Assembly: GCA_016198905.1 (NCBI GenBank)
Contig: JACQHR010000032.1
Span: 74,390 to 138,389 of the forward strand
Source of the DNA: Candidatus Omnitrophota bacterium
Lineage (GTDB): Bacteria; Omnitrophota; Gorgyraeia; Aquiviventales; Aquiviventaceae
Direction: 5' to 3'
Length of the DNA: 64,000 nucleotides
Shown: positions 1 to 64,000 of the stretch, in pieces
How the letters are laid out: every line of letters starts with the position of its first letter
How positions within the stretch are numbered: the stretch's first letter is position 1
Notes under the pieces: generated by a model
Database searches by the model: none
What the model was told of the DNA's origin: nothing
What the model saw: the letters and a program-made list of their open reading frames with translations, nothing else
Made by a program: the position numbers and the translations under genes

Positions 1-323
1 ACGAGACACTGGTGAACCCGCAGGCGGACCTGCGCCGCGTGACGGAACAACTCTTGAGCCGGTTCTGGCTTGAGCCGACGCGGACCGAAGCCGAGGCGTG
101 GGGTGCTTGCCCATGGGAAGACGGGCTCGGGGCATTGAGCTATTCCATGGCATTTGCGCGACGGTATCGATGGAGAGATAGCGCCAAGGCATGGCTCGCA
201 GGGGAGCTGCCCTCCCATCACCGCGGGGCATGGCCGCACGGATCGCTGGTGCTCACGCCACAACCCCTTCGTCTAGCCGTGCGCCTGGCAACGGTTCTGT
301 CCTTGCGGAAGCCGCATGATTAG
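1..323 (+). CDS. 3' end of a gene entering from upstream (function unknown, partial)
   Basis: Frame is open from the window edge to TAG 321-323. It overlaps the next ATG (316) by 8 nt, as in a coupled operon. No motif recognised. Confidence 0.4.
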   Translation, partial: ETLVNPQADLRRVTEQLLSRFWLEPTRTEAEAWGACPWEDGLGALSYSMAFARRYRWRDSAKAWLAGELPSHHRGAWPHGSLVLTPQPLRLAVRLATVLSLRKPHD

Positions 324-1269
324 CGTCGCGGTCTGTACCTATAACCGCAGCGAAAGTCTGCGCGATACGCTGCGCTCCCTAAGCGCGCAGGTGATGACCG
401 CAGACGATTCGTTGGAAGTGATCGTGGTCGATAACAACAGCACCGATCGCACTGCGGCAGTCGTGCGCGAGGAAGCAGCGCGGATGCGCTGGCCGCTGCG
501 CTACGTGGTAGAGCCTCGGCAGGGCATTGCCTTTGCTCGGAATCTGGGGCTGCAGACCGCGCGCGGACACTACGTCGCGTTTATCGATGATGATGCCATC
601 GCCGATCCGCGGTGGATCGAGTCGCTGTCGCGCGGGATCGCCGACACCGGCGCGGACTTGATCGGCGGGCGGATCGACCCGTGCTGGCTAGCACCGCGGC
701 CGACGTGGCTGACCACGGAGTTGTGCGGTCCGATCACTGCGTTTGACTGCGGTCCGCAGCGGCACCGGTGCACGACGCGGTGCTCGCACGCCTTTCTGAC
801 GACGAATGTCGCCCTCAGGCGCGCGGCGGTTGGCGCGTACGGCCTGTTTGATGTTTCGCTGGGGCGGCGCGGGACGCGCTGGGTCGGAGGCGAGGACTTT
901 GAGCTGTTTCGTCGATGGCTGCGGCAGGGCGCGGCGATCGTGTATGAACCCTCGGCGCTGGTGCAGCACAAGGTGAGTCCGGAGCGGGTGACCCCCGCTT
1001 TCTACCGTCGCTGGTTTGAGGATATCGGTTACACCCAGGCGCATCAGCTTGAGGCAAAGTGGCACCACCGGCTGAGCGTCATGCCCGCCTGGCGCTGGAA
1101 GGCGCTGGCCCTTGCCGGCGCCCGCTACGCGCTGGCTCAAACGCTGGGCGCGCACGGCGCGGACCGGCGGCTGTGCGCCGAGTTGTGGTGGCGGTTTGAG
1201 CGGAGCTTCCTGCTCGAACGGTTGGATCACTGGAGAAGGCGAAAGAACTGCCGCTTCTCACAGGCGTAG
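316..1269 (+). CDS. Glycosyltransferase family 2 (GT-A fold)
   Basis: N-terminal ISVAVCTYNR, VVDNNSTDRT and AFIDDDA (DxD), the typical GT2 signature order. Confidence 0.9.
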   Translation: MISVAVCTYNRSESLRDTLRSLSAQVMTADDSLEVIVVDNNSTDRTAAVVREEAARMRWPLRYVVEPRQGIAFARNLGLQTARGHYVAFIDDDAIADPRWIESLSRGIADTGADLIGGRIDPCWLAPRPTWLTTELCGPITAFDCGPQRHRCTTRCSHAFLTTNVALRRAAVGAYGLFDVSLGRRGTRWVGGEDFELFRRWLRQGAAIVYEPSALVQHKVSPERVTPAFYRRWFEDIGYTQAHQLEAKWHHRLSVMPAWRWKALALAGARYALAQTLGAHGADRRLCAELWWRFERSFLLERLDHWRRRKNCRFSQA

Positions 1270-1272
1270 ATT

Positions 1273-1781
1273 CGTTTCACGTTTCAGGTTTCACGTTTCA
1301 CGTGACGGACGATGACAACCGTACAGCGATTTGAACAATTGGAAGCTTGGCAGAGAGCACGGGAACTTGCCCAAGAGGTTTATGCGATCACAGGGAAGGG
1401 TTCCTTTGCAAAGGATTTTATCCTCAGAGACCAAATTCGGCGAGCTGCGGTTTCGGTTGTCGCGAATATCGCAGAGGGATTTGAGCGCAGCGGCCGAGGT
1501 GAGTTCATCCAATTTCTTGCCGTGGCCAAGGGTTCAGTCGGAGAGTTGAGGTCGCATGTATACATTGCTCACGATCAGGGGTATCTCAGCAAGGCCGAGT
1601 TTGAGCGGTTAAGCGATCTCGCCATCCGGACCGCACAGTTGGTAGGCGGGCTGATGAATTATCTGAGAGGGTCTAGCATTAAAGGCACCAAGTTCAAGAA
1701 GGTTGTCGGACTGAGTGTTGTTTCCACGCGAGGCGACTTTGCCCAACGTGAAACCTGAAACGTGAAACGCGAAACGAAACG
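1273..1781 (+). repeat. E1: heptamer-armed palindromic cassette carrying a four-helix-bundle gene
   Basis: Left arm 1274-1304 is GTTTCAC GTTTCAG GTTTCAC GTTTCAC GTG. Right arm 1747-1781 is CGTGAAAC CTGAAAC GTGAAAC GCGAAAC GAAACG. 1273-1295 is a perfect 23-nt reverse complement of 1747-1769. The cassette starts 4 nt after the upstream TAG and ends at the ATG of the next GT2. Confidence 0.9.
1312..1758 (+). CDS. Four-helix-bundle protein (23S rRNA intervening-sequence protein / S23p family, TIGR02436-like)
   Basis: FEQLEAWQRARELAQEVY...RDQIRRAAVSVVANIAEGFERSG..EFIQFLAVAKGSVGELRSH matches the family hallmark (W-Q-A...ANIAEG...A.GS..E). The stop TGA lies inside the right arm of E1. Confidence 0.85.
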   Translation: MTTVQRFEQLEAWQRARELAQEVYAITGKGSFAKDFILRDQIRRAAVSVVANIAEGFERSGRGEFIQFLAVAKGSVGELRSHVYIAHDQGYLSKAEFERLSDLAIRTAQLVGGLMNYLRGSSIKGTKFKKVVGLSVVSTRGDFAQRET

Positions 1782-2732
1782 ATGAGCATGCCTGCACGTC
1801 CACTAGTAAGCGTGGTCATTCCAACGTTCAACCGCGCGGCGATGCTGCGCGAGGCGCTGGAGAGCGTCTTCCACCAAACGGTCAAGAGCTTCGAGGTGAT
1901 CGTGGTGGACGACGGCTCCACGGATGACACGTCCCGCGTCGTGAAAAGCTTCGCGCACGGCATCGTCTATCTGCGGCAAGAAAACCAAGGGGTCGCGGCG
2001 GCGCGCAATAGCGGCATCAAGGCGGCGAAGGGCCGGTACATCGCCTTTCTGGACTCGGATGACCTGTGGCTGCCGCATAAGCTGGAGCGGCAGATCGACT
2101 ACCTGCGAGCGCATCCGGACGTCGGCCTGCTGTACGCGCGCATGTGGTCCTACCGCACGGAGACACCCCAGGAGCGCCGCCTGGATCCGCACGTGGTGGC
2201 GCGGACATTTGCGGATCTGGTCAACGGCCCCAATGCCATCACGACCTCGACGGTTATGATGAGACGCGAATGTGTGCAGGTCGTGGGCCTGTTCAACCCG
2301 GCGCTGCGCGGGACCGAGGATCACGAGTTTTGGCTGCGGGTCGCGAGGCGGTTTTCCATCGCGTTTCTTGATGAACCGCTGGCCGAATACCGGCGCCACG
2401 GCAAGAGCATCAATGGCGATCCCATCGGCCTGTACGACGCCTACCGGAGGCTCTATGAGATCATCTGGCGAGAGTACCGCCGGGAGTTGCGCGATCCTCG
2501 CGCCGCCGAGCGGCAACTCGCCAAGTTCGAGTACCTCTGCGGCACCACGGCGCTGAAGCGCGGCGACCGTCGACGGGCGCTGAAGCTCATCCGCACGGCC
2601 TTAGCCCGTGATGCGGCGCTGGGGCAGCAGTTCGTGAAGAAAGACACGCCCTGGCACGTGAAAGTCTGGCTGCCGATCAAGCCCTACGCGGCGTTGACGG
2701 TGAGCGCCCTGCAGACGCTTGGGAGGAACTAA
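1782..2732 (+). CDS. Glycosyltransferase family 2
   Basis: VSVVIPTFNR, VVDDGSTDDT, AFLDSDD. The ATG directly abuts E1's right arm. Confidence 0.9.
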   Translation: MSMPARPLVSVVIPTFNRAAMLREALESVFHQTVKSFEVIVVDDGSTDDTSRVVKSFAHGIVYLRQENQGVAAARNSGIKAAKGRYIAFLDSDDLWLPHKLERQIDYLRAHPDVGLLYARMWSYRTETPQERRLDPHVVARTFADLVNGPNAITTSTVMMRRECVQVVGLFNPALRGTEDHEFWLRVARRFSIAFLDEPLAEYRRHGKSINGDPIGLYDAYRRLYEIIWREYRRELRDPRAAERQLAKFEYLCGTTALKRGDRRRALKLIRTALARDAALGQQFVKKDTPWHVKVWLPIKPYAALTVSALQTLGRN

Positions 2733-2740
2733 AGAAGTGA

Positions 2741-3175
2741 CTACGAGAGGACAAACGCGGACAGCAAATACACAAACGGCAACGCGGCCATCCGTCGCTG
2801 CAGGCGCTCATCAGCCGTGACGAAGGGGATGCCGAGTTCCTGAGCGAGGGCTGCGAAGCTGGCATCGTAGAAGGACGCATCGTACGCGTCGGCGAGCTCG
2901 GAGGCGAGCATAGCTTGAGGCAAGGTCAACGGATGAATCGCAACGTTCAGGCTGAAGAACTCAGTAAGAATATCCAACGCGGTACGCCGAGGCATCGGCG
3001 GCCGCAGGTAACGCAGAGCATTTCCCAGTTCGTAGAGACTCAGTGTGGGGACGTGCAGCGTCCGCTTACCGCCGGCGTGTTCGAGCAGGAGTCGTTCGGC
3101 GCGCTGAAACTCAGGCTCCCGTGGCTTGACGTAGCACTTGAGGATGACCGAGGTGTCGACTACGACGTCTTCCAT
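2741..3175 (-). CDS. vapC: PIN-domain toxin VapC
   Basis: MEDVVVDTSVILK (N-terminal acidic D), later YDASF and a C-terminal TAD motif. Overlaps the upstream antitoxin gene by 16 nt. Confidence 0.85.
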   Translation of the reverse strand: MEDVVVDTSVILKCYVKPREPEFQRAERLLLEHAGGKRTLHVPTLSLYELGNALRYLRPPMPRRTALDILTEFFSLNVAIHPLTLPQAMLASELADAYDASFYDASFAALAQELGIPFVTADERLQRRMAALPFVYLLSAFVLS

Positions 3176-3441
3176 GCAGAGCCATACCGGGTGTCTCGCA
3201 GCCGGCGGATGAGCGAAGCGCTCGTCTGGCCTTTAGGCAACCGGAGGTTCGCCCCCAGGATTCGCTTCGCAGCTTGCTGCATGGCCTTTCGAGCGCTCGG
3301 CAGGGGTGGGGTCACCCGAATCGCGACATATGTGCGAATCGCCTCACGCACCAACTCGCTGCGGCTGCGATGTTCCGCGCGGGCCAAGGCATCAACATCG
3401 TGCAAGAAGTTCCGAGGCAACGACACCATCACTTTGCTCAT
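3160..3441 (-). CDS. vapB: Ribbon-helix-helix (CopG/VapB-type) antitoxin
   Basis: MSKVMVSLPRNFLHDVDALARAEHRSRSELVREAIRTYV is an RHH fold pattern. AGGAGG lies about 7 nt upstream of this internal ATG (the track ORF begins earlier, at 3534). Confidence 0.75.
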   Translation of the reverse strand: MSKVMVSLPRNFLHDVDALARAEHRSRSELVREAIRTYVAIRVTPPLPSARKAMQQAAKRILGANLRLPKGQTSASLIRRLRDTRYGSAWKTS

Positions 3442-3523
3442 GAGCAGGTCCTCCTGTGACTGGATCAAGCGTACCATGGCAGGCAATCCAAAGGCAATAC
3501 AAAAGACATACACGACGGCTCGG

Positions 3524-3586
3524 CTGCCGATCAAACCGTATGCGGCGTTGACGGTGAGCGCGCTACAGGCGATAGGGAAGAACTGA
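3524..3586 (+). repeat. Orphan 63-nt copy of the GT2 3' end (duplicate of 2670-2732)
   Basis: Encodes LPIKPYAALTVSALQAIGKN* versus LPIKPYAALTVSALQTLGRN* at 2670-2732. Differences are 5 synonymous codon changes, 3 conservative replacements and a stop-to-stop change. Confidence 0.85.
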
Positions 3587-3608
3587 AATGAGAATAGTGG
3601 AGAGCCAG

Positions 3609-3872
3609 TTACTGAAGAAACCGATAGACGTCCTTGCGCGGGCCGACTTTCAAGAGGACGACCGCTCGGTCACGATCGAGGATGTCGTACAGGACGCGGT
3701 AGGCCCCGACGCGGATGCGCCAGCACATGACGCGGCCCTTCAGCTTCTTGCATCCGGGAGGACGAGGGTCATAACGCAGGTGTTCGATCGCTTCCCGCAA
3801 GGCAGGGACCACATGCGTAGGCAGGTTGTCGAGCTCGCGCTCAACGCGGCGAGGAGTGTGGACGACCCACAT
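3609..3872 (-). CDS. RelE/ParE-family type II toxin
   Basis: 87 aa. The pattern ...KKLKGRVMCWRIRVGAYRVLYDILDRDRAVVLLKVGPRKDVY is typical of RelE/ParE. The gene directly abuts the antitoxin gene. Confidence 0.8.
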   Translation of the reverse strand: MWVVHTPRRVERELDNLPTHVVPALREAIEHLRYDPRPPGCKKLKGRVMCWRIRVGAYRVLYDILDRDRAVVLLKVGPRKDVYRFLQ

Positions 3873-4145
3873 TCAGCGGCGGGAGGGCCTCAGCGCTTTG
3901 GAGCGACCGGCACGATAGTCGCGTCGCGCCTCGGCAACTTCTTGTGCGAGCTCCTCATCCGTTTCATCCAGGCGGTCTTCCAGGTCGCTCATGAGCTGCT
4001 CGTACAGTTCCATCGACAGCAGCGCGGCGACTGCGCGTCCGCTCTTTGTGACAAAACACGGCACATGTTCTTTATGCAGCGACTTCAGCACACTCGAAAA
4101 GTGGCTGCGCACATCACTCGCAGGCAGAATTTTGATCGTCATCAC
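3873..4145 (-). CDS. Phd/YefM-family antitoxin
   Basis: 90 aa. MMTIKILPASDVRSHFSSVLKSL..EHVPCFVTKSGRAVAALLSMELYEQL is a Phd/YefM N-domain. AGGAGGTGAG RBS lies upstream on the minus strand. Confidence 0.8.
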   Translation of the reverse strand: MMTIKILPASDVRSHFSSVLKSLHKEHVPCFVTKSGRAVAALLSMELYEQLMSDLEDRLDETDEELAQEVAEARRDYRAGRSKALRPSRR

Positions 4146-4156
4146 GTCTCACCTCC

Positions 4157-4186
4157 TGTACAGAATATAGCACATGATACTGTGCA
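4157..4186 (-). promoter_or_regulatory. Possible operator/promoter palindrome of the Phd-RelE operon
   Basis: TGTACAG-N16-CTGTGCA imperfect inverted repeat in an AT-rich stretch just upstream of the antitoxin RBS. Confidence 0.3.
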
Positions 4187-4369
4187 ATTAAATGGCCTAT
4201 TTCTGAGGGACGCACGGCTGATTCATTGGGTGGTGACGCGCGACTCACGTATCCCGGAATCGTTTCGATCCCTCGACTCGCACCACCCCGCCTCGGCGGG
4301 GTGGGCTCGCTCGGGATTCCGCCCCACGGGCGAAGAGAAAGGGACCACGGGGTCTGCCCGTGGGGCTCC

Positions 4370-4717
4370 ATGAACGCGCTGTCAGACGCGCGGCCGTGGG
4401 GCCGATGGGAGATTCTCGCGACGGGCAGAGGCTGGCAAGTGAAGCGCCTGACGGTGAAGTCGGGCAAACGGTTGAGCCTGCAGTTTCATCGCCATCGCAG
4501 CGAGTACTGGGTGGTTGTCGCGGGACAGGGTCTGTTGACGCTGGGCAAGCGCACGATCCGGATCGCGCGCGGCTCAACGGCCCATATTCCGATCGGCATG
4601 GTGCATCGCGTGCAGAACACGGGACGCGAACTGTTGCAGATCATTGAAGTGCAGATGGGCCGTCGGATTGCCGAGCGCGACATCGTGCGGTTGGCCGACG
4701 ACTTCGGCCGAGTCTAA
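4370..4717 (+). CDS. Cupin-domain protein (phosphomannose-isomerase type II C-terminal-like)
   Basis: RPWGRWEIL...KRLTVKSGKRLSLQFHRHRSEYWVVV.G......H.IP.G..HR..N is the cupin/MPI motif. Internal ATG chosen at 4370; the region upstream is hairpin-rich non-coding sequence. Confidence 0.75.
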   Translation: MNALSDARPWGRWEILATGRGWQVKRLTVKSGKRLSLQFHRHRSEYWVVVAGQGLLTLGKRTIRIARGSTAHIPIGMVHRVQNTGRELLQIIEVQMGRRIAERDIVRLADDFGRV

Positions 4718-4871
4718 GGAGGCATAATGCGTTCTGGAAACTCATCTCGCGGCAAGGTAGGTCCCGTGTCCCCGGGACTCCCTTTGCTCGTTTCGAGCAG
4801 ACACTCAGAGGTCTGCTCGATCCAGAGAGGCAACCTTGATCGAGAACGACACAAATAGAGGAGGAACGAAC

Positions 4872-5665
4872 ATGTCATTCGTGAACAAGGTACGCGCAAC
4901 ACTACGGGTCGGCGGCACGACCATGTCCTACTTGACCTACAAAGCAATGACGCGTCCACAGGAAGCCAGAGCGTTCTTTCGGGACGTGGCCGATGCGGTG
5001 ACCGAATTTCCGACGCGCTCGCGGAAGCAATTGCGCACGCCAACATTGCCGTCCGTGTCGCTCGACCGCATCTGCCCGGATATCTCGTCGGTTCAGCTGA
5101 CTATTCGACCCCACATTCCTCGCGCGCACGAACTCACTGAGGCCGAATACCTCTCCATGGCCGCGCTGATCGCTTATTACCGTCCGCGCGCGATCTTTGA
5201 GATCGGGACGAATCGCGGTCGAACGACGCGGCTCATGGCTGAGGGAGCTCCCGCGTCGGCGAAAGTCTACACGCTTGATCTTCCGCCGGAGCGCATGAAC
5301 GAAAGCGGCTGTTTTCCGGAGGCGAATGGCGCGCTCATCGGGGAAGCGTTTCGGGATGCGCCCTGCCACACAAAGATCACTCAACTCTACGGTGATAGTC
5401 GGACGTTCGACTTTCGACCGTTCGCCGGAACGATGGATTTCATCTTCATTGACGGCGACCACAGCTATGAGGGCGTCAAGAGCGACACCGCGCATGCGTT
5501 CGAAATCATCTCTCGGGGGGGGTGATCATTTGGGATGACTACCATCCTGTGTATGGCCCCGGCGTGATGCAGTATCTTGAAGAGCTGGCGGCGACACTTC
5601 CGCTGCAGCACATTGGCAATTCGCGGTTTGTCTGGTATCGCGTCCCTGAGGGTCAGACGCCTTGA
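4872..5665 (+). pseudogene. Class I SAM-dependent methyltransferase, reading frame broken at a G8 run
   Basis: GGAGG RBS before ATG 4872. IFEIGTNRGRTT, VYTLDL and FIFIDGDHSY motifs. The frame stops at 5523-5525 right after G8 (5515-5522). The frame starting at 5522 continues VIIWDDYHPVYGPGVMQYLEEL...WYRVPEGQTP* to 5665. Confidence 0.7.
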
Positions 5666-5672
5666 AGCCAAG

Positions 5673-6986
5673 ATGAGCCACCCGACCGCTACCTCACAGC
5701 CGCACCGAACCGGACGACCGATCCGAGTGGGCTATTTTCTCCGAAGCACGGGATTCGGAGGAATGGAGCGGTATCTCATTGTCGTGTTACAGCGACTCGA
5801 TCGAAAGGCGATAGAGCCCATCCTATTCCTCCACACCACCAGTGATTCTCCGCGCGAGCAGTTGCTGCAGACCTTTGCCGACTTGCGCGTCCCAGTCTTC
5901 GAGATTGACCAACGAGGAGTACCGGTGATCGAAACGAACGGCCATGATCAGAGCCATCGCCGGAAAACGCCTCAAGCCGAAGCATCAGTGCAAACCGCTT
6001 CAGGCTTCGGATCGGCCATCACAGTTGCGAAGACGCTCTGGTGGTACTGGGCGTGCATTCGCCGGACGGCTCGCTCTCTTCGACCGCATCGTCTCGATGC
6101 GGTCCACTTTGTCGCTGGATGGTTTCCGTGCTTTGAGCTTGCGGTGCTCGGCAGCCAACTGGCAGGAATTCCTGTCCGGCTCGTCGACGTCATACAGGAA
6201 CCCTACGATTTGGCGTTGCTCGAACCAGAACGGCGATGGATCGTGCGTCTTGCGGGGCGCAGCGCCACGCACGTTCGCGCCATGAACCAGCAGATGCGCC
6301 GCCAACTCGAAACACAGTACGGCATTGCCGCGCGAAAAGTCCACGTGTTGAAAGGCGTCATTGATCTTGAGCGATTTTTCGAAAGCGACAACTCACCTGC
6401 AAGCGACGTGCGAACGTCGCTGGGATTGTCTCTGGATGCGCGCCTGGTAGCGACGTTAGGACGCTTGGGGGAATACAAAGGCAACGATCTCTTCTTGCAG
6501 GCGATTCAGGCGTTGCAGGAGCGGTTTCCCCAGGTGCACTACTTGATCATCGGAGACGGGCCGTTGCGTCACGAGCTACAGGCGCAAGCCAGTCAACTGG
6601 GCCTCAGCCGTCAGGTCCATTTTCTGGGATGGCACGACGACATTCCGCTTCTCTTGCGAGCCGCGGATCTTTTCGTGATGCCTTCGATGAAAGAAGGCGG
6701 GCCATACGTGGTGGTGGAAGCCATGGCATCCGGCACGCCTGTCATTGCCACCGATGTCGGGTTTGTCCGTGAGGTGATGCAGGAGAGGACGACGGGTCGA
6801 ATCGTGCGGTCTGGCAGCGTTGAAGATTTGGTTGCTGCGATGACGGACTTACTCGAGGCGGATCCATCTGTATTGAAACGCATGGGACTTGCTGCGCGGG
6901 AACATGTGCGCACCACGATCTTGCCAGAGCCGTGGTTTGAGCGCTTGCTGAGCATTTATAGCCGGATCACCCCGGGGGTTTCTTGA
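5673..6986 (+). CDS. Glycosyltransferase family 4 (GT-B)
   Basis: C-terminal MPSMKEGGPYVVVEAMASGTPVIATDVG (EX7E region). Start placed at internal ATG 5673 (MSHPTATS), 7 nt after the methyltransferase stop. Confidence 0.85.
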   Translation: MSHPTATSQPHRTGRPIRVGYFLRSTGFGGMERYLIVVLQRLDRKAIEPILFLHTTSDSPREQLLQTFADLRVPVFEIDQRGVPVIETNGHDQSHRRKTPQAEASVQTASGFGSAITVAKTLWWYWACIRRTARSLRPHRLDAVHFVAGWFPCFELAVLGSQLAGIPVRLVDVIQEPYDLALLEPERRWIVRLAGRSATHVRAMNQQMRRQLETQYGIAARKVHVLKGVIDLERFFESDNSPASDVRTSLGLSLDARLVATLGRLGEYKGNDLFLQAIQALQERFPQVHYLIIGDGPLRHELQAQASQLGLSRQVHFLGWHDDIPLLLRAADLFVMPSMKEGGPYVVVEAMASGTPVIATDVGFVREVMQERTTGRIVRSGSVEDLVAAMTDLLEADPSVLKRMGLAAREHVRTTILPEPWFERLLSIYSRITPGVS

Positions 6987-6987
6987 C

Positions 6988-7953
6988 ATGAAGCATTCGG
7001 CGATGCCCCAGGTGAGCGTCATCATCCCCGCCTATCGCTGCGGCCGGTATCTTGGTGCGGCGCTTGCGTCCGTGTTCGCCCAAACGTATCAGACACTTGA
7101 CGTGATCGTGGTCGATGGCTCACCGCAGGAGCACGAGGAGATCTTGAAGCCGTATGCAGATCGCATCCGGCGCATCGTCCGCGAGCCGAAGGGCGTGTCG
7201 GCGGCGCGCAACGTGGGGATTCGGGAAGCGCGGGGCGAGTTCATCGCGTTCCTCGACGGTGATGATACCTGGTTACCGCAGAAGCTCGAGCGGCAGATGG
7301 CGATCTTCGAGCGCTGGCCGGATATCGCCATCGTCTTTACACGCATTGAAGACATCGATGCGCAGGGATGCGCCAAACCGGCGGCGCGCGCCGTTCCTCA
7401 AGGGCCGCATCCGTTCGGCGACTGGATCACCGAGTGCGCAACACACGATCCATGCGTCAGCGTCGGGTCAATCCACCGGACGCTTTTGAAGAACAACTAC
7501 ATCCCGACGTCTTCCGTGCTTGCGCGCCGCGACGCGCTCATCGATGCGGGCCTATTCAACGAGCAGATTCCCGTGTGCGAAGACTACGACGTGTGGCTGC
7601 GCGTGACACGGCGGCATCCGGTGGCGTATCTCAACGACGTGACCGCGCAGTACCGCGTGCGGGAAGATGGGCTCTCCGGCTCAGAGGCGGTGCGCGTCTT
7701 CCGCTGGAAGGAATGGAATGCCCGCGTGCTCGAGGCGCAGTTGGGGACCGTCCCCAATGCTCTGAAACCGATGGTGACCGAAAAGCTCGTCACGCGCTAT
7801 CGGGATGCCGGCTGGTATTGCCTGCGGCACGGACAGATTCGGCAGGCCCGGCAGCTCTTCGGCCTGTCGCTGCGGTATCGGTGGCATCAGCCGAACGCGT
7901 TAGCGGGCTTTGTCGCCTCAACATTGATCCCATCGAAGGTGAACGGTTCATGA
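6988..7953 (+). CDS. Glycosyltransferase family 2
   Basis: VSVIIPAYRC, VVDGSPQEH, AFLDGDD. ATG lies 1 nt after the preceding stop. Confidence 0.9.
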   Translation: MKHSAMPQVSVIIPAYRCGRYLGAALASVFAQTYQTLDVIVVDGSPQEHEEILKPYADRIRRIVREPKGVSAARNVGIREARGEFIAFLDGDDTWLPQKLERQMAIFERWPDIAIVFTRIEDIDAQGCAKPAARAVPQGPHPFGDWITECATHDPCVSVGSIHRTLLKNNYIPTSSVLARRDALIDAGLFNEQIPVCEDYDVWLRVTRRHPVAYLNDVTAQYRVREDGLSGSEAVRVFRWKEWNARVLEAQLGTVPNALKPMVTEKLVTRYRDAGWYCLRHGQIRQARQLFGLSLRYRWHQPNALAGFVASTLIPSKVNGS

Positions 7954-8933
7954 GCGAGCCGATCGTGAGCGTCGTCATCGCCACGCGCAACCGGGCCGCG
8001 ATGCTTAAAGAGGCCATCGCCAGCGTCGGCGCGCAGACGTATCAGGATTGGGAGCTCATCGTGGTGGATGACGGCTCGACCGATCAGACGAAGCGGGTCG
8101 CGCAGCAAGCGGCGAAGGACGATCCGCGCGTCCACTATCTTCGGCAGCCGGCCAGAGGCGGCGTGTCGAAAGCGCGCAATGCCGGCATCCACGCGGCGCG
8201 CGGGCGCTACATTGCGTTTCTCGATGACGATGACCAATTCGTTGCGGAGAAGCTCGCGACTCAAGTGGTGCACCTCGACCGTTCGCCCGAGGTGGGCTTC
8301 GTCTACGCGCAGAGCGAATGGGTGGATCGCCGCGGGACTTCGTTGGGAGTTCAGCCGACGGCGCCAGTGACTGATCTCAAGGGGCTGGTGGAGCACTGCG
8401 CGATCCCCCTGCAAACCGTCATGTGTCGTCGGGAACTGATCGAGCGGGTGGGCGGCTTCGATGAGCGGCTGTCGATCGGCGAAGACTACGACTTGTGGCT
8501 GCGGCTGGCGCGCATCACCCGGTTTGAGTTCGTCGCGCGTCCGCTGGTGCGCTACGGGGTGCATGGCGCCAATACGTGCAACGACAGCATCCGGCTCTAC
8601 GAGCAGCGGGCGATCATCCTGGCGCGCGTGCCGCTCGACCGTGCGCGGGGAATCACGTGGTGGTTCAAGCGCCGGCGCCTGGCGATCAACGCGTATCGGC
8701 TGGCGAGGCTGCACCACGAGGCGCGCGCTTTCGCGCAGGCGTCGGCGCATTTTGCCCGCGCGGTCGTCTACGACCCGATGGTCGGCCTGGCCATGGCCGA
8801 GCCGCGCCCTCGGGGGCTGGCGCGCCTGTGGGTGTCGCTGAAACCCTATCTGGCGATCGTGCTGCTCCTGATCGGGGTCAGTCCCCAAGCACGAAAAGTA
8901 GCGAGATCACCCGATTGGGGTCTGACCCCATGA
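7950..8933 (+). CDS. Glycosyltransferase family 2
   Basis: VSVVIATRNR, VVDDGSTDQT, AFLDDDD. ATGA start/stop overlap with the preceding gene. The track ORF's long N-terminal extension (from 7368) overlaps the previous GT2 out of frame. Confidence 0.9.
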   Translation: MSEPIVSVVIATRNRAAMLKEAIASVGAQTYQDWELIVVDDGSTDQTKRVAQQAAKDDPRVHYLRQPARGGVSKARNAGIHAARGRYIAFLDDDDQFVAEKLATQVVHLDRSPEVGFVYAQSEWVDRRGTSLGVQPTAPVTDLKGLVEHCAIPLQTVMCRRELIERVGGFDERLSIGEDYDLWLRLARITRFEFVARPLVRYGVHGANTCNDSIRLYEQRAIILARVPLDRARGITWWFKRRRLAINAYRLARLHHEARAFAQASAHFARAVVYDPMVGLAMAEPRPRGLARLWVSLKPYLAIVLLLIGVSPQARKVARSPDWGLTP

Positions 8934-11464
8934 GGATTGTGATTGTGGCACCAGAGGTGTTTCCGGTTCCACCGATCCGAGGCGGGGCGGTGGAGACCGT
9001 CATCGAGGAAATCTCCGCGCAGTTCCGTGACCACAAGGTAACCATTCTCGGCATTGCCGACGCGTCACTGCCGGTGCAAGAGACGAAGGAGCATCGGACA
9101 TATCGCCGTTGGAAGCGCACGGTCATTGATCGACTCTTGCTCTCGACGTGGAAGCTGCCGTTCAAACAGAGCAACTCGCCGTGGTACTACTGGCCCTACC
9201 AGCATTGGATCGCCAGGCAGGTGCAACGGCTGCGTCCCGACGTCGTGTGGGTGCACAGCCGCATCCAATTTGCGCCGGCGATTCGCCGCGCCGCCCCTCA
9301 CGCGCGGATGATCGTCAGCGTCCATCAACTGAGCACGCTGCGCGATGAGCGCGTCTGGCAGCAAGCGCGCGTCGCGTGTTGTGATGTGATCGCCGGTGTC
9401 AGCCAATTCATGATCGAGGCCATCGCTGCGCGGTATCCATGGACGCAACCCAAGACGCACGTGCTCTCAAACGGCGTTGACGTGACAGCCTATCAGCCGT
9501 GGTGGGCGCAGTCGGCCAGGCGCGAGCGGATGCGCCGCGAGCAGGGCTGGGGTGACGCGCCGGTGATCTTGTATGCCGGGCGGCTCGTCGAGCAAAAGGG
9601 CGTGCATGTGCTCGCCGATGCTTTCAAACAACTGGTAAGGGGTGAGGGGCGGGAGACAGGGGGCGCGGGATCCAACACGAAACCAATGCTGGTCATTGCC
9701 GGCGGCCACACGTACTCCGATGGGACAGAAACCGACTATATCAGGCAGTTGAAGCGCACGCTTGAGCCGCTGGGATCGCAGGTCGTCTGGCTGGGGTATC
9801 AACCGTCGAGCGCGCTGGTGAGCCTGTACGCGGCCAGCGACGTCGTCGTCGTCCCATCAATCAATCCGGAAGCGTTTTCCATGGTCACGGTTGAAGCGAT
9901 GGCCTCGGGTCTGCCGGTCGTTGCCTTCGCGCACGGCGGCCCAGCGGAGATCATTCGCCACGGCATCGATGGGTTCTTGGTGCCGGTCTCCCGCGGCGCG
10001 GAGGGTCTGGCCGAGGCGCTGCAAGCGTGCGTCAGCAACACCACCCTGCGGGAAGCCATCGGCCGCGAGGCCAGACGGACGGTAGAGGAGCGCTTTACGT
10101 GGCAGCGTGTGGCAGAGAGCTTCCTCAAATTGACTCAGGGACAAGGGACAGGGGACAGGGGGCGAGGGAATGCCCTTCCTACGCCCCGCGCCCCGCGCCC
10201 CGCGCCCCAGACACGCGCCGTCCCTATTCTTATTGCTGAGTCAGGATCAGGCTACGGAGGCAGCGCGAAATACCTCAGCGAGCTGGTGTCGCTGCTGGAT
10301 CGGCGACGCTTCCACGCGCAGGTGGTGGCGGCTGAAGAGGGGCCGTTCATTCGCAAGGTCAAAGAGCAGGGAGTGCCAGTAGCACTGAGGCCAAGTTGGA
10401 GATTCGCTTGGGGGCAGGGGGCGGGAGACGAGGGGCGGGGGAAGGGCCAGCACACAGCACTCAGCACGAACGTGAAACATGAAACGCGAAACGTGAAACG
10501 AACGTCGCATGTCCGGTTCGCGCTGGTTGCTGCTACACAGCTTTTGATCATGGTTCCAGCAATTGCCCTCTGGTTGAAGTGGCGGAGGATCCGGCTGGTG
10601 CATCTGAATAACGAGATCCTCTCGCACGTGCCGCTGGCGCTCGGAGCGAAACTCGCCGGCTGCCGCGTGGTGTGCCACCTGCACGGCTGGCGTCCGTTCA
10701 CGAGGCTGGAGCGCGCTGTGGCCGGTGTCGTTGATGAGTTCGTCTGCATTTCGGAGGCTGGCGCGCGGTACTTCGAATCGCAACTGCCGCATCGCCGGGT
10801 GGCCGCGATTCCCAACGGTATTCTGCTCAATGGTCAGTTGGACGGCCTTGACGTGAAACGAGCGCAGGTCCGTCGGCAGTTGGGGATCCAGCCCCATGAC
10901 GCGGTCATCGCCATCATCGGGCGCTTGGTGCCGTGGAAAGGCCAGGCAGTGTTCTTGAAGGCGTTGGCGGATGTCAGCCAGCGACACCCGGACGTGGTCG
11001 GCCTCATCGTGGGGCACGATGCCTCGCCAGGGCAGAGCTATCTGACACAGTTACAGTCGACTGCGCGTGAGCACGGCCTCGCTGAGCGTGGGCGCGTGCA
11101 CTTTGTCCCGTGGCTCGAGGACGTGTGGGGCATTTATGCCGCGGCGGACATCATCGTGCACGCTTCGACGCAGCCGGAGCCGTTCGGACTCGTGCTCATT
11201 GAAGCGATGGCGGCGGGCAAGCTCGTGATTGCCACGCGATCCGGTGGAGTCGTCGATATCGTCACGGATGGCCGGACAGGACTGCTGGTTGAGCCGGGCG
11301 ATCCGGATGGGCTGGCGCGCGCCATCACGCAGGTGGTGACTGATCCTTCGCGCGCCGCTGCGCTGGCTGAGGCCGGCCGGCAGCGCGCGCGAGACGTGTT
11401 CACCATGGAGCGCAACGCGCAGGCAGTCGCGCAGGTCTATCAGCGGCTGATGGTGTGCCGATGA
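8930..11464 (+). CDS. Double GT4 glycosyltransferase (two complete GT-B modules joined through element E3)
   Basis: Module 1: MRIVIVAPEVFPVPPIRGGAVE...VVPSINPEAFSMVTVEAMASGLPVVAF. Module 2: ILIAESGSGYGGSAKY...ASTQPEPFGLVLIEAMAAGKLVIATRSGG. ATGA overlap at 8930. Contains E2, E3 and E4 in frame. Confidence 0.85.
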   Translation: MRIVIVAPEVFPVPPIRGGAVETVIEEISAQFRDHKVTILGIADASLPVQETKEHRTYRRWKRTVIDRLLLSTWKLPFKQSNSPWYYWPYQHWIARQVQRLRPDVVWVHSRIQFAPAIRRAAPHARMIVSVHQLSTLRDERVWQQARVACCDVIAGVSQFMIEAIAARYPWTQPKTHVLSNGVDVTAYQPWWAQSARRERMRREQGWGDAPVILYAGRLVEQKGVHVLADAFKQLVRGEGRETGGAGSNTKPMLVIAGGHTYSDGTETDYIRQLKRTLEPLGSQVVWLGYQPSSALVSLYAASDVVVVPSINPEAFSMVTVEAMASGLPVVAFAHGGPAEIIRHGIDGFLVPVSRGAEGLAEALQACVSNTTLREAIGREARRTVEERFTWQRVAESFLKLTQGQGTGDRGRGNALPTPRAPRPAPQTRAVPILIAESGSGYGGSAKYLSELVSLLDRRRFHAQVVAAEEGPFIRKVKEQGVPVALRPSWRFAWGQGAGDEGRGKGQHTALSTNVKHETRNVKRTSHVRFALVAATQLLIMVPAIALWLKWRRIRLVHLNNEILSHVPLALGAKLAGCRVVCHLHGWRPFTRLERAVAGVVDEFVCISEAGARYFESQLPHRRVAAIPNGILLNGQLDGLDVKRAQVRRQLGIQPHDAVIAIIGRLVPWKGQAVFLKALADVSQRHPDVVGLIVGHDASPGQSYLTQLQSTAREHGLAERGRVHFVPWLEDVWGIYAAADIIVHASTQPEPFGLVLIEAMAAGKLVIATRSGGVVDIVTDGRTGLLVEPGDPDGLARAITQVVTDPSRAAALAEAGRQRARDVFTMERNAQAVAQVYQRLMVCR
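9637..9669 (+). repeat. E2: solo G-rich arm inside GT4 module 1
   Basis: AAGGGGTGAGGGGCGGGAGACAGGGGGCGCGGGA matches the left-arm consensus and is translated in frame as RGEGRETGGAG. No C-rich partner follows. Confidence 0.8.
10136..10208 (+). repeat. E3: G-arm/C-arm palindromic element fusing two GT4 cistrons
   Basis: Left CAGGGACAAGGGACAGGGGACAGGGGGCGAGGG, loop AATGCCCTTCCTA, right CGCCCCG x3 + CGCCCC. Translated as GQGTGDRGRGNALPTPRAPRPAP with no stop. Confidence 0.85.
10410..10504 (+). repeat. E4: chimeric three-block heptamer element inside GT4 module 2
   Basis: G-arm GGGGGCAGGGGGCGGGAGACGAGGGGCGGGGGAAGGG, then CAGCACA CAGCACT CAGCACG, then AACGTGA AACATGA AACGCGA AACGTGA AACGAAC (the E1-type GTGAAAC arm). 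In frame as GQGAGDEGRGKGQHTALSTNVKHETRNVKRT. Confidence 0.85.
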
Positions 11465-12957
11465 GCGTCGTCAACCAAACCGCAGCCCGCGCAGGCGCAC
11501 GCGCCATACCCCCGCTGCACACCGTGGTCGACCGCCGCATCTGGACGTTTGTCGCGCTCATCGGATTCCTCGGCTGGCTCGTCATGAAGGAAATCACGCT
11601 GCCCTCCGGTCTCATGGCGGCTTGTGCGGGGCTGGGATTGCTCGGGCTGTTCATGGTCAGCGTCCAGCGGCCGGAGCTGTCGCTGTACGTGCTCGTGGCA
11701 TACCTGCCGTTCAGCCGGCTCCTCGTCGGAGATTTCGGCACCGAAGCGTACGCCTTCAACCTCACGAACATCCTGACGCTGTGGGTCCTTAGCGCCTATG
11801 TGCTGCGTTGCATGTCGCAAGGCCGGCAGCCCTTCCAATCCGCCCCGATGAGTCGCCTCGTCCTGGCGTTCTGCGCGCTGAGCGGATTCTCGCTGCTGCA
11901 GGGAGGCTTTGCGTACGGCTCCTGGTACTTCTGGCATTACCTCACTCCGCTGAAGCAGTGGCTGACGCCGATCTTCTTTTACTTTCTGGCGCTCTGGGTG
12001 GTGCGGGATCGGAAAGTTCTCAAGACGGTCGTGGTGCTCATGATGGTCGCCGTCACGGTGGTAGCGCTCATGGCGATCCGGGACTATCTGAACAACTCGG
12101 GCAGCAGCCTCGAGAAATCCCGGGTCGGCGGGATCGCCGAGCAGCCCAACACGCTGGGGGCGTTCTTCGTGTACTACATGTTCTTGTTCGCCGGCTTCTT
12201 CCTGACCTATCGCAAGAAGTTCAAGGTGTGGGGGCTGCTCGTTCCCTTTCTGCTGTGTTTCCGCGGCATCATGGTGACATTTTCCCGCGGGGCCTATTTC
12301 GGATTCGCCGCCGGCGGCCTCGGAGCGTGTTGGCACCGCAATAAGGCGCTGTTTGTGGTCGCCGCCGCGCTGTTATGGTTTGCCGTCATGAATCCCTGGA
12401 TGCTGCCGAAGGGGATTCGGTATCGGATGGGGCAAACCGTCGTCAGCCACGGCAGCGACAACGCACCGGGCGACGCGCCGATCGAGGATACCTTGGAAGC
12501 CAGCGCCGGAAACCGCGTGCGCATTTGGCGGGCGACCATCGAGATGATCAAGGACCATCCGTGGTGGGGGGTGGGCTACGGGGCGTTTCCCGCCTACATC
12601 GGGGTGTACACCGGCGGGCACTTCGAGGCGGTCGATGCCCATAACACGTATTTGCTCCTTGCCGCCGAGTTGGGGATCCCAATACTGGTCGTGTTCTGCG
12701 TGGTGATCCTCGTGGCGTGGTATCACACCAGGCGACTCTACCTGGGGACCCACGACTTCGCTATGAAGGCCATCACCCTAGGTTTCCTCGCCGGGCTGGA
12801 AGGGCTCATTGTGGTGAACATGTTCGGCTCGCGGATGGATGACCAGGCGGTCAGCAGCTACTTTTGGATCTTGTGCGGCCTCATCATGCGCGGCGTGTTG
12901 ATCGAGCGGGAAGAGATGTTGGGGGCATGGGGCGCGAGACGTGGGGCGAGGGCATAG
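11461..12957 (+). CDS. O-antigen ligase / Wzy-like polytopic membrane protein (paralog 1)
   Basis: About 10 or more hydrophobic segments. Central GIMVTFSRGAYFGFA and periplasmic-loop ...HNTYLLLAAELGI (Wzy_C-like). ATGA overlap with the upstream gene. The C-terminal tail LGAWGARRGARA is encoded by the E5 left arm. Confidence 0.8.
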   Translation: MSVVNQTAARAGARAIPPLHTVVDRRIWTFVALIGFLGWLVMKEITLPSGLMAACAGLGLLGLFMVSVQRPELSLYVLVAYLPFSRLLVGDFGTEAYAFNLTNILTLWVLSAYVLRCMSQGRQPFQSAPMSRLVLAFCALSGFSLLQGGFAYGSWYFWHYLTPLKQWLTPIFFYFLALWVVRDRKVLKTVVVLMMVAVTVVALMAIRDYLNNSGSSLEKSRVGGIAEQPNTLGAFFVYYMFLFAGFFLTYRKKFKVWGLLVPFLLCFRGIMVTFSRGAYFGFAAGGLGACWHRNKALFVVAAALLWFAVMNPWMLPKGIRYRMGQTVVSHGSDNAPGDAPIEDTLEASAGNRVRIWRATIEMIKDHPWWGVGYGAFPAYIGVYTGGHFEAVDAHNTYLLLAAELGIPILVVFCVVILVAWYHTRRLYLGTHDFAMKAITLGFLAGLEGLIVVNMFGSRMDDQAVSSYFWILCGLIMRGVLIEREEMLGAWGARRGARA

Positions 12958-12997
12958 TCATATGCCAACCATACCCCCACCCCCCGCCCCCCGCCCC
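12919..12997 (+). repeat. E5: palindromic element with upstream stop and downstream start codon in its loop
   Basis: Left TTGGGGGCATGGGGCGCGAGACGTGGGGCGAGGG, loop CATAGTCATATGCCAACCATA (TAG 12955-57, ATG 12962), right CCCCCACCCCCCGCCCCCCGCCCC. Confidence 0.85.
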
Positions 12998-14344
12998 ATA
13001 CTTGGTTGTATCTTGAGTCAATTCCCGCGATACGATGAGGCGTTCATTCTGCGCGAGCTTGTCGCGTTGTCGCAGGACTCGCCGCGGCTCGTGATCTTCT
13101 CGCTGCGTCCGTGCCGCGATCGCGTGATCCACGAGCAGGCGAAAGCCCTGCAGCCGCAGACAGTCTACGCGCCCTTCGTGTGGTCATGGCAGGTCTGGCG
13201 CAGCCACGCGCATGTCCTTCAGCACAATCTGAGAGGATATCTTCGCGCGCTTGGATGGATCATCAGCCGGCATTGGCGGCATCCGGTGATTCTGGTGAAG
13301 ACGCTGGCATTTTTCCCAAAGACCGTGCACTTCGCGAGGCTGGCCCAACAGCGGGGCGTCACGCATGTGCATGCGTTTTGGGCGACGTACCCGGCGGCGG
13401 CGGCGATGATCATGCGTGAGCTGACCGGCATCCCATTTAGCATGTCCGGCCACGCGCATGATATTCACACGATCAATCCGACGCTGACCGAGAAGATGCA
13501 GCATGCGCGCTTTGTCGTGACCTGCACGCAGGCGAATCGTGACTATTTGTTATCGTTAGTCAATAGTCATGGGGCAAGGGGCGGGAGACAGGGGGCAGGG
13601 ACAACCAAAACTATTGTGGAAGGTTTTTCCACGCCCCCCGTCCCCCGCCCCCCGTCCCATGTTATGGTGAGCTACCACGGCGTCGATCTTTCCCGCTTCG
13701 CCGCGCGGCCGAAGGATCACGGGCCGGTGTGCCGGATCCTCGCGGTGGGCAGCCTGTTGCCGTGCAAAGGGTATGAGACGCTGATTGAGGGCTGCACGCG
13801 GCTGCGTGAGCGCGGCGCGGCGTTTCACGTGACCATCGCCGGCGGCGGGCCGCTCGAACGCGCGCTGCGCCAGCGGATCGCGAAGCATGCGCTTACGCAG
13901 CAGGTGACGATGACGGGCTTTGTCAGCCAGGAAACGGTCGCAGCGCTCTATCAGCAAGCGCACCTCGTGATCCTGCCCTTGGTGTCCAAGATCCATTGGG
14001 GCATCCCGAACGTCCTGATCGAAGCGCTGGCTACGAAGACGCCGGTCATCTGCTGCGATCTGCCGTCGATGCGCGAGCTGGTGGTGCACGGCGAAAGCGG
14101 CTGGATCATCCCTGAGAACGACCCCAACGCGTTAGCGACTTCAATCGTGACGCTCTGGAAAGACGCCGCGTTGCGGCAGCGGATCGCCGACGCAGGGTAT
14201 CAGCGCGTGGTCGAGCGGTTTTCGCTGGAGGAAACTGGACGAAAGCTACGAGAGATCTTTAGTCAGGGGCAGGGGGCGGGAGACAGGGGGCAGGTGCAGA
14301 CCGATTTTCCCGCGCCCCGCGCCCCGCGCCCCAAAGTTCCTTAA
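12962..14344 (+). CDS. Glycosyltransferase family 4
   Basis: GT-B C-domain: ...ILPLVSKIHWGIPNVLIEALATKTPVICCDLPSMRELV. Start ATG lies in the E5 loop (alternative GTG 12941). Contains E6 in frame, and E7 forms its C-terminal tail. Confidence 0.8.
   Translation: MPTIPPPPAPRPILGCILSQFPRYDEAFILRELVALSQDSPRLVIFSLRPCRDRVIHEQAKALQPQTVYAPFVWSWQVWRSHAHVLQHNLRGYLRALGWIISRHWRHPVILVKTLAFFPKTVHFARLAQQRGVTHVHAFWATYPAAAAMIMRELTGIPFSMSGHAHDIHTINPTLTEKMQHARFVVTCTQANRDYLLSLVNSHGARGGRQGAGTTKTIVEGFSTPPVPRPPSHVMVSYHGVDLSRFAARPKDHGPVCRILAVGSLLPCKGYETLIEGCTRLRERGAAFHVTIAGGGPLERALRQRIAKHALTQQVTMTGFVSQETVAALYQQAHLVILPLVSKIHWGIPNVLIEALATKTPVICCDLPSMRELVVHGESGWIIPENDPNALATSIVTLWKDAALRQRIADAGYQRVVERFSLEETGRKLREIFSQGQGAGDRGQVQTDFPAPRAPRPKVP
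13568..13661 (+). repeat. E6: palindromic element in frame inside GT4
   Basis: Left CATGGGGCAAGGGGCGGGAGACAGGGGGCAGGG, 30-nt loop, right ACGCCCCCCGTCCCCCGCCCCCCGTCCCATG. Translated as HGARGGRQGAGTTKTIVEGFSTPPVPRPPSH. Confidence 0.85.
14264..14332 (+). repeat. E7: palindromic element forming the C-terminal tail of GT4
   Basis: Left CAGGGGCAGGGGGCGGGAGACAGGGGGCAGG, loop TGCAGACCGATTTTCC, right CGCGCCCCGCGCCCCGCGCCCC. Translated as GQGAGDRGQVQTDFPAPRAPRP, followed by the TAATG junction at 14342-14346. Confidence 0.85.
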
Positions 14345-15204
14345 TGGCCATTCTGCGCACAGTCCTCAGCGATATCACCTATCATGCGAGGCGATTGACA
14401 CCTGGCGATGGAGAAGGATTGCGCATCCTGATGTACCATCGCGTCACCGATGCGCATCCCGGGAATCGGCTGTGCGTGCCGGTGGCGCGGTTTGCGGATC
14501 AGATGCGGTGGCTGGCGGAGCAGGGGTACCGCACAATCTCATTCGCTGAGGCGGTGGAGTTAGTGAGGGGGCAGGGGGCAGGGGGCGGGAGACGGGGGAA
14601 TAGCCGACAAGCAGAATCTGCGGCATTCCCTCGCCCCGCGCCCCGCGCCCCGCGCCCCAAACTGATTGTCCTGACATTTGATGACGGCTTCGAGGATAAT
14701 TTTCTCTACGCCTATCGCGCGCTGGCGCAGTACGGCTTCACCGGCTGCTTCTTCGTGCCAAGTGCCTTTATCGCGTCCGGACAAACCGGGCATGAGGCGG
14801 TCGATCAACCGATGAGCTGGGCGCAATTGAGTGAGCTCGCACGGGAAGGCCACGAAGTAGGAGCGCATTCGATCAGCCACGCGAAGCTCACACACATTGA
14901 TCCGGTGCAGATGCGCGAGGAAGTGCGAGGATCGAAAGAAGCGATCGAGCAAGGACTGCAGCAGCCCGTGAGATTCTTCTGTTACCCGTCGGGTGACTAT
15001 AATGCGGCCGTGAAACAGGCGGTGCGCGACAGCGGCTACGACGGGGCGTGCACCGTGGAGCCGGGCGCGAACCGTTCCGGGGCTGATCCCTTTGCGTTGA
15101 CACGCACGGAGATCAGCGCGTTTGATTCGCTGTGGGATTTTGAGAAGAAGATCGCGGGCGCGTTTGATTGGATGCATCGCGTCGTCCAATGGACGAAACG
15201 ATGA
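14344..15204 (+). CDS. Polysaccharide deacetylase (CE4/NodB-type), paralog 1, with in-frame E8 insertion
   Basis: LTFDDGFEDN, GAHSISH and YPSGDYN motifs. TAATG 1-nt overlap with the upstream gene. Confidence 0.85.
   Translation: MAILRTVLSDITYHARRLTPGDGEGLRILMYHRVTDAHPGNRLCVPVARFADQMRWLAEQGYRTISFAEAVELVRGQGAGGGRRGNSRQAESAAFPRPAPRAPRPKLIVLTFDDGFEDNFLYAYRALAQYGFTGCFFVPSAFIASGQTGHEAVDQPMSWAQLSELAREGHEVGAHSISHAKLTHIDPVQMREEVRGSKEAIEQGLQQPVRFFCYPSGDYNAAVKQAVRDSGYDGACTVEPGANRSGADPFALTRTEISAFDSLWDFEKKIAGAFDWMHRVVQWTKR
14565..14658 (+). repeat. E8: palindromic element in frame inside the deacetylase
   Basis: Left GAGGGGGCAGGGGGCAGGGGGCGGGAGACGGGGG, loop AATAGCCGACAAGCAGAATCTGCGGCATT, right CCCTCGCCCCGCGCCCCGCGCCCCGCGCCCC. 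Translated as GQGAGGGRRGNSRQAESAAFPRPAPRAPRP. Confidence 0.9.
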
Positions 15205-16466
15205 TCAGACATCAGACCTCAGACATCAGACCACAGTCGGACTCAAGACCCAAGACCCAAGACCCAACAGGTGCATTTTCAGCCCCGAGTCTTGAGTCCC
15301 GAGTCTTGAGTCCCGAGTCTCGGGTCCCAGTGAAGGTCATATTCATCATTTGGTCGCTTGGATTAGGCGGCGCAGAACAGGTTGTGATCCGGTTAGCAGC
15401 CGGGCTTGATCGTCGCCGATTCGCGCCGATCATTTGCTGCATGAACGAGCCCGGGCCGTTTGCCACGCAAGCGATCAGCCGCGGCATCGAGGTGATTGCG
15501 CTGCATAAGCGCGGCGCGATCGATCTGGGCATGCTGATCAGGCTCACGCGCGTGATGCGGCAGCGTCGGCCCGGCATCGTGCACACGCATCTGTGGGGCG
15601 CCAGCTTCTGGGGGCGTCTCGCGGCGCGTCTGGCGCGCGTCCCGGTAGTCATCGTCCATGAGCACGGCATGCAGCCCTATCGCGGGGCCTTCCATTTTTT
15701 CTGCGATCGATGGTTAGCGCGGGTCACGTCGCGCATCCTGTTTGCCTCGCAGCACGTCCTGCAGATCTACCGGGCAAAGACGGCCGTCGCGGAATCCAAG
15801 TGCATGGTGATTCCGAATGGTGTCGCGGTGTTACGGCTGCCGGATCGAATCGCGGCTAGGCGCGCGCGCGGATGGTCGCCGGACGATCAAGTGATCCTCA
15901 GCGTCGGGCGGCTCTCGCCGGAAAAAGGCTATGAGGATTTGCTGAAGGCCTTCGCGCTCATCGCTTCCCGCGCGCCGCACGCGCGGCTGGTGCTCGTGGG
16001 AGATGGCGCGCAACGCGCGGCGCTTCAGACGCTGCAGGCGCAGTCAGGGCTCAATGGCCGCGTGACGTTTGCGGGCCGGCAAGAGGATGTCACGGGATGG
16101 CTGGCCGCGGCGGATCTCTACGTGCAGCCCTCGCATCGAGAAGGGCTGCCGCTGGCGGTGCTGGAGGCGATGGCCGCCGGCGTGCCGGTGGTGGCCACCG
16201 ACGTCGGCGATCTGCGCTACGTCATCACCGAGGGACGCACCGGCTACCTCGTGCCGGCCCGGCAGCCGGACACGCTGGCTGCGCGATTGGTCGACGTCCT
16301 GGAACATCCCGAGCAACAGCCGCGCATCGCCGAGGCCGCGCGAGCGCTCGTGCGCACGCGCTTCTCCGACGAACAGATGATCCGCGCCATTGAGCGCGTG
16401 TATGAGGACGAGCTGTCGTGTTGGGGCAAGGGGCAGGAGACGGGGGGCGGGGGAGGGAACCGCTGA
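15201..16466 (+). CDS. Glycosyltransferase family 4
   Basis: VKVIFIIWSLGLGGAEQVVIRLAAGL... and QPSHREGLPLAVLEAMAAGVPVVATDVGD. ATGA overlap at 15201. The first ~43 codons are E9 heptamer repeats, so the true start could be later (e.g. GTG 15331). Confidence 0.8.
   Translation: MIRHQTSDIRPQSDSRPKTQDPTGAFSAPSLESRVLSPESRVPVKVIFIIWSLGLGGAEQVVIRLAAGLDRRRFAPIICCMNEPGPFATQAISRGIEVIALHKRGAIDLGMLIRLTRVMRQRRPGIVHTHLWGASFWGRLAARLARVPVVIVHEHGMQPYRGAFHFFCDRWLARVTSRILFASQHVLQIYRAKTAVAESKCMVIPNGVAVLRLPDRIAARRARGWSPDDQVILSVGRLSPEKGYEDLLKAFALIASRAPHARLVLVGDGAQRAALQTLQAQSGLNGRVTFAGRQEDVTGWLAAADLYVQPSHREGLPLAVLEAMAAGVPVVATDVGDLRYVITEGRTGYLVPARQPDTLAARLVDVLEHPEQQPRIAEAARALVRTRFSDEQMIRAIERVYEDELSCWGKGQETGGGGGNR
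15205..15328 (+). repeat. E9: variant heptamer element (different unit sequences)
   Basis: TCAGACA TCAGACC TCAGACA TCAGACC; then ACTCAAG ACCCAAG ACCCAAG ACCC; loop GGTGCATTTTCAG; then GAGTCTT GAGTCCC GAGTCTT GAGTCCC GAGTCTC GGGTCCC. GGACTCAAGAC is complementary to GTCTTGAGTCC. Confidence 0.8.
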
Positions 16467-16495
16467 ATGCGGAACGCGGAGTGCGGAATCGAGGA
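16422..16495 (+). repeat. E10: G-rich arm followed by a TGCGGAA heptamer block (no C-arm)
   Basis: TGGGGCAAGGGGCAGGAGACGGGGGGCGGGGGAGGG ... TGCGGAA CGCGGAG TGCGGAA TCGAGGA. The GT4 stop TGA 16464-66 lies between the two blocks. Confidence 0.8.
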
Positions 16496-16540
16496 AGCAA
16501 TTGAGACCTAACGCGAAGCGAACGTCACGTTGGGGCGGCG

Positions 16541-18025
16541 ATGAGGAGTGACGCGGTCTTGCCGGCAGCGATGGTGAGGCGCCTGCTGCCCGAGGTGGAT
16601 GAGCGGGCGTGGATGTTCGTGCTCGCGATCGGCGCCTTCGCCGTGTTGGGGCTCAAAGAGATGCCGTTATCGGCACCCCTGGTCTTGGGTCTCTTCGCTG
16701 CCGGTGTGGTCGGGTTGATTGCGGCCGGCTGGCTGGGACCCGAAGCACCGCTGTACGCGCTCATCGCGTACTTGCCCTTCAGCGGGCTGCTGGCCGGTGG
16801 CGCGTCCATCCCGTTTCTCAACCTGACGAATTTGCTTATCCTACTCATCGTGGTCAGCCACATTTGGCGGCAGCGTCGGAATGAGCTGCAGGTCTTGACG
16901 TCTGCGCCGATGAATGCGGTCATCGCGCTTTTCGCCGCGCTGGCGGTTCTGTCGTGGATGCGCGCCGGATGGATGTATGGCGGCTGGTACGCGTCGACGC
17001 ATGCCGTGGCTCTCTTGCGTTGGCTGCGCCCGATGGCGTTCTACTTCGTGGCGCTGTGGGCCGTGCGGGATGCGCGCGCACTAAAGACCGTGCTTGCGCT
17101 CATCGCGGTGGCGGTGACGGTCGTCGCGCTGATGGCGCTGTGGGAGTATCTCGATCGCGCCGGCAGCACCATCGAGCGCTCGCGCGTGCAGGGAATCGCC
17201 GGCGAAGCCAACCGCATGGGGGCGTTCTTCGTGACGTACATGTTCCTGTTCCTTGGCTATTTCTTCGTGACACCGCTGCGTCGCTACGGGTGGCTGATGC
17301 TCGTGCCGTTTCTCTTGTGCGTGCGCGGCATCATGGTGACCTTCTCGCGCGGGGCGCATGTGGCGTTCGCTGCGGGGGTGCTCGTCGCTTGTTGGATGCG
17401 CAGCAAGTGGCTCTTCGTGGTTGCGGCCGCCGCCGCGGCATTCATCATCACGCATCCGGCCCTGCTGCCGGGAGGATTTCGCACCCGCATCGAGCAGACC
17501 ATTCGTCCTGGTCAGCGACTCGACCTGGACGCCGGCACCTCGCAGGAGCTCTCGCGGCAATTGGAGCCCAGCGTCGGGCGACGGGTTGAAGCATGGAACG
17601 GCGGCTTGGCGATGGTGCGCGCGCATCCCTGGGTTGGCGTCGGGTTCGGAGGATTCCGGCGGTTCATTCCCCACTACACGCAGGGCCGAGTGAGCTCCAT
17701 GGCGGCGCACAACACGTACCTGTGGCTGGCGTCGGAGATGGGCATCCCCACGCTGCTGGTGTTTCTGCTGTTTCTCGACCTGCTGGCGTACCACACGGTG
17801 TGGCTGTATCGGCACAGCCAGGATGTCTGGCTGCGGGCTCTTGGCCTTGGCGTGTTGGCCGGCGCCGCGGCGCTGTCTGTGGCCAACGGTTTCAGCGAGT
17901 GCCTCGATTCCTCCGAGGAGGTCGTGGGTTATTTCTGGATCCTCTGCGCGCTCGTCATGAGAGGCGTCCTGCTTGAAAAACAACAGGCTGGGGCAAGGGG
18001 CGTGAGACAGGGGGCGGGGGAATAG
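16541..18025 (+). CDS. O-antigen ligase / Wzy-like polytopic membrane protein (paralog 2)
   Basis: Collinear with 11461..12957 (e.g. GIMVTFSRGAHVAFAAG, AHNTYLWLASEMGIP). The tail GARGVRQGAGE is encoded by the E11 left arm. Confidence 0.8.
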   Translation: MRSDAVLPAAMVRRLLPEVDERAWMFVLAIGAFAVLGLKEMPLSAPLVLGLFAAGVVGLIAAGWLGPEAPLYALIAYLPFSGLLAGGASIPFLNLTNLLILLIVVSHIWRQRRNELQVLTSAPMNAVIALFAALAVLSWMRAGWMYGGWYASTHAVALLRWLRPMAFYFVALWAVRDARALKTVLALIAVAVTVVALMALWEYLDRAGSTIERSRVQGIAGEANRMGAFFVTYMFLFLGYFFVTPLRRYGWLMLVPFLLCVRGIMVTFSRGAHVAFAAGVLVACWMRSKWLFVVAAAAAAFIITHPALLPGGFRTRIEQTIRPGQRLDLDAGTSQELSRQLEPSVGRRVEAWNGGLAMVRAHPWVGVGFGGFRRFIPHYTQGRVSSMAAHNTYLWLASEMGIPTLLVFLLFLDLLAYHTVWLYRHSQDVWLRALGLGVLAGAAALSVANGFSECLDSSEEVVGYFWILCALVMRGVLLEKQQAGARGVRQGAGE

Positions 18026-18437
18026 CAATGCCTATGACGTCTGCAGCGATCACAACCTTCAAAGACCTTCGCGTCTGGCAGGAAGGCATCCAGTTGGTCA
18101 AGGAGATCTATGCCCTCTGCGTCAAATTGCCGAAGGAAGAACTCTACGGCTTAGCGAGTCAGATGAAGCGCGCGGCGGTGTCGGTTCCATCCAACGTAGC
18201 AGAAGGCCATGCTCGAAAACACCGCGCCGAGTACAGACAGTACGTGTATATTGCGATCGGCTCGCTTGCGGAACTCGAGACGCACGTGCTCATTGCTAAG
18301 GAGTTGAACTTGTCTAATGGTGATGAGCTGACCCCGGTCCTTACACGCATTGACCGTTTGCGAGGGATGTTGCTGACGCTCGGGAGACGACTCGGATGAC
18401 GCCGTCCCCTCGCCCCTCGCCCCTCGCCCCTCGCCCC
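17989..18437 (+). repeat. E11: G-arm/C-arm palindromic cassette carrying a second four-helix-bundle gene
   Basis: Left TGGGGCAAGGGGCGTGAGACAGGGGGCGGGGG (17989-18020). Right (CCCCTCG)x4 + CCCCA (18406-18437). About 25 of 32 positions are complementary by hand alignment. Confidence 0.9.
18028..18399 (+). CDS. Four-helix-bundle protein (23S rRNA intervening-sequence protein family), second, divergent copy
   Basis: FKDLRVWQEGIQLVKEIY...QMKRAAVSVPSNVAEGHARKH..EYRQYVYIAIGSLAELETH. Starts 2 nt after the ligase TAG and has an ATGA overlap with the next GT4. Confidence 0.85.
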   Translation: MPMTSAAITTFKDLRVWQEGIQLVKEIYALCVKLPKEELYGLASQMKRAAVSVPSNVAEGHARKHRAEYRQYVYIAIGSLAELETHVLIAKELNLSNGDELTPVLTRIDRLRGMLLTLGRRLG

Positions 18438-20717
18438 ATTCGCGTGATGTTCGTGATCTGGTCGCTCGGCCTCGGCGGAGCGGAGCAGGCGGTGATCCGG
18501 CTGGCCGCGGGCCTTCGGCGCGAAGGGTTCGAGCCGTTGATCTGCTGTCTCAACGAGCCGGGTCCCTTCGCTGTGCAAGCGCAGGCCGCCGGCGTGCCCG
18601 TCGTGGCGCTGCACAAACGGTGGCGCTATGACGCGCGCGTGCTCTGGCGCTTGATGCGGTTGATGCGGCAGTGGCATCCGGACGTCGTGCACACGCATCT
18701 GTGGGGCGGCAACGCGTGGGGGCGGACGGCGGCCTGGCTGGTGGGTGTTCCGGTCATCGTCACGAGCGAGCGGAATCTGGATCCTTGGAAACGCTGGTAC
18801 TATTTTGTGATCGACCGCGTGCTCGCAGCGCGGACCACGACGTTGCTGGCCGTCTCCGAGTCCGTGCGGGCGTTCTACGAGCAGCACGGGGTCGGCCGCG
18901 GCCGCTGGCAAGTCTGCTACAACGGCGTCGATATCGCCGACGTAACACCCCGGCAGCGAGGAGCCGTGTTCGCGCAACTGGGCGCGCAGCATGGCGAGCC
19001 GGTCGTCGGCTTCATCGGACGCTTGGCTTCGGCAAAGGCTCCGGATGTGTTCGTCGAGGCGGTCGCACAGGCGCGCCGAACACTCCCTTCGCTGAAAGCG
19101 CTCATCGTCGGCGACGGGCCGCTGCGCAGCGAGGTTGAAGCCTTGGCGCGTCGATTGGGATTGGATGGGCATCTCGTGGTGACCGGCGTGCGCGAGGATA
19201 TCCCGGAGCTGCTGGCGGGGATGGACGCGCTGATGGTGTCGTCCGAGCGCGAGGGGCTCTCCATGGCGATGTTGGAGGCCATGGCGGCAGGAGTCCCGGT
19301 TATCGCGACTCGAGTAGGAGGCACTCCTGAACTCATCGAGCCGGGGATGACCGGACTGCTTGCGCCTCCAGGCGCGCCCGACGCATTGGCGCGCCAGTTG
19401 GTGGCACTCCTGACCAATCCCGCGCACGCGCAGGCCATTCGCGATGCGGCCCGCGCGCGAGTGGCGAAGGATTTTTCCATGCAGCGCGTGGTGGCGACGC
19501 ATGCAGCAGTGTACCGCCGCGGCCTCAAGCAGGCCAACCGTGCAGGACTCAGTGATCGCGTCAAAGAGGCGGCGGCATCGCTTCCCATCGCTCACCGCGC
19601 TCGCCTCCGCGTCATGCATGTCATCGACGATCTCGGACTCGGAGGCGCGCAGCGGCAGCTCGTGGAGCTCGTCAAGGCGTTCCCGCGGGATCGCTATGAG
19701 CTGCACGTTGTGAGTCTCTCGACGACGAAGACGGACTACGCGGAGGCGCTCCACGCAGCGGAGATTCGCCTGACGCAAATCCCGCAGGCCGGCAAATGGG
19801 ATGGCCGTTGTTTTTCGACGCTCTCCACGCTGATCAAAACCGAGAAGCCTTCCATCGTCCACACGTGGCTCTTTACCGCCGACCTCTATGGCCGCATGGC
19901 GGCGTGGGTGGCGCATGTGCCGGTCATCATCAGCGCGGTGCGCAGTGTGGAGCCGGATAAGCCCGCGCACTACGTCGTGGTGGATCGCGTCCTGCGCAAC
20001 ATCACCAGTGCCTTCACCGTCAATGCGCGCGCGATTGGCGAGGTGCTGACGGCGCGCGAGCATGTGCCGACGGAGAAGATTCATACGATCTATAACGGGC
20101 TCGATCTGCGCGCCCTGGATCCATCCCGCGTGAATGGAGCGATTCGGCGCGCCATCGCCGTCGGCGCCGACGTCCCCCTGATCGGGATCGTCGGGCGTCT
20201 AGCGCCGGTGAAGGATCACGCCACGTTTCTGCGCGCGGCAGTGCGCGTGCATCGTGAAGCGCCACAGGCGCGGTTTCTCATCGTCGGCAACGGTTTGCTT
20301 CACGGCGAGCTCGAGCAGTTGAGCCAATCATTGGGCCTGAGCGATGTCGTTCGCTTTCTCGAGAGCCAATCCAACGTAGCCGAGGTGTTCGCCGCGCTCG
20401 ATGTCGTCGTCGTGTCCTCCCTCTATGAAGGCTGCTGCAACGTGATCCTCGAAGCGATGGCGATGGGCAAGCCCGTGATCGCCACAGCCGTCGGGGGCAA
20501 TCCTGAGCTCATCAGCGACGGGCAAACCGGGCTGCTCGTGCCCGTGGGCGATGATGCGAAGCTGGCCGAGGCGATGGTGAGCCTGCTGCGTGATCCGCAG
20601 CGCGCGCAGGCGATGGGCCGCTCGGGGCGAGCGCGCGTGGAGTGCGACTTCGCCATCGAGCGGATGGTCGTCGCAACCGATCGCGTCTATCAGAAACTGT
20701 TGAGTCGCGCCCCATGA
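18396..20717 (+). CDS. Double GT4 glycosyltransferase (natural tandem fusion, no element at the joint)
   Basis: Module 1: IRVMFVIWSLGLGGAEQAVIRLAAGL...SSEREGLSMAMLEAMAAGVPVIATRVGG. Module 2: LRVMHVIDDLGLGGAQRQL...SSLYEGCCNVILEAMAMGKPVIATAVGG. The N-terminal MTPSPRPSPLAPRP is the E11 right arm (alternative ATG 18447). Confidence 0.85.
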   Translation: MTPSPRPSPLAPRPIRVMFVIWSLGLGGAEQAVIRLAAGLRREGFEPLICCLNEPGPFAVQAQAAGVPVVALHKRWRYDARVLWRLMRLMRQWHPDVVHTHLWGGNAWGRTAAWLVGVPVIVTSERNLDPWKRWYYFVIDRVLAARTTTLLAVSESVRAFYEQHGVGRGRWQVCYNGVDIADVTPRQRGAVFAQLGAQHGEPVVGFIGRLASAKAPDVFVEAVAQARRTLPSLKALIVGDGPLRSEVEALARRLGLDGHLVVTGVREDIPELLAGMDALMVSSEREGLSMAMLEAMAAGVPVIATRVGGTPELIEPGMTGLLAPPGAPDALARQLVALLTNPAHAQAIRDAARARVAKDFSMQRVVATHAAVYRRGLKQANRAGLSDRVKEAAASLPIAHRARLRVMHVIDDLGLGGAQRQLVELVKAFPRDRYELHVVSLSTTKTDYAEALHAAEIRLTQIPQAGKWDGRCFSTLSTLIKTEKPSIVHTWLFTADLYGRMAAWVAHVPVIISAVRSVEPDKPAHYVVVDRVLRNITSAFTVNARAIGEVLTAREHVPTEKIHTIYNGLDLRALDPSRVNGAIRRAIAVGADVPLIGIVGRLAPVKDHATFLRAAVRVHREAPQARFLIVGNGLLHGELEQLSQSLGLSDVVRFLESQSNVAEVFAALDVVVVSSLYEGCCNVILEAMAMGKPVIATAVGGNPELISDGQTGLLVPVGDDAKLAEAMVSLLRDPQRAQAMGRSGRARVECDFAIERMVVATDRVYQKLLSRAP

Positions 20718-23700
20718 ACGTGATCAAACTTCTGAAACTGGCGTTTGTGGCCGCGCATGCCGGCGTCATCGGGCTGGTGATCCTCCGGGCGTGGAGCCTA
20801 AGCCTTGCCGAATCGCGCGCGGTCGCGGGGCGGTTTCTGCGCGTCGCCCTGACGCGGTTGCTCCTGGTCGTGATGGTGGAGCTCAGCCCGTATGTCTACG
20901 CCAGGTTCGTGGAGCCCAACATGGTGGTCGTCACGCGCCTGAGGGTGGCGCAGGATCAACTGGCGCACGCGTTGGGCGGTCGGCGCGTGGTGCAGATCAC
21001 CGATCTGCATATCACGACGATCGGCGCTCGCGAGCGGCGGCTCATCCAGCGCGTCAATCGGCAGCGCCCGGACTGGATTGTCATCACCGGCGATTTGATC
21101 AATGACGCCGCAGGCTGGCGCGCAGCCCTCGAGGTCATCGGCCGCCTGAAGGCGACGCAAGGGATTTGGGTCGTTCCCGGCAATACCGATAACGCGATCC
21201 TCAGCCCGGACTCGTTTGCCCAGGGCCTGGCCGGTGTCAACGCCAAGGTGCTGCGCAACAGCCGCATCCGAATGGCCGAGACCGACGCGTGGCTGGTAGG
21301 CGTCGACGATCCGGTGGAGCGCCGCGACAGCCTCGACGAAGCGCTCAAGGGAATGGATCGCAGCGCGCCACCTCCCATGATCCTGCTCGCCCACTCGCCG
21401 GACATCCTGGATGCTGCGGTTGCCGCGCGCATCCCGCTGGTGCTGGTGGGCCACACGCATGGAGGCCAGCTGGGTATTCCCTGGCTGCGCCGGTTGTCCT
21501 CCTACGCCGACCGCGGTCCCTACGTCGGCGGCGGACGCTATCACGTGGAGCAGACCACGATGTATGTCAACCGCGGCATCGGCTGGAAAGAAATCCCGCA
21601 CCGATTCCTTGCGCCGCCCGAAGTGCTGGTCATCGAGTTTAGACCGCAGGGAAAGCGAGCCGCACCGACGGCGGAGAGCCCGCCGGTTCGCGCGGAAGTC
21701 TGGCTGAGCGACTTCGAGCGCGATGGCGAAGAAGCGGTGCTGTGGAACGTGTTCAACGCATTCGCCACCCACAGCCGCGAGCACGCGAGCCACGGGCAGG
21801 CCTGCGCGAAGGTCACGCTGAAAGCCGGGTTCTCATCTTCCTACGCGTTGGAGGACGACTTTCTCACGCGCGATCCCGCGCGCCGCGACTGGACGCGCGA
21901 CGAAGCGCTCGCCTTCGATGTGTACAACGCGCAATCCGTTCCGGAGCCGCTGATCGTGCGGATCCGCGACGACGGAAAAGGCCTGTACGAGGAGACGATA
22001 ACCCTGCCAAGCCGAGTCCCGCACACGGTCACGCTGTCGCTCGCAGATCTGAGCCGCTCGCTTGATCTCTCGCGCGTCAGTGGGCTCGCGCTCTTGCGCA
22101 AAGACTCGACGCACGACGTCGTCCTGTACCTCGATGCGGTGCGGCTGCTGCCGCGGCGCGCGGGTGCGCCGGCTTCCGGCGTGTCGACGGGGGCGGCCAC
22201 CGAAGAGCCAAGTGCGCTTGAGGACGCCGCCGTCACCCCGCACATGTTGGGCCGCTGGCACTTCGAGCATGATCTCGTCTCGCGCTGGCGCGCGGCCGAT
22301 CCTGCCACAGGACGTTCGGTTGTGCGCGTGCCGCTTACCGTCGTCGGGCCGCAGATGCCGCTCTCCGTCGGGCAGCCGATCGCAGGCGGGATTCCATTTG
22401 CGATGGGGCAGTTGGCGGCGAACGCCGCAATCCGCGTGCATGACATGAACGGGGCCGTCTGGCCGGCGCAGACGCGGCCCTTGGCGGTGTGGGAAGACGG
22501 CAGCGTGAAATGGCTGCTCGTCACCGCCCAGGTGCCGATGACGGCGCGCAGCCGGCAGCTCTGGCTCGAATACGGCGAACCGGTTGCGGCCGACCCGGCC
22601 CCTCAGCCGCGCGTGCGTGTGGACGACACGCCGCAAGCCGTGACCGTCACGACCGGCCCGCTTCGCTTCACGGTCAGCCGGCGGCACTTTACGCTCTTTG
22701 ACTCAACCTTCGTCGACAGGAACCGCGATGGCGTGTTTGCGGAGGCGGAGCGGCTGGCCAGCGCCGGAGATTTGGTGCTGAAGCGCGGCGACACTGAATT
22801 TCGCAGCTCGCGCGACACGGTCTCTTACATGCTGCAGGTCGAAGAAGCCGGCCCTGTGCGCGCGACGCTGAAGGCCAGCGGGTGGTTCCGCGATGCGGCG
22901 GGCCGCGGATTCTGCCAGTTCACCGTGCGGCTGCAGGCCTTCGCCGGGCTGCCGCAGGTGCGGGTGTACCACACCTTCATCTATACCGGCTATCCGGCGA
23001 ACCTCTACAACCCCAACTACGAGGGCATCAAGCTGCCGGCCAACGAGACGATCCAGGACATCAGCCTCGAGCTGCCGGTCACACTCGGCGCCACGACGCA
23101 GCTGATCACCGCGGATGAGCAAGGCCTGGTGACCGCGCCGCTTACCAACCCGACGAGCATCTCGCAGCTGGCGCACGACGCGTATCAGATTCGGCAGCAA
23201 GGTGCGGCATCACCGCTGCGCGCCGGCGCGCACCATGAGGGCTGGCTGCTCATGCAGGATAGCAACGCCGGAGTCATGGTAGGTGTGCGCGACGCCTGGC
23301 AGCAGTATCCCAAGGCGTTCGAGGTTGACGCAGCGTCGCGTCGGCTGATCGTGCGCCTGTGGCCGTCATCGGCGGGAGACTTGAACTTGGAGACCGGAGC
23401 CGACGCGTACGGGCCGGATGCGGTCGCGCGCGGCAGCGCCTTCGGATTGGCGAAAACGCATGAGCTGTGGGTCGGGTTTCTCGGAGCGGTGATCGACGGC
23501 TCGACGGCCCGCGCGCTGGCCGGGTTGTGGCAAGAACCCTGGTTGCTGTCGGCGCATCCGGCGTGGGTCCAGGATACCGACGCGCTCGGCACCGTCGGTC
23601 CAGCAGAGATGGATCGGTTTCCCGAGCAGGAAGCGATGCTCGAGGACGTCTTCGGCTGGGCAAAGCGGCAGCCGCAGCGCTTCGACTGGTACGGGATGCT

Positions 23701-26383
23701 CGACTATGGCGATACGCGGACGTGGTATCGCAAGGACGCTTACGACAAATCCTACGACGACTGGGGCTGGCACCCGGAGGGCCGCTGGGGCTGGCACAAC
23801 TGCGAGGCGGTGGGCAGCCACGGGGGCGCGCTGATGAGCTTCCTGCGGACGCAGGAGCTCAAGTACTTCCGCTTCGGCGAGGCGAAGGCGCGCCACGTGA
23901 TGGACGTCGACACCGTCCACTACGATACGATTGCCAACGACTCGCGGCTTTCGCGCAAGCTCTCGGATGAGTTCTCGAAGGTCGGCTCCATGCACCGCCA
24001 CAACGCCTATCACTGGGGCGGGCGCAACGAGGAGGCCACGCACACGAACGTCGCCGGGCTGCTCCTCTACTACTATCTCACCGGCTATGAGCGCGCGCTG
24101 GATGTCGCGAAGGAAGCCGGCGGCTTCATGCTGTTTGATCCGGTGACCTACACCAAGCATCCGGACATCGCCCCCTCGCGCGCGATCGGCAACGTGCTCT
24201 GGAACGATACACTCCTCTTTGAAGCCACCGGCGAGCGGCGCTACCGCACCGCGGCCGAGCGGTGGGTGCGCGTGCTGCTCAAAGGCCAGCAGAAAGACGG
24301 CACGTGGCTGGAGACGTACAATCCGCGCAACGGCACCTGGTACGGCGATGTCAAGACGAACTACCTCTGCTACCACGTGCTGCCGGCGCTCATCGCCTAC
24401 CACCGCCTGACCGGCAACCCGGCCGTCGCCCAGGCGATTGTGATGGGCACCAATGCGATGATCGCCAAGGAGCCGTACCTGCAGTTCTTCGACGCGCTGG
24501 CCTACAGCTTTCTCATCACGGGCAAGGGCGAGTACGTTGATGAAGGGCTGCGGCGAGCGATGGCGCTGTATCGGTCGCAGCGGCGCGATGAAGATCCGGC
24601 GTTCAACGGCACCGTTTTTGAGAAGGCAACCTATGACCGTGTGGGGCCGATCCTGTATTCCGTGCCGTTTGCCATCGGCGCGATGGACGCGACGGATTTT
24701 CCAACGCTGGAGCAGTCCTTCCAACCCCCATCACGACCAACGAGCACGCCTCCTCGCTCGACACAGACCAGTCAGCAGGCTTCCCCCACAGCCACCGCGC
24801 AGACCGGCGCATCCTATGAAGTGCTTGTCGTCCCGTCGATGGAAAAAGTGTTTCCTCAGGATCAGCGGCCGGCGAGCGCGCACAGCAATCCGGCGGTGCT
24901 GGCACTCGCCCGCAACGAATATGAGTCCGTCCAGCTCGTGCTACGAGCCAGCGCCCCGCTGGAACAGGTGACGGTTGAGACGCACGATCTGACGCGCACC
25001 GACGGCACGGGTGTCATTCCTCGTGACGCGCTGACGTGGTTTCCGGTCGGGTTTGTGAAGACGAGGCAGCCGGACTATGACGTCTCGCGCGTGGGCTGGT
25101 GGCCTGATCCGTTGCTCGATCCAACACCGTTTGCCGTCCAGGCAGGATGGTGGCAGCCGATGTGGCTGACGGTGTACGCAGCCCCCGGCACGCCTGCAGG
25201 AGAGTACACGGGCACCGTGACGATCCGGCCAGGCAATGCGCCGCCCAAAGACGTCGAGGTGAAGGTGCGGGTGTGGGATTTCGACTTGCCGGCGACCCCG
25301 ACGCTCAAAAGCGCGTTTGACGTCTATCCGGCGAGAATCGACAGCGCCTACCGCCAATTCTTTCCGCAGTGGTGGCCGCGCGTGCAGGGACGGACCGCGC
25401 AGCTGACGCAGTGGATCGATGACGACCTCCTTCGCCATCGTCTGGCACCGATGCTCAACGCGGATCTCCAGCGGCCCGAGACGATGAGCGAGCTGCGGCG
25501 CCTGCGCGCGAAGGGGCTGAGCGCATTCGCCATCGGTCGCTACAGCGGCAGCTTCGACAACAACTGGCCCACGGACGGCACGCAGCTCGAGCAGCTCCAA
25601 CCCGTGTACCGGGCGTATGGCTACCAGCTGCGCGACGCCAAGCTGATCGATCGGCACTACATCTATACGTACGATGAACCGGCGCCGGGGCTGCCGCATG
25701 TCGCCGCAGTCGCGCACATGGTGCACGACGCGGATCCGCAACTGAAGAACCTGGTAACACTCGGCGCGCCGATGGATGTGACAGCGCTCGCCGGGTGGTT
25801 GAAGGACATCGATATCGTCTGCCTGCGCAACGTGATCGCGCAGTCGGAATCGATCCGCGCCCTGCAGCAGATGGGCAAAGAAGTCTGGCTCTACGTCTCC
25901 GGGCCGAAGCCGCCGTATCCGACGCTGGTGATCGATTATCCGTCGCTGGCCTATCGCATCCTGCCGTGGATGTGCTGGAAGTACGGCATCCGCGGACTGC
26001 TCTATTGGAGCGTCAATTACTGGACGACGAACCCGTACGAGCAGCCGATGAATACGCCGTGGCAACAAAACGGCAACGGCTCGTTGTACTATCCAGGACC
26101 CGAGGGCCCGCGCCCGTCGCTGCGGCTGGAAGTGCTGCGCGATGGGATGGAGGACTACGAGTATCTGTCCCGGTTGCGCGAGTTGATCCAATCAGCGAAG
26201 GCCGGCGGGCGCATCGATGCCGCGACGTTGGCCCGGGCGGAACAGTTGGTGAACGTGAATGACGGGTTCGTGGAGTCGCTGCGCGTCTACTCGAATGATC
26301 CCGCGGTGCTGTTGGCGCAGCGTCAGGCGATTGCAGAGATGATCGAGAAGCTCCAAAACATACTGAAGGGGCAAGGGGCATGA
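20714..26383 (+). CDS. Giant membrane-anchored multidomain protein: metallophosphoesterase + polysaccharide lyase/hydrolase-like region + DUF4091-like domain
   Basis: Two N-terminal hydrophobic helices. Phosphoesterase motifs: QITDLHIT, ITGDLIND, VPGNTDN, LLAHSPD, GHTHGGQ. A long beta/alpha-toroid-like middle region (tentatively PcRGLX/YetA-like). P/S/T/Q linker (PPSRPTSTPPRSTQTSQQASPTATAQ). C-terminal WWPDPL...LLYWSVNYW (DUF4091/GH123-like). ATGA overlap at the start. Stop lies inside the E12 left arm. Confidence 0.7.
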   Translation: MNVIKLLKLAFVAAHAGVIGLVILRAWSLSLAESRAVAGRFLRVALTRLLLVVMVELSPYVYARFVEPNMVVVTRLRVAQDQLAHALGGRRVVQITDLHITTIGARERRLIQRVNRQRPDWIVITGDLINDAAGWRAALEVIGRLKATQGIWVVPGNTDNAILSPDSFAQGLAGVNAKVLRNSRIRMAETDAWLVGVDDPVERRDSLDEALKGMDRSAPPPMILLAHSPDILDAAVAARIPLVLVGHTHGGQLGIPWLRRLSSYADRGPYVGGGRYHVEQTTMYVNRGIGWKEIPHRFLAPPEVLVIEFRPQGKRAAPTAESPPVRAEVWLSDFERDGEEAVLWNVFNAFATHSREHASHGQACAKVTLKAGFSSSYALEDDFLTRDPARRDWTRDEALAFDVYNAQSVPEPLIVRIRDDGKGLYEETITLPSRVPHTVTLSLADLSRSLDLSRVSGLALLRKDSTHDVVLYLDAVRLLPRRAGAPASGVSTGAATEEPSALEDAAVTPHMLGRWHFEHDLVSRWRAADPATGRSVVRVPLTVVGPQMPLSVGQPIAGGIPFAMGQLAANAAIRVHDMNGAVWPAQTRPLAVWEDGSVKWLLVTAQVPMTARSRQLWLEYGEPVAADPAPQPRVRVDDTPQAVTVTTGPLRFTVSRRHFTLFDSTFVDRNRDGVFAEAERLASAGDLVLKRGDTEFRSSRDTVSYMLQVEEAGPVRATLKASGWFRDAAGRGFCQFTVRLQAFAGLPQVRVYHTFIYTGYPANLYNPNYEGIKLPANETIQDISLELPVTLGATTQLITADEQGLVTAPLTNPTSISQLAHDAYQIRQQGAASPLRAGAHHEGWLLMQDSNAGVMVGVRDAWQQYPKAFEVDAASRRLIVRLWPSSAGDLNLETGADAYGPDAVARGSAFGLAKTHELWVGFLGAVIDGSTARALAGLWQEPWLLSAHPAWVQDTDALGTVGPAEMDRFPEQEAMLEDVFGWAKRQPQRFDWYGMLDYGDTRTWYRKDAYDKSYDDWGWHPEGRWGWHNCEAVGSHGGALMSFLRTQELKYFRFGEAKARHVMDVDTVHYDTIANDSRLSRKLSDEFSKVGSMHRHNAYHWGGRNEEATHTNVAGLLLYYYLTGYERALDVAKEAGGFMLFDPVTYTKHPDIAPSRAIGNVLWNDTLLFEATGERRYRTAAERWVRVLLKGQQKDGTWLETYNPRNGTWYGDVKTNYLCYHVLPALIAYHRLTGNPAVAQAIVMGTNAMIAKEPYLQFFDALAYSFLITGKGEYVDEGLRRAMALYRSQRRDEDPAFNGTVFEKATYDRVGPILYSVPFAIGAMDATDFPTLEQSFQPPSRPTSTPPRSTQTSQQASPTATAQTGASYEVLVVPSMEKVFPQDQRPASAHSNPAVLALARNEYESVQLVLRASAPLEQVTVETHDLTRTDGTGVIPRDALTWFPVGFVKTRQPDYDVSRVGWWPDPLLDPTPFAVQAGWWQPMWLTVYAAPGTPAGEYTGTVTIRPGNAPPKDVEVKVRVWDFDLPATPTLKSAFDVYPARIDSAYRQFFPQWWPRVQGRTAQLTQWIDDDLLRHRLAPMLNADLQRPETMSELRRLRAKGLSAFAIGRYSGSFDNNWPTDGTQLEQLQPVYRAYGYQLRDAKLIDRHYIYTYDEPAPGLPHVAAVAHMVHDADPQLKNLVTLGAPMDVTALAGWLKDIDIVCLRNVIAQSESIRALQQMGKEVWLYVSGPKPPYPTLVIDYPSLAYRILPWMCWKYGIRGLLYWSVNYWTTNPYEQPMNTPWQQNGNGSLYYPGPEGPRPSLRLEVLRDGMEDYEYLSRLRELIQSAKAGGRIDAATLARAEQLVNVNDGFVESLRVYSNDPAVLLAQRQAIAEMIEKLQNILKGQGA

Positions 26384-26456
26384 GACGCGGGGCAGGAAAA
26401 ACCAAATTTGGTATTGAGGATTTTCCCACGCCCCGTGCCCCCGTCTCCCGCCCCTT
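26366..26456 (+). repeat. E12: palindromic element at the giant-protein / deacetylase junction
   Basis: Left AAGGGGCAAGGGGCATGAGACGCGGGGCAGG. The loop has a GGAAAA...TTTTCC clamp and an internal CCAAATTTGG palindrome. Right CACGCCCCGTGCCCCCGTCTCCCGCCCCTT. Confidence 0.85.
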
Positions 26457-26476
26457 AGTCTAGAGGAGTCTAATCG

Positions 26477-27265
26477 ATGCGCATTGTAGCGCTAACCTTT
26501 CACGATATTGTTCCTAACGGCAACGACGCCGCGATCAAGAGCGATGAGTTCTACCGCATCACCACGAGTGAATTCGAGAAGCTCCTCTCACAGTTGCGCA
26601 AGCTCGGCTATCAAACGGTCAGCTCCCGCACGTTTCGCGCCTGGCAGCAAGGCTCAGGCACGCTGCCCGAGCGCACCGTCGTCCTCACGTTCGATGACGG
26701 CCACGCGAATCATTTCGAGCTCGTCGCGCCGTTGCTGGTGCGATATCGATTCACCGGCACGTTCTTCGTCACGAGCGGATTCATCGGCACACCCGGCTAT
26801 ATGAATTGGGAGCAGCTGCGCAAGCTCGTGTTCCTCGGCATGGAGATCGGCTCGCATGGCGCCACCCATCGGCCGCTGACGCAACTAGCTCGCGCGGCAG
26901 TGGTCGACGAGCTTGCGTCATCGAAGACGCTCTTGGAGCAGCGGCTGGGCATTCCGGTTCAGGCGATGGCAGCACCCGGCGGGTTCTGGAATCACACCAT
27001 AGCCGATGCGTCCAAAGAGGCGGGCTACGAGGCGGTGTGGGTCTCGACGATCGGCACGAACGGCAAGGAGACGAGCCCGCTGGCGTTGCGCCGCGTCGTC
27101 GTGCGGCAGCCGTTTTCCGTCGAGCGGATCGTGGCGATGGTCGAGGGCTGGCAACCGGCCTTCTGGTGGGCGGCGAATCAACAATTGCTCATTCGGCTGC
27201 TCAAGCGCGTCCTCGGCGTCTATTGGTACGAACAACTCAAGCGCCGCCTCGTTCCCAATGCCTAG
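26477..27265 (+). CDS. Polysaccharide deacetylase (CE4/NodB-type), paralog 2, without element insertion
   Basis: LTFDDGHANH, GSHGATH and APGGFWN motifs. Confidence 0.85.
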   Translation: MRIVALTFHDIVPNGNDAAIKSDEFYRITTSEFEKLLSQLRKLGYQTVSSRTFRAWQQGSGTLPERTVVLTFDDGHANHFELVAPLLVRYRFTGTFFVTSGFIGTPGYMNWEQLRKLVFLGMEIGSHGATHRPLTQLARAAVVDELASSKTLLEQRLGIPVQAMAAPGGFWNHTIADASKEAGYEAVWVSTIGTNGKETSPLALRRVVVRQPFSVERIVAMVEGWQPAFWWAANQQLLIRLLKRVLGVYWYEQLKRRLVPNA

Positions 27266-27341
27266 AGGGAGCGTGGGGCGTGGGGCGTGGGGCGTGGGAA
27301 AACCGCTTTTCCCTCGCCCCCCATCTCCTGTCCCTTGCCCC
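27266..27341 (+). repeat. E13: palindromic element at the deacetylase / GT2 junction
   Basis: Left AGGGA + (GCGTGGG)x4. Inner clamp GGGAAAA-CCGC-TTTTCCC (27296-27313). Right CTCGCCCCCCATCTCCTGTCCCTTGCCCC, which is close to the reverse complement of the E10-type G-arm. Confidence 0.85.
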
Positions 27342-27349
27342 AATCTGTG

Positions 27350-28483
27350 ATGATCTTCATGTGTTGGTTGTCGCTTGCCACCCTAAGTTACATCTACGCG
27401 GGCTATCCGCTCCTCGTCTGGCTGCTCGCGCATCTCTTTGGACGCGAGCCGCAGCGTCGGGAAATCACGCCGACGGTGTCGCTGCTCATTCCCGCCTATA
27501 ACGAGGACGCGCACCTCGAGCGCAAGCTGCGCAACAGCCTCGCGCTCGACTACCCCAAACATCTTCTTGAGATCACCGTCGCCAGCGACGGCTCGACCGA
27601 CCGGACCGATGCGATCGCGCAGTCCTTTCACGCGCAGGGCGTGGCACTCATGCGCATGCCCTCCAACGTCGGCAAATCCGCGATGCTCAACGCGGTCGTG
27701 CCGCATCTGCGCGGCGAGATCGTGGTCTTTTCCGACGCGTCAGGCGATCTGGAACCGGATGCGCTGCGGCGGCTCTTACGAAATTTTGCCGATCCGCGCG
27801 TGGGCTGCGTCTCCGGGCTGTATCGTCTGCGCGCGACGGGTAGCGATCTGCGCGGAGAAGGCGAAGGGCTGTATTGGACGTATGAGACGTTCATCAAAGA
27901 GCAGGAAAGCCGGCTGCATTCGATTCTCGGCGCGCACGGGGCGTTCTACGCGATCCGCGCCGCGCTGTTTCAGCCGCTGCGCGATGGTGCGATCAACGAC
28001 GACTATTTAATTCCCATGCAGGTCGTCGCCCAGGGTTATCGAGCGGTGTACGAGCCCGAAGCCAAAGCGTGGGAACACGAGACCGCGTCGGTTGAGAGCG
28101 AGTTTGCCCGTCGACGGCGCATCGCGGCCGGAAACTGCCAGCAAATCGTCGAACTGCGGCGTCTCTTTCATCCTCGCTATGGATGGGTGGCGTTGACGTT
28201 TTTCTCACACAAAGTGCTGCGCACGCTCGCACCACTCTTCATGATCACGCTGCTCCTCTCCAGTGCGTGGCTGCCGCGGCCATGGGCGACGCTGATGCTC
28301 GGACTACAGGCCGTGTTCTACGGCAGCGCGTGGATCGGCTACATCTGTCAGCGACGCGGCCATGCCGTGAAGTGGCTTTCACCGTCGCTCTACTTCTGCC
28401 TGGGCAACCTCGCCATGCTCGCCGGAGTGCTCGCCTACTGCCTCGCTCCCCAGCACGTCGTCTGGGGACGTCCTCGCTCGTAA
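27350..28483 (+). CDS. Membrane-bound glycosyltransferase family 2 (processive synthase-like)
   Basis: N-terminal TM, VSLLIPAYNED, VASDGSTDRT, VFSDAS and RRRIAAG (QxxRW-position variant), then C-terminal TM helices. Start at internal ATG 27350, just after E13. Confidence 0.8.
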   Translation: MIFMCWLSLATLSYIYAGYPLLVWLLAHLFGREPQRREITPTVSLLIPAYNEDAHLERKLRNSLALDYPKHLLEITVASDGSTDRTDAIAQSFHAQGVALMRMPSNVGKSAMLNAVVPHLRGEIVVFSDASGDLEPDALRRLLRNFADPRVGCVSGLYRLRATGSDLRGEGEGLYWTYETFIKEQESRLHSILGAHGAFYAIRAALFQPLRDGAINDDYLIPMQVVAQGYRAVYEPEAKAWEHETASVESEFARRRRIAAGNCQQIVELRRLFHPRYGWVALTFFSHKVLRTLAPLFMITLLLSSAWLPRPWATLMLGLQAVFYGSAWIGYICQRRGHAVKWLSPSLYFCLGNLAMLAGVLAYCLAPQHVVWGRPRS

Positions 28484-28679
28484 CGCACCGTCGAACCTTT
28501 CGATTGTTCCAAGCTCCGCTGCGCGCCCGACCGCCATCTAGCCAATCGATCTGCTGAACTTGTTTGTGTGACTGGATATTAGGTACACTCTTCTTAGTTG
28601 TGGTAACTCTCTGTATAAACTACCACTCACAAAAATCCACAGAATCGAAGCAGAAGATGGCTTTCCTTGGAGGGCAGGG

Positions 28680-31313
28680 ATGAGCGTACGCCGCCGATCG
28701 CTCGGCTGGACGATCGCATTAGTTGCAGTGCTCGTGGCGCCTCGCTGTGTAGTCGGTGTCGCGGCGGACGACACTCGACTTTCCGCCAAACAGGAGATCG
28801 CTTTCGAGGCTTCTGGATTAGCAGGACCCGATGAATCAGCAGATGAAAGCGACCGTCGGGGCATGCATCAGTGGTTTCTCGAGCAGCGGCTCGGCACCGA
28901 GGAAATTTTCCCAGAGAACTACCGCCTCAATGTATATCAGCAGGCAGCAGCATCCTTTGGCCCCCAACTCCAAGATCACTTCGCAGCTCTCACGAGGAGC
29001 GCCGCGGTTGCCACAGCACCCCGAGCTGTACCCGTTTACGCCAACAGCCGGCTTGCATGGCGGGCGATCGGACCAAGCCCAGAATATCGTTATTATGACG
29101 GGTTGCCGGTCGCCAACACCGGGCGCGTCGATGCCATCGCGGTGCATCCCAGAGATACGCAGACCATCTACCTTGGCGCCCACACTGGCGGCGTCTGGAA
29201 GACGACGAATGGCGGTTCAACGTGGACACCGCTCACGGATGAGATGCCGGATTTGAACGTCAACGCACTCGCCGTGGACCCGCAGAGCCCTGAGACGATC
29301 TACTGGGGCCTTGGGGATGATTTCGTACGGGTGGCGGGCCTGAAACTGCTCAAGTCCATCAATGGAGGATTGACCTGGTCGTACCTGCCGCTGGCGTTCA
29401 GCCCCTATGCGAATGTTACTAAGATCCAAGTGCATCCCCGGAAGAGCGACGTCGTGTATGTAGCGGCTGATGGCATCTACAAGACGGAGGATAGCGGTAT
29501 GAGTTGGACGCGAATCCTCGCAGCCTCAAGCGTACACGATATCTGCACTTTCGCGCTCCATCCGCGTTTTCCCAGAATCCTCTATGCGGGTTGTCCCCAC
29601 CAAGGGTTCTTCCGCTCCTCGAATGGTGGCGCCTCCTGGACGCCTCTGACCCAGTTGCCCAGTACTAATCTCGGAATCATCTACGGGATCGATTTCTCCC
29701 CGTCAACACCTAGCGTCATCTATATCTTCGCAAGTGCGTTCTATCCCGGCATCGAACATGGCTGGTACCGCTCTACGGACGATGGGGTCACATGGAGTGT
29801 ACGCAAGTTCCCAACAGCCACGGCGTGCGGAGTACTGAACGGTGAGGGATACGCGGCCATTGCCGTGCATCCTGCATCCCCGGATCGAGTGTATGTTGCC
29901 GGCGCGCCGCTCTGCCTGACGACAGACGGAGGTGAAACCTGGACATCCCTGAACAAGTTGCAGCAACCACCTCCAATGATCCACGCGGATGTCAGAGCAC
30001 TCACTGTGGATTCACGCACTGGACGCGTCTACATTGGTACCGATGGAGGCCCTTGGCGATCCGACGAAGCAGGAGCGGCGTTCAGCCACCTCAATAACTC
30101 TCCTCTGCAAATTGCGCAGTTTTACACGTTGGGGCTGAGCGAAGCAAGACCCTCTCAGATATTCGGAGGAACGCAGGACAATGGTAACATCTATGTCGAT
30201 CGTCGAGCTGGGCTGCGGGGGGAGGGCTTCAATGGCGCCGATGGAGGCTTCGTTGTTGTTGACCCTGACGAGTCTGATATCGTCTATGCTGAGAGTCAGA
30301 ATGGCGCCGGCCTCAGCCAGTGCAACTTACAGATACCGCGCGGAGCCTCTCGATGCCAGTTGTTTAGGACAGGTATCGGGGAGTACGGCGCCTGGATGCA
30401 GCCACTCATCATGAGCCCGTTCGATCGTGAGACGTTGTATACAGCCACATCGTATGTGTACCAGCGAAGGCCTGGCGCAACTTCTTGGTACCCCATCAGC
30501 TCAAAGTTCGGGTCATCGCCGGTCACCTGGCTGGCTGCAGATCCGACAGATCCAGCGATTCTCTACGCTATCCAGGGAAGATCTGTATTCCGGAAAACAT
30601 CGGGTTCGGACTGGACGAACATTCGTCCAGAAACAGTTGGAGGCTATCGCGCCGCCACGAGCCTTGTGGTCAATCCGAGAGACCCCAGGACACTGTATCT
30701 GACCATCTCCGGGTTCATCAGTAGGGGTTCCACGACGACTCCCGGGCACGTGTTCAAGAGTCGCGATCGAGGAGCAACGTGGGAAGACATTACCGGCAAT
30801 CTGCCCGACATGCCGGTGAATACGTTGCTACTGCACCCAGATGACCCAGCACAGCTCCTCGTGGGGACAGACTTTGGGGTCTTCGTGACGACGAACGGGG
30901 GACAAGCCTGGCAAAAGTCGCGGGGGATCCCCAACGTGATCGTCACCGCGCTGGGCCTGACGAAGGACCGATATGTCACAGCGGCGACGTTCGGCCGAGG
31001 ACTGTTCAGTGCGCCGCTAGTCGATCTTCATAGCCCACCCCTGGTGAGCCTCGTCATCAATCCGTTGCAGGGTGGCGACCAAGTCCAGGGAGTCGTTACG
31101 ATACGGGCGGACATCGACAGTACGCTGCGGATCCGGCGGACCCAATTTTGGCTCGACGGGAAACGGATGGCGACCGTCAGGAAGGCTCCGTACACGTGGA
31201 CATGGGACACGTCAACGGCCGCCCGCGGGCCACACACGATAGAGGCCAGAGCCTATGAGGTCGATGGCGACCAAGGAAAAGCTTCAAGAAAGGTGATAGT
31301 CATTGGACCCTAA
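28680..31313 (+). CDS. Secreted BNR/Asp-box repeat beta-propeller protein with C-terminal Ig-like domain
   Basis: Signal peptide MSVRRRSLGWTIALVAVLVAP. At least 8 Asp-box motifs (NGGSTWTP, NGGLTWSY, DSGMSWTR, NGGASWTP, DDGVTWSV, DGGETWTS, DRGATWED, NGGQAWQK). The C-terminal Ig-like segment resembles the one in the next protein. Confidence 0.8.
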   Translation: MSVRRRSLGWTIALVAVLVAPRCVVGVAADDTRLSAKQEIAFEASGLAGPDESADESDRRGMHQWFLEQRLGTEEIFPENYRLNVYQQAAASFGPQLQDHFAALTRSAAVATAPRAVPVYANSRLAWRAIGPSPEYRYYDGLPVANTGRVDAIAVHPRDTQTIYLGAHTGGVWKTTNGGSTWTPLTDEMPDLNVNALAVDPQSPETIYWGLGDDFVRVAGLKLLKSINGGLTWSYLPLAFSPYANVTKIQVHPRKSDVVYVAADGIYKTEDSGMSWTRILAASSVHDICTFALHPRFPRILYAGCPHQGFFRSSNGGASWTPLTQLPSTNLGIIYGIDFSPSTPSVIYIFASAFYPGIEHGWYRSTDDGVTWSVRKFPTATACGVLNGEGYAAIAVHPASPDRVYVAGAPLCLTTDGGETWTSLNKLQQPPPMIHADVRALTVDSRTGRVYIGTDGGPWRSDEAGAAFSHLNNSPLQIAQFYTLGLSEARPSQIFGGTQDNGNIYVDRRAGLRGEGFNGADGGFVVVDPDESDIVYAESQNGAGLSQCNLQIPRGASRCQLFRTGIGEYGAWMQPLIMSPFDRETLYTATSYVYQRRPGATSWYPISSKFGSSPVTWLAADPTDPAILYAIQGRSVFRKTSGSDWTNIRPETVGGYRAATSLVVNPRDPRTLYLTISGFISRGSTTTPGHVFKSRDRGATWEDITGNLPDMPVNTLLLHPDDPAQLLVGTDFGVFVTTNGGQAWQKSRGIPNVIVTALGLTKDRYVTAATFGRGLFSAPLVDLHSPPLVSLVINPLQGGDQVQGVVTIRADIDSTLRIRRTQFWLDGKRMATVRKAPYTWTWDTSTAARGPHTIEARAYEVDGDQGKASRKVIVIGP

Positions 31314-31663
31314 GACTATTTGATCTATCGCAAGAACGGACGTATCAGGATTTGACGACGCAGACTGGCCTCACGTTACGTTTCCTCCAGAAGGAAATCC
31401 CTTCCTCGCAGCGATCCAGCCCGCACGCAGCCAGCTCAACTATCCGGTAGCAGCGCTAGCAACACCGTACGACTTTAGTTAAGGACAGCACAACCGTCCA
31501 TCGGTCTTCTCAGCGCGTCAACGGCTCAGGTATACTTCAGGTGATTTCCAATTCAAAAGGCCAGTACGGCCCCCACGGATATAACGGTGGGGCAGGCCGC
31601 GGACGCTGACTGAACTGAATCGCGCCGCAGTATCGCGCGAGACGCAGACTTCAGATACAGAGA

Positions 31664-31698
31664 GCCGGGCTACCGATTACGGTAGCTCGGCATTTTTT
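31664..31698 (+). terminator. Rho-independent terminator
   Basis: 12-bp stem GCCGGGCTACCG / CGGTAGCTCGGC (one G-U pair), ATTA tetraloop, then ATTTTTTG. Confidence 0.7.
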
Positions 31699-31769
31699 GT
31701 TGCGCGGCATCACATGCAAATGTAGCGGCACCTTCCGGGCATGCCGGCGGGTCAGAGAAGGGGGCGCAG

Positions 31770-33872
31770 ATGAGGATGAGCGGCGCAAGGGTGGCGGTGG
31801 GGATCGTGATGGCGCTGACCATGATGTGCGGGATCTGCCTGGTGTCCGACGTGCGGGCAGGAGAGAGTCGCGCGCGAGGACGGTGGCAGATGCCGGATGT
31901 GGTTCTGGATGATGGAGACCTCGCGGCACCTCAACCGATTTTGGAGATCCATCTGAAGTATCGCGCGGAAGACACACCGGTGTTGCACATCAAGCGGATG
32001 GCGATCAAGCGCGGGTACGCCCCACAGGTCGAGCCGCTCGAGAGCGGCTACGCGCTCTCGCTGCACGCTGCCGACGGGAGCGTGCTCTCGAGCCTGACGT
32101 TCCAGATTCCCAATCGGGTGTTCGATCCGCCGCCGGAATCCGGGACGTTTGCGGATGGCGCGCCGGTCATCCTGCGCGCGATGGAGTTTTCGCTGACGGT
32201 GCCTTGGATCGCCGAGGCCATCGAGCTGCGTATCGCCGATCCGGAGGGGCAGGTCATCATCACCGAGTCGCTGCAGGGCATTCCCGTGAAAGCCGCTCGC
32301 CCGAACTTTCATTCCATCCGGCACGCGCCTGCGCCGCGGACGCCAAACGCCGTTCCCTCGCTGCCGAAGAAGCACGATCGTGGAGCTTCGCTGTTTGATT
32401 GGTTGATGGAGACGGCGGAGGCGGCGACGACGGATGGCACGGCGCTGGACATCACGTTCGTCGGCGATAAGTACACGGCGACCGATCTGCCGATTTTTCA
32501 ACAGGATGTCGATCGTGCGATCGCGCACCTCATCACGTACGAGCCGTACGCCTCGCGGGCGGATCAGGTCTTCTTCCACCGCGTGGATAACGCGACGGTC
32601 GATTTAGGCTGTCTTCACAGCGCGACGACGAATCGGCTCATCACCTGCAATACCTCGACGGTGACGACGGTGGTCAACGACGCCGGATCTCCGTATGATA
32701 AGATCATCGTGCTGGTGAACGATGGCGCGTACGGCGGATCGGGCGGATCGATTGCGGTCTCCTACAACGGCGGCAGCATGCCGGAAGTGGTGACCCACGA
32801 GTTCGGCCATACCCTTGGTGGATTACTGGACGAGTACAATCTGTACTCCACGAATGGCACCACAAGCAGCCAGACGTACGCGAACTGCTTTGCCGGCACG
32901 CCGCCCGCGGCGGACTGGAACGGTCTTGTAGACCCGAGTGCGTATGCGACGGGGTGCAAGTATCCGAATTGGTTTCGCTCCTCCCCATGCAGTATCATGT
33001 TGAGCCTCGGCTGCCCGTACTTTAATGCGGTGTCGCAGCGGCAGCTCAACGCGAAGCTCGACCTGTTCGCAGGCCGCACAGTCCCCACGGTGACGTTGAC
33101 GGCATCCCCATCGATGATCGGCCTGAGCGGTGCGGCCACGCTGACGTGGTCGGCGAGCCACGTGACCGAATGTCATGCCACGGATGGATGGAGCGGGACG
33201 CAGCCTTTGAGCGGATCCCAGACGGTCACGCTGAGTGCTACGACGAAATTCGGACTCACTTGCAGCAACGCGCTCGGCTCAGCCTCGCAGCAAGTGACCG
33301 TGACCGTGGATGCGCAAGCGCCGAGTGTCGCCATCAGCGCTCCGGCCAATGGGGCGACGATACAAGGCACAGTTACCGTTGCCGCAACCGCCACGGATAA
33401 TCGCGGGGTGGACCGTGTGGACTTTTATCGTGACGGCGGGCTGATCGGCTCGGATAACAACGCGCCGTTTAGCCTGCTCTGGGATACGACGCAGGACGCG
33501 GTGGGCAGCCACGCCTTAGTCGCGCAGGCCACCGACGTGGCGGGCAATGTGGCCGCATCGGCACCGACGACGGTGACGGTCCAGCGCAACAGCGATACAG
33601 AAGCCCCGCAAGTGACCATCCTGACGCCGATCGACGGCAGCGTCGTGTCCAGTGTGATCAAGGTGTCCTCGAGGGCGACGGATAACGTCAAGGTCGTGCG
33701 GTTGGAGCTCTACATTGACGGGGTGCTAAGAACTTCTCGCACGAAAGGCGTCCTTAACATAACATGGAATGTCAGAAGCCATTTAGTAGCTCCCGGTCCG
33801 CACACGATTACGGCGTTGGCTACCGATGCGGCGGGCAACGTTGGACAGACGATGGTCACCATCATCAAATAA
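31770..33872 (+). CDS. Secreted peptidase-M64-like metalloprotein with tandem C-terminal Ig-like domains
   Basis: Signal peptide MRMSGARVAVGIVMALTMMCGICLVSDVRA. VTHEFGHTLGGLLDEY (HExxH...DEY, M64-type). Repeated Ig-like modules (..ISAPANGATIQGTVTVAATATDNRGVDRVDFY.. and ..ILTPIDGSVVSSVIKVSSRATDNVKVVRLELY..). Confidence 0.7.
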   Translation: MRMSGARVAVGIVMALTMMCGICLVSDVRAGESRARGRWQMPDVVLDDGDLAAPQPILEIHLKYRAEDTPVLHIKRMAIKRGYAPQVEPLESGYALSLHAADGSVLSSLTFQIPNRVFDPPPESGTFADGAPVILRAMEFSLTVPWIAEAIELRIADPEGQVIITESLQGIPVKAARPNFHSIRHAPAPRTPNAVPSLPKKHDRGASLFDWLMETAEAATTDGTALDITFVGDKYTATDLPIFQQDVDRAIAHLITYEPYASRADQVFFHRVDNATVDLGCLHSATTNRLITCNTSTVTTVVNDAGSPYDKIIVLVNDGAYGGSGGSIAVSYNGGSMPEVVTHEFGHTLGGLLDEYNLYSTNGTTSSQTYANCFAGTPPAADWNGLVDPSAYATGCKYPNWFRSSPCSIMLSLGCPYFNAVSQRQLNAKLDLFAGRTVPTVTLTASPSMIGLSGAATLTWSASHVTECHATDGWSGTQPLSGSQTVTLSATTKFGLTCSNALGSASQQVTVTVDAQAPSVAISAPANGATIQGTVTVAATATDNRGVDRVDFYRDGGLIGSDNNAPFSLLWDTTQDAVGSHALVAQATDVAGNVAASAPTTVTVQRNSDTEAPQVTILTPIDGSVVSSVIKVSSRATDNVKVVRLELYIDGVLRTSRTKGVLNITWNVRSHLVAPGPHTITALATDAAGNVGQTMVTIIK

Positions 33873-33885
33873 TGATTCTGGGGAC

Positions 33886-34353
33886 ATGATCCACCGTATC
33901 AGTCGAGTGATTGCAACAGCCTGCGGCGTGGGGTATGCGCCGCAGGCTCCTGGAACGGTGGCCAGCCTCCTGGCGCTGCTGCTGTGGTACTGGCTGCAGC
34001 CCTCCGTGTGGATCCAGGGCATCGCAGCCGTTTTCGTGATGCTCATCGGGGGCTGGGCTGCGGGAGACTGCGCCAAACAGCAGCATGACCCGGATCCTTC
34101 CTGCGTCGTGGTTGATGAGGTGGCCGGCATGTGGCTTGCCCTCATCGGCCTTCCCAGGCATCTCGTGATTGTCCTAATCGCGTTCATCTTGTTCCGTGCC
34201 CTGGATATCATCAAAATCCCACCGATCAGACAGCTCGAACGCCTCCCAGGCGGGCTTGGGATTATGTTGGACGATGTCGCCGCTGGATTGTGCGCTCGAA
34301 GCTTGGTTGCCGTTCTCATGCCCGTCATTCTCAGCTCACCCGCAATACGTTAA
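33886..34353 (+). CDS. pgpA: Phosphatidylglycerophosphatase A
   Basis: GVGYAPQAPGTVASL, VVVDEVAGMW, FRALDIIKIPPIRQLERLPGGLGIMLDDVAAG. Confidence 0.85.
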   Translation: MIHRISRVIATACGVGYAPQAPGTVASLLALLLWYWLQPSVWIQGIAAVFVMLIGGWAAGDCAKQQHDPDPSCVVVDEVAGMWLALIGLPRHLVIVLIAFILFRALDIIKIPPIRQLERLPGGLGIMLDDVAAGLCARSLVAVLMPVILSSPAIR

Positions 34354-34576
34354 GTCCTACCAGCAAAGTCTAAACCGAGTCGCTCCAATTCACCGTTCCA
34401 ACAAAAGAGCGCGCACCACAACAACCTGTTGCGACAAGCCTACGCTTTCCACATCGTAAACGGGTTGCGAGGCATTCTTAAAAATACGCAGGCGCACCAA
34501 GAGCATAAAAACTCCGTAACCTATTGAAAATACAGTAGATAGTTGAAAGTGAGAAATCGGTGGTCAGTTGTCAGTC

Positions 34577-34592
34577 TGGCACAGGACATGCT
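34577..34592 (+). promoter_or_regulatory. Sigma-54 (-24/-12) promoter candidate
   Basis: TGGCACaggacATGCT has GG and GC with canonical spacing (consensus TGGCAC-N5-TTGCW). It lies in an AT-rich 300-nt intergenic region, 69 nt upstream of ATG 34661. Confidence 0.65.
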
Positions 34593-34660
34593 TATTAAGT
34601 TACATGTTCGGTGGGAACTTTCATTAAAGACTGATTAAAAGAGTAGAGATAAGTGAGGAT

Positions 34661-35362
34661 ATGAGTGTCTTGGTGGCAAGGTTGATGAGCGTGAGAGAAG
34701 AGCTTGCACTTGAGCTACAACGCTTCACGCTGCTGTGGCGCTATCAGCACCACGTGCCCCCATTTACGCTGTGGTGGCGCTTGGTGCTCAAGCGCATCTT
34801 TGATGCCGCCTCAGCGCTTGTTGGTGTGCTCCTTGTCAGCCCGGTCATGGCTCTGATCGCGCTGGCGGTCAAATTGGAATCTAAGGGTGCTGTGATTTAT
34901 GCGCAAGAACGCGTCGGGCGGTTTGGCCAGACGTTCAAGATGTACAAATTTCGCTCCATGCGCATCGATGCCGAATTGAGCGGCCCTGTGTGGGCATCGG
35001 CCGAGCATGATCCTCGCCTCACGCGCCTCGGCGGCTTCCTTCGCCACACGCATCTCGATGAACTTCCCCAACTCTTCAACGTCATCAAAGGCGACATGAG
35101 CTTGGTAGGGCCGCGTCCTGAGCGGCCCTATTTTGTTGAGTCGCTCAACCGAGAGATTGCTCGCTACGACGAGCGGCTCCTGATCAAGCCGGGCATGACA
35201 GGCCTCGCCCAGGTCCACTATCGCTACGACCAAACGATCGCAGACGTCGAGAAGAAGCTTCGCTACGACTTGCTCTACGTCAAGCGCATGTGCCTCATGC
35301 TGGACGCGCGAATTCTCGCGTGGACATTGCTCGTGGTGGTGAGTGGACGAGGCATTCGGTAA
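34661..35362 (+). CDS. Polyprenyl-phosphate sugar-1-phosphate transferase (bacterial sugar transferase, EpsL/WbaP C-domain type)
   Basis: KRIFDAASALVGVLLVSPV, YKFRSM, DELPQLFNVIKGDMSLVGPRPERP. Confidence 0.9.
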   Translation: MSVLVARLMSVREELALELQRFTLLWRYQHHVPPFTLWWRLVLKRIFDAASALVGVLLVSPVMALIALAVKLESKGAVIYAQERVGRFGQTFKMYKFRSMRIDAELSGPVWASAEHDPRLTRLGGFLRHTHLDELPQLFNVIKGDMSLVGPRPERPYFVESLNREIARYDERLLIKPGMTGLAQVHYRYDQTIADVEKKLRYDLLYVKRMCLMLDARILAWTLLVVVSGRGIR

Positions 35363-35413
35363 ATGTGGAAACAAGGGTTGGTGAGTTTCATGTCACAACA
35401 CAAGGAGGGGTTG

Positions 35414-36343
35414 ATGAAGCGGTACGCAGTAGCAGTGATTGGAATCCTGCTGAGCCTCGGAGTCGTGGCGACTCCAGCGTCAGCAGCGGTTTTTGTCGCC
35501 GGTGCGGACAACCAGGTTTTCTTCGTGAACTTCGAGAACCTCTATGACTCCACAGGAAAGTGGCTCAACCCGTTTACGGCACCTGTCCCGGGACAGATCT
35601 TGTCCGGGATCATTGGGTTGAACGGTCTTCGTGTCAACAATGTCGACTCCGACTTCGATGACACGACGTTTCAGTTGAGCGGTGTCTTCGCGCAGGAAAT
35701 CGTGTCGATTGACGCCATGACTGGCACGTTAACACTTGGCGTTCCGACAGTGACCACCTACTACAAGGACTTGGACTTGAGTGGTGGGATCACCGCAGGG
35801 GATGACGTGTATAGCACGGGTCTTGCTCCGGGGTCTGAAATGTTCGCCTTCTACCTGCAGCAGAGCCCGGATCCTGTTACCACACTCGAATCCGACGGTA
35901 CGATGCTGGACGACGTGACCAAGGCGACGGACGGTAGCCTATTCCTGACCCTCGGATTCACCGACCCAGGTGCTGGTGTGGACCCTGGATACGCGTTCAC
36001 GGCCTTATTTCCGCCTCCCCTGTTTCCGGCCGGGCTGTCTTTTGCCGGTTTGAACTTGATCCAGAACAACTCAGGGTTCACCTTTGCGGGACTGGACAAC
36101 CCATTTGAGAACGTCTTCAATGGGACCCTTCAGCAGGTTGTGTACCAGACGTCATTTAACCTGAACCCGCCTGGTTTGAACAACCCGAATCCTGATCCAG
36201 GAACTTCGCCCTGGGAGTTCATCAGCAATGACCCGGCACTGATCCACCCTGACACTGTCATTCCTGAGCCGTCCTCGATGTGGTTGCTCGGGATGGGTCT
36301 GGGTAGCTTCGGCGTGTTCCGCCGCAAGAAGTTCTTGGTGTAA
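35414..36343 (+). CDS. PEP-CTERM sorting-domain secreted protein
   Basis: AAGGAGGGG RBS. Signal peptide MKRYAVAVIGILLSLGVVATPASA. C-terminus VIPEPSSMWLLGMGLGSFGVFRRKKFLV (PEP motif + TM + basic tail). Confidence 0.9.
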   Translation: MKRYAVAVIGILLSLGVVATPASAAVFVAGADNQVFFVNFENLYDSTGKWLNPFTAPVPGQILSGIIGLNGLRVNNVDSDFDDTTFQLSGVFAQEIVSIDAMTGTLTLGVPTVTTYYKDLDLSGGITAGDDVYSTGLAPGSEMFAFYLQQSPDPVTTLESDGTMLDDVTKATDGSLFLTLGFTDPGAGVDPGYAFTALFPPPLFPAGLSFAGLNLIQNNSGFTFAGLDNPFENVFNGTLQQVVYQTSFNLNPPGLNNPNPDPGTSPWEFISNDPALIHPDTVIPEPSSMWLLGMGLGSFGVFRRKKFLV

Positions 36344-36377
36344 GACCGTTCGACAAGTGCTTCACCAACCCCTCAAC

Positions 36378-36417
36378 AACACCGCCTCTCTGGGCAGAGA
36401 GGCGGTGTTGTTTGTGT
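36378..36417 (+). terminator. Rho-independent terminator
   Basis: 14-bp perfect stem AACACCGCCTCTCT / AGAGAGGCGGTGTT, GGGC loop, then GTTTGTGTG. Confidence 0.7.
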
Positions 36418-36631
36418 GCCCAGCATGTGGACATGACGAGGAGGTGCAAGTCCTCTGAGGGAGCAGGTCGCAGCGACCTCAAGCGAACCGCAAGGCGACG
36501 ACCGTGAGGTCGGCGCTGAAAGAAGCGGGGAGCGAAGCCGCGCGTCGACGAACAGGAACCGGATACGAGGCGAAGCCGGCCAGCGAATTCTGGGGACAAT
36601 ACGGAATTCTGTTTTGGGGCGGTCGCTTGAG

Positions 36632-37192
36632 CTAGGGACGTGAACGGAAACAGGCGTTGAGGAAGTCCAACAGCTCCGGCTGAGCGAAGGCCTTCGACAA
36701 CTCGCGGACAGTGCGCGTGAGATATCGGCGGTCAAGCCGCGGTCCCTGGTGGCGGACAACCGCTCGCACGTCTTCGCGGTCTTTGGGGCGATTGGAAATG
36801 ATCTTATGGATGATGAGATCCTCGGGGCGGCAGACGCGTACCTGGTGACCGGCGACCTGCTCGAGGGTCGCGCGGGCAATGGCTTTGTGTTCGTAGGGCA
36901 GTGTCGCCCATACCAAGTCGATGCGCACGCCCCCGCGGGTTTCCACTGGCAAGACGTGAGTATCACGAAGGAAGTCGAGCGGCTTCCGAGGAACGATGCG
37001 GAACGCCCGGCGGAGGTCCTGGATCAACGCCGGCCACGCCGTCTCCTCCACTAGCAGGGCAGCATCGACGTCCAGCGTCGCTCGCGGCTCACCCCACACC
37101 AGATTGGCAACGCCCCCGATCACCATGTAGGGCACGCGGTGCTCTTCGAGGAATCTCGCGAGCGCACCCACCGCCTGCTCCAGGGCATTCAT
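36632..37192 (-). CDS. Nucleotidyltransferase-fold protein (putative toxin partner of the RHH protein)
   Basis: YMVIGGVANLVWGEPRATLDVDAALLV fits the minimal NTase pattern G[GS]-x9-13-DxD. ATGA overlap with the upstream RHH gene. Confidence 0.55.
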   Translation of the reverse strand: MNALEQAVGALARFLEEHRVPYMVIGGVANLVWGEPRATLDVDAALLVEETAWPALIQDLRRAFRIVPRKPLDFLRDTHVLPVETRGGVRIDLVWATLPYEHKAIARATLEQVAGHQVRVCRPEDLIIHKIISNRPKDREDVRAVVRHQGPRLDRRYLTRTVRELSKAFAQPELLDFLNACFRSRP

Positions 37193-37491
37193 AGATCGAG
37201 GCCTTGAAGGCGCTCGTGGGTCTTCCGTACACCCCTGAACATCCGGCGGAGCTCGGCTTCGGTGGGCTGGCGGGTCGCCGCACGCTGTCGGTATACATCG
37301 GCCAGCTCCCCTACGCGCGCGAGGCGCTCAGACGCGCCTGCGGCAATCGGCCGGTCACGTTGGATGAGATACAGGCGCAGCGCCTCCCGCACCAGCTCGC
37401 TTTTGGTCCGGTGTTCCTCATCGGCCAACTGCGCCGCCAGCCGGCTCAATTCCGGTGGCATCGAGATCGTCCAGGTCCGCGTCGCCCGCAT
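37189..37491 (-). CDS. Ribbon-helix-helix (CopG-family) DNA-binding protein, putative antitoxin
   Basis: WTISMPPELSRLAAQLADEEHRTKSELVREALRLYL is an RHH pattern. Confidence 0.7.
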   Translation of the reverse strand: MRATRTWTISMPPELSRLAAQLADEEHRTKSELVREALRLYLIQRDRPIAAGASERLARVGELADVYRQRAATRQPTEAELRRMFRGVRKTHERLQGLDL

Positions 37492-37518
37492 GTACCCTCC
37501 ACCTATTGATGTATTACT

Positions 37519-37539
37519 TTATCTTACTAAGTAAGATAA
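37519..37539 (-). promoter_or_regulatory. Perfect palindrome, candidate RHH operator
   Basis: TTATCTTAC-TAA-GTAAGATAA lies 28 nt upstream of the RHH start on the minus strand, in AT-rich sequence. Confidence 0.4.
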
Positions 37540-37604
37540 CATATTTCCTCCTCCCCGTCAACGAAATCGACAGAAGGCTCAGAGGGGTGAAGGAAAAATA
37601 CAAC

Positions 37605-38948
37605 TTAGAAGAAGTAGGCGAGTTCGGTGTAGAGGCGGCTGTTGTCGTTGAAGCGGCCGAACAGCCCTGAGGAATTGCCCTGAAAGACATCCGCACCAAC
37701 CCGCACTTGCAGGCTGTTGGTGGCTTTCCAGGTGAGTTGTGGCCGGTAGAGCAGATCCTCTTTGCCAATGCCGGCGATAAGCAGGATCTCCGGCTCAAGC
37801 TTGCCATCCAGCAGGTCGGTCTTGAGCCGCATGGAGAGATGCGTGCGCAGGGCTTCCTCATTCGCCAGAAACCCCTCAAAGTTGCCGATGACGCGCTGCA
37901 TGAGCTGTACGTTGGCCTCGATGTGGCCAAACGACCGGTCCACCCCGAGCAGATAATCGACGACCGGTCGATGGACCACGCCATCAGGATCTTGCGTATC
38001 AAACGTGGAGAAAAAAGCGTGCGGGTTGACCACGAGCTCGCCCTTGAGCACAATGTCCTCCAAGTCCTTCGAGAAGCTCACTCCTAAGAAGTTCGCCCGC
38101 CGATACTCCGGGGCAAACGTGTAGACCCCGCCGTTAATCGTCCGAAAGAGCACCGGGAACTTGTCCCACGTATAAAAGTAAAATGCGCTCACATCCCACC
38201 CATCCAACAAGTAGCCGACCCGCCCCCCAACTTCGCTATTGCTGAAGCTCGCAGGCGGTTTCGAGGGATCGGTGAATGAGGCCGAGCGGCCTTCCGGGAC
38301 GGGCAGCGGGAAGACGAACTCCGAACCACTGACGCCGAGCTTGTGAAACGCGCGCACCGGCAGCCACACGAATTCACCGTGCGCGTTGCCCTCGGAGGCC
38401 TCGACATCAAGGGCCCACTGCGGGATGCGAATCAAATCAAAATCCGGCAGGACGTACTCTCGCAGATTTTTCGCGTTGACGACGTCGGCGAAAAACAAGC
38501 CCACCGCATCGCCCCACACGATCTGCTGCTTGCCAAGCCGCACATCGAAGGGGCCGTTCGAGTAGTCCAGATACGTTTCGCGGATCTCTCCGACGAGCTG
38601 TTGGCTATGCTTGGCGGGGCTCGAGAAGTTATCCGTCGCCGCGTACACCGGATCGTAGTACGCGCGCTGGGTGGCTCGGTAGCTTAACGCGTCGGTGAGA
38701 TGGCCGCGTTCGGTGAGGAGCACGCCATTTCTGGTTTTGGTGAATTCGCGTGGATGTCCGACACGGTAGGCGGTTTCTTGGAAGAGTTTGCCGCTCAGTC
38801 CCAACCGCTGTTTGATGGAGATGAGCGTCGAAGCGATTACGGCCTCGCGCGGCGATGGTGCTCTCGTCGTCTCATCCGCAGGCTCGGCAAAGGCGGCCAC
38901 TGAACCGAAGACTAACGAGCACACAAGCCACCACGGAGTCGCACACAT
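37605..38948 (-). CDS. Outer-membrane beta-barrel protein (unknown family)
   Basis: Signal peptide MCATPWWLVCSLVFGSVAAFA. Alternating-hydrophobicity strands. C-terminal ...LYTELAYFF (terminal Phe, an OMP signature). Confidence 0.6.
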   Translation of the reverse strand: MCATPWWLVCSLVFGSVAAFAEPADETTRAPSPREAVIASTLISIKQRLGLSGKLFQETAYRVGHPREFTKTRNGVLLTERGHLTDALSYRATQRAYYDPVYAATDNFSSPAKHSQQLVGEIRETYLDYSNGPFDVRLGKQQIVWGDAVGLFFADVVNAKNLREYVLPDFDLIRIPQWALDVEASEGNAHGEFVWLPVRAFHKLGVSGSEFVFPLPVPEGRSASFTDPSKPPASFSNSEVGGRVGYLLDGWDVSAFYFYTWDKFPVLFRTINGGVYTFAPEYRRANFLGVSFSKDLEDIVLKGELVVNPHAFFSTFDTQDPDGVVHRPVVDYLLGVDRSFGHIEANVQLMQRVIGNFEGFLANEEALRTHLSMRLKTDLLDGKLEPEILLIAGIGKEDLLYRPQLTWKATNSLQVRVGADVFQGNSSGLFGRFNDNSRLYTELAYFF

Positions 38949-38957
38949 GCGCCTATC

Positions 38958-39725
38958 TTACTCCATAAACTTCTTCATGTAATCCTTTGTGAAGTATTTC
39001 TCGGGCAGCGGGGTCACCGTCATCTGATCATACGTGATCGTGGAGCGCTGATCCTTCACCGTCGCGTCATGCATGACGAGTTGTGAGGGCCGCAGCATCC
39101 CGCCCAGCAGCCGGTAGTCTTCATAGGAACAGGTTTTGAGGAGGCGTCCAGACACGGCGTAAAACTCCGCGCGAGCAGGCGCAAACGTGTCGTGGTCCAC
39201 CCACAGCACGACTCGGGCATACGTGACATCCGGTGCCTTCGCTTTCAAGTCGAGCACGTCGTAGGTGCGATCCTCGAGGCGCTCTTGCTTCGTGAGCGCG
39301 GGAGTGTAGTCCCCGGAGAAATTAGCCCGCGCGATGTCGCCGTTTGCCACGTCGCCCATCAGCCGTTCACGCAACGAAATGCGCAGGGGTTTCGAAATCG
39401 TCGGGAGAAAGACCCACAGATCCTTGCCGCGCATGAGCATGACGCGCCCCGTATCGATCGGAGGGCTCAGGGTTTGCACGACGGCGCGGTCGCGCCCCTT
39501 CACGAGCACGCGGTACGTGGCCGTCGTCGACGAGCCGTGCGGCTTCACGCTCGTGATGGTCGCCATCACGATGTAGTCCATCTGGGGATTTCTCACCTCG
39601 TCGGCTTTCTCGAGAATCGCCTCAGCGGTGAGGGACGGCTCCTCGGCGGCGACGGGAGAGACGGCACGAGCGCACAGGAGCGTGATCGCGACGCTCGCGA
39701 AGAGCTCACGCATGACGCAGCGCAT
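38958..39725 (-). CDS. LolA-like outer-membrane lipoprotein-sorting / lipid-carrier protein
   Basis: Signal peptide, then ILEKADEVRNPQMDY..., LMRGKDLWVFLP and ISLRERLMG, as in the LolA-like (DUF4367/LolA_like) family. Confidence 0.6.
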   Translation of the reverse strand: MRCVMRELFASVAITLLCARAVSPVAAEEPSLTAEAILEKADEVRNPQMDYIVMATITSVKPHGSSTTATYRVLVKGRDRAVVQTLSPPIDTGRVMLMRGKDLWVFLPTISKPLRISLRERLMGDVANGDIARANFSGDYTPALTKQERLEDRTYDVLDLKAKAPDVTYARVVLWVDHDTFAPARAEFYAVSGRLLKTCSYEDYRLLGGMLRPSQLVMHDATVKDQRSTITYDQMTVTPLPEKYFTKDYMKKFME

Positions 39726-40968
39726 CGGCCACGCTCAGGCGCGAGGCCTGATAGGCCGGGAAGAACGAGGAGATGAGCGACGTGATGAGCGAGAGGACGA
39801 AGGAAAAGACGAGCACCGACGGCACGATGACCGGCTCCGAGATCCACGACATCGACGCCCCCGGCGGAGGCGGCATCGGGATGCCGACGTGCCGGATGAG
39901 CAGCGTGATCGCCGTCCCAATGGCGATCCCCAGGCACCCGCCGATCAAGCCTAACGTCGCGCCCTCCAACAGGAAGAGCTGCCACACTCCTTGGCGTGTG
40001 GTGCCCAGCGCCATGATCGTGCCGATCTCGCTCGTGCGCTCCACGACCGCCATGTTCATCGTGTTGTAGATGCTGAGGATGACAATGGTCGCGACGACCG
40101 CCTTGAGGATCAAGAACATCCGCCAGAGAAACGCCTTCGACTTGCCGTACTCGTCATTCAATTCCTGCCACGCTTTGACTTCGAGCGATAGGTGGCGTTG
40201 GACGAAGAGCTCTCTGAGGGTCAGCTTGACGCGATCGGTATCCGACGTGCGTCGGAGCATCACCACGAGCGACTGCACCGACTCGGTTTGCAGCAGCTGC
40301 TGCGTGGTGCCAAGGGGCAGACGCACGGCGTAATCGTCAAACGCTTTGGACGTGGTATAAAAGATACCCGCCACCGTCGCATCGATGGCGTTGATGGAGC
40401 CTGCAATGGTGTGCGAGACGAGGATGAGTCCATCGCCGGGTTTCGCGTCGATACCTTTGGCGAGCCCTCGGCCGAGGATGATGTGATACGGCTCATTCGC
40501 GTTGAGCGGCTCGCCGGATTCGATGATCGCGCCACCCAGTAGGGCCACGTTGCGCCCGGCCGCGGAGCGGTCGGTCAGACGGACCGAGGGCTCGTAGTCC
40601 GGCTCGACCCCCTGCCCAAAACACGAGACCGTATTCTCGCCCGTGCTCAACAGTCCGGAAAACTGCAGCCGGCGCGCAACCGAAACCACCCCAGGGACCT
40701 TCTTGACCAGCGCGATGATATCATCCGGATGATCGATGAGATAAGAGAACGGACGGGCGCTGCCTTTGTCGAAGAATCCCCGCGTGTAAATTTGTAGGTG
40801 CCCGGTGTGCGCCTTGATGTAGCTTTCCTGCATGCGGTACAGGATGTCCTCAAAGAATCCGCCGACGAAGATGATCGCCGTGCAGCCAAAGGCGATTGCC
40901 GCGAGCGTGATCACCGAGCGCGTGCGGTGCCTGAAGACGTTGCGGATCGCCAGACGCAGGGTGATCAT
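39706..40968 (-). CDS. ABC transporter permease, FtsX/MacB/LolCE type
   Basis: N-terminal TM, a ~230-aa periplasmic domain, and a C-terminal FtsX 3-TM bundle (VERTSEIGTIMALGTTRQGVWQLFLLEG). Confidence 0.85.
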   Translation of the reverse strand: MITLRLAIRNVFRHRTRSVITLAAIAFGCTAIIFVGGFFEDILYRMQESYIKAHTGHLQIYTRGFFDKGSARPFSYLIDHPDDIIALVKKVPGVVSVARRLQFSGLLSTGENTVSCFGQGVEPDYEPSVRLTDRSAAGRNVALLGGAIIESGEPLNANEPYHIILGRGLAKGIDAKPGDGLILVSHTIAGSINAIDATVAGIFYTTSKAFDDYAVRLPLGTTQQLLQTESVQSLVVMLRRTSDTDRVKLTLRELFVQRHLSLEVKAWQELNDEYGKSKAFLWRMFLILKAVVATIVILSIYNTMNMAVVERTSEIGTIMALGTTRQGVWQLFLLEGATLGLIGGCLGIAIGTAITLLIRHVGIPMPPPPGASMSWISEPVIVPSVLVFSFVLSLITSLISSFFPAYQASRLSVADALRHA

Positions 40969-41645
40969 GCGGCACGCGCGAGTTGGCCGTCGGAGAGCAT
41001 GACGATGCGGTTGGCCATCTGCATGACTTTTTGGTCATGCGTCGAGAAGATAAACGTGGTGCCTCGTTGCTGGTTGATGGATTTCATCAGCGCCAGGATG
41101 TCCTGGCCGGTCTTGTGGTCGAGGTTGGCGGTGGGTTCGTCAGCGAGAATGATCAGCGGTTGGGTCACGATGGCGCGGGCAATGGCCACGCGCTGGCGCT
41201 GGCCGCCGCTCAACTCTAAGGGTTTGTGGCGCTCGAACGTGGCAAGTCCGACGCTGGCGAGCGCTTCTTGGGCGTGTCGGCGTCGTTCGCGCGACGAGAT
41301 ATCGCGCGTCGCTAAGGGATACTCGACGTTTTCGAGTGCCGTGAGGACCGGCAACAGGTTGAAATTTTGGAAGATGAACCCAAGCTTGACGGCGCGGATG
41401 ACGGCGAGCTCATCCGAGGAGCGCGTGGCGATGTCGACCTGGTCGATTCGCACCGTGCCGGACGTTGGCATCTCGATGCAGCCGATGAGATTCAACAGCG
41501 TCGTTTTGCCACTACCTGAGGGGCCAGCAATGGCGAGAAATTCGCCGCGTTTGACGACGAGGTCCACGCCTTTCAGGGCAGGCACCCGGACCTTCCCGAG
41601 CCAGTATTCCTTGGCGGCTTGCGCGACTTCAACGAGCGGCGTCAA
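40965..41645 (-). CDS. ABC transporter ATP-binding protein, LolD/MacB type
   Basis: GPSGSGKTTLLN (Walker A), LSGGQRQRVAIARA (signature), ILADEPTANLD (Walker B). ATGA overlap with the permease gene. Confidence 0.9.
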   Translation of the reverse strand: MTPLVEVAQAAKEYWLGKVRVPALKGVDLVVKRGEFLAIAGPSGSGKTTLLNLIGCIEMPTSGTVRIDQVDIATRSSDELAVIRAVKLGFIFQNFNLLPVLTALENVEYPLATRDISSRERRRHAQEALASVGLATFERHKPLELSGGQRQRVAIARAIVTQPLIILADEPTANLDHKTGQDILALMKSINQQRGTTFIFSTHDQKVMQMANRIVMLSDGQLARAA

Positions 41646-41662
41646 CAGATTCCACCCATGTG

Positions 41663-42736
41663 TTAGCTCTCCAGACTCAAAACGTCTTCAACCGGCCGAC
41701 GGGGCGTGCGCGCCGTCGGGGGTGCCGCGAATCCAATCCTAAACAGCATGATCGGTGTGCGGTGCGCGAGCGCAGGAAACACCCTCGCCAATTGCGCTCC
41801 TGTGTCTTCGACGAGCGCGCGATGACGGGGCGAGAGCCCTTGACCCTCCGCAAGCCGGCAGCGCAAGAGCAAGCAGATCATGCCGGTGATGGGTTGAAAC
41901 GCGAGTCCTTGCAACGTCGACGTCAGCCACAACCGCTCGAGCACTTCACCGGCGTGGACAAAATCCTCCGGCCGCTGCCCCTCCACCGTCAACAGCCCAA
42001 GCGCGGCAGAGCGTTGATACGTCCGTTGCGTGCGAAGCGGCAGCAAGCGCGTGACACCGCACGCCGCAAGCGTGTGCGCGACAGGCCACGAGCCGAGCAG
42101 GTGAAAGCCCGGCCGCTCAACGGGATGGAGTTCGAGTGATCCGATGGGCATGCCGTCGCCGCTTCCTTGCGGCGTCCATCGCAGCCATCGGTAGAGACCA
42201 TCATGCAGCGCGCGATTCTCGAAGAGAATTTGGTCGTTGCGGGCAGCCAGCGCGGCGGCAGTTCGTTTAGCTTGATTAGTCTCAACGAGCTCGAGCGACG
42301 TGCCAGGGCCGTTGCGGGCGATCGCCAGCAGTGCATCGCGAAGGGCTGCGGTGAGCGGCGTGCGCTGATACGGCCGCCGATTCGCGCAACGCGCTTCCAG
42401 GGCTGACATCAGAGGATCATGGTGCGGCGTCATAGGCTGAAACGAGATGCGTGCGGCATGAGACTCTCCATGTCCACGAGGGAACAGCTCCGCAGAAACG
42501 TCATACCCGCGAGACCGGGCCACGAGGCGCATGTTGGTGATGGTCGCCCCCAACGCGATCCATGAGGCGGTATGCTGCACGTCGTAGAGAGACTCGGCTC
42601 GCTCATAGACCAACATGAGATCAAGCTCCCGCTCGTTCCAGACGAAACGCCACGGCTGACAATTATCGCCCGAGGGAGCGAGCAGGCCCGCGCGGACGAT
42701 CTGCGCGACGATGCTGCGTTCAAGGTGAGGCGCCAT
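41663..42736 (-). CDS. Nitroreductase-family protein (double-length)
   Basis: IVRAGLLAPSGDNCQPWRFVW is the nitroreductase N-terminal signature. At 357 aa it suggests a duplicated or extended fold. Confidence 0.65.
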   Translation of the reverse strand: MAPHLERSIVAQIVRAGLLAPSGDNCQPWRFVWNERELDLMLVYERAESLYDVQHTASWIALGATITNMRLVARSRGYDVSAELFPRGHGESHAARISFQPMTPHHDPLMSALEARCANRRPYQRTPLTAALRDALLAIARNGPGTSLELVETNQAKRTAAALAARNDQILFENRALHDGLYRWLRWTPQGSGDGMPIGSLELHPVERPGFHLLGSWPVAHTLAACGVTRLLPLRTQRTYQRSAALGLLTVEGQRPEDFVHAGEVLERLWLTSTLQGLAFQPITGMICLLLRCRLAEGQGLSPRHRALVEDTGAQLARVFPALAHRTPIMLFRIGFAAPPTARTPRRPVEDVLSLES

Positions 42737-43613
42737 GCCCGAACGTGCGCCGGATATACCACAGTTTCAATTGCTGCCACGGATGACGATTGCCGCCCCA
42801 CAGGGTGCCGATACGATAGCGCAACCGATAAGGATCAAATTGGGCGTAGCGAGGCACGCCCAGCGGCGCGCGGCGTTTGAGGATCAGGTTCATGACCTCT
42901 GCGGCGACGACGCCGGCGCACAAGTTGATCGCGATGCTCGAGGAGGGGCCGCGATGTTCTTTCAAGTTGACGCTGGCGGGATCGAGGTAGGGCAGGTGCA
43001 ATGCGGCGGGTGCAAGGCCGACCGCAAAGCGCGCCAGTTGCTCAAACGCGCTCATCGAATCATCGATGGCCATGAACCGATCAAAGCTTGGGCCATCAGG
43101 CATGAAGACCAACAAGGCTGCGCTGAATCCCATCGGCCCGCATGTCACGATGGGAAGACGCTTGGCGTGCGCGCGCTGAAAGAGCAGCCGCCGCGCCTCT
43201 ATGCAGAAGAAATCCAGTCCATCGACGACGACGTCGCATCCTGTGAGAAACTCGTCGATGTTGTTGGCATGAATGCCCTCAGGGAAGCTTCGGATCGATG
43301 CGGCGGGGTTGATGGTCTTAGCCATGTCTGCCATCACCGTGGTCTTCGGTTGCCCGATGGTCTGGAGCGTTGCGCCGGGCTGTCGGTTGAAGTTTCTGAG
43401 CTCGAACGTGTCGTGATCCGCAATCGTGAAACGCTCGAACCCTAGGCGAGTTAACGCGAGGAGATGGGCCCCGCCAACGCCACCCATGCCAGGAATGGCG
43501 ACGGTGGCTTGCCGGAGCCGTTGTTGTTCGTCAGAGGTGAGGAGGCCACGATTCGCCGCAAAGGCTTCTTCATAACTGAACGGTGCAGTCATCGGCATTG
43601 GAACAGGTGCCAT
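42720..43613 (-). CDS. ThiF/MoeB/HesA-family E1-like adenylyltransferase
   Basis: VAIPGMGGVGGAHLLALTRLGFERFTIADHDTFELRNFNRQ (GxGxxG Rossmann + NxNRQ). Confidence 0.85.
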   Translation of the reverse strand: MAPVPMPMTAPFSYEEAFAANRGLLTSDEQQRLRQATVAIPGMGGVGGAHLLALTRLGFERFTIADHDTFELRNFNRQPGATLQTIGQPKTTVMADMAKTINPAASIRSFPEGIHANNIDEFLTGCDVVVDGLDFFCIEARRLLFQRAHAKRLPIVTCGPMGFSAALLVFMPDGPSFDRFMAIDDSMSAFEQLARFAVGLAPAALHLPYLDPASVNLKEHRGPSSSIAINLCAGVVAAEVMNLILKRRAPLGVPRYAQFDPYRLRYRIGTLWGGNRHPWQQLKLWYIRRTFGHGASP

Positions 43614-43671
43614 TATAGCACAGCACCGTGGCGCACATGGCGACGAGAGCGACCGGAAAGGCGCGAAGGAC

Positions 43672-44559
43672 TTACGACTGCGGAAGCATCAATCCAAACT
43701 GGGGCGGGCTGGTGTGCGCAGCATTGAGGATATCCGCGAACGGATATGTGGGATAGCAGCTTTTGATGTGCGCCAGTTCAGTCGGGCTGGCCGAGGCGAA
43801 GACAGGCAGCGTATGAACGAACAGCGTTTCCAAGTCGCTTGGTGAAAACTTCAGCTTCTCTGCGAACGGGGCCGGTGAAGGTTTCTTGCCATAAAAGAGT
43901 TGGTAGGCCGCATGCGAGGCGGCGTGCTGCTCAGTGTCCCGGATGTTCAGGTGTCTGGCCACGGAAGGATTGCTGTTGGCGGCCGTATATGTTTTAAGCC
44001 CCCCCAATGGTTGGAGCTGGAGAAATTCGTAAAGAATCTGATGCTTCGGGTTGAAGCATGCAACCAGTTCATCAGTCGGGGTCGAGCTACGGAGATAGTC
44101 GAACATGATTTTGAACAATCTCAGCGTGAAGAGCAGCTTCTTCGCGTGGAATAGGGTGAATACCTTTTGGCCGAAGAGCCGGCCATCTAAGGCCAGCATG
44201 GACACTTCAGCCACCCGAAGGCCTTGACGACGTAGTACGTCTACCTCGGTCTTGTACGCCTCATCCATGGGTAAGCCTAGAGGGGAATCTTCGACGACGG
44301 AGACCGTTCCAATAATACCCAAGCGACGGTGCACGGCAATGAAGGTCGCCGTTGTGGGAAGCGCATGGTACAAAGACAGCTTCAGCCGCGCAGGATTCGG
44401 TTTGACGTAGTTGCGTTTCAGGTACTCGGTATAGACAAGCTGACTGGCAATCTTGAACTCCTCAACGGTTTTCACGATGCGGAACTCGACCGGACGAAGA
44501 AATTGAGGGACCGTGTCATAGAGTCGGCCAAGCAGTGAAATCGAAGGACCGGTGGTCAT
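43672..44559 (-). CDS. N-acyl amino acid synthase-like acyltransferase (FeeM/NasY-like; PEP-CTERM/exosortase-associated type)
   Basis: FRIVKTVEEFKIASQLVYTEYLKRNYV...GTVSVVEDSPLGLPMDE...VAEVSMLAL resembles the LuxI-like GNAT N-acyl amino acid synthases. Assignment is from pattern memory only. Confidence 0.55.
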   Translation of the reverse strand: MTTGPSISLLGRLYDTVPQFLRPVEFRIVKTVEEFKIASQLVYTEYLKRNYVKPNPARLKLSLYHALPTTATFIAVHRRLGIIGTVSVVEDSPLGLPMDEAYKTEVDVLRRQGLRVAEVSMLALDGRLFGQKVFTLFHAKKLLFTLRLFKIMFDYLRSSTPTDELVACFNPKHQILYEFLQLQPLGGLKTYTAANSNPSVARHLNIRDTEQHAASHAAYQLFYGKKPSPAPFAEKLKFSPSDLETLFVHTLPVFASASPTELAHIKSCYPTYPFADILNAAHTSPPQFGLMLPQS

Positions 44560-44561
44560 AA

Positions 44562-44990
44562 TTACTGCAAATACCTCTTCAGCAGCTCTGCCGCAACGAA
44601 ATGGCAGTACTGAGCAAAGGTTGTTTCATTGCGGGCAGGAGAAAATGTCACCCCGACGGCGTAGTCTTTACCTCCACGCTTCTGACGACACCAACCGATC
44701 TGCCCAAAGAGCATGAGCGGTTCAGGTCGATCCAGCATGGCGAGGACAATCTGACACGGACTGGCCACAGCGATCATTTGTGAGATGGAGAACTCGATGC
44801 CAGCGCCACTGATCGTCATTGTCTTGCTGGAGCCGGTAATCTGTTCATCGCCGGATCGAATAGTGTAGGACAATGTGAGGGTGAGCGGCAGGCGTTCCGC
44901 TGCTCGCTGATCGACGGACAAGACATGCATTTCCGTCGCGTCCTGCCGAATGGCGACGTCATGCTGCACTGTGGTTTCTCGTTTCCGCAT
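44562..44990 (-). CDS. PilZ-domain (c-di-GMP-binding) protein
   Basis: QRAAER (RxxxR) followed by TISGAGIEF (D/N-x-S-x-x-G-like). 142 aa. First gene of the minus-strand operon. Confidence 0.65.
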   Translation of the reverse strand: MRKRETTVQHDVAIRQDATEMHVLSVDQRAAERLPLTLTLSYTIRSGDEQITGSSKTMTISGAGIEFSISQMIAVASPCQIVLAMLDRPEPLMLFGQIGWCRQKRGGKDYAVGVTFSPARNETTFAQYCHFVAAELLKRYLQ

Positions 44991-45344
44991 TCAGCACTCG
45001 CTCGGTTCGTTAATCTGTTTAAACAACCAGACGAACTATACCATATAGAGCACGATATTATCAAGATTTCAACTACTTAAATAATCATTACACTTTTGAT
45101 GTATCTTTTTGAAATTCAGAGTGTTGTTTTATGTACGTTTCGATGGCTCATTTCACCACTCTACACGTTGTAACTGCCCTGATTTTTGGACACTATGTCT
45201 AAAAAAGCAGACATCGGTATGATGTTCTGGATTTGTGGTACAGCGCATAGTGTTTATATAGGTATTTTTATAGTTATTTATCGTAACATATTTAACAGTA
45301 GCATGTTATGAGCAGTACGGATAATGTAGCCACTTACTAGGAGT

Positions 45345-45360
45345 TGGTACAGAACCTGCT
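45345..45360 (+). promoter_or_regulatory. Sigma-54 (-24/-12) promoter candidate
   Basis: TGGTACagaacCTGCT has GG-N10-GC spacing. It lies in a 430-nt AT-rich divergent intergenic region, 65 nt upstream of ATG 45425. Confidence 0.6.
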
Positions 45361-45424
45361 CTTAATCTCTCTCAAATAATTGGAATTTCCTTGGCCTAAA
45401 TAGCCTAAGGAGGAAAGACAAGGC

Positions 45425-45892
45425 ATGCGAAACACATCTCGGTGTCTGCTCATTGGATTGGCGATCTCCGTACAACTTCTAACATCAGGTTGTGGGAGCG
45501 GTATCGGGGGGTTCTCCAGCCTTTTTGGCGCGAAGGCGTTCGCGGATCTGCTGGATTCCTTAAACGGCGGCTCAGGGGGGTCCGGTTCCGAAGGAGATCT
45601 GAACATCGCATCCATCACGCAGAACTTTTTTGGGAGCGACAGCGGGGTGTTCAATGAGCTCTACGATGAGTTGGGAGATTGGGATGATGAGGATCTCTCT
45701 TCATTGTTTGGAGACTCTGGCCATCCGGGAAGCGGTAATGGTAATAATGAGGGTTCGACGTCAACAACGGTCGTCGAGCAACAAGTTGCCAGACTGCACA
45801 ACCCTGAACCAGCCAGCCTCGCCTTGTTCGGCAGCGGCTTAACGGGTGTCGCCTGCCTTCGACGGCGCAAGACGCGCAAGACATCGTCCTGA
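45425..45892 (+). CDS. Small acidic PEP-CTERM protein with lipoprotein-type signal peptide
   Basis: N-terminus MRNTSRCLLIGLAISVQLLTSGCGSG (Cys after the hydrophobic core). C-terminus NPEPASLALFGSGLTGVACLRRRKTRKTSS. Confidence 0.85.
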   Translation: MRNTSRCLLIGLAISVQLLTSGCGSGIGGFSSLFGAKAFADLLDSLNGGSGGSGSEGDLNIASITQNFFGSDSGVFNELYDELGDWDDEDLSSLFGDSGHPGSGNGNNEGSTSTTVVEQQVARLHNPEPASLALFGSGLTGVACLRRRKTRKTSS

Positions 45893-46004
45893 CGATCGTT
45901 CACACGGTGCAGGGCGCGCGCGTGACTGCGCGTTTTGCAAGAGGTCCTGAAGCGCCCCATACTGATTCATCGCGGTCCACGTAACTCCAGACACGAGGAG
46001 CACC

Positions 46005-46904
46005 ATGCGAGCACTCTTACTGGCAGTTCGCGAGACAGCACAATTGTTTGGCAGGCAGCGCATATTATGGCTGCCATTTGTGTGTGTGACATTCGTTGAA
46101 GCGCTCTTCGTAGGACTTGTGTGGCTTGCCCCGCACGCCCCGTTTTCCGACGTCCTAGCTCCCCCGATCCGATTCTTTTTTGGAGATCGCGTCCTGCATT
46201 ATCCGGCCCATCTGTGGTTTCTCTACCATGTGACCCGACATGCCTACATCGCCGCCACGGTGCTCGTCGGAGCATTTATGACCGGGGTCGCCTGCGCCAT
46301 GGTCGGTCAGATCCACACCGGAGCGATGTTGTCGTTTCGTGACGTGCTCGTTAATCGGCAAGTGCATTACGGCCGCATGCTGCTGGTATGGATCATCAGC
46401 TGGGGAATCGCGACGAGCATCGCGGAAGGATCAGCCCGCGTTGCGCCGAAAAGCCTTCTGGGACTGCTCGTTGTCGTCGGCATTACCGTGGTACTTCAGG
46501 CGTTGTTTGTCTACGCGATTCCTGCGGCGGTGTTTCAGCGCGCAAAGTGGTGGAAAGCCCTGCTCTCCAGCGTGCGAGAAACAGCCCGATATCCTCTCAG
46601 CACCTTAGCTGTTGTGACGCCTCCCACGCTTCTTGTGATTGGGCTCGCAGTCCTCGTGCCGCCCGTGAAAGTGGCGGAATGGATGGGACGCACGCAGCCC
46701 GAATGGGCGGTGGCTTGCGTGGCAGTTCGGCTCATCGTGTGGATGGTGGCCGATGCGCTATTGACCGTCGCGACGGCACACCTGTGGTGGACGCATCGAG
46801 CGGTTTCGCGTGCCGCGAATCCCGCGGTTCAGGTCGCTACAGCGCGTCATCCGCACAAAGCGGCGCAGCAGCCACCAACGCAGAAACACCCTCTTGTCGC
46901 CTAA
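46005..46904 (+). CDS. Polytopic membrane protein, unknown function
   Basis: About 6 hydrophobic segments and no recognised motif. It precedes the TPR lipoprotein and the exosortase. Confidence 0.5.
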   Translation: MRALLLAVRETAQLFGRQRILWLPFVCVTFVEALFVGLVWLAPHAPFSDVLAPPIRFFFGDRVLHYPAHLWFLYHVTRHAYIAATVLVGAFMTGVACAMVGQIHTGAMLSFRDVLVNRQVHYGRMLLVWIISWGIATSIAEGSARVAPKSLLGLLVVVGITVVLQALFVYAIPAAVFQRAKWWKALLSSVRETARYPLSTLAVVTPPTLLVIGLAVLVPPVKVAEWMGRTQPEWAVACVAVRLIVWMVADALLTVATAHLWWTHRAVSRAANPAVQVATARHPHKAAQQPPTQKHPLVA

Positions 46905-46944
46905 CGCGTCACATCGATCACACAAACCTGCAGCGGAGTTGGTG

Positions 46945-47907
46945 ATGTTGAGAATGAGTAGAACACGCACGAGCGACACGAACGTGCGATTCTGCGTTGT
47001 TTCATGCGCCTCGATCCTGTCTGCAGTGGTCATCCTGACTGGTTGTAGCGCCAACTACAACGGCGAGCGCCTCTTTTGGAAGGCGCAACAATTGCAAGCG
47101 GCTATTATCAAGGATCCTGCCAAAGCGTCGCCTGCGCAGTTTGCTACCGCGGTGAATGCGTTTGACCAGGTTATCCAGAAGGTGCCAGGGACGATGTGGG
47201 CGGCGCGAGCCCAGGTATCCATCGGGTCACTGTACGCGATGGAGCGACAGTATGAGAAAGCGAGAGCGGCCTATGCGCTCGTCCTCCAAAATTACAATCA
47301 ATATAAGCAGTTCTGCTTGGCGGCCCGTTTGGCGACAGCGAGAACGTATGAACTGGAGCAAAATGGACCGGAAGCGATCGCGGTCTACAAGGATATCTCC
47401 GAGTACTACCCCTGGAGCGTGCCCGGGCTAGAATCCCCGCTGCATATCGCCCGGATGTATGAGCAGCGCAAGGATACCGAAGCAGCGACACAGGCCTACC
47501 AGCGCGCGGTCCGTATGTATACCAGGCTCCTTCCAGATGCGCCGACTCCTGAATTGACGATGCAGATCAAAGGGTATCTGACCTTGGCCTACCAGCGGCT
47601 CGGCCAGTGGGAGGACGCAGTGAATTTGCTCCAGGAACTTGCTGCGGTCAAGAGCGGCGTCAACAAACCGCTTGTGCTGCTCACGTTGGCGTCAATCTAT
47701 CAAACGAAGCTCAAAGAGACGCAGAAAGCTCAAACTGTGTACACACAGCTCGTTCAGGAGTTTCCAACGAATCCATTTGCGAAAGCCGCGAAAGCGCAGC
47801 TCGAACAGTTGGGCGCTCCGGTGCCGGAGACCGCTGCGGAGACGTCTGCGGTCCAGACACCAGCGATTCCGGCCACACCTGTGAAGGGGCCGGCTGGAGG
47901 CCGATAA
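46945..47907 (+). CDS. TPR-repeat lipoprotein
   Basis: Lipobox AVVILTGC. Repeated A-x-Y..A/L helical-pair patterns (e.g. AQVSIGSLYAMERQYEKARAAYALVLQNY). Start placed at internal ATG 46945. Confidence 0.7.
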   Translation: MLRMSRTRTSDTNVRFCVVSCASILSAVVILTGCSANYNGERLFWKAQQLQAAIIKDPAKASPAQFATAVNAFDQVIQKVPGTMWAARAQVSIGSLYAMERQYEKARAAYALVLQNYNQYKQFCLAARLATARTYELEQNGPEAIAVYKDISEYYPWSVPGLESPLHIARMYEQRKDTEAATQAYQRAVRMYTRLLPDAPTPELTMQIKGYLTLAYQRLGQWEDAVNLLQELAAVKSGVNKPLVLLTLASIYQTKLKETQKAQTVYTQLVQEFPTNPFAKAAKAQLEQLGAPVPETAAETSAVQTPAIPATPVKGPAGGR

Positions 47908-47910
47908 CGC

Positions 47911-48789
47911 ATGGGAGTTTTGCCTCGTTCAATCCAACCCACCTCTCGCCAGCTGATATTTAGTCTCTTTTACGCGGCCTGCTTCATGGCGCTCTTCTGG
48001 CCGACATTTACCTGGCTGGCCGAGCGGTTTGATGCCCACGACTCCTTCTATTCGCACGGCTGGCTCATTCCATTTGCCAGCGCGTGGCTGATTTGGCAGC
48101 GTCGCGTTCAATGGGAGGCGTGTCCCCGAGCCGCCAGCTATCGCGGGTTAGCGCTGCTCGCACCGTCACTCCTCATCCATCTCGTGGCGACGCGGCTTGA
48201 CCTGCATTTCGCATCGGGATTTGCGATGTTGGGCGCGATCTGGGGACTGGTGTGGACGTGTTGGGGTTGGCGGATGTTATGGACCTTGCGGTTTCCGATG
48301 CTGTTTCTCCTCTTCATGGTGCCGCTGCCAGGCGTCTTGCTCATTTCCATCAGCTTCAAGATGAAAATGATGGCGGCGACTCTCGCGACTCACGCGCTGC
48401 ACCTTATGCAGATTCCCGCGGAACGAGCCGGCTCAACCATCAACGTCCCCGGAGTCTCGGTCGTGGTCGATGATACCTGCAGCGGCCTCCGCTCGCTCAT
48501 CAGCCTGATCGCGCTGTCGGTGTTTTGGACGTCGTGTATGCCGGCCGCCTCGCGTCAGTGGCAGAAGCTGGCCATCGTGGCCGCGTCGATACCTATTGCG
48601 TTGGCGGCGAACATGGTGCGGATTCTTGCTCTGGTCTTGCTTGCGGCCATCTACGGATCGCACGCCGCTGAAGGCTACTTGCACTACGGCTCTGGGATTG
48701 TGGTGTTTGTCGTCGCACTGGCCATCCTCGCGTGGATGACCCGATGGATTCAACAATGGTCACGTCCCTCACTCGGCCTCAACCAATAG
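47911..48789 (+). CDS. Exosortase (EpsH/Xrt family)
   Basis: W..D..FYSHGWLIPF, VVDDTCSGLRSLISL (catalytic Cys context), ANMVRI and HYGSG. 8 or more TM segments. Confidence 0.9.
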   Translation: MGVLPRSIQPTSRQLIFSLFYAACFMALFWPTFTWLAERFDAHDSFYSHGWLIPFASAWLIWQRRVQWEACPRAASYRGLALLAPSLLIHLVATRLDLHFASGFAMLGAIWGLVWTCWGWRMLWTLRFPMLFLLFMVPLPGVLLISISFKMKMMAATLATHALHLMQIPAERAGSTINVPGVSVVVDDTCSGLRSLISLIALSVFWTSCMPAASRQWQKLAIVAASIPIALAANMVRILALVLLAAIYGSHAAEGYLHYGSGIVVFVVALAILAWMTRWIQQWSRPSLGLNQ

Positions 48790-49379
48790 CCCTTCTCTTC
48801 TTGGCGGCTTCCGCAGGCTTGCTGTGGACGGGGCAGCACCATGCCTCGCGCCCTGTGATGGCGCGCGAACCCATGCCCACGACGCTGGGAACATGGACCT
48901 CGACACCCATCCCGGTGGATCGGCGCGCGATCGACATTCTGGAAACAGAAGACGTCGAGCTGCTGGAGTATAAGCAAGCTCAGGAGCCTCCAGTGTGGCT
49001 GGCGCATGTGGGCGGCTTCGGGAACCGAGCCGCGTTTCACCCGCCGGAACTCTGCTATGTTGGAAGCCATTTCGAGGTGTTGGAACGCGGACCGATCACG
49101 GTCACCGCCAATGGCCAGTCGCGCCGACTGATGCGGCTGGTGATCGGGCAGGAAAAGGCGCGGTTCGAGGCGTGGTACTGGTTTACCGCCAATGGCCGCG
49201 TGACGCCCAACTACTATCAGCAGCAACTCTGGCTGCTCTTGGATGCGCTCTACAGCAAGCCCATGGGCGGGACGCTCATGCGCATTTCGACGGCTTTTGA
49301 TGACCCTGCGCGGTCACACCAGCGCTTGCTGGCATTTCTGACGGCTTGGGAGACCAGGCATCAACCGACGACACCATAA
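48732..49379 (+). CDS. EpsI-family exosortase-associated protein
   Basis: N-terminal TM and FHPPELCYVGSHFE (the conserved H-x-P-x-x-C of EpsI). Overlaps the exosortase 3' end. Start is ambiguous (48732, 48744 or 48756). Confidence 0.75.
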   Translation: MDDPMDSTMVTSLTRPQPIALLFLAASAGLLWTGQHHASRPVMAREPMPTTLGTWTSTPIPVDRRAIDILETEDVELLEYKQAQEPPVWLAHVGGFGNRAAFHPPELCYVGSHFEVLERGPITVTANGQSRRLMRLVIGQEKARFEAWYWFTANGRVTPNYYQQQLWLLLDALYSKPMGGTLMRISTAFDDPARSHQRLLAFLTAWETRHQPTTP

Positions 49380-49385
49380 CCGCCC

Positions 49386-50585
49386 ATGGCACAACGCTTA
49401 TTGACCCAACCGATCCCCGCTCCGCTTGACGCTCTGAGGAGAGCATGGTATCCTACCAAGTTCCAGACCTCCCCTCGTCGTCAAAAACCAACTGGTGTTC
49501 GGATGGTTCCATCGAATCGACATAGTGATGAGTGGGCACAGCTCTTCGATGTGGCGCCATGCGGATTGGTGTTGATTGATAACCACGCCGTGATTCAGTT
49601 ATTCAACCCAACCGCATTTCGGCTACTTGGTCTCGAGGATCAAGACGTCATTGGGCAATCATTGCTTGACGTGCTGCCGACCTGGAAAGACACTCCGTTC
49701 TACGCCAGCCTTCCGTCGTTCTTCGGTGCTCAATCCACGTTTGAGTGCATGGAGTTCGACATTCCGAGCCCCAACAACAAACGTCTGCGCGTCTCCGCGG
49801 CATTTGTCCCGAACGGCTCCGAGCATGCTCGCGGGGTCTTGCTGACCATTACCGAGAGCGCCGATGTGGCCAGCCTTGAGCAACGGCTGCACCGGGCTGA
49901 GTACCAGGCATCAATCGGCAAGCTCGCACGCGGCATTGCGCATGAGCTGAACAGCCCGCTCGACGGCGTACTGCGCTACACGCACTTGGCCCTGGAACAC
50001 CTGACCGAAGATTCGCCGGTGCGCGAGTATCTGGTCCATGTCAAGGAAGGATTGGATCGTATGGTGCGCGCGGTTCGCGCCTTCCTTGAGTTCTCCCGCC
50101 AAGTCACCACCCCGGTCAATCGCCTCGCGAATCTCAACCAATTGGTTGATGATGCGCTCCTCTTAGTCCAACATCGCGCCAAGTTCCAGCAGATTCGGGT
50201 CGTCAAGCGGCTGGATGACGGGCTGCCGGCTGTCCTCGATGGAGGGCTGCAGCACGCCATTGTGAATCTCATCAAGAACGCCTTTGATGCCATGCCGCGA
50301 GGGGGCACGCTTACGATTACGACGCGGGCGACGAATGAGCATGTGCATGTCGATGTCGAGGACACCGGGTCCGGCATTCCCGAAGAAATCCGCCCCAGAA
50401 TTTTCGAGCCGTTTTTCTCCACCAAACCGATTCATCAGGGCAGCGGGTTGGGATTGATCATCGCCAAGGAAGTGTTGGAGCGTTCGGGCGGCAGCATCGA
50501 ATTTACCAGCCAATCCGGCGTGGGCACGACCTTCCGCGTGCACGTGCCCATCGCCCCCATTGAGGCCAAGCCGCATGGATCGTAG
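49386..50585 (+). CDS. Soluble PAS sensor histidine kinase
   Basis: PAS-like LFDVAPCGLVLIDNHAVIQLFNPTAFRLLG. H-box ARGIAHELNSPL. N/G boxes NLIKNAFDAM, DTGSGIPEEI, GSGLGL. Alternative start at 49503. Confidence 0.85.
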   Translation: MAQRLLTQPIPAPLDALRRAWYPTKFQTSPRRQKPTGVRMVPSNRHSDEWAQLFDVAPCGLVLIDNHAVIQLFNPTAFRLLGLEDQDVIGQSLLDVLPTWKDTPFYASLPSFFGAQSTFECMEFDIPSPNNKRLRVSAAFVPNGSEHARGVLLTITESADVASLEQRLHRAEYQASIGKLARGIAHELNSPLDGVLRYTHLALEHLTEDSPVREYLVHVKEGLDRMVRAVRAFLEFSRQVTTPVNRLANLNQLVDDALLLVQHRAKFQQIRVVKRLDDGLPAVLDGGLQHAIVNLIKNAFDAMPRGGTLTITTRATNEHVHVDVEDTGSGIPEEIRPRIFEPFFSTKPIHQGSGLGLIIAKEVLERSGGSIEFTSQSGVGTTFRVHVPIAPIEAKPHGS

Positions 50586-51975
50586 CCGCATCCTCGTCGT
50601 CGACGATGATCCGCTGATTCGCGGCTCGCTCTATGAGATGCTGCGCGGGCGGCGCTTCGACGTCGAGATGGCTTCAGATGGCGCGGAGGCGATGGAACAT
50701 CTACAGCGACGGACGTTCCACCTCGTCATTACGGACTGGAAGATGCCGCAAGTCGACGGCGTGAGCCTGCTCAACCACATCAAATCGAAATATCCCGAGG
50801 TCAACGTCGTGCTCATCACCGGTTTTGGCAACATCAACTCCGCGGTCGAAGCGATTCGCCAGGGTGCCTTTGATTATCTGACCAAACCGATTCAGCCCGA
50901 GGAGCTCGAGGCGACGATCCAGCGGGCCCTGAGCGAATACATCGCCCCCCCCGAGACGATCGATGATCCCTTCGCGGGTGTCATCGGGCAACATCCGACG
51001 ATGCAGAAGCTGTTCGCGATGATCCAGTCGGTGGCCGCCAGTCCGGCGACCGTGCTGCTTGAAGGCGAAAGCGGCACAGGCAAGCGCGTGATCGCGCAGG
51101 CCATCCACCGGGCGGATGCGAAGCGGCGCAGCCACCCCTTCGTCGAAATCAGCTGTGGGGCGCTGCCCGAGACGTTGCTCGAAAGCGAACTCTTCGGTCA
51201 CATCCGCGGCTCCTTCACCGGGGCGATTCGCGATAAGCAGGGCCGCTTTGAGCTGGCCGACGGCGGCACGATCCTCCTCGATGAAATCGACGCGTTCAGC
51301 TCGGCGTTGCAGGTGAAGCTCCTGCGCGTCATCCAGGAACGCTTGTATGAGCGCGTGGGTGATACGCGCACGATGCGCGTCGATGTGCGGATCATCGCGG
51401 CGACCAACCGCCGGCTCCTTGACCTCGTCAAGCAAGGTAAATTCCGCGAAGATCTCTATTATCGGCTCAATGTGATCCCCATGCGCTTGCCGTCGCTGAG
51501 GGAGCGTCGCAGCGACCTGCCGTTATTGGTCGATCACTTCATTGCGCGCAGCTCGCGGGCGATGGGCAAAACGATCAGCGGCGTGACGGACGAAGCGATG
51601 AACGTCTTTATGGAGTACCAGTGGCCGGGCAATATCCGCCAGCTCGAGAACGTGCTTGAGCGCGCGGTGATTCTGGCAAAACGTGCGCGGCTCGACGTTG
51701 ACGATCTTCCGGAAGAATTGCGTTTTCGTTCCGATGCGACCTCCATGGCGATTGACGACCAGGAAGAAGGCGCCAAAGAGGCGGAGGGTGCCTTCTCGAA
51801 AGACGACAGTGTGCAGTTGAAAGACGCCCTGAAGATGCCAGAGCGGGAACTCATCCTCAAAGTGCTGGCCGAAGTCCGATGGAACCGCTCCGAAGCCGCC
51901 AAGCGGTTGGGGATCCATCGGTCAACGCTCTACCACAAAATCCGACAACTCGGGATCCAAACTTCTTCGTCGTAA
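50575..51975 (+). CDS. Sigma-54-dependent response regulator (NtrC family; PrsR-like)
   Basis: Receiver ILVVDDDP...VITDWKMP. AAA+ domain GESGTGKRVIAQAIH, ESELFGHIRGSFTGA, LLDEID. C-terminal HTH AAKRLGIHRSTLYHKIRQLGI. Overlaps the kinase stop. Confidence 0.9.
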   Translation: MDRSRILVVDDDPLIRGSLYEMLRGRRFDVEMASDGAEAMEHLQRRTFHLVITDWKMPQVDGVSLLNHIKSKYPEVNVVLITGFGNINSAVEAIRQGAFDYLTKPIQPEELEATIQRALSEYIAPPETIDDPFAGVIGQHPTMQKLFAMIQSVAASPATVLLEGESGTGKRVIAQAIHRADAKRRSHPFVEISCGALPETLLESELFGHIRGSFTGAIRDKQGRFELADGGTILLDEIDAFSSALQVKLLRVIQERLYERVGDTRTMRVDVRIIAATNRRLLDLVKQGKFREDLYYRLNVIPMRLPSLRERRSDLPLLVDHFIARSSRAMGKTISGVTDEAMNVFMEYQWPGNIRQLENVLERAVILAKRARLDVDDLPEELRFRSDATSMAIDDQEEGAKEAEGAFSKDDSVQLKDALKMPERELILKVLAEVRWNRSEAAKRLGIHRSTLYHKIRQLGIQTSSS

Positions 51976-52040
51976 CTGCACGGGACGCCAAGTCCGTGAC
52001 GTTGTAATCTACAGCTCATGTCTGAGTCTTGGGACGGGTG

Positions 52041-53093
52041 ATGCAGATCCCTAAGGCACCCGTGCTTTCCCTGCCAGAACTGGTCGAGCCGCTCAAGTGG
52101 CAACGCCTCCAAGATCATTTTGCCAACGTGCTTGGCATGATGTTGCGGACGGTGAGTCCCACACATGCGCTGCTGGCCAGCCCAAGTTGGCCTTCCAGCT
52201 TCGATGCGGAGCGGGCCATCCGCTTGCTGCGCATCGGTGATGAGCTGGAGCAGCTCTTGCCGATCGGCGCGGCACCGCTGAGCATCTCAAGCCTGACGAC
52301 CCCCTTGGGCATTACGTATGCGGCGGTGCCCATTCGTCCGACTCCCGACTCCATCACCTCCTACATCGTGGTCGGCCCGGTCATCGTCGGTCCGAGGGAA
52401 GATGAGATCAAGTTCTTCGAGCGGGTGACCGCGATGGGGATGGACGCGGCGTCTATATGGTCAGCGCTTCTCTCCCTGAAGCTGTACACGTTCGCCAGCA
52501 TCCGTTCAGCCTTGAACCTTCTTGAAGAAGTCGGCTCTTCGATCGTTGAGCTGGCCTATCAGGCGAAGCAAATCTCGAGCCTGTTCCCACCCACCAGCCG
52601 CATTAACCAAGCGGTGGTGGCGCATCATACGGATCATATCGTGCGCTCCCTGTTGGAGGCGGCGACCCTCGCGACCAAGGCCGATGGTGGGTCGGTGATG
52701 ATGTATGATGCGCGCAGCAGCGCCTTTCAACTCAAAGCGGCCCAAGGGCTCAGCCGTGAGATCGTGGAGGGGTTGCGCGTCAAGCGCGGCGAGGGGATTG
52801 CGGGGTTAGTGGCCACGCAGCGGAACATCATGCTGATCGACGATCAGATCAGCGATGAACGCATCAAGCGCCGCATGACGCGTCCTGACGTGGTGTCCTC
52901 GATCGTCGCACCCATCAGCTTAGATGCGAAGCACGATCCGATCGGCGTGTTGAGCCTGCGCACGACGAGTGCCCAGCGACGGTTTACACAGGAGCACGTC
53001 GAAGTGCTGCGACCGCTTCTGGATTTGGCCTGCTTAGCCCTCAACAGTCTCGGGACGTTCTTTGCCGAGGCGCAAACCCCGCTGCCTTCCTAG
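52041..53093 (+). CDS. GAF-domain protein with PocR-like N-terminal region
   Basis: N-terminus WQRLQDHFANVLGMMLRTVSP (PocR-like). C-terminal GAF: ADGGSVMMYD...GEGIAGLVATQRNIMLIDD...VSSIVAPI...IGVLSLR. Confidence 0.65.
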   Translation: MQIPKAPVLSLPELVEPLKWQRLQDHFANVLGMMLRTVSPTHALLASPSWPSSFDAERAIRLLRIGDELEQLLPIGAAPLSISSLTTPLGITYAAVPIRPTPDSITSYIVVGPVIVGPREDEIKFFERVTAMGMDAASIWSALLSLKLYTFASIRSALNLLEEVGSSIVELAYQAKQISSLFPPTSRINQAVVAHHTDHIVRSLLEAATLATKADGGSVMMYDARSSAFQLKAAQGLSREIVEGLRVKRGEGIAGLVATQRNIMLIDDQISDERIKRRMTRPDVVSSIVAPISLDAKHDPIGVLSLRTTSAQRRFTQEHVEVLRPLLDLACLALNSLGTFFAEAQTPLPS

Positions 53094-53129
53094 AGCCCAT
53101 CCCACCTAAGATTGCCGTGTCTGGAGAAA

Positions 53130-54536
53130 TTACAGGCGGTGCTTGCGCAGGTGCGCAGGAAGGATTTTCAGGGCGGTGCGGTACTTGGCGACGGTGCGCC
53201 GCGCAACGATGATGCTGCGCTGGGCCATCTCTTTGACCAGCGCTTCGTCGCTTAAGGGGGCGTGGGGATCTTCCTCACCGATGAGCCGCTGCATTTCCGC
53301 CTTGATCTTCTCGTCGGAGATGGCTCCGTTATCAGCGTGCTGGGGCACATTGCTGGCGAAGAGTTGTTCCAAGCGGTAGATCCCATACGGAGTATCGATG
53401 GTCTTGCCGGCGATGGCGCGGCTCACGGTTGATGGATGCCGGCCGATGAGGTGCGCGACTTGCGCCTGTGTGAGCGGCGTGATCGCTTTCGACCCCTGCT
53501 CCAAGAAGTCACGCTGGAGGCTGATGAGGCAGCGGCCGATCGAGAGCAGGGTGGCGTTGCGCTCATCGATCGCCTTAATCAACCAGCTGGCCTTGCGGAA
53601 CTTCTGGGCGAGGAACTCCTTGGCGTCGTCCGGGGTGGCGGGGTCTTTGAGCATCCGGTAATAGGTGCGGCTGACGGTGACGCGCGGCATGTGATGGTCG
53701 TTGAGCTCGACGTCGTAATGCTTTTCTCGGTGGTGGACCACCAGGTCTGGGACGACGGATGGCGACACATCCCCTGAAAAAATACGTCCCGGTCTCGGGT
53801 TCAAAGCTTTCAGCGCCTCAAGCGCGTGGGTGACCTGCTCAAGGGAGGATCGGGTCACTTTGGCCAGCGCGCTCAGCCGTCGCTCGGCAAAGAGCGGGAA
53901 ATGGTCCTTGAGGATGCGGTAGGCGAGGCTCTCTGTGGCACCCTCTTGTTCGAGCTGAATCATGAGGCATTCCCGCAGGTCCCGCGCTCCAACACCCGGA
54001 GGGTCGAATTGTTGGATGATCGTCAACACGGCCTCCAGCTGTGCCGGAGTGGCTCCGGCGGCTGTGGAGAGCTCTTCCAGGGGGCTGTCGAGGTAGCCGT
54101 TTTCGTCCAAACGGGTGATCAGCAGCTCTCCTAGGCGGCGTTCCTCATCCGCCATGGATTGGCATCCAAGTTGGAGTTGGAGTGATTCGTGGAGTGACTG
54201 GGGGGTCACCAGCCGTTGGTCCATCATCCGATCGCGCCGCTCATCTTCATCCGTCGGATCCTCGGATTCGCCTGCCAGCTGCCAATGTGACATCCAATCC
54301 TCATCCAACCCATTGGTGGGAGCCTCCTCGGTGCCGTTGGTTTGAGGCTCCTCAGCTGAGGCAGCCGCCTCATCGTTTTGGGATTCTTCGATCTCGAGGA
54401 GGGGATTTTCTTCACACTGCTGTTCGAGGAATGCCTGGAGCTCGAGGAGGGGCATATGGAGCACTTCCAGCGCCAACGTCACGTTCGGCGCCAGCATGAG
54501 CCGTTGTTGCGTTGTTTGCTTGGCTTGTAGGGCCAT
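53130..54536 (-). CDS. rpoN: RNA polymerase sigma-54 factor
   Basis: N-terminus LQAKQTTQQRLMLAP..L....L, acidic region, HTH, and RpoN box ARRTVAKYR near the C-terminus. Confidence 0.95.
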   Translation of the reverse strand: MALQAKQTTQQRLMLAPNVTLALEVLHMPLLELQAFLEQQCEENPLLEIEESQNDEAAASAEEPQTNGTEEAPTNGLDEDWMSHWQLAGESEDPTDEDERRDRMMDQRLVTPQSLHESLQLQLGCQSMADEERRLGELLITRLDENGYLDSPLEELSTAAGATPAQLEAVLTIIQQFDPPGVGARDLRECLMIQLEQEGATESLAYRILKDHFPLFAERRLSALAKVTRSSLEQVTHALEALKALNPRPGRIFSGDVSPSVVPDLVVHHREKHYDVELNDHHMPRVTVSRTYYRMLKDPATPDDAKEFLAQKFRKASWLIKAIDERNATLLSIGRCLISLQRDFLEQGSKAITPLTQAQVAHLIGRHPSTVSRAIAGKTIDTPYGIYRLEQLFASNVPQHADNGAISDEKIKAEMQRLIGEEDPHAPLSDEALVKEMAQRSIIVARRTVAKYRTALKILPAHLRKHRL

Positions 54537-54820
54537 TATGTGTCGGGAAGGTACGATATTTCAGAATTGTAACCATCATAGCACATTTCATGCCAATCGG
54601 CAAATGGCTCGTTGTGGCGGCTCTGGAGTCGTTCAGAGCCAGCCCCGAGCGTTAACTCCTCTTCCGATAACGAGATCGCGCTTGATTTCGAAGAAGAGAT
54701 AGGCTAACGTAGACCCACTTTCCGTGGCACCCATCCGGACAACGGGTGGTGAAACGATGCGTTGCGACCTTCAGGCCAAGCAACGGCGTCCGTCACGCAA
54801 GCCAACGATAAGGAGGGTGG

Positions 54821-55372
54821 ATGCGTTACGCGTACCATCGACAGGTCGCAGGGGTTGTCTGCGGCGCGCTGCTCGGCGTGGGACTGGGCGTGTCAGGAAC
54901 GGGAGCGCAGGCGTGGGCTGAGGAGACACCAAAGGCGGCAGTCCAAAACAACATGGATGTCGGGCTGGAATACACCTTAACCGTGGATGGCGCGGTGGTC
55001 GACACCACCGAGGGCAAGCCGGCGTTTCACTACATCCAGGGAAAAGGCCAGATCATCCCGGGGCTTGAGCGGCAATTGGTCGGCCTCCATATTGGGGATG
55101 CCAAAGAGATTACCGTGACGCCGGAGGAAGGCTACGGGAAGTTTGATCCGGCTGCCATCGTCGAGGTGCCCAAAGAGCAGCTCCCCAAGGACATGACGCC
55201 CGCGGTCGGAATGGCGCTGCGAGGGGTCAATCCAGACGGCAAGAACTTTCGAGCGATGGTGCATGAGGTGAAGGAGAAGACCGTGGTCCTTGACCTTAAT
55301 CACCCCTTGGCCGGCAAGACCCTCAACTTCAAGGTAAAAGTGGTCGGCATCGCGCCAGCGTCGGCCTCATAA
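54821..55372 (+). CDS. FKBP-type peptidyl-prolyl cis-trans isomerase (SlyD-like) with signal peptide
   Basis: YIQGKGQIIPGLERQLVGLHIGDAKEITVTPEEGYG ... DLNHPLAGKTLNFKVKVVGI. Confidence 0.85.
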   Translation: MRYAYHRQVAGVVCGALLGVGLGVSGTGAQAWAEETPKAAVQNNMDVGLEYTLTVDGAVVDTTEGKPAFHYIQGKGQIIPGLERQLVGLHIGDAKEITVTPEEGYGKFDPAAIVEVPKEQLPKDMTPAVGMALRGVNPDGKNFRAMVHEVKEKTVVLDLNHPLAGKTLNFKVKVVGIAPASAS

Positions 55373-55399
55373 TTCCTTCCGACTTCCGGGGCCTCCAGG

Positions 55400-56017
55400 A
55401 TGCTGACGGCGCACTGTAAGCAGGGATGGGAGCGTTTCTTCAGGCCCCTTGCGAATATCCTCGTACGCCTCGGTGTGTCTCCGACCGTTCTGACACTCGC
55501 CTGTCCTCTCCTGACGGCGTTGGTATGCGCGTGGTTGATCCGTACGCGCGCCGTCCTGCCGTTTAGCCTGATCATGGTCCTGGTGAGCGCGTTGGATATG
55601 CTCGATGGCGCCGTGGCCCGCGCAAGCGGCCGGGTGACACGGTTCGGAGCCTATCTGGATGCGGTGGCCGACCGGTACGTCGACGCGATCGTCGCCTTCT
55701 CGGTGGCGTGGGTGACCGGCTACTGGCTGCTGACGATGTTGGTGCTGGTTGGCTCGCTACTCGTCAGCTACACCAAGGCGCGCGCGGCCATGGAAGTGCC
55801 CATCACCAACCTCGAGTGGCCGGACCTCATGGAGCGTACCGAACGCATCCTGCTCTTCCTAGCGGGTCTTGCGGCAAGCCGACTGGTGCCGTGGAAGCCG
55901 CTGGGCCACGATCTGTTCTGGTGGACGCTCGTCCTTCTGATTATCCTGATCCACCTGACCGTCATTCAACGCATCCTCCGCGCACGCCGCTTTATCCTTC
56001 AACGCAGCTCCTCGTAA
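55400..56017 (+). CDS. CDP-alcohol phosphatidyltransferase family protein
   Basis: DMLDGAVARASGRVTRFGAYLDAVADRYVD = D-G-x2-A-R-x8-G-x3-D-x3-D. Multiple TM helices. Confidence 0.9.
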   Translation: MLTAHCKQGWERFFRPLANILVRLGVSPTVLTLACPLLTALVCAWLIRTRAVLPFSLIMVLVSALDMLDGAVARASGRVTRFGAYLDAVADRYVDAIVAFSVAWVTGYWLLTMLVLVGSLLVSYTKARAAMEVPITNLEWPDLMERTERILLFLAGLAASRLVPWKPLGHDLFWWTLVLLIILIHLTVIQRILRARRFILQRSSS

Positions 56018-56070
56018 GCGCCATACCACCGCAGATAGCAAGGCCCGTTCCAAGTCACTGATGAAGCATG

Positions 56071-57495
56071 TTACTTACTTGGAGTTGTTGTCGGGGAGGA
56101 TGCTGGAGCGGGAGTTGGGGAAGGCGAGACGGACTGCAATTGATCGAGCGTGGTGGCGAGCAGCTCTGTCACGGTCTGAGGGAGCCTCACGATCGCGGCG
56201 CGTCCCTCAATACGTCCATAGCGATCGCTCGATTGACCCAATGTTCTTCCGACCGTGAGGCGTTGCGGCGTTTCCTGAGCGACGGTCCACACCGCGATCG
56301 TGTTTGTTGCAGGTGCCAGTTCGTAGTGCGCCAGGTCACCCGGCGTTTCATCAACGAATCCGACAAGGCGTAATCCGAGAATACGCGCCAACCACTCCTC
56401 CACTTTTTTAGTCTCCAGCAGGGTGGCTGACCCAGGGACTTTCCATTGACCGTCGCTTCGCTCGATCGTCCAACTCACACCATCGCGCATGACGTCCACT
56501 TTGGTGACGTTGCCTGCGGCGGCGTGAAAACAGGTTGTCGCGCGCAGCTCGTTCGGGTCCTTCACGATCGCTTCCAGATTAGCAGCAGCTATTGCGTAGA
56601 GAAACGGCTCATCGCTGCGTTTGGCGTACAGGAGTGTGGCGTGATCCGGCAGCGGCTGGCCAAAGAAGACCGTGATCGGCTCTGCTGTGTTGTCGCCCTG
56701 GCGCACGGCCACCTCGGCCTTCGGATGATCAAAGCCCCACATCGCGAGCTGCTCCACCTGCGGGGCATCGCTGACAAACTGCTCGATCTCCACTTCAGCG
56801 AATGCGTTGAGGAGATTATTCGTCGCCGCTCGATCGGCGAGATCCGAAATGAGCGGGGCTCCGGGAATCGACACGTGCCAGTCCTCTCCATGGTGGCTCA
56901 GCGTGTACGTCGCCGTAGCACTCGTGACACTGACGTCCTGCGCGGCGAATGGGGTAAAGGGCAGCAGGAGATGGTCGCGATACGCCTCGAGGGGCTGGTT
57001 CGCGTGGTCAAAGAGCGTCGAAGACACCACGAAGATCTCCGGCCGATTGTGCACCTGCGCGTACCGCCCGCCCGCAACGGGGGTTGCATTACCGAAGAGT
57101 ACGGTGGTGTCGCCCTCCGCCGTCGTGATGCGCAGCGATCCTGCGGCGGGTGCCAGCCCGAAGAGCTCGGGGTTGAGCGGTTGGTGCGGCGTCCCCACCA
57201 GCACGCGTGAGGCGGTCAGCGGCGAGAGCCGATCCAAGAGGTCGCTCACCACGTTGGCGTCAGCCCGGACATGGTTGGGCGCCAGGCGCCAGCCGGTGTG
57301 GTCGCGGGTGAGCGTGGTCTTCACTTGCGGCAGATCGAGGACGAGTTGCGTGACGCGCTCCGGGGGAATATCGAACACCTGCCGTGCGCGCCGTTCACGG
57401 TCTTCGGGAAGCGGCTGCTTGATTTCGTAGAGCGAAATATACGCGCCGACGCCAACGGTCGCCACGAGCAAGACGAGCGTCGTTTTCCAGCGCAT
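56071..57495 (-). CDS. DUF4340-like periplasmic protein (GldG-ABC system accessory)
   Basis: N-terminal anchor MRWKTTLVLLVATVGVGAYI. Position immediately downstream of a GldG-type gene. Family call rests on context and overall pattern. Confidence 0.55.
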   Translation of the reverse strand: MRWKTTLVLLVATVGVGAYISLYEIKQPLPEDRERRARQVFDIPPERVTQLVLDLPQVKTTLTRDHTGWRLAPNHVRADANVVSDLLDRLSPLTASRVLVGTPHQPLNPELFGLAPAAGSLRITTAEGDTTVLFGNATPVAGGRYAQVHNRPEIFVVSSTLFDHANQPLEAYRDHLLLPFTPFAAQDVSVTSATATYTLSHHGEDWHVSIPGAPLISDLADRAATNNLLNAFAEVEIEQFVSDAPQVEQLAMWGFDHPKAEVAVRQGDNTAEPITVFFGQPLPDHATLLYAKRSDEPFLYAIAAANLEAIVKDPNELRATTCFHAAAGNVTKVDVMRDGVSWTIERSDGQWKVPGSATLLETKKVEEWLARILGLRLVGFVDETPGDLAHYELAPATNTIAVWTVAQETPQRLTVGRTLGQSSDRYGRIEGRAAIVRLPQTVTELLATTLDQLQSVSPSPTPAPASSPTTTPSK

Positions 57496-57507
57496 GCAGC
57501 TTGAGCG

Positions 57508-58953
57508 TTATCGGCGACGGAGCCACCACAGGGCAGCCCCGGCCACGCCGCAGAGAAGCGGCATCACCAAGAGGCTGGCCCAGAAAAATCGGCCAAGCTG
57601 CGCGCCGGTCAGGTTGAGGCGGATGGTCTCGAGGGGTTTGGCCCCGATCCCGATCAATTGTTCCTGTTCGATCAGCCAGTAGGTAGCACCCAGCACGAAA
57701 TCTCGATTGCCGGCGCTCGGCAGCTGCTCGTTGCCCACAAAATCCGAGTCACCAATGACGACGAGGCGGGTGCGGATCGGCGCGGCTCGCTCCACCGCCA
57801 CCGCGATCGAAACCGGCCCCTTCACGTCTTTCCCCTCGTCATATTGGAACCTCTTCACCGACGTGGTGGTTTCTCCCCATCCCTCTGGCGAGGTCAAGGC
57901 AAGCGGCGTGATCGTCAGCCACGCCGGGGCAGGCTGAATGGGACGGACAGAGCGGGTCAGCGGGAACAGCGTCATGAGGGTTTGCATCTTCTGCACCATG
58001 GGGTGCTTGGTGTACGTCGTGACGAACAGGTTGGCCGCAGACACAAAGGGCAGCTGCCGTGCGGGATCGACGACGATGTCCATGCCTAAGTCGACGCCCC
58101 ATTTTGCGAGGAATCCATCAAGCCCGGTTTGCACGAGGGGGTCGATCATGACGAGTAACCGCCCGCCCTGTTCCACATAAGACTCCAACACGAGCAGTTC
58201 CTGTTCCGTGAAGCGGCGCGTGGGGCCTGCGATGACGACGAGTTTGACGTTCGGATCGATCGTGGGATGTTCAAGCAGTGTCGTCGGCTGCACCGACAGG
58301 TGTTGCTGTTCCAGGTATTTCTTCACATGGCTCAAGCCGACCGGGTCGTCCGCTTCAAGCGATTTCTCGCCGTGGCCTTGGGTCATCCAGACCAGCGGGG
58401 CTTCGGCTTGCGTGACGCTGAGGATCGCGGAAGAAAACGCGTCTTCGCCTTTGAAGGCTTTGACGTGCGGCTGGCCCATCGTGCCCATCGTGCTGTAGTC
58501 GTACTCAGCCAGGTCGGTGTCTGAGAGGTACTTGTGGGCTGTTCCGGATTGGAAAATGATCCGGTTCAGGGCATTCGGGTCGTTGGGGTCGCCCGCGTTG
58601 ATTTGGAACTCCTGCACGAGCTGTTGCGCGCGGGCCACGTCACGCTGGGGATCCACGTACTCGACCTTCACCTTCGGACTCACGCGCTCATATTCGTCCA
58701 GCTGATCATGGATGAGGTCATAGAGGCGCTGGTTCGGCTGGTAGAACACGATGACGGACACCGGATCCTTGAGCGATCGAAGCAGCTGGAGGGTGCGGTC
58801 CGACACGGCCGTGATTTTGTGTTTGGTGAAATCCCAGCGCGCGTAGCGGCGGCTGGCAATAAAATTGACCATGATGAACAAGACGCCCATCAGGATGATC
58901 GTCGTGACGAGGTTGGCGGAGCGCACCAGCCGGCGCCACATCACGAGCGCCAC
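57508..58953 (-). CDS. GldG-like ABC-2 transporter auxiliary protein
   Basis: N- and C-terminal TM anchors flank a large periplasmic domain, with ...VVIGDSDFVGNEQL... near the C-terminus. Overlaps the upstream permease gene. Confidence 0.7.
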   Translation of the reverse strand: MALVMWRRLVRSANLVTTIILMGVLFIMVNFIASRRYARWDFTKHKITAVSDRTLQLLRSLKDPVSVIVFYQPNQRLYDLIHDQLDEYERVSPKVKVEYVDPQRDVARAQQLVQEFQINAGDPNDPNALNRIIFQSGTAHKYLSDTDLAEYDYSTMGTMGQPHVKAFKGEDAFSSAILSVTQAEAPLVWMTQGHGEKSLEADDPVGLSHVKKYLEQQHLSVQPTTLLEHPTIDPNVKLVVIAGPTRRFTEQELLVLESYVEQGGRLLVMIDPLVQTGLDGFLAKWGVDLGMDIVVDPARQLPFVSAANLFVTTYTKHPMVQKMQTLMTLFPLTRSVRPIQPAPAWLTITPLALTSPEGWGETTTSVKRFQYDEGKDVKGPVSIAVAVERAAPIRTRLVVIGDSDFVGNEQLPSAGNRDFVLGATYWLIEQEQLIGIGAKPLETIRLNLTGAQLGRFFWASLLVMPLLCGVAGAALWWLRRR

Positions 58954-59687
58954 CGCGGGCTGTTGATGACGCGGCCGGTCAGAAACAGACAGATCGCCGT
59001 GAGGGTGGTGTAGAGCACCATCGGCCGCGTGTCGAGGATGCCCTTGGAGAAGTCGTTGAGATGCTCAAGCAGCGAGAGGTAGCGGATCGTCTTGCTCGTT
59101 TCCGGATCGCGGATGAACCACTCAAAGATGCCAAGCGAGAAGAGCAATAAGAGGGTGACGAAAGACAGGATCGCAGCGACCACTTGATTGCGCGTCAGGC
59201 TCGAAGCGAGCACGCCGATGGCAATCAACACGGCCCCCAACATCCAGGCGCCGAGATAGCCGGTGAGCACCGGGCCCCAGTCGAACGCGGTCAACTGTCG
59301 CAGGCCGATGAAATAGACGACGGTCAGCCCCCAGAGAATGACGTAGGCCAGCCACGCGCCAAGAAACTTCGAGAGGACCACTTGCATGTCCGTGACGGGC
59401 GCGGTGAGCAAGAGCTCGATGGAGCCGGTGCGTTTCTCTTCGCTGAACGTGCGCATCGTCAGAAACGGCGCGGTAATCAGAATGGAAATCGAGTAAAAGA
59501 ACGTCGGCCCGAAGAACGCTTGCGCGATGGAAATCGACACGTCCGCCGCAGGATCATTGAGCGCCGTGATGAGCAACCCGAACACGTAGCCTTGGAGCAG
59601 GAGAAAGAGCGCGCCGACCACGTAGGCGACCGGCGAGTACCAGAACGACTTCAACTCTCGCGAGGTGAGGGCAAGGAGATTCTGCAT
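58941..59687 (-). CDS. ABC-2 type transporter permease
   Basis: 6 hydrophobic segments. EEKRTGSIELLLTAPV motif, typical of GldF/ABC-2 permeases. Confidence 0.8.
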   Translation of the reverse strand: MQNLLALTSRELKSFWYSPVAYVVGALFLLLQGYVFGLLITALNDPAADVSISIAQAFFGPTFFYSISILITAPFLTMRTFSEEKRTGSIELLLTAPVTDMQVVLSKFLGAWLAYVILWGLTVVYFIGLRQLTAFDWGPVLTGYLGAWMLGAVLIAIGVLASSLTRNQVVAAILSFVTLLLLFSLGIFEWFIRDPETSKTIRYLSLLEHLNDFSKGILDTRPMVLYTTLTAICLFLTGRVINSPRWRS

Positions 59688-59693
59688 GGCGCG

Positions 59694-60644
59694 TTACGCG
59701 TCTTGCTCTTTGGTCGTCAGATGGATGAACACGTCTTCCAGCGAGGCCTGCGTTTGTGCCAGCTCGCGCAGGACCCATTGCCGCTCCACGGCCAGCCGAA
59801 AGATCGCTTCGCGCACGTCCGCGCCGGCCGCGGTTGCTAACTCAAAGGCCGCGACGCCGTCCACCTGACCGTGTGAGGTGACGCGCGCCACACCCGGCAC
59901 GCGCCGCAACGCCTCTTCAATGGCACGCGCCTCGCCGCGCAGCTGGACGCGGACAAGCGGAATACCGTGCATGCGCTGGCGCAGATTTGCGGGCGTATCG
60001 ACGGCCACGATCCGTCCCTTATCGATGATCGCTACGCGCCGGCACGTCATTTCCACTTCCGGCAGGATGTGCGTCGAAAGCAGAATCGTCGTGGTGCGCC
60101 CGAGGGCGGTGATGAGCTCGCGCGTTTGCCGGATCTGATGAGGATCGAGTCCGACCGTCGGTTCATCGAGGATCAGAATGCGGGGTTGGCTAATGAGACA
60201 GTCCGCGAGCGCGACACGTTGGCGATAGCCTTTGGAGAGGCGGCCGATCAGCTGGCGCCTGACATCCATCAAGCCGCACTGGGCCAAAGCCGTGTCGATT
60301 CGCGTCCGGCGATGGCTGCGAACTACCCCTTTGATGGCCGCGCGGTAACTGAGATATTCCTGGATGCGCAGCTCGGGGTAGAGCGCGATGGTCTCCGGCA
60401 TGTACCCGATGCGCCGCCGCACCTCGACCGGGCGTTCGGTCGCGTCCAGGTCTTCGATGCGCACCGTGCCGCTCGTCGGCGCGATCATGCCGGTCAGGAT
60501 GCGCAGGGCCGTGGTCTTGCCCGCGCCGTTGGGTCCCAGGAAGCCCATGATTTCGCCGGACTCGACGGCGAGGGAGATGTCCGACAGCGCCGTGACCGTG
60601 TCGTATCGTTTCGTCAGATTGGAGATCGCAATAGCTGTCGTCAT
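59694..60644 (-). CDS. ABC transporter ATP-binding protein (ABC-2/GldA type)
   Basis: GFLGPNGAGKTT, LSKGYRQRVALA, ILILDEPTVGLD. Confidence 0.9.
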   Translation of the reverse strand: MTTAIAISNLTKRYDTVTALSDISLAVESGEIMGFLGPNGAGKTTALRILTGMIAPTSGTVRIEDLDATERPVEVRRRIGYMPETIALYPELRIQEYLSYRAAIKGVVRSHRRTRIDTALAQCGLMDVRRQLIGRLSKGYRQRVALADCLISQPRILILDEPTVGLDPHQIRQTRELITALGRTTTILLSTHILPEVEMTCRRVAIIDKGRIVAVDTPANLRQRMHGIPLVRVQLRGEARAIEEALRRVPGVARVTSHGQVDGVAAFELATAAGADVREAIFRLAVERQWVLRELAQTQASLEDVFIHLTTKEQDA

Positions 60645-60719
60645 GAATGATTCTTGTAGTTCTAGCGAGATGAGGGGTGCTTGTCAAGGGGATGCTTTTG
60701 GAGTAGCATACCCACTGAT

Positions 60720-61088
60720 ATGTCTCACCGAGCATTTCTCGTCGCTAGCGTCATGGTCCTCAGCGGTTGCGCCGCGATGCCTCCGGCGCAAGTCGGCCAG
60801 ACCGCAGGAACGGTTGTGGGAGCCGTGCTGGCACCCGGAATCGGAGCCCCCATCGGGTCTATGATCGGCTTGGTCACGGGCCTGTTGGTCCAAGGCCAGA
60901 TTGATAAGGTGACCGAGAAGAAGGAGCGCCAGCAGCTCGGGGATCAGTTGGCGTCAGGGCCGAACCCTCCAGCAGCTCCTGAGATGAGTGCCTCATCCCA
61001 AGGCACGCCGACCCGCGTGTGGGTGGATGAGTCGGTACGCGACGGGCGGATGGTGGCCGGCCACTTCGACGTCCGGTATCTTCCATAA
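60720..61088 (+). CDS. Small lipoprotein with glycine-zipper segment
   Basis: Lipobox VMVLSGC. GAVLAPGIGAPIGSMIGLVTGLLV glycine zipper. Confidence 0.6.
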   Translation: MSHRAFLVASVMVLSGCAAMPPAQVGQTAGTVVGAVLAPGIGAPIGSMIGLVTGLLVQGQIDKVTEKKERQQLGDQLASGPNPPAAPEMSASSQGTPTRVWVDESVRDGRMVAGHFDVRYLP

Positions 61089-61177
61089 GACAGTCTCGAC
61101 GCGACGGTGTAGATCTCGTCCACCTCTGGTCAGGTTAACGGCCGAGGTGGACTCTTACTCTCTGCAAGGACGCTCAC

Positions 61178-62803
61178 ATGGCGGATGCCACGCAACCCAG
61201 CGACACGTTGAGTACCGTTCTTGGCCAATGTTGCGCCCGGTACCGCAACGCGCTGCTGCTCAAGAGCGGGATCGTGATGGCGCTGGCGGGCGGCTGTCTT
61301 GCCCTGCTGGCGTGGCACCTCTCCTACTGGCGCGTGCCAGCGGCGTGGCGGATGGGCACGGCTGCCACCCTAATGGCGCTGGTGAGTGCGGGAGTGGGGT
61401 GGTGGATGCATCGCCGCTGGGTGTCTTCGCACGCGACGGCGGCATACGTCGATCACGCATTAGGGCTGCAACAGCGGCTGACGACGGCCGCCGAGTTCGC
61501 GCAGGCCCCGCAGCCGCCGCTCCTCTATGGGTTGTTGGTGGAGGACATGCAGCAGCGGTGGACGGCGAACGATCTGCGAGTCCCTCGACTTGTTGATCGC
61601 GCGACGATCGCCATAGCGGCACTGCTCGTGCTGCTCTTGTTGTGGCCGCATGGCGGAAAGACCGCGCTCCAGTTCGCGCAGCTGCCTCGTCCCGCGACAC
61701 CTCCGCCGCGGCCCGATCTCCTAGTCCCTCCGCAACAGAACCCGCAGGACCAGCAACGCACAGGCGCTGCGCAACAGTCCTCGCCATCCGCCTCCAGTCA
61801 ATCGCAGCAGTCCTCCGGCGATGGCTCCGCATCGCCACAGCCTCAACAGGGCGGCATCGGACAACCGCAACCCTCCTCAATAGAACAGTCCTTGGGCGCG
61901 CAGCAGAATCAAGCGCAGAATGGATCCCCCTCACACGCCAGCGGCCAACAGATCCCGCAACCAAATCAAGGCAACCAGCCACAGGGGACGACACGACCGT
62001 CACCGGAGGGCACCTCGCCCGAGCAGTCCGGTCAGTCGCAGCGAGGGGCGCAGCAGATGAATTCAGCCCAGCAGCCATCGAAGCAGGGACAATCTACGCA
62101 AGGCCAGCAACAAGCGGGACAACAAGGACAGCAGGGCCCCTCCGGCACGACGCAAGCGAATGCGCAATCAGCAGGACAGAGCGGCCAGCAGGGGACGAAC
62201 CAGAGCCGGCAATCCGCGGGACAGCAAGGGCAAGGCCAATCACCGCAGTCGAGTGCGACGCGTCAGAGCGCGTCCACGCAAGGCAAAGGCGCGCAACAGA
62301 GCAATGTGGAAGGCGGTCAACAGAGCGCGCAAGCCGCCTCTATGGCGCAGCAGCAATCCGGATCAGGCGCCGGACAGTCGTCCGTCGGACAAGATGCGCT
62401 GAAGGCGGATATTCAGCAGCTGCTCAAGGAAGTCTCCGGAGAATTGAAACAACTCCAAACGCAGATGGATGCCGCGCAGCACCAGCCGCAGATCGGGACC
62501 GGCACCGATCCCAATCTCTACGACGCCCCGACGCCGGTGGATGTAACGACGGGTTCGTCTATGCCCGTCCAATTGCAGACCGATCAAGCCACGACGAAAA
62601 CGCCGCGACCAGGCAGCGGTGTTGGCCGGCCCTCGGGCGAGGTGTCGGCGGCCACTCCTCAAGCGAAGGCGGAAGCGGCGCAACTGTCCGACCAGCCGCT
62701 CGAAGAAACACCCGTGCCTCGCGAGGCGGTGCCGCCCGAGTATCGGCCCATTTTTGATCGCTTGCATCAGCAGACCACGCAACCCAGCGAGCAGACACAA
62801 TGA
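61178..62803 (+). CDS. Membrane protein with a very long Gln/Ser/Gly-rich low-complexity region (DUF4175-like, MoxR-operon associated)
   Basis: 3 N-terminal TM segments, a Q/S/G/P-rich stretch of about 230 aa or more, a coiled segment (DALKADIQQLLKEVSGELKQLQTQMD), and C-terminal VPPEYRPIFDRL. Confidence 0.6.
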   Translation: MADATQPSDTLSTVLGQCCARYRNALLLKSGIVMALAGGCLALLAWHLSYWRVPAAWRMGTAATLMALVSAGVGWWMHRRWVSSHATAAYVDHALGLQQRLTTAAEFAQAPQPPLLYGLLVEDMQQRWTANDLRVPRLVDRATIAIAALLVLLLLWPHGGKTALQFAQLPRPATPPPRPDLLVPPQQNPQDQQRTGAAQQSSPSASSQSQQSSGDGSASPQPQQGGIGQPQPSSIEQSLGAQQNQAQNGSPSHASGQQIPQPNQGNQPQGTTRPSPEGTSPEQSGQSQRGAQQMNSAQQPSKQGQSTQGQQQAGQQGQQGPSGTTQANAQSAGQSGQQGTNQSRQSAGQQGQGQSPQSSATRQSASTQGKGAQQSNVEGGQQSAQAASMAQQQSGSGAGQSSVGQDALKADIQQLLKEVSGELKQLQTQMDAAQHQPQIGTGTDPNLYDAPTPVDVTTGSSMPVQLQTDQATTKTPRPGSGVGRPSGEVSAATPQAKAEAAQLSDQPLEETPVPREAVPPEYRPIFDRLHQQTTQPSEQTQ

Positions 62804-63813
62804 CCCCATTGGCGCTACACCCGGATGAATTTCGCAACACCTTCAACGCGCTGCGCGAGGAGCTCGGCCGTATGATCGTCGGACAACAGGACGTGACCGA
62901 ACGGCTGTTGATCGCGTTCTTCGCCGGCGGGCACGTGCTGCTGGAGGGCGTGCCGGGATTGGGCAAAACGCTGCTGGCGAAATCCTTCGCCCAGGCGCTG
63001 GGCCTCTCGTTCAAGCGGATTCAATGCACGCCCGACCTCATGCCCGCCGACATCCTCGGCACGCAGCTGGTGGTGGATAAGGCGGGGCATAAGATCTTCG
63101 AGTTCGCGAAAGGGCCGATCTTTACGCACATCCTGCTCACGGATGAAATCAACCGGGCGACCCCCAAGACGCAATCAGCACTCCTAGAGGCCATGGAAGA
63201 GCATCAAGTCAGCGTGGCCGGCACGACGTTTACCTTGGACGAACCTTTCTTCGTGATGGCGACGCAAAACCCGATTGAAATGGAAGGCACGTTTCCGCTG
63301 CCCGAGGCCCAATTGGACCGCTTCCTCTTTAAGATTTTTGTCGGCTATCCGTCGCCGGCGGAGCTGTCGCAAATCATCCGGCAGACGACGATCGCCGAGC
63401 GCGTGGAAATCCGCACGGTGCTGCCGCACGATCACGCGCAAGAGTGGATCGTCAACGCGCGACGATTGGTGCGCGAAGTCTTGGTGGCCACGCCGGTGGA
63501 AGAATATGTGGTGCAACTCGTGACCGCCACGCGACCGACGGATCACGGCGCGTCGGACCCGGCCAGCCGCTACTTGCGCTACGGGGCCTCGCCGCGCGGC
63601 GCGCAGGCGATCTTGATGGGGGCAAAAGTCATGGCACTCATCAACGGGAGAGTCAACGTGAGCTTCGAGGACGTGGACCGGATGCTCGTGCCCGCGCTCA
63701 ATCACCGCGTGGTGCTCTCCTTTGAAGCGGAGGCGGATAAACGCACCTCGACGGAGATTTTGGAAGAAATCACCGGACCGCTTCGCAAAAGCGCGTCGGA
63801 CGCGCGCGCGTAA
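62800..63813 (+). CDS. MoxR-family AAA+ ATPase
   Basis: LLEGVPGLGKT (Walker A), ILLTDEINRATPKTQSALLEAMEE (Walker B), ATQNPIEMEGTFPLPEAQLDRF. ATGA overlap with the upstream gene. Confidence 0.95.
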   Translation: MTPLALHPDEFRNTFNALREELGRMIVGQQDVTERLLIAFFAGGHVLLEGVPGLGKTLLAKSFAQALGLSFKRIQCTPDLMPADILGTQLVVDKAGHKIFEFAKGPIFTHILLTDEINRATPKTQSALLEAMEEHQVSVAGTTFTLDEPFFVMATQNPIEMEGTFPLPEAQLDRFLFKIFVGYPSPAELSQIIRQTTIAERVEIRTVLPHDHAQEWIVNARRLVREVLVATPVEEYVVQLVTATRPTDHGASDPASRYLRYGASPRGAQAILMGAKVMALINGRVNVSFEDVDRMLVPALNHRVVLSFEAEADKRTSTEILEEITGPLRKSASDARA

Positions 63814-63832
63814 CCCCTCCGCGTCCACGCCC

Positions 63833-64000
63833 ATGCCGGCCATCGAGTGGTTGACCCCGCAATTCATCAGCCGACTCGAAGCGTTGCAGCTGTCCGTCAA
63901 GTGGGTCCGAGCCGGCAACAAGCTCGGCGGTCGCTTCCCGATCAATCGGCGCGGCTCGTCCATCGAGTTCGCGGATTATGCCGAGTACGCCGCCGGCGAC
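63833..64000 (+). CDS. DUF58-family protein (partial, runs off the window)
   Basis: My translation gives MPAIEWLTPQFISRLEALQLSVKWVRAGNKLGGRFPINRRGSSIEFADYAEYAAGD, which has the G.....G...EF...R.Y..GD pattern of DUF58 that follows MoxR genes. Confidence 0.7.
   Translation, partial: MPAIEWLTPQFISRLEALQLSVKWVRAGNKLGGRFPINRRGSSIEFADYAEYAAGD

Follow-up and report, generated by a model that had tools for sequence, protein, structure and literature searches.

A one-base frame break beside a G8 tract in a polysaccharide-cluster O-methyltransferase gene of Candidatus Omnitrophota: probably a recent loss-of-function allele

The stretch of DNA analysed here, called the window, spans 64,000 nucleotides of a 145,201-bp GenBank contig from a Candidatus Omnitrophota MAG. 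It carries a long co-directional polysaccharide cluster in which several GT2 and GT4 glycosyltransferase genes are accompanied by two Wzy_C genes, two polysaccharide deacetylases, a mannose-6-P-isomerase-type cupin, a Bac_transf priming transferase, a PEP-CTERM protein, an exosortase EpsH with DUF3485, a histidine kinase, a sigma-54 activator and RpoN. An earlier note, made from the sequence, had placed a broken methyltransferase gene in a glycan context, and the gene does lie within this cluster. The features around the break are as follows.

4370..4717, + strand, upstream neighbour, a cupin that resembles the C-terminal domain of mannose-6-phosphate isomerase
4858..4865, + strand, Shine-Dalgarno-like GAGGAGGA, 6 nt 5' of the ATG at 4872
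4872..5525, + strand, truncated methyltransferase ORF, 217 codons and TGA by translation, equal to MBI3997038.1
5466..5468, + strand, TAT codon of Tyr199, nearly invariant in the family and TAA in the relative L001
5514..5522, + strand, C and G8, the site of the one-base deficit, as read in the window and the Logan contigs, the relative L001 having CC in front of its Gs
5523..5525, + strand, premature TGA due to the frameshift, by translation
5522..5665, + strand, out-of-frame C-terminal 47 codons and TGA, carrying the remainder of strand beta5 (WDDY), one helix and the two final strands
5673..6986, + strand, downstream neighbour, the GT4 glycosyltransferase MBI3997039.1

In the window the G8 tract occupies 5515-5522 (GGGGGGGG), with TCTC directly 5' and TGATC directly 3' of it (flanks ...ATCATCTCTC on the 5' side and TGATCATT... 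on the 3' side). The ORF that starts at 4872 ends in ...AHAFEIISRGG (...DFIFIDGDHSYEGVKSDTAHAFEIISRGG) and is closed by the TGA, and the frame from 5522 reads VIIWDDYHPVYGPGVMQYLEELAATLPLQHIGNSRFVWYRVPEGQTP (VIIWDDY...) up to a stop at 5663-5665. The position of the tract and of the stop, and the arithmetic of the break, are those given in the earlier note, and adding one G does restore the frame and translates into a protein of 264 aa, as that note had calculated; the tryptic peptide across the junction of the restored protein is GGVIIWDDYHPVYGPGVMQYLEELAATLPLQHIGNSR. The note's proposal of G9 as the repair holds in that G9 reopens the frame, but G9 is not the sole single-base repair, for an inserted C (CC+G8) mends the frame as well and yields SPGGV, which is the family consensus and agrees with the close relative L001. 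The GenBank protein MBI3997038.1 is identical to the truncated ORF and is annotated as a 'class I SAM-dependent methyltransferase', an ordinary CDS and not a frameshifted pseudogene.

The restored protein matches Pfam Methyltransf_24 (PF13578) with 63.6 bits against a cut-off of 26.3, over residues 110-224, a match that spans the break and upholds the methyltransferase identity first read from the sequence; Methyltransf_3 is matched at 26.2 (cut-off 22), and no NCBIfam model was found for the restored protein. A protein search returned 208 homologues, and the full-length ones are all about 250-280 aa long and read [P/S]GG[VIL]I[IV]WDDY across the junction. When 50 family members were aligned the junction read [P/S/R]GG[VIL]I[ILV]WDDY; E110, G112, T113 and G116 are invariant in this alignment, as are W221 and D223, which together with the nearly invariant G217 and Y224 stand at or just past the break. 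The AlphaFold (AF2) model of the restored protein, built on the 50-sequence alignment (pLDDT 92, pTM 0.84), places the break inside strand 213-221, the core strand beta5, and leaves helix 230-239 and strands 246-248 and 254-257 to be encoded in the shifted frame only. The best Foldseek matches are SafC, COMT and CCoAOMT (E about 1e-11 to 1e-9), and the Foldseek search of the PDB and the sequence search together lead to the cation-dependent class I O-methyltransferases SafC, COMT, CCoAOMT and TrmR/YrrM. A Rossmann-like seven-stranded fold with a glycine-rich SAM-binding loop and a profile match above the curated cut-off, as expected of a class I SAM methyltransferase, are thus both present, and the uninterrupted coding sequence is lacking, the last 47 residues lying in the other frame.

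The predicted fold and the SAM-binding motif are like those of SafC (5LOG), COMT, CCoAOMT and TrmR/YrrM, and the D..H / WDD region corresponds to the IDAD...GGLIILDN of cation-dependent class I O-methyltransferases, yet identity to these enzymes is only 15-23% and, unlike them, the protein carries an N-terminal helical extension of about 90 residues. As the gene stands in a glycosyltransferase cluster, its substrate is probably a sugar and not a catechol as in COMT-type enzymes. A homologue that is 44% identical when aligned in full (47% in its best local BLASTP match) sits in a similar GT2/GT4 cluster (locus L015), where, as here, the flanking genes comprise GT2, GT4, Wzy_C and deacetylase genes, and from gene context at both loci a role in exopolysaccharide methylation is reasonable to assume. 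Judging from the model, the 217-aa product, which is without the WDD motif, the next helix and the last two strands, would not form an active fold. No paralogue able to compensate was found within the window, and a scan of 4300-5900 for promoters and terminators found nothing.

Among 5.8 billion protein clusters a single sequence, P0001, exceeds 53% identity; it is carried on three short ENA groundwater contigs (L001-L003) that show 95.5% DNA identity to window positions 4855-5519. This relative is itself broken. Where the window reads AGC TAT GAG, L001 reads AGC TAA GAG, a nonsense codon at the nearly invariant Tyr199, 16 codons 5' of the tract. Contigs L002 (1082) and L003 (958), which are independent MEGAHIT contigs from different groundwater metagenomes, both end at ...AGCTA, equivalent to window position 5467 and one base before the position that distinguishes TAT from TAA. 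Read as a branch in a de Bruijn graph, these ends suggest that TAT and TAA alleles may coexist.

The end of L001 also bears on which base was lost. It reads ATCATCTCTCCGGGG against ATCATCTCTCGGGGG in the window, that is, CC and then at least four Gs before the contig stops, and its TCTCCGGGG translates as TCT CCG GGG..., Ser-Pro-Gly-Gly, the family consensus. In the family alignment the residue before Gly-Gly is Pro in 28 of 50 sequences and Arg in 3 of 50. The ancestral in-frame state may therefore have been CC+G8 (SPGGV), in which case the lesion would be loss of a C beside the tract and not of a G from G9; alternatively, a C-to-G change would have been followed by slippage from G9 to G8, which takes two events. 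The possible loss of this C and the relative's own nonsense mutation are two points that the earlier note had overlooked. Among the 5.8 billion protein clusters there was no intact allele closer than 53% identity, and scans of genome contigs and JGI metagenomes gave only homologues at 47% identity or less and no intact close orthologue. For the downstream part of the relatives' tract, a search with the GT4 neighbour gave only 100%-identical Logan contigs of the same population; a protein search with the C-terminal 76 aa for relatives gave no match, and exact look-ups of the upstream neighbours and the truncated ORF gave no contigs.

Between the window and L001 we counted 20.5 synonymous and 6.5 non-synonymous differences (dS 0.14, dN 0.013). 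From the resulting dN/dS of 0.095, purifying selection acted on the gene during most of the period after the lineages diverged. Out of frame though it is, the tail contains no stop and no indel and keeps W221 and D223; its mean identity to homologues is 0.41 compared to 0.48 for the core, and its identity to the closest homologue 0.61 compared to 0.65. Since the tail is undecayed and dN/dS is this low, both null mutations appear recent. Relaxed constraint, which would be looked for in a pseudogene, is thus not seen, there being no further lesions, and if the gene is a pseudogene it is a very young one. The disruption of an ORF that is intact in the homologues is, for its part, reproduced in Logan assemblies.

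These assemblies also speak to whether the break exists at all. A true sequence that is in frame (C+G9 or CC+G8), with one base dropped in sequencing or assembly, would fit the intact downstream frame and the purifying selection, which are what a functional gene would show; the contigs are metagenomic, and errors are classically found in homopolymers and G-rich stretches. Illumina consensus over a homopolymer of 8-9 nt is, however, normally reliable, and Logan assemblies of SRR12113385, SRR12113390 and SRR12113401 match the window at 100% identity along 1.7-5 kb. The tract is covered by two Logan contigs (SRR12113385 and SRR12113401), and both read TCTC-G8-TGATC, so that a different assembler and two separate Illumina libraries arrive at the same C+G8. 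Although the libraries and assemblies are separate, the runs probably share their project and population with the MAG and are not independent populations. Their agreement excludes errors of the assembler and random errors, though not a miscall that is systematic and specific to the chemistry. Positions 1-19 of L013 and of L014 are Nextera transposase adapter (AGATGTGTATAAGAGACAG); as adapter remnants begin these contigs, their data are Illumina, and it is because of the adapter that they break at 5549 and 5464, not at the tract. In addition, none of the approximately 45 ORFs of the window showed another frame break or a truncated Pfam domain, and the runs C8 (50945) in the sigma-54 activator and C7 (43999) in the FeeM-like gene are both in frame in intact genes. 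A sequencing error, one of the options of the earlier note, is therefore improbable. Still less probable, to the point that we give it very little credence, is that the break is real in the DNA and bypassed by recoding, whereby a -1 frameshift on G_GGG_GGG (5516-5522), transcriptional slippage that adds a G, or reinitiation at GTGA would supply some full-length or two-piece enzyme. A slippery heptamer does lie in the zero frame, G GGG GGG formally fits X_XXY_YYZ and a -1 slip yields SRGGVIIW..., a stop codon stands immediately 3' of the heptamer, GTG at 5522 overlaps the TGA, and the tail is undecayed. Yet G_GG.G_GG.N motifs are among the poorest shifters in E. coli, where G_GG.G_GG.U reaches 0.018% without a stimulator and G_GG.G_GG.G is not among the motifs above 0.1% (PMC4066793). 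No stimulatory element was found here either: the 78 nt downstream have a folding energy of -23.7 kcal/mol (z = -1.0) with only a 6-bp hairpin, the 161-nt context has z = +0.84, and there is no SD-like element at the usual distance upstream. The two-frame arrangement is also absent from homologues, 49 of 49 aligned ones being single uninterrupted ORFs across the junction, and a two-piece enzyme split inside a beta-strand is unlikely to be active. The gene thus resembles dnaX, IS3/IS911 and phage tail chaperones in having a zero-frame slippery heptamer with the rest of the protein in the downstream frame. In contrast to them, its motif is poor, the search revealed no stimulator, homologues do not share the arrangement, and the frameshift product would be the only useful one and not a second isoform. 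With a poor motif class and no significant structure, -1 PRF was rejected as the main explanation.

Slipped-strand phase variation, in which the G tract is a contingency locus whose length moves in and out of frame and switches methylation of a surface glycan on and off in subpopulations, the assemblies having caught the off state, had also been offered in the earlier note; we found no positive support for it, there being no length variants on record, no enrichment of tracts and no conservation in homologues, and we hold it to be unlikely. The ORF does contain a mononucleotide run of at least about 7 (G8), and a G8 in a glycan-modifying ORF is the architecture of cj1426 and its neighbours in C. 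jejuni, cj1426 being, with cj1420, cj1421 and cj1422, polyG phase-variable, and encoding a capsule 6-O-methyltransferase (PMC8437040). As there, a G homopolymer lies in a methyltransferase ORF of a surface-polysaccharide cluster and a one-base change truncates the enzyme, although this likeness is one of architecture and not a comparison of the enzymes. The perfectly preserved downstream frame and purifying selection until recently would be expected of a switch, the relative's different null allele and the L002 and L003 ends at the variable base suggest on/off polymorphism in nature, and the end of the L001 contig lies within the tract. The AT-rich genome of C. jejuni, however, has a strong excess of polyG/C tracts of at least 7, which gather in its glycan loci; ON as well as OFF lengths occur there, and the measured switching is about 2e-2 (PMC8437040). 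By contrast, the window is 61% GC, its tracts occur at chance, one length is seen and the tract is shared neither by relatives nor by homologues. Under a first-order Markov model of the 64 kb window, 2 G/C runs of at least 8 are observed where 1.94 are expected, no concentration of tracts in surface genes was found in that window, and the other long runs (C8, C7) lie in frame in the sigma-54 activator and the FeeM-like gene. All three assemblies that cover the tract have G8, products of G6, G7, G9-G12 and CC+G8 are absent among 15 billion catalogued proteins, and an exact look-up found no record of the 47-aa tail as a separate ORF. Nor is the tract kept up in related genes: the 95.5%-identical relative starts it with CC, homologues encode the motif without a tract (TCT GGC GGC ATG, CCT GGG GGC GTG, AAC GGA etc.), and of the Gly-Gly pairs sampled just one is encoded by GGG GGG. 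The tract itself is at chance level; it is the interruption of a conserved domain by a frame break that goes beyond it. The relative's null is a nonsense substitution and not a reversible switch, and if the in-frame state was CC+G8, tract slippage alone would not undo the loss of C by the same path.

Taking these results together, we propose, with a probability of roughly 0.6, that the break is a real one-base deletion at the C/G8 boundary and that it marks a recent loss-of-function allele of the cluster O-methyltransferase, with no demonstrated programmed switch. A recent inactivating mutation, the genuine pseudogene among the options of the earlier note, is the best supported of them, given C+G8 in two Logan assemblies, a dN/dS of 0.095 and the undecayed tail. 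Slippage or misalignment during replication at the junction of CC and the G run would most likely have created the lesion, an ancestor with CC+G8 (Ser-Pro-Gly-Gly-Val) losing a C or one with C+G9 losing a G. The TGA at 5523-5525 ends translation in the middle of strand beta5 of a class I SAM O-methyltransferase of cation-dependent type; the product would be inactive and the polymer would be made without the methyl group. The stop of the restored gene lies 7 nt before the start of the GT4 gene, whereas that of the broken gene lies 147 nt before it; with ribosomes stopping at the latter distance, expression of the downstream glycosyltransferases may also drop. The lesion would be the dominant allele in the sampled population, reversal by slippage being possible, and the tract length on which this is based was read from consensus assemblies, so that a minority of in-frame lengths is possible in the population. 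An allele of this kind would behave as a loss-of-function allele or nascent pseudogene. What counts against this explanation is that an undecayed tail is also expected if the tail is still translated through switching or recoding, and at a mutable G8 it is population dynamics alone that separates a 'pseudogene' from a 'switch in the off state'.

The kind of event we propose is already well known and involves no new mechanism. Like ordinary frameshift pseudogenes at short homopolymers, the gene has a single-base indel, a premature stop and two ORF fragments that match one homologue; unlike them, it has no further disabling mutations and a past of strong purifying selection, and it is listed as a normal CDS. 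For annotation, the 217-aa fragment merits a frameshift flag, and the enzyme should be taken as inactive when metabolism or glycans are inferred from the MAG. In two groundwater populations that are closely related, one polysaccharide-modifying gene has recently been hit by different null mutations following a period of purifying selection, a small but concrete hint that surface-glycan decoration is under turnover in these uncultivated bacteria. A bolder idea, which we regard as doubtful, is that the gene is a contingency locus of free-living or episymbiotic groundwater Omnitrophota, in which slippage at the C/G run turns the methylation of an exosortase-linked exopolysaccharide on and off. 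If true, natural populations would repeatedly carry null alleles of the gene, the frameshift here and the relative's nonsense mutation being two of them, perhaps because phages or predators exert pressure on the surface glycan, and phase variation of glycan methylation, in the style of pathogens, would extend to environmental candidate phyla.

A distant homologue from another Logan run, P0110 (L016 795-851), carries a frameshift a few codons after PGG, where a T is lost in GCA-TGG-CAT and the sequence reads GCAGGCATG; it could be real or an assembly error. As this frameshift is not at a homopolymer, a recurrent hot spot at the PGG motif was rejected.

The surroundings of the methyltransferase gene differ between the window (positions 4718-4871 and 6332-6785 were compared) and its relatives. 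Homology with L001-L003 starts abruptly at 4855, just 5' of the ribosome-binding site, and upstream of the methyltransferase these contigs carry a GT4 gene (L001 1-718, L002 1-469, L003 1-345) and not the cupin. The first 454 nt of the L001 GT4 are 93.6% identical to the downstream GT4 of the window (6332-6785), and its 3' end matches the GT4 of L002 and L003, a mosaic that points to recombination among glycosyltransferase genes.

Elsewhere in the window, the C8 at 50945-50952, the only other homopolymer of 8 or more, falls at about residues 129-131 of the response-regulator/sigma-54 activator gene (50560-51975), between the receiver and AAA+ matches. The PEP-CTERM/exosortase hallmarks, which comprise the Bac_transf, PEP-CTERM, EpsH/DUF3485, histidine kinase, response regulator and RpoN genes, lie at 34661-36343 and 47911-54536, and the histidine kinase is of PAS type and the response regulator sigma-54-dependent. 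Between two GT2 genes, at 1312-1758, stands a gene of the '23S rRNA-intervening sequence protein' family (PF05635), and inside the polysaccharide cluster an ORF of 1913 aa (20642-26383) combines calcineurin-like phosphoesterase and PcRGLX-like (rhamnogalacturonan lyase-like) domains with a GH123 catalytic domain. Two ORFs, at 8576-11464 and 18396-20717, are tandem-fused double glycosyltransferases with two complete GT4 modules each, of 962 and 773 aa as listed, and Logan gene calls put the start of the former later, near 8930.

Follow-up and report, generated by a model that had tools for sequence, protein, structure and literature searches.

Within a polysaccharide gene cluster of a Candidatus Omnitrophota bacterium, a repeat element denoted E3 separates the two halves of a long open reading frame that encodes two glycosyltransferase modules of the GT4 family. 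This arrangement raises the question whether the element made the fused gene or entered a gene that was already fused. We address this question through the analysis of the surrounding 64,000 nucleotides of DNA (hereafter, the window), homologous proteins and metagenomic contigs that carry related elements.

The double GT4 gene and its linker

The gene (8930..11464, plus strand) is identified by the ORF listing, Pfam searches and 21 full-length homologues. It comprises a single frame of 844 codons, from the ATG at 8930 to the stop codon at 11462-11464, along which a Glyco_transf_4 or Glyco_trans_4_4 domain followed by Glycos_transf_1 is detected twice, in accord with the initial annotation, which described two complete GT4 modules in one frame. 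Module 1 (8930..10135, plus strand; residues 1-402), as delineated by Pfam and the secondary structure of an AF2 model, consists of Glyco_transf_4 at residues 21-185 plus Glycos_transf_1 and ends in a helix at residues 391-402 (...WQRVAESFLKLT). Module 2 (10226..11464, plus strand), as delineated by Pfam, AF2 and a start-codon scan, begins with I433 (ILIAESGSGYGG...) and contains Glyco_trans_4_4 at 443-630 and Glycos_transf_1 at 645-819, its first strand being modelled at residues 431-437; the scan for in-frame start codons found none belonging to module 2, either in the window ORF or in relatives. The AF2 model (mean pLDDT 84.5) shows two folded modules and, together with the Pfam domains and alignment A1, places the protein in the tandem double-GT4 family, for which the PDB contains single-module relatives only. 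By exact look-up, neither the 844-residue protein nor the product of ORF 14344-15204 has a database record, and the cluster collection lacks ORFs 11455-12957 and 49386-50585. The window contains a second double GT4 gene at 18396-20717.

Element E3 (10136..10210, plus strand), defined by repeat alignment, motif, AF2 modelling and RNA folding, is 75 nt long and encodes Q403-Q427. It starts where it was previously placed (10136-10208) and ends two bases further downstream. The G-rich arm (10138-10170) is made up of the units GGGACAA, GGGACAG, GGGACAG, GGGGCGA and GGGAA, with five G-tracts; it is separated by a 7-nt centre from the C-rich arm (10178-10210), a perfect (CGCCCCG)x4 array. The arms contain no stop codons in any frame, and translation of the ORF runs through the entire stretch (TQGQGTGDRGRGNALPTPRAPRPAPQTRAVPILIAESG) as originally reported. 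Of the 31 residues in the linker, 25 come from E3, and 6 are left when it is removed. The encoded peptide is modelled as a disordered coil (pLDDT <50 over residues 405-428) that follows the final helix of module 1 and precedes the opening strand of module 2. The predicted RNA fold of E3 (-39.5 kcal/mol, z = -2.1) gives a weaker hairpin than that of any other complete copy of the element, its short helices being broken by internal loops. Terminator and promoter prediction found neither at E3, and the possibility that it is an intrinsic terminator (a GC-rich hairpin followed by a T-run) was rejected, there being no terminator-like site.

Two more elements are in frame in the same gene. Site a (9638..9685, plus strand; motif, alignment and AF2) is a remnant consisting of the G-arm only in module 1 (GEGRETGGAG), which is missing from most orthologues and has pLDDT <50 at residues 241-247. 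Site c (10410..10502, plus strand; arrays, fold and AF2) consists of three serial 7-base arrays, (GGGGCNN)x4, (CAGCACN)x3 and (GTGAAAC)x4, in a loop of module 2; it lacks a hairpin (z = +1.3) and has pLDDT <50 at residues 496-522. All three element-encoded stretches are modelled as coil, and pLDDT <50 occurs elsewhere only at residues 11-18 and 73-79. Relative to homologues P0001 and P0002 the protein is a mosaic with breakpoints at approximately residues 115-120 and 325-335; these do not match the element positions, and E3 was rejected as a recombination junction.

A family of hairpins with heptameric arms

The first 27 kb of the window contain 13 sites with copies of the repeat family. Units of 7 bases make up both arms, which are G-rich on the left and C-rich on the right, and the left arm follows a conserved, non-uniform motif, GGGGC NN GGGGC NN GAGAC NN GGGGC. 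The window contains 14 matches to the G-arm motif, versus 0.01 expected, and period-7 arrays cover 468 nt versus 9 nt in shuffled sequences, periods 5, 6 and 8-12 showing no excess. E3 has the family layout, a G-rich arm of 7-nt units, a short centre and a C-rich arm of 7-nt units, although its left arm, of GGGACAR units, has diverged from the core motif by more than two mismatches. Six further complete copies in the window can be aligned with the whole of E3, including the centre, and an origin of E3 by de novo local repeat expansion is rejected on this ground.

Eight of the 13 sites are located at junctions of co-oriented genes, and five copies lie within ORFs. The observation made at the outset, that other junction copies carry or abut stop and start codons, holds at three sites. 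The copy at the Wzy/GT junction (12921..12999, plus strand; fold z = -3.0) has the upstream stop TAG 12955 and the downstream ATG 12959 in its loop; a long form (17989..18441, plus strand) carries TAG 18023 and ATG 18028; and the copy at 14265..14336 (plus strand) forms the C-terminal tail of the GT encoded by 12941-14344, with the stop next to it at 14342-14344. Other junctions contain a hairpin of different 7-base units, ATCAGAC and CCAAGAC (15203..15313, plus strand; z = -5.3); a G-arm and, after it, a (GCGGAAN)x3 array, recognised by motif, between GT and Wzy2 genes (16422..16500, plus strand); and two further family copies, one at 26360..26456 (plus strand; z = -3.6) and one in the opposite orientation at 27267..27345 (minus strand; z = -3.8), with the GAGA-containing arm on the minus strand. 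Among the in-frame copies, site d (13563..13662, plus strand; z = -6.4) lies within the GT ORF 12941-14344 at a position where loci L082, L081 and L156 also have an array, and site e (14563..14662, plus strand; z = -5.5) lies within the polysaccharide deacetylase ORF 14344-15204 at a position where L082 also has one. Same-site insertions in different genomes differ in length by whole codons, as expected if the insertions are translated.

The window and L082 have arrays at the same six positions, and L082 is not the closest relative overall. Random insertion plus tolerance does not account fully for this sharing.

Long forms of the element enclose genes. The one at 17989..18441 consists of a G-arm, a gene for a four-helix-bundle protein (18028-18399; PF05635/TIGR02436) and a C-arm; in another (1271..1778, plus strand), the arms (GTTTCAC)x4 ... 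(GTGAAAC)x4 flank a second four-helix-bundle gene (1312-1758). PF05635 ORFs are also found between complementary termini in L098, L119, L121 and L161; E3 has no ORF. PF05635 is the family of the "23S rRNA intervening-sequence protein" (S23p), and among PDB entries, the solved S23p structure 2GSC, from Xanthomonas, matches the window's loop gene best. A search of the first 87 loci and the window with a four-helix-bundle HMM matched just the two window genes, and the cargo ORFs of L126, L089 and L112 have no Pfam match. On many metagenome contigs, short copies are in frame in conserved genes, namely those for RluD (one site, occupied in two cases), ValS, TsaD and Lnt, and in that for a neighbouring GT, encoding peptides that resemble GQGAGDKGRG...PRP.P. 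Altogether, 51 of 84 G-arms are paired with a C-arm (at most 8 mismatches in 26, within 800 nt).

The element copies examined showed no target-site duplication, their flanks being inverted, such that they extend the palindrome, and not direct. Neither a transposase or other mobility enzyme nor a parent insertion sequence was detected, and the loop cargo is a PF05635 gene or ORFs of unknown function. No Rfam family matches any element, and the window has no rRNA. Because an Rfam scan of 40 element-bearing metagenome loci also found zero rRNA, there is no direct bridge from this family to rRNA intervening sequences. Open-access literature searches, which constitute weak evidence, returned no account of a heptamer-arm hairpin family or of PF05635 genes in such hairpins outside rRNA.

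Possible slippage or cleavage at E3

A 7-nt unit equals two codons plus one base, so that slippage in E3 could toggle the gene between a fused state and one in which only module 1 is made or the modules are split, and thereby vary the surface polysaccharide. The perfect C-arm array would lend itself to such contingency switching: by computation, loss or gain of one unit places a stop at residue 482 or 439, respectively, with module 1 intact, loss of three units restores the frame, and with +1 or -2 units an ATG preceded by GGGGGCGAGGGA in the loop of E3 (position 10170) is in frame with the whole of module 2. Furthermore, all arrays are confined to the polysaccharide cluster at 1-27 kb, with none in 28-64 kb, the heptamer copy number differs among Coxiella strains (PMC4990558), and two reports describe heptameric repeats as driving hmw1A phase variation in Haemophilus (PMC8262952, PMC12721329). 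However, the array is short, with only four units, the ATG may be in frame by chance, and the same elements are present in RluD, ValS and TsaD, housekeeping genes whose inactivation would be detrimental. Nor is there a length variant in two other assemblies: a Logan contig produced by a different assembler (L083, SRR12113385) is identical to window positions 5345-10380, with 0 mismatches over 5,036 nt that include all of E3, and L084, from another run (SRR12113390), agrees as far as it reaches, up to nt 10206. We give a switch at E3 a low probability.

The initial annotation also proposed that RNA processing at the hairpin separates the two halves. An enzyme such as RNase III that cut the mRNA at the E3 hairpin could accomplish this or could down-regulate the message. 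Indeed, the long forms of the family contain the gene for the intervening-sequence protein between their arms, Coxiella's intervening sequence (IVS) has the same layout, with a stem that is cut by RNase III, an S23p ORF and tandem heptamers (PMC4990558), and Correia elements in mRNAs are likewise RNase III substrates (PMC10969869). Yet the fold of E3 is weak when set against its best siblings (z = -2.1 versus -5.5 and -6.4), the 3' fragment would have neither an in-frame start codon nor a ribosome-binding site, the severed 5' fragment would be a non-stop mRNA, and the reading frame is kept through all in-ORF copies. Cleavage into two enzymes is unlikely, given the weakness of the hairpin and the absence of a start codon from module 2, and for RNA processing in general we consider the probability to be low.

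The fusion is older than the element

The central claim of the initial annotation was that E3 had replaced the stop/start junction between two adjacent GT4 genes and so fused them. This scenario draws on the sibling copies at gene junctions with stops and starts in their loops and on arms that are open in every frame. The comparison with relatives, set beforehand as the test that could overturn it, uncovered an ancient fusion with unrelated linkers. All 21 homologues (42-62% identity, 99-100% coverage, 747-853 residues) are single double-GT4 proteins encoded by single ORFs, with no separate genes in element-free relatives; the few that have source names come from Omnitrophota or Verrucomicrobiae. 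Their linkers are 6-35 residues long, stop-free and unrelated to E3 or nearly absent, with 6-8 residues in 6 of the 16 aligned homologues. The commonest ancestral size is 6 residues, the same length that remains in the window after subtraction of the 25 residues of E3. The element is absent from the linker DNA of L081, L082, L085, L086 and L087, and two of these orthologous loci, L085 (P0004, 59% identity) and L086 (P0005), contain no period-7 arrays at all, yet are fused. In addition, module 2 is devoid of a start codon in every member of the family. The searched databases contained no relative above 62% identity; a genome-collection scan with alignment A1, using back-translated patterns that amount to generic GT4 motifs, retrieved only distant GT4 genes with 22-41% identity in the best segment. 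Fusion by E3 is therefore refuted by the 21 fused homologues with their unrelated linkers, and the suggestion of an element-made linker in a bifunctional enzyme holds for the translated linker and fails for the origin of the fusion. At the level of sequence comparison, the common ancestor of a wide range of relatives already possessed the double GT4 protein as one fused polypeptide.

An assembly or sequencing artefact, that is, a stop or frameshift missed in a hard-to-assemble repeat, has next to no probability: contigs do tend to break at the 7-base repeats (L084 ends inside E3, L083 just before site c and L081 in an array), but the independent contigs L083 and L084 give the same bases, which dispels the earlier concern about a hidden stop, and the fused orthologues make a stop unnecessary.

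We conclude, with a probability of roughly 0.85, that E3 is a lineage-specific in-frame insertion in the old linker of an already fused GT4 gene, which lengthened the tether, the fusion itself being older. A 75-nt copy of the family hairpin would have landed in frame in a linker of approximately 6 residues; the ribosome would read through it, adding about 25 residues, Gly/Arg-rich and then Pro/Ala-rich, that would remain disordered between the folded modules, and the protein would remain a two-module enzyme with a longer tether. E3 would be tolerated because its arms are stop-free in any frame and the linker is variable in length. The alignments establish, as far as sequences can, that E3 is an insertion relative to the orthologues, a member of the repeat family and read through in frame; insertion here denotes only presence versus absence among relatives. 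E3 is probably translated, as read only from the conservation of the frame, and appears to be nearly neutral; it presumably came by the same spreading process as its sibling copies. For the double GT4 enzyme, this means that the bifunctional architecture is old and ordinary and that the repeat only lengthened the tether; annotators should infer neither a repeat-made fusion nor a pseudogene here. The element family is a more interesting result than the fused gene, and from its copies one could learn how proteins cope with low-complexity peptides that are inserted time and again.

Comparison with known systems

WbdA, of the Escherichia coli O9a O-antigen pathway, is a naturally fused tandem GT4 enzyme. 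The protein analysed here resembles it in having two GT4 (GT-B) modules in one polypeptide encoded in a polysaccharide gene cluster, and belongs to an orthologue family that is uncharacterised.

The elements themselves share features with several classes of bacterial repeats. Miniature inverted-repeat elements (MITEs) of the Correia and ERIC type are co-transcribed with genes and can give rise to in-frame fusions, and their stems can be targets of RNase III (PMC10969869). The present family is similarly short and multi-copy, with terminal inverted arms, but differs in that no target-site duplication, parent transposase-bearing insertion sequence or transposase was found, and in carrying a four-helix-bundle protein gene or unknown ORFs in the loop. 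Rickettsia palindromic elements (RPEs) are dispersed, occur in frame in unrelated genes and are translated as extra peptides compatible with the protein fold (PMC10969869). The elements described here are also in-frame palindromic insertions, with RluD, ValS, TsaD, Lnt and GT4 genes as hosts, and the in-ORF copies likewise keep the frame and are stop-free, those of the double GT4 gene being modelled as low-confidence coil. In contrast to RPEs, they are 75-100 nt and not approximately 150 nt in length, have arms of 7-nt tandem units, contain genes in the loop of the long forms and are mostly found at gene junctions; the sequences and host phyla are unrelated, and composition and host make homology implausible.

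The G-rich heptameric simple sequence repeats (SSRs) of Xanthomonas and Nostoc (GGGNATC/GGGGAYT), and cyanobacterial STRRs, prefer spacers between co-oriented ORFs and include 70-75 convergent inverted pairs that could fold into stem-loops (PMC4692102). The present elements share with them the 7-nt unit and at least four G-tracts, which suffice for a G-quadruplex, and E3 has the at least four tracts of at least three G that characterise the heptameric G-quadruplex-type repeats (Rehm et al. 2015). In contrast to these SSRs, the left arm is a conserved non-uniform motif rather than a pure repeat, ORFs often contain copies, and the loop contains gene cargo, which is unreported for those SSRs.

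Finally, the intervening sequences of 23S rRNA that contain an S23p ORF (Coxiella, Leptospira, Brucella) differ from the present elements in location, given that the latter reside in mRNA, between genes and inside ORFs, and E3 sits in an ORF and not in 23S rRNA helix 9, 25 or 45; moreover, E3 is short and ORF-less, with a degraded stem. The long forms share several features with these intervening sequences: complementary termini, a PF05635 four-helix-bundle ORF in the loop and, in Coxiella, heptameric tandem repeats in the stem region, with a copy number that varies among strains (PMC4990558). A tentative possibility, to which we assign a minor but appreciable likelihood, is that E3 and its siblings are mRNA-dwelling, mostly miniaturised relatives of the 23S rRNA IVS, and that in E3 gain or loss of 7-nt units acts as a fuse/split switch for a surface-polysaccharide enzyme. 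Under this scenario, the widespread hairpins with 7-nt-unit arms may have a full-length form that includes PF05635 or other small cargo genes; they may spread without leaving a target-site duplication, settling at junctions and in frame inside ORFs; the same permissive positions may be refilled in diverged genomes; and +1 or -2 units may, through the loop ATG predicted in E3, yield two separate enzymes, making the switch reversible. If the kinship is true, uncultivated bacteria offer many natural test cases for the role of the IVS stem and S23p, a puzzle since about 1990. The family links three subjects that are mostly considered apart, namely the heptameric repeats of bacteria, the in-frame palindromes of the Rickettsia type and the IVS-protein genes of fragmented 23S rRNA.

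The reading frame across E3

The double-GT4 ORF at 8930-11464 extends from ATG 8930 to the stop codon at 11462-11464 through 844 codons without a stop (ORF listing and translation), and Pfam matches delineate two complete GT4 modules, in each of which Glycos_transf_1 comes after an N-terminal Glyco_transf_4 or Glyco_trans_4_4 domain. E3, a 75-nt copy of a hairpin repeat at 10136-10210, spans codons Q403-Q427 in the linker between the N-terminal module 1 and the C-terminal module 2, where the translation reads ...RVAESFLKLT QGQGTGDRGRGNALPTPRAPRPAPQ TRAVP ILIAESGSGYGGSAKY..., identical to the read-through peptide quoted in the initial annotation. An assembly slip at E3 is ruled out by the agreement of two other assemblies: Logan contig L083 (SRR12113385, different assembler) corresponds to window 5345-10380 with 0 mismatches, and L084 (SRR12113390) matches the window to base 10206, breaking there inside E3. 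There is no in-frame start codon near the beginning of module 2 in the window, and no Met at this position in any aligned relative. The 844-residue protein is missing from the protein collection, where neighbour proteins of the same NCBI MAG (MBI39970xx) are present; the public record may list it as a pseudogene or lack an annotation for it.

Age of the fusion

The initial annotation held that E3 had replaced an intercistronic junction, fusing two GT4 genes; it proposed comparison with relatives as a check and named an ancient fusion with an unrelated linker as the refuting outcome. A search of ~5.8 billion proteins detected 21 homologues at 99-100% query coverage (747-853 residues), and all 21 have the same double GT4 domain set; the few with a named source come from Omnitrophota and Verrucomicrobiae MAGs. 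The 16 aligned homologues are 43-62% identical to the window protein. Measured from the last helix of module 1 to the conserved (V/I)LIAESG strand of module 2, their linkers consist of 6-35 residues of unrelated sequence with 0 stops, and in 6 of the 16 the linker is just 6-8 residues long; the window linker has 31 residues, or 6 once the 25 encoded by E3 are subtracted. None of the five closest loci (L081, L082, L085, L086 and L087) has a trace of the E3 element in its linker DNA, and L085 and L086, with zero 7-base arrays, still encode the fused protein. The gene order double GT4 -> Wzy is kept in L081, L082, L085 and L087. An element-made fusion is thus refuted by the ancient fusion with unrelated linkers seen in the relatives, element-free loci included, and the fusion is much older than E3.

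Compared with the homologous proteins P0001-P0005, the window's double GT4 is a mosaic, with residues 1-115 nearest P0001 (80-88%), residues 120-330 nearest P0002/P0003 and the remainder nearest P0001/P0004; the breakpoints do not fall at elements. A second double GT4, at 18396-20717 (773 residues), has no element in its linker. Module 2 of this protein is matched by TIGR03088, a family of PEP-CTERM/XrtA-system glycosyltransferases. The start codon of the gene overlaps the stop codon of a four-helix-bundle gene, and the N-terminus as annotated runs through the C-arm of the element before it.

The repeat family in the window

E3 is a real member of a repeat family that consists of a G-rich left arm, a short centre and a C-rich right arm. 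The left-arm core is GGGGC NN GGGGC NN GAGAC NN GGGGC, with the GAGAC unit fixed; the right arm is homogenised and often forms a pure (CGCCCCG)n array. The window contains 14 matches to the core motif (at most 2 mismatches) vs 0.01 expected from shuffles, and 7-base-period arrays cover 468 bases vs 9 in shuffles; no excess over shuffles was found in the window for arrays at periods 5, 6 and 8-12. Six other complete copies align end to end with E3, which is the shortest, and the E3 right arm is identical in 25 of 26 bases to the right arms at 14309 and 14635.

All 13 element sites lie in the first 27.4 kb, a polysaccharide gene cluster; the remaining 36 kb (27400-64000) contain zero 7-nt arrays and zero G-arm motif matches. 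Eight sites are located at junctions of co-oriented genes, and some junction copies carry a stop and a start codon in the loop (TAG 12955/ATG 12959; TAG 18023/ATG 18028), in line with the earlier observation that the same element abuts stops and starts at other junctions. Five sites are inside ORFs, in frame: E3, sites a (9638-9685) and c (10410-10502) of the double GT4, 13563-13662, and 14563-14662. Site c comprises (GGGGCNN)x4, (CAGCACN)x3 and (GTGAAAC)x4 in series, in frame and without a hairpin; the terminal (GTGAAAC)x4 array corresponds to the right arm at 1745-1778 of another element, so that two element types may have been combined here as a chimera. The gene junctions at 15203-15313 and 16456-16500 contain 7-nt arrays of other units (ATCAGAC; CCAAGAC with an inverted partner; GCGGAAN).

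A second hairpin repeat family, GGGGTCAGTCCCCAAGCACGAAAAGTAGCGAGATCACCCGATTGGGGTCTGACCCC, is represented at 8876-8930 (fold z = -4.9), directly before the double-GT4 start codon, and a near-identical copy occupies the same place in L081, where the adjacent proteins are just 62% identical. Copies of this family in L081 are at 787-842, 1-60 and 2880-3010, and two are in frame in module 2 of P0001. Elsewhere in the window, the 3' end of the GT2 gene 1782-2732 recurs ~850 nt downstream as a 66-nt direct repeat (2668-2733 and 3522-3587, 85% identity), and 36498-36612 matches group II intron domains D1-D4 in Rfam (RF02001, 44 bits), with no ORF of at least 250 residues after it on the same strand.

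Occupancy and cargo in relatives and metagenomes

The L082 locus, whose double GT4 is 55% identical to that of the window, carries 7-base arrays of different units (GAGACAA/GGGGACA, GTCTCAT) at the same six positions: double-GT4 sites a and c, the Wzy/GT junction, internal and C-terminal sites of the next GT, and an internal site of the deacetylase. The internal GT site is also filled in L081 and L156, the linker site of E3 is filled in the window alone, and L085 and L086, as related as L082, are devoid of such arrays. Array occupancy is dynamic, given that P0002 and P0003, with near-identical linkers (17/19 residues), differ in site a occupancy and site c length. The recurring positions fit both vertical inheritance with repeat-unit turnover and repeated colonisation of a few permissive sites.

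The core motif was detected in at least 120 metagenome contigs. Among the matches listed, 51 of 84 non-redundant G-arms have a C-arm partner within 800 nt (at most 8 mismatches in 26; control stretches typically give 10-13), and most of these pairs are spaced by 9-100 nt, a second group by 340-475 nt. Within elements, the dinucleotides that vary in the two arms show covariation (0.47 complementary vs 0.32 +/- 0.03 with partners shuffled); in many copies, the window's included, they are mismatched, and the stems of such copies are 5-bp G:C blocks split by 2x2 internal loops. Short copies are found in frame in conserved genes, namely RluD, ValS, TsaD, Lnt and the neighbouring GT, the RluD insertion being at one shared site in two organisms.

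In four long copies (L098, L119, L121, L161), the loop contains a four-helix-bundle gene. The window has two such long forms, at 17989-18441 with GGGGCNN-type arms and at 1271-1778 with (GTTTCAC)x4 and (GTGAAAC)x4 arms, the gene in each case sitting exactly between the inverted 7-nt-unit arms. These loop genes match Pfam PF05635 '23S rRNA intervening-sequence protein' (E = 1e-34), TIGR02436 and the Xanthomonas structure 2GSC in the PDB (E = 1.5e-21). The presence of arm-gene-arm units in different contexts (Wzy/GT4, wzm/wzt and, twice, yggS/proC) speaks for mobility of the entire unit. The loops of other long copies have AT-rich ORFs without a Pfam match; the same G-arm/C-arm pair encloses such ORFs, of 115-233 residues, in L126, L089/L162 and L112, which suggests that the cargo is variable.

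Effect of E3 on the protein and alternative roles

An AlphaFold2 model built on a 17-sequence alignment (mean pLDDT 84.5) predicts two well-folded GT-B modules. Residues with pLDDT under 50 make up two short loops near the N-terminus (11-18 and 73-79) and exactly the three element-encoded stretches, 241-247, 405-428 (E3) and 496-522, all modelled as coil, with the E3 peptide placed between helix 391-402 and strand 431-437. This peptide is Gly/Arg/Gln/Asp-rich, then Pro/Arg/Ala-rich, and all frames of the element arms are free of stop codons, as follows directly from their sequence. The best reading is that E3 lengthens a flexible tether by a peptide that is translated and tolerated; the translated linker offered as one alternative in the initial annotation is supported by the in-frame reading of E3 and the predicted coil between two folded modules.

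The other alternative, RNA cleavage at the E3 hairpin in the mRNA, is unlikely. The element architecture matches that of the Coxiella 23S rRNA IVS, where complementary termini form a stem that is cut by RNase III, the loop contains an S23p ORF, and tandem heptamer repeats (GACAGAT) vary in number between strains (PMC4990558); Correia elements within mRNAs are RNase III targets as well (PMC10969869). However, the E3 hairpin is the weakest among the complete copies (-39.5 kcal/mol, z = -2.1, RNA fold), compared with z = -5.5 for the copy at 14562 and z = -6.4 for that at 13566, no hairpin is formed at site c, and, after cleavage, module 2 would have no initiation site.

Given the 7-nt unit, gain or loss of one unit shifts the frame, so slippage within E3 could conceivably act as a frame switch, an alternative of low probability. 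By computation, translation stops at residue 482 after loss of one unit and at residue 439 after gain of one, with module 1 intact in both cases, loss of three units restores the frame, and gain of one or loss of two puts ATG 10170 (in the E3 loop, behind GGGGGCGAGGGA) in frame with the whole of module 2; heptameric repeats are reported to drive phase variation in Haemophilus (PMC8262952, PMC12721329). Against such a switch, there is no variant allele at E3 in the two other assemblies (the whole of E3 in L083; to base 10206 in L084), and the same element family is also inserted in housekeeping genes. Predictions of terminators and promoters gave none at E3.

Comparison with known systems

In the open-access literature, we found no description of PF05635 genes in heptamer-arm hairpins in mRNA contexts or of in-frame insertions of this heptamer-arm family. 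Membership in the IVS class, as defined, is rejected because the elements are not in rRNA, and a classical MITE is rejected because there is neither a target duplication nor a transposase relative. A G-quadruplex is a further possible mode of action beyond a passive linker: the E3 G-arm contains five runs of at least 3 G, in agreement with the heptamer repeats of Xanthomonas and Nostoc, which are able to form G-quadruplexes and likewise occur as convergent pairs between co-oriented ORFs (PMC4692102). For the double-GT4 gene, the result is ordinary. The element family is a moderately novel variation on known kinds. It behaves most like the Rickettsia palindromic element, an in-frame insert that is translated and tolerated, whereas its architecture and cargo are nearest to the S23p-bearing rRNA IVS and its repeat type to the G-rich heptameric SSRs.

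Follow-up and report, generated by a model that had tools for sequence, protein, structure and literature searches.

The 95-base element at positions 10410-10504 of the window (the whole 64,000-nucleotide stretch of Omnitrophota DNA analysed here), referred to as E4, consists of three concatenated period-7 blocks read in frame within a glycosyltransferase gene. We consider it most probable (roughly 0.6) that E4 is a degenerate composite or scar, made from outer arms that came from two distinct cassettes of a single family. What it appears to retain is a G-type 5' arm and, beyond a short orphan CAGCACN array, a 3' arm of the E1 (GTGAAAC) type; the two arms have sense orientation, and the cargo and both partner arms would have been lost. 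Deprived of these parts it cannot form a stem, so that E4 most likely has no activity left at the nucleic-acid level and is probably inert and fossil-like; it presumably survives because the surface loop of the GT4 domain that contains it is hypervariable and predicted to be disordered.

Sequence blocks of E4

10410-10446, + strand: left block, GGGGGCAGGGGGCGGGAGACGAGGGGCGGGGGAAGGG, a complete G-arm of 37 nt
10448-10468, + strand: middle block, with CAGCACA CAGCACT CAGCAC at 10448-10467, detected by TRF with period 7, 2.9 copies and 92% matches
10469-10504, + strand: right block, (GTGAAAC-type)x4.6

The left block comprises five heptamer units (GGGGCAG GGGGCGG GAGACGA GGGGCGG GGGAA..) and is oriented as a 5' arm is in PF05635 cassettes. 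Its alignment with the 33-nt G-arm consensus GGGGCAGGGGGCGGGAGACnGGGGGCGnGGGAA gives near base-for-base agreement, with the GGGAGAC unit and the GGGAA terminus of the consensus both present. The right block includes a TRF array at 10469-10500 (AACGTGAAACATGAAACGCGAAACGTGAAACG; period 7, 4.6 copies, 84% matches), shares unit variants with both arms of the cassette E1, which align with it in register including the outer end GAAACGAA, and matches the 3' arm of an E1-type cassette. The middle block, (CAGCACN)x2.9, is an orphan array: there is no second CAGCACN array in the window, and no further copy of (CAGCACN)3 or of (GAAACNN)3 was found among 110 fetched loci. This lack of a counterpart counts against the reading of E4 as a scar of two cassettes.

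Head-to-tail heptanucleotide units of the STRR type are well above chance in the window, with 15 period-7 arrays versus 0.23 expected from dinucleotide shuffles; the three blocks of E4 are among them, and periods 5, 6 and 8-12 display no excess of arrays over the same kind of shuffles. The GTGAAAC pattern has 14 matches in the window versus 4.0 expected, every strong one in E1 or E4, and the G-arm motif has 25 occurrences versus 11.6 expected, six of them exact. A sequence-only reading of this DNA had described three different heptamer arrays joined in one element, with the G-arm and GTGAAAC families occurring together in it; TRF and the sequence itself confirm the three arrays, and both arm types are present elsewhere in the window.

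PF05635 cassettes in the window and beyond

1273-1776, + strand: cassette E1, consisting of an arm, a PF05635 gene and an arm
17990-18439, + strand: G/C-type cassette, consisting of a G-arm, a PF05635 gene and a C-arm

Both arm families of E4 border a complete cassette in the window. In E1, a 5' arm of (CGTTTCA)x4.4 (1273-1303, TRF) precedes the PF05635 gene (1312-1758, E 1.9e-33) and a 3' arm of (AACGTGA)x4.6 (1745-1776, TRF) ends the cassette, whose minimum free energy (MFE) fold is closed by its arms (z -4.0). In the second cassette the G-arm (17990-18025), the PF05635 gene (18028-18399, E 1.5e-34) and the C-arm, (CCCCTCG)x4.6 (18404-18439), follow one another, and the arms pair in the MFE and centroid folds alike. 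PF05635 is the family of four-helix-bundle proteins known as 23S_rRNA_IVP, S23p or 23S rRNA intervening-sequence protein, which also includes Avd of the DGRs. According to tblastn, PF05635-like coding sequence in the window is confined to 1312-1755 and 18049-18378. An intact cassette is a small PF05635 gene between complementary arms of about 30 nt with 4-5 heptamer units each, and predicted folding indicates that these arms can close a long stem. The arrays of E4 (a five-unit G-arm, 4.6 and 2.9 units) fit period-7 arms of about 4-5 units; its G-arm matches the arm at 17990 and its right block both arms of E1.

The same architecture is general. Period-7 arrays were found in 86 of the 136 flanks of metagenomic PF05635 loci (n=68) versus 6 of 113 control windows, and inverted repeats between the two flanks in 53 of the 68 loci versus 5 of 199 shuffled pairs. 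The median length of the flanking arrays is 4.1 units, and their distance from the ORF is about 20 nt. Wherever both arms were present, the consensus units were complementary (34/34). Three MAG loci (L024, L027 and L029) have the G-arm / ATG...stop / C-arm layout of the window, and four-helix-bundle genes on finished plasmids of Nostoc, Calothrix and Anabaena are flanked in the same arrangement by STRR-like arrays. PF05635 genes with such arrays are also encountered inside housekeeping operons (yggS-proC, udg-priA), and some arrays of the kinds seen in E4 occupy intergenic junctions. These data point to a widespread and little described cassette family. Heptamer repeats were observed in Omnitrophota, Planctomycetota and other phyla, and PF05635 homologs were frequently located on very short contigs.

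In contrast to complete elements of the window, which have fold z-scores of -2 to -7, E4 folds no better than shuffled sequence on either strand (z +1.40 and +1.72), as anticipated by the sequence-only reading, which had noted that its two ends are not complementary. No seed-6 inverted repeat was found in 10380-10570, the arms of E4 are not complementary to each other and close no stem, unlike those of an intact cassette, and they are separated by only about 22 nt (the CAGCACN block), with no PF05635 ORF between them. One fold hinted at pairing of the CAGCACN block with host sequence at 10513-10532, the GTGAAAC array being nested inside. This candidate was rejected: the overall z was +0.65, no seed-6 inverted repeat was present, and 16% of random sites do at least as well as the best ungapped complement, 14/25.

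Other heptamer elements of the window

9636-9672, + strand: solo G-arm, in frame in GT4 module 1
10137-10210, + strand: E3, cargo-less hairpin (G-type arm, loop, C-arm), in-frame linker between the two GT4 modules
12920-12998, + strand: cargo-less hairpin at a Wzy/GT junction
13570-13658, + strand: cargo-less hairpin, in frame within a GT gene; z -4.4 (+), -7.2 (-)
14265-14334, + strand: cargo-less hairpin at the 3' end of a GT gene
14563-14660, + strand: cargo-less hairpin within a deacetylase ORF; z -5.1 (+), -5.6 (-)
15203-15328, + strand: composite of an orphan (ATCAGAC)x4 and a (GACCCAA)n/(GAGTCTT..)n hairpin; z -4.2 (+), -6.5 (-)
16420-16496, + strand: second mixed element, in which a G-arm precedes an unrelated (GAATGCG)n that has no partner arm
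26366-26456, + strand: cargo-less hairpin with the GGGAGAC unit in both arms
27267-27345, - strand: cargo-less hairpin in inverted orientation, with the signature G-arm on the minus strand

The G/C hairpins of the cluster look like cargo-less derivatives of the cassettes. E3 folds at -39.5 kcal/mol on the + strand and -51.8 on the - strand. The loop of the hairpin at 12920-12998 provides a TAG stop and a new ATG start, and the orthologous Wzy/GT junction in another cluster (L112) is devoid of the element. Several heptamer elements are translated in frame as protein. Rfam returned nothing at the heptamer elements except sub-threshold matches to generic hairpins of the miRNA-precursor type; a known RNA family was accordingly rejected. 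The cassettes may be mobile now or may have been so formerly. No target-site duplication was seen at the element boundaries inspected and no transposase was found with the elements, so that the case for mobility is drawn from their distribution and from a single filled-versus-empty junction.

Other mixed-arm copies exist within the window, namely the composites at 16420-16496 and 15203-15328. This recurrence of composite and orphan arrays supports the proposal that the heptamer blocks are modular, and they may also recombine. The suggestion that a cargo gene between two different arms was lost is likewise supported in part. PF05635 is a candidate cargo, since it is flanked by both arm types, but different arms on one cassette would be abnormal given the complementarity of all 34 two-armed loci. 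We infer that the history of E4 most simply involved two adjacent or nested elements and then an internal deletion, as the sequence-only reading had supposed. Alternatively, a hybrid may have formed between two cassettes.

The host gene and its orthologs

8576-11464, + strand: host ORF, 962 aa, in which two GT4 glycosyltransferase modules are fused (Pfam)

Module 2 extends from about 10217 to 11464, and E4 is situated in its N-terminal part (Glyco_trans_4_4, Pfam). The codons at 10412-10504 (93 nt) specify 31 residues, approximately residues 66-96 of the module, and the translation, ...WRFAW GQGAGDEGRGKGQHTALSTNVKHETRNVKRT SHVRF..., is identical to the one given earlier for an in-frame element in this domain. 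In alignments of homologs the loop after WRFPW is hypervariable, with 0-40 residues, and in the AF2 model pLDDT values below 50 are restricted to residues 67-93. The segment encoded by E4 is therefore predicted to be a disordered, low-complexity surface loop of the GT4 N-terminal domain. A CGA codon is found at 10487-10489, where the consensus unit would give the sole in-frame TGA. Together with the length of 93 nt, this substitution is best read as the sign of a reading frame held open by selection. The ORF belongs to a polysaccharide gene cluster.

Orthologs carry other sequences at the same place. In one of them (L002, 49% identical), a different heptamer hairpin is present in the same loop. 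In another (L003, 57% identical), a short GGGGTCAGCAGGAAGGACG...CGTTTCGAAACG (G-rich...GAAACG) occurs at the position of E4, and its alignment score with E4 is equalled by 47 of 2000 shuffles (p about 0.02, marginal). This similar short sequence means that the E4 composite may be old or may have partly grown in situ. L003 also has a counterpart of the solo G-arm 9636-9672 at the same position.

Alternative explanations

The L003 sequence, together with the hypervariability of the loop, would suit an origin of E4 in place: without any insertion, local slippage would have expanded an ancestral loop sequence into arrays whose likeness to cassette arms is incidental. We regard this as unlikely. 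The G-arm of E4 has the fixed unit order and the end of its family, as at about ten further sites in the window and also in other phyla, although the pattern used to choose the external loci already specifies 21 of the 33 consensus positions, so that independent evidence comes only from the others. The right block has register, unit variants and outer end in common with the arms of E1. Slippage alone would not reproduce this shared order, register and outer ends.

Phase variation through repeats in glycosyltransferase genes for surface polysaccharides is an established phenomenon, and E4 is located in a gene of this kind. As a contingency locus, it would gain or lose one unit (7 nt) by slipped-strand mispairing, which would shift the frame, switch off GT4 module 2 and vary the surface polysaccharide. 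The number of heptamers indeed differs between Xanthomonas species, and between Coxiella strains in the arm of the intervening sequence (PMC4990558). However, one tract of E4 has 2.9 units and the other 4.6 units at 84% matches, which makes both short and imperfect, and similar arrays flank PF05635 genes in the housekeeping operons mentioned above and lie at intergenic junctions. We find it improbable that E4 is a contingency locus. A flank-anchored pattern with a variable gap retrieved no strain variants of E4 from metagenome contigs.

It is also doubtful that E4 persists as a functional G-quadruplex, in which the G-arm, being free of a C-arm, would fold as RNA or DNA and modulate translation of the GT4 gene or replication. 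On the + strand, 10410-10446 fits the motif (at least four G-runs of at least three, with short loops; regular expression), all 14 such motifs of the window are inside heptamer elements, and Xanthomonas and Nostoc have G-rich heptamer repeats that form G-quadruplexes in vitro (PMC4692102). Yet arms of the family that are devoid of G-runs (GTGAAAC, GAAGTAC, GCTAGTC) do not differ from the G-rich ones in length or layout, so this structure does not define the family.

An artefact of the MAG assembler, by which repeats were joined or collapsed, is very improbable: many PF05635 homologs do lie on very short contigs and the sole identical Logan contig (L001), the only independent one, begins at 10572 behind a Nextera adapter, 3' of E4, but the flanks of E4 form one GT4 domain in one frame and in the order of the homologs, the in-frame CGA-for-TGA change suits translated sequence, and the three blocks differ in sequence, leaving the assembler no shared repeat for a jump.

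Comparison with known systems

The closest known relatives are the S23p-carrying intervening sequences of 23S rRNA and the cyanobacterial STRR repeats. Intervening sequences with an S23p ORF are found in Coxiella burnetii and Leptospira and are regarded as selfish and possibly once mobile; that of Coxiella combines the S23p ORF with a 28-bp terminal stem, tandem heptamers variable in number and RNase III cleavage (PMC4990558). The cassettes described here likewise have a PF05635 cargo, terminal inverted repeats that enclose the ORF in a stem of about 28-30 bp, and an arm with tandem heptamers. By analogy with Coxiella, their stems may be RNase III substrates. They differ in being located between or inside protein genes of operons and not in helix 45 of 23S rRNA. 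Rfam detected no rRNA in the window, and E4 lies inside GT4 coding sequence and not in a 23S helix; devoid of an ORF and of complementary arms, it offers no stem to cut. Apart from the description of the Coxiella intervening sequence, no statement of a general link between heptamer arms and PF05635 was found in the open-access literature searched.

STRR repeats and the G-rich repeats of Xanthomonas and Nostoc (PMC4692102) also have 7-nt units, typically about four per array, are mostly placed between co-oriented ORFs and sometimes form inverted pairs, and the G-rich ones fit G-quadruplex motifs. In contrast, the repeats described here come from an Omnitrophota MAG and use GGGGCNN, GTGAAAC and CAGCACN in place of the canonical STRR1-3 units, the G-arm has a fixed order of five units and is not a homogeneous tract, and several copies are translated in frame. 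The assignment of the host agrees with P0121, a 100% identical match that bears the name Candidatus Omnitrophica. With MITEs and REP/BIME elements, the present family shares short cargo-less inverted-repeat derivatives, many dispersed copies beside longer gene-carrying relatives, and composite and decayed copies. However, neither a transposase nor a RAYT nor a target-site duplication was seen here, the arms are periodic heptamer arrays, and E4 has no inverted repeat of any kind, which sets it apart from a MITE. Contingency loci of Haemophilus and Neisseria resemble E4 in having, within a glycosyltransferase gene for surface polysaccharide, a tandem repeat whose unit length is not divisible by three, but the units of E4 are few and imperfect, and its arrays derive from cassette arms.

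Implications

STRR repeats and the Nostoc/Xanthomonas heptamer repeats of the G-quadruplex type have been catalogued for decades, with their origin and role unexplained. Heptamer arrays that form the inverted arms of S23p/four-helix-bundle genes reproduce the layout of the RNase III-cut intervening sequences of 23S rRNA, which ties together three poorly understood subjects: STRR repeats, elements of the intervening-sequence type, and free-standing proteins related to Avd of the DGRs. We raise as a tentative possibility, with the odds still against it, that STRR-type heptamer repeats in general represent terminal arms, all from a single widespread cassette family whose cargo is an Avd-like PF05635 protein. 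In the strongest form of this idea, a pentameric PF05635 protein would recognise the 7-nt units, roughly five in each arm, and would be active in cassette spread or RNA processing. Cargo-less hairpins would be MITE-like offspring, repeatedly recruited as protein linkers or loops, and would be suited to operon junctions because their loop supplies a stop and a start.

If STRR-type repeats are indeed such arms, E4 would be direct evidence that arms from different cassettes become joined. Coding sequence can also take up the elements as disordered loops or linkers, which can even fuse or bridge glycosyltransferase modules. This matters for the annotation of MAGs, where gene callers read straight through heptamer elements.

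The E4 element in its reading frame

Based on the sequence, repeat and comparative evidence presented here, E4 (10410-10504) is most likely an inert translated scar, composed of the 5' arm and the 3' arm of two different PF05635 gene cassettes. As the sequence-only reading had proposed, three heptamer blocks are concatenated in it: a G-rich arm (G-arm), GGGGGCAGGGGGCGGGAGACGAGGGGCGGGGGAAGGG; a middle block, CAGCACA CAGCACT CAGCACG, detected by TRF as a period-7 array of 2.9 copies; and a right block, AACGTGAAACATGAAACGCGAAACGTGAAACGAACG, with 4.6 copies. The in-frame translation given earlier, GQGAGDEGRGKGQHTALSTNVKHETRNVKRT, is matched exactly, and the observation holds as a whole: the arrays are real and E4 forms no fold on either strand (z = +1.40 and +1.72); complete neighbouring elements form long hairpins (z -2 to -7).

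The host ORF (8576-11464, +; 962 aa) encodes two GT4 glycosyltransferase modules. E4 comes after WRFPW, a conserved motif of module 2, and occupies a loop that ranges from 0 to about 40 residues in aligned homologs. An AlphaFold model of this module, built on the homolog alignment, has a mean pLDDT of 88.5; its sole segment below 50 (residues 67-93) coincides with E4 and falls between a strand and the long helix 90-122. Any frame of a pure (GTGAAAC)n array meets a TGA within three units; the one E4 unit that would give the in-frame TGA is GCGAAAC, with the codon CGA (Arg) at 10487-10489, and the remaining three TGAs are out of frame. This codon and the 93-nt insert length fit a translated sequence that selection may have held open.

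The E4 loop is also occupied in orthologous clusters: L002 (49% identical, from a 51%-GC organism) has a different heptamer hairpin, (GAAGTAC)n...(ATACTTC)n, and L111 a decayed one; the loop is therefore a permissive site, colonised repeatedly by heptamer elements. In L003 (57% identical) it holds only GGGGTCAGCAGGAAGGACG...CGTTTCGAAACG, whose marginal similarity to E4 (score reached by 47 of 2000 shuffles) may reflect an old shared element or partial growth of E4 in situ. The two modules form one ORF in the window and in L003 and are separate genes in L111 and L112; the heptamer hairpin E3 is their in-frame linker in the window (compare L003 700-800), and in L112 the module junction (1997-2100) is occupied by an (AGTTTCA)n/(TGAAACY)n hairpin. 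A PIN-domain gene adjoins the glycosyltransferase genes both in the window (2741-3175, -) and in L002 (2351-3015, there paired with RHH).

With a glycosyltransferase gene as host, phase variation through heptamer slippage at E4 is plausible; the tracts are short, however, as well as imperfect, and arrays of the same kind are also present in housekeeping operons.

Heptamer arrays and PF05635 cassettes in the window

Period-7 arrays are a real property of the window DNA: 15 are present against 0.23 expected from dinucleotide shuffles, with no excess at periods 5, 6 or 8-12. All 15 lie within the first 27 kb, where GT2, GT4, Wzy and deacetylase genes make up a polysaccharide cluster. The G-arm is a 33-nt sequence of fixed unit order (GGGGCAGGGGGCGGGAGACnGGGGGCGnGGGAA) and not a random tract. 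Two complete cassettes are present, each a gene of PF05635, the '23S rRNA intervening-sequence protein' or four-helix-bundle family, between complementary arms.

Heptamer-armed cassettes and cargo-less hairpins of the window
1273-1303, left arm of E1, (CGTTTCA)x4.4
1312-1758, PF05635 gene between the E1 arms, 148 aa, E 1.9e-33
1745-1776, right arm of E1, (AACGTGA)x4.6
17990-18025, G-arm 5' of the second PF05635 gene
18028-18399, second PF05635 gene, E 1.5e-34
18404-18439, C-rich arm (C-arm) of the second gene, (CCCCTCG)x4.6
10137-10210, cargo-less hairpin E3, G-arm/loop/C-arm
12920-12998, cargo-less hairpin, G-arm/loop/C-arm, 79 nt
13570-13658, cargo-less hairpin, G-arm/loop/C-arm
14265-14334, cargo-less hairpin, G-arm/loop/C-arm
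14563-14660, cargo-less hairpin, G-arm/loop/C-arm
26366-26456, cargo-less hairpin, G-arm/loop/C-arm
27267-27345, cargo-less hairpin, G-arm/loop/C-arm

The arms close the predicted RNA fold of both cassettes (E1 and 17990-18439). Because a G-arm/C-arm pair brackets a PF05635 gene in this way, the hairpins look like cargo-less derivatives of an arm, PF05635 gene, complementary arm cassette. Hairpins of the same arm-loop-C-arm form were found in MAGs of Omnitrophota and Planctomycetota, among others, by a scan of GTDB representative genomes in which the search pattern preset 21 of the 33 G-arm positions. In four hairpins (10137-10210, 12920-12998, 13570-13658 and 15239-15328) the minus-strand RNA is 10-20 kcal/mol more stable, and the arms show a consistent transition bias, with mismatches of A.C in the sense strand and G.U in the antisense strand. 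An Rfam match to group II intron domains D1-D4 (RF02001; 36498-36612, +; 44 bits, above the gathering score) places a retroelement in the same window as these Avd-family genes. The region 44000-46000 is low in GC (0.51 versus about 0.61) and contains a 12-nt AT-rich tandem repeat (45253-45281).

The whole 64 kb contains 14 G-quadruplex motifs, seven per strand (e.g. 9639-9669, 10410-10446, 13571-13600, 18406-18437), and all are inside heptamer elements. The E4 G-arm itself matches the motif, and a G-quadruplex role is possible for it; however, this cannot explain the family, because arms without G-runs share the same layout.

The Wzy/GT junction provides comparative evidence that elements of this family can insert. 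In L112 (4690-4790) the Wzy gene overlaps the next GT gene with no element between them, whereas the window junction is filled by the 79-nt hairpin. Its G-arm supplies a new Wzy tail, GAWGARRGARA*, its loop CATAGTCATATG the TAG stop and an in-frame ATG, and its C-arm is read as MPTIPPPPAPRP, N-terminal to the conserved ILGCILSQFPRYDEAF. The cassette at 17990 has the same stop/start arrangement, AATAGCAATG. Neither target-site duplication nor transposase was seen for the heptamer elements.

Cassettes beyond the window

Of the close PF05635 homologs, three on longer contigs (L024, L027, L029) have a G-type arm up to the ATG and a complementary arm right past the stop, and sit between housekeeping genes (yggS-like/proC, and udg/priA). 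Additional pairs of heptamer arms, spaced by about 230 nt, lie within the upstream yggS-like gene (L024 2366-2875; L029 2582-2870), that of L029 being a G-arm and a C-arm; these may be decayed cassettes in a housekeeping gene. Most close homologs (P0122-P0240) come from contigs shorter than 1.5 kb, a sign that assemblies may break at these cassettes.

Scanning metagenome contigs with the PF05635 alignment gave 80 loci, 68 with at least 160 nt on either side. Among these 68, period-7 arrays occur in 86/136 flank windows versus 6/113 control windows, with no enrichment at periods 5, 6 and 9-12, and an inverted repeat links both flanks in 53 loci (5/199 shuffled pairings). Where both arrays are present, the consensus units are reverse complements in 34/34 loci (15 exact, 13 with one mismatch, 6 with two). 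A typical array has 4.1 units (median) and is separated from the ORF by about 20 nt; the unit itself varies between cassettes (GGGATTA, GCTAGTC, GTGAAGC, GGGGTCA and others).

Origin of E4

The left block of E4 is a full-length G-arm, oriented as 5' of the PF05635 gene in 4/4 cassettes. Aligned in register, the right block matches both E1 arms over four units and the outer end GAAACGAA, and it is oriented like the E1 3' arm. Its blocks match a G-type 5' arm and an E1-type 3' arm, so E4 combines the genuine outer ends of two distinct cassette types; cargo, C-arm and CGTTTCA arm are all absent. This pairing is not a normal element type, since mismatched arms occur in 0/34 intact cassettes. The 21-nt CAGCACN array between the arms has no counterpart in the window or the comparison loci fetched. 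Nor is E4 the sole decayed form in the window, which also contains the following:

16420-16496, G-arm, then an unrelated (GAATGCG)n array
15203-15236, orphan (ATCAGAC)4 array
9636-9672, solo G-arm

The solo G-arm is in frame in GT4 module 1, and L003, a 57%-identical ortholog, has a G-rich heptamer array at the matching protein position (260-295); this is therefore an old insertion or a recurrent site.

The scar interpretation offered earlier is supported in part and gains the identity of its arms, and we infer its insertion and deletion history only as the simplest account. Two adjacent or nested elements would have suffered an internal deletion from the inner edge of the G-arm to that of the GTGAAAC arm, or a hybrid between two cassettes would have formed and lost its cargo afterwards. 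A purely in-situ origin is unlikely, as the arm sequences are fixed. An assembly artefact also seems unlikely: the flanks of E4 belong to one domain in one frame, and its three blocks have no common repeat for an assembler to jump through.

Relation to known elements

Among eight cases examined on finished cyanobacterial plasmids, five have clear inverted heptamer pairs (Nostoc punctiforme, N. edaphicum, Calothrix brevissima, Stanieria, Anabaena sp. 90), and in two further cases, both in Nostoc PCC 7120, at least one side carries an array. The genes concerned bear the annotation 'four helix bundle protein' or 'S23 ribosomal protein', and the arrays are STRR-like (L113-L119); these cyanobacteria are classic STRR organisms. 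In Anabaena sp. 90 the gene so annotated is flanked by cas6 and cas4 and lies behind about 260 nt of GACAGGT/GACAGGG repeats.

The sole published parallel found for heptamer-armed cassettes is the 23S rRNA intervening sequence of Coxiella burnetii, which has an S23p ORF, a 28-bp terminal stem and tandem GACAGAT heptamers in strain-dependent number, and is removed by RNase III (PMC4990558). G-rich heptamer repeats of Xanthomonas and Nostoc are described as G4-forming, sometimes inverted and of unknown role (PMC4692102). Our literature search, whose coverage excluded most subscription papers, found no paper stating a general link between heptamer arms and PF05635 genes. E4 is a variant of elements already known, namely S23p-type intervening sequences and heptamer repeats of the STRR type. 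More interesting than E4 itself is the wider pattern, seen across phyla, in which heptamer arrays form the inverted arms of cassettes that carry four-helix-bundle genes.
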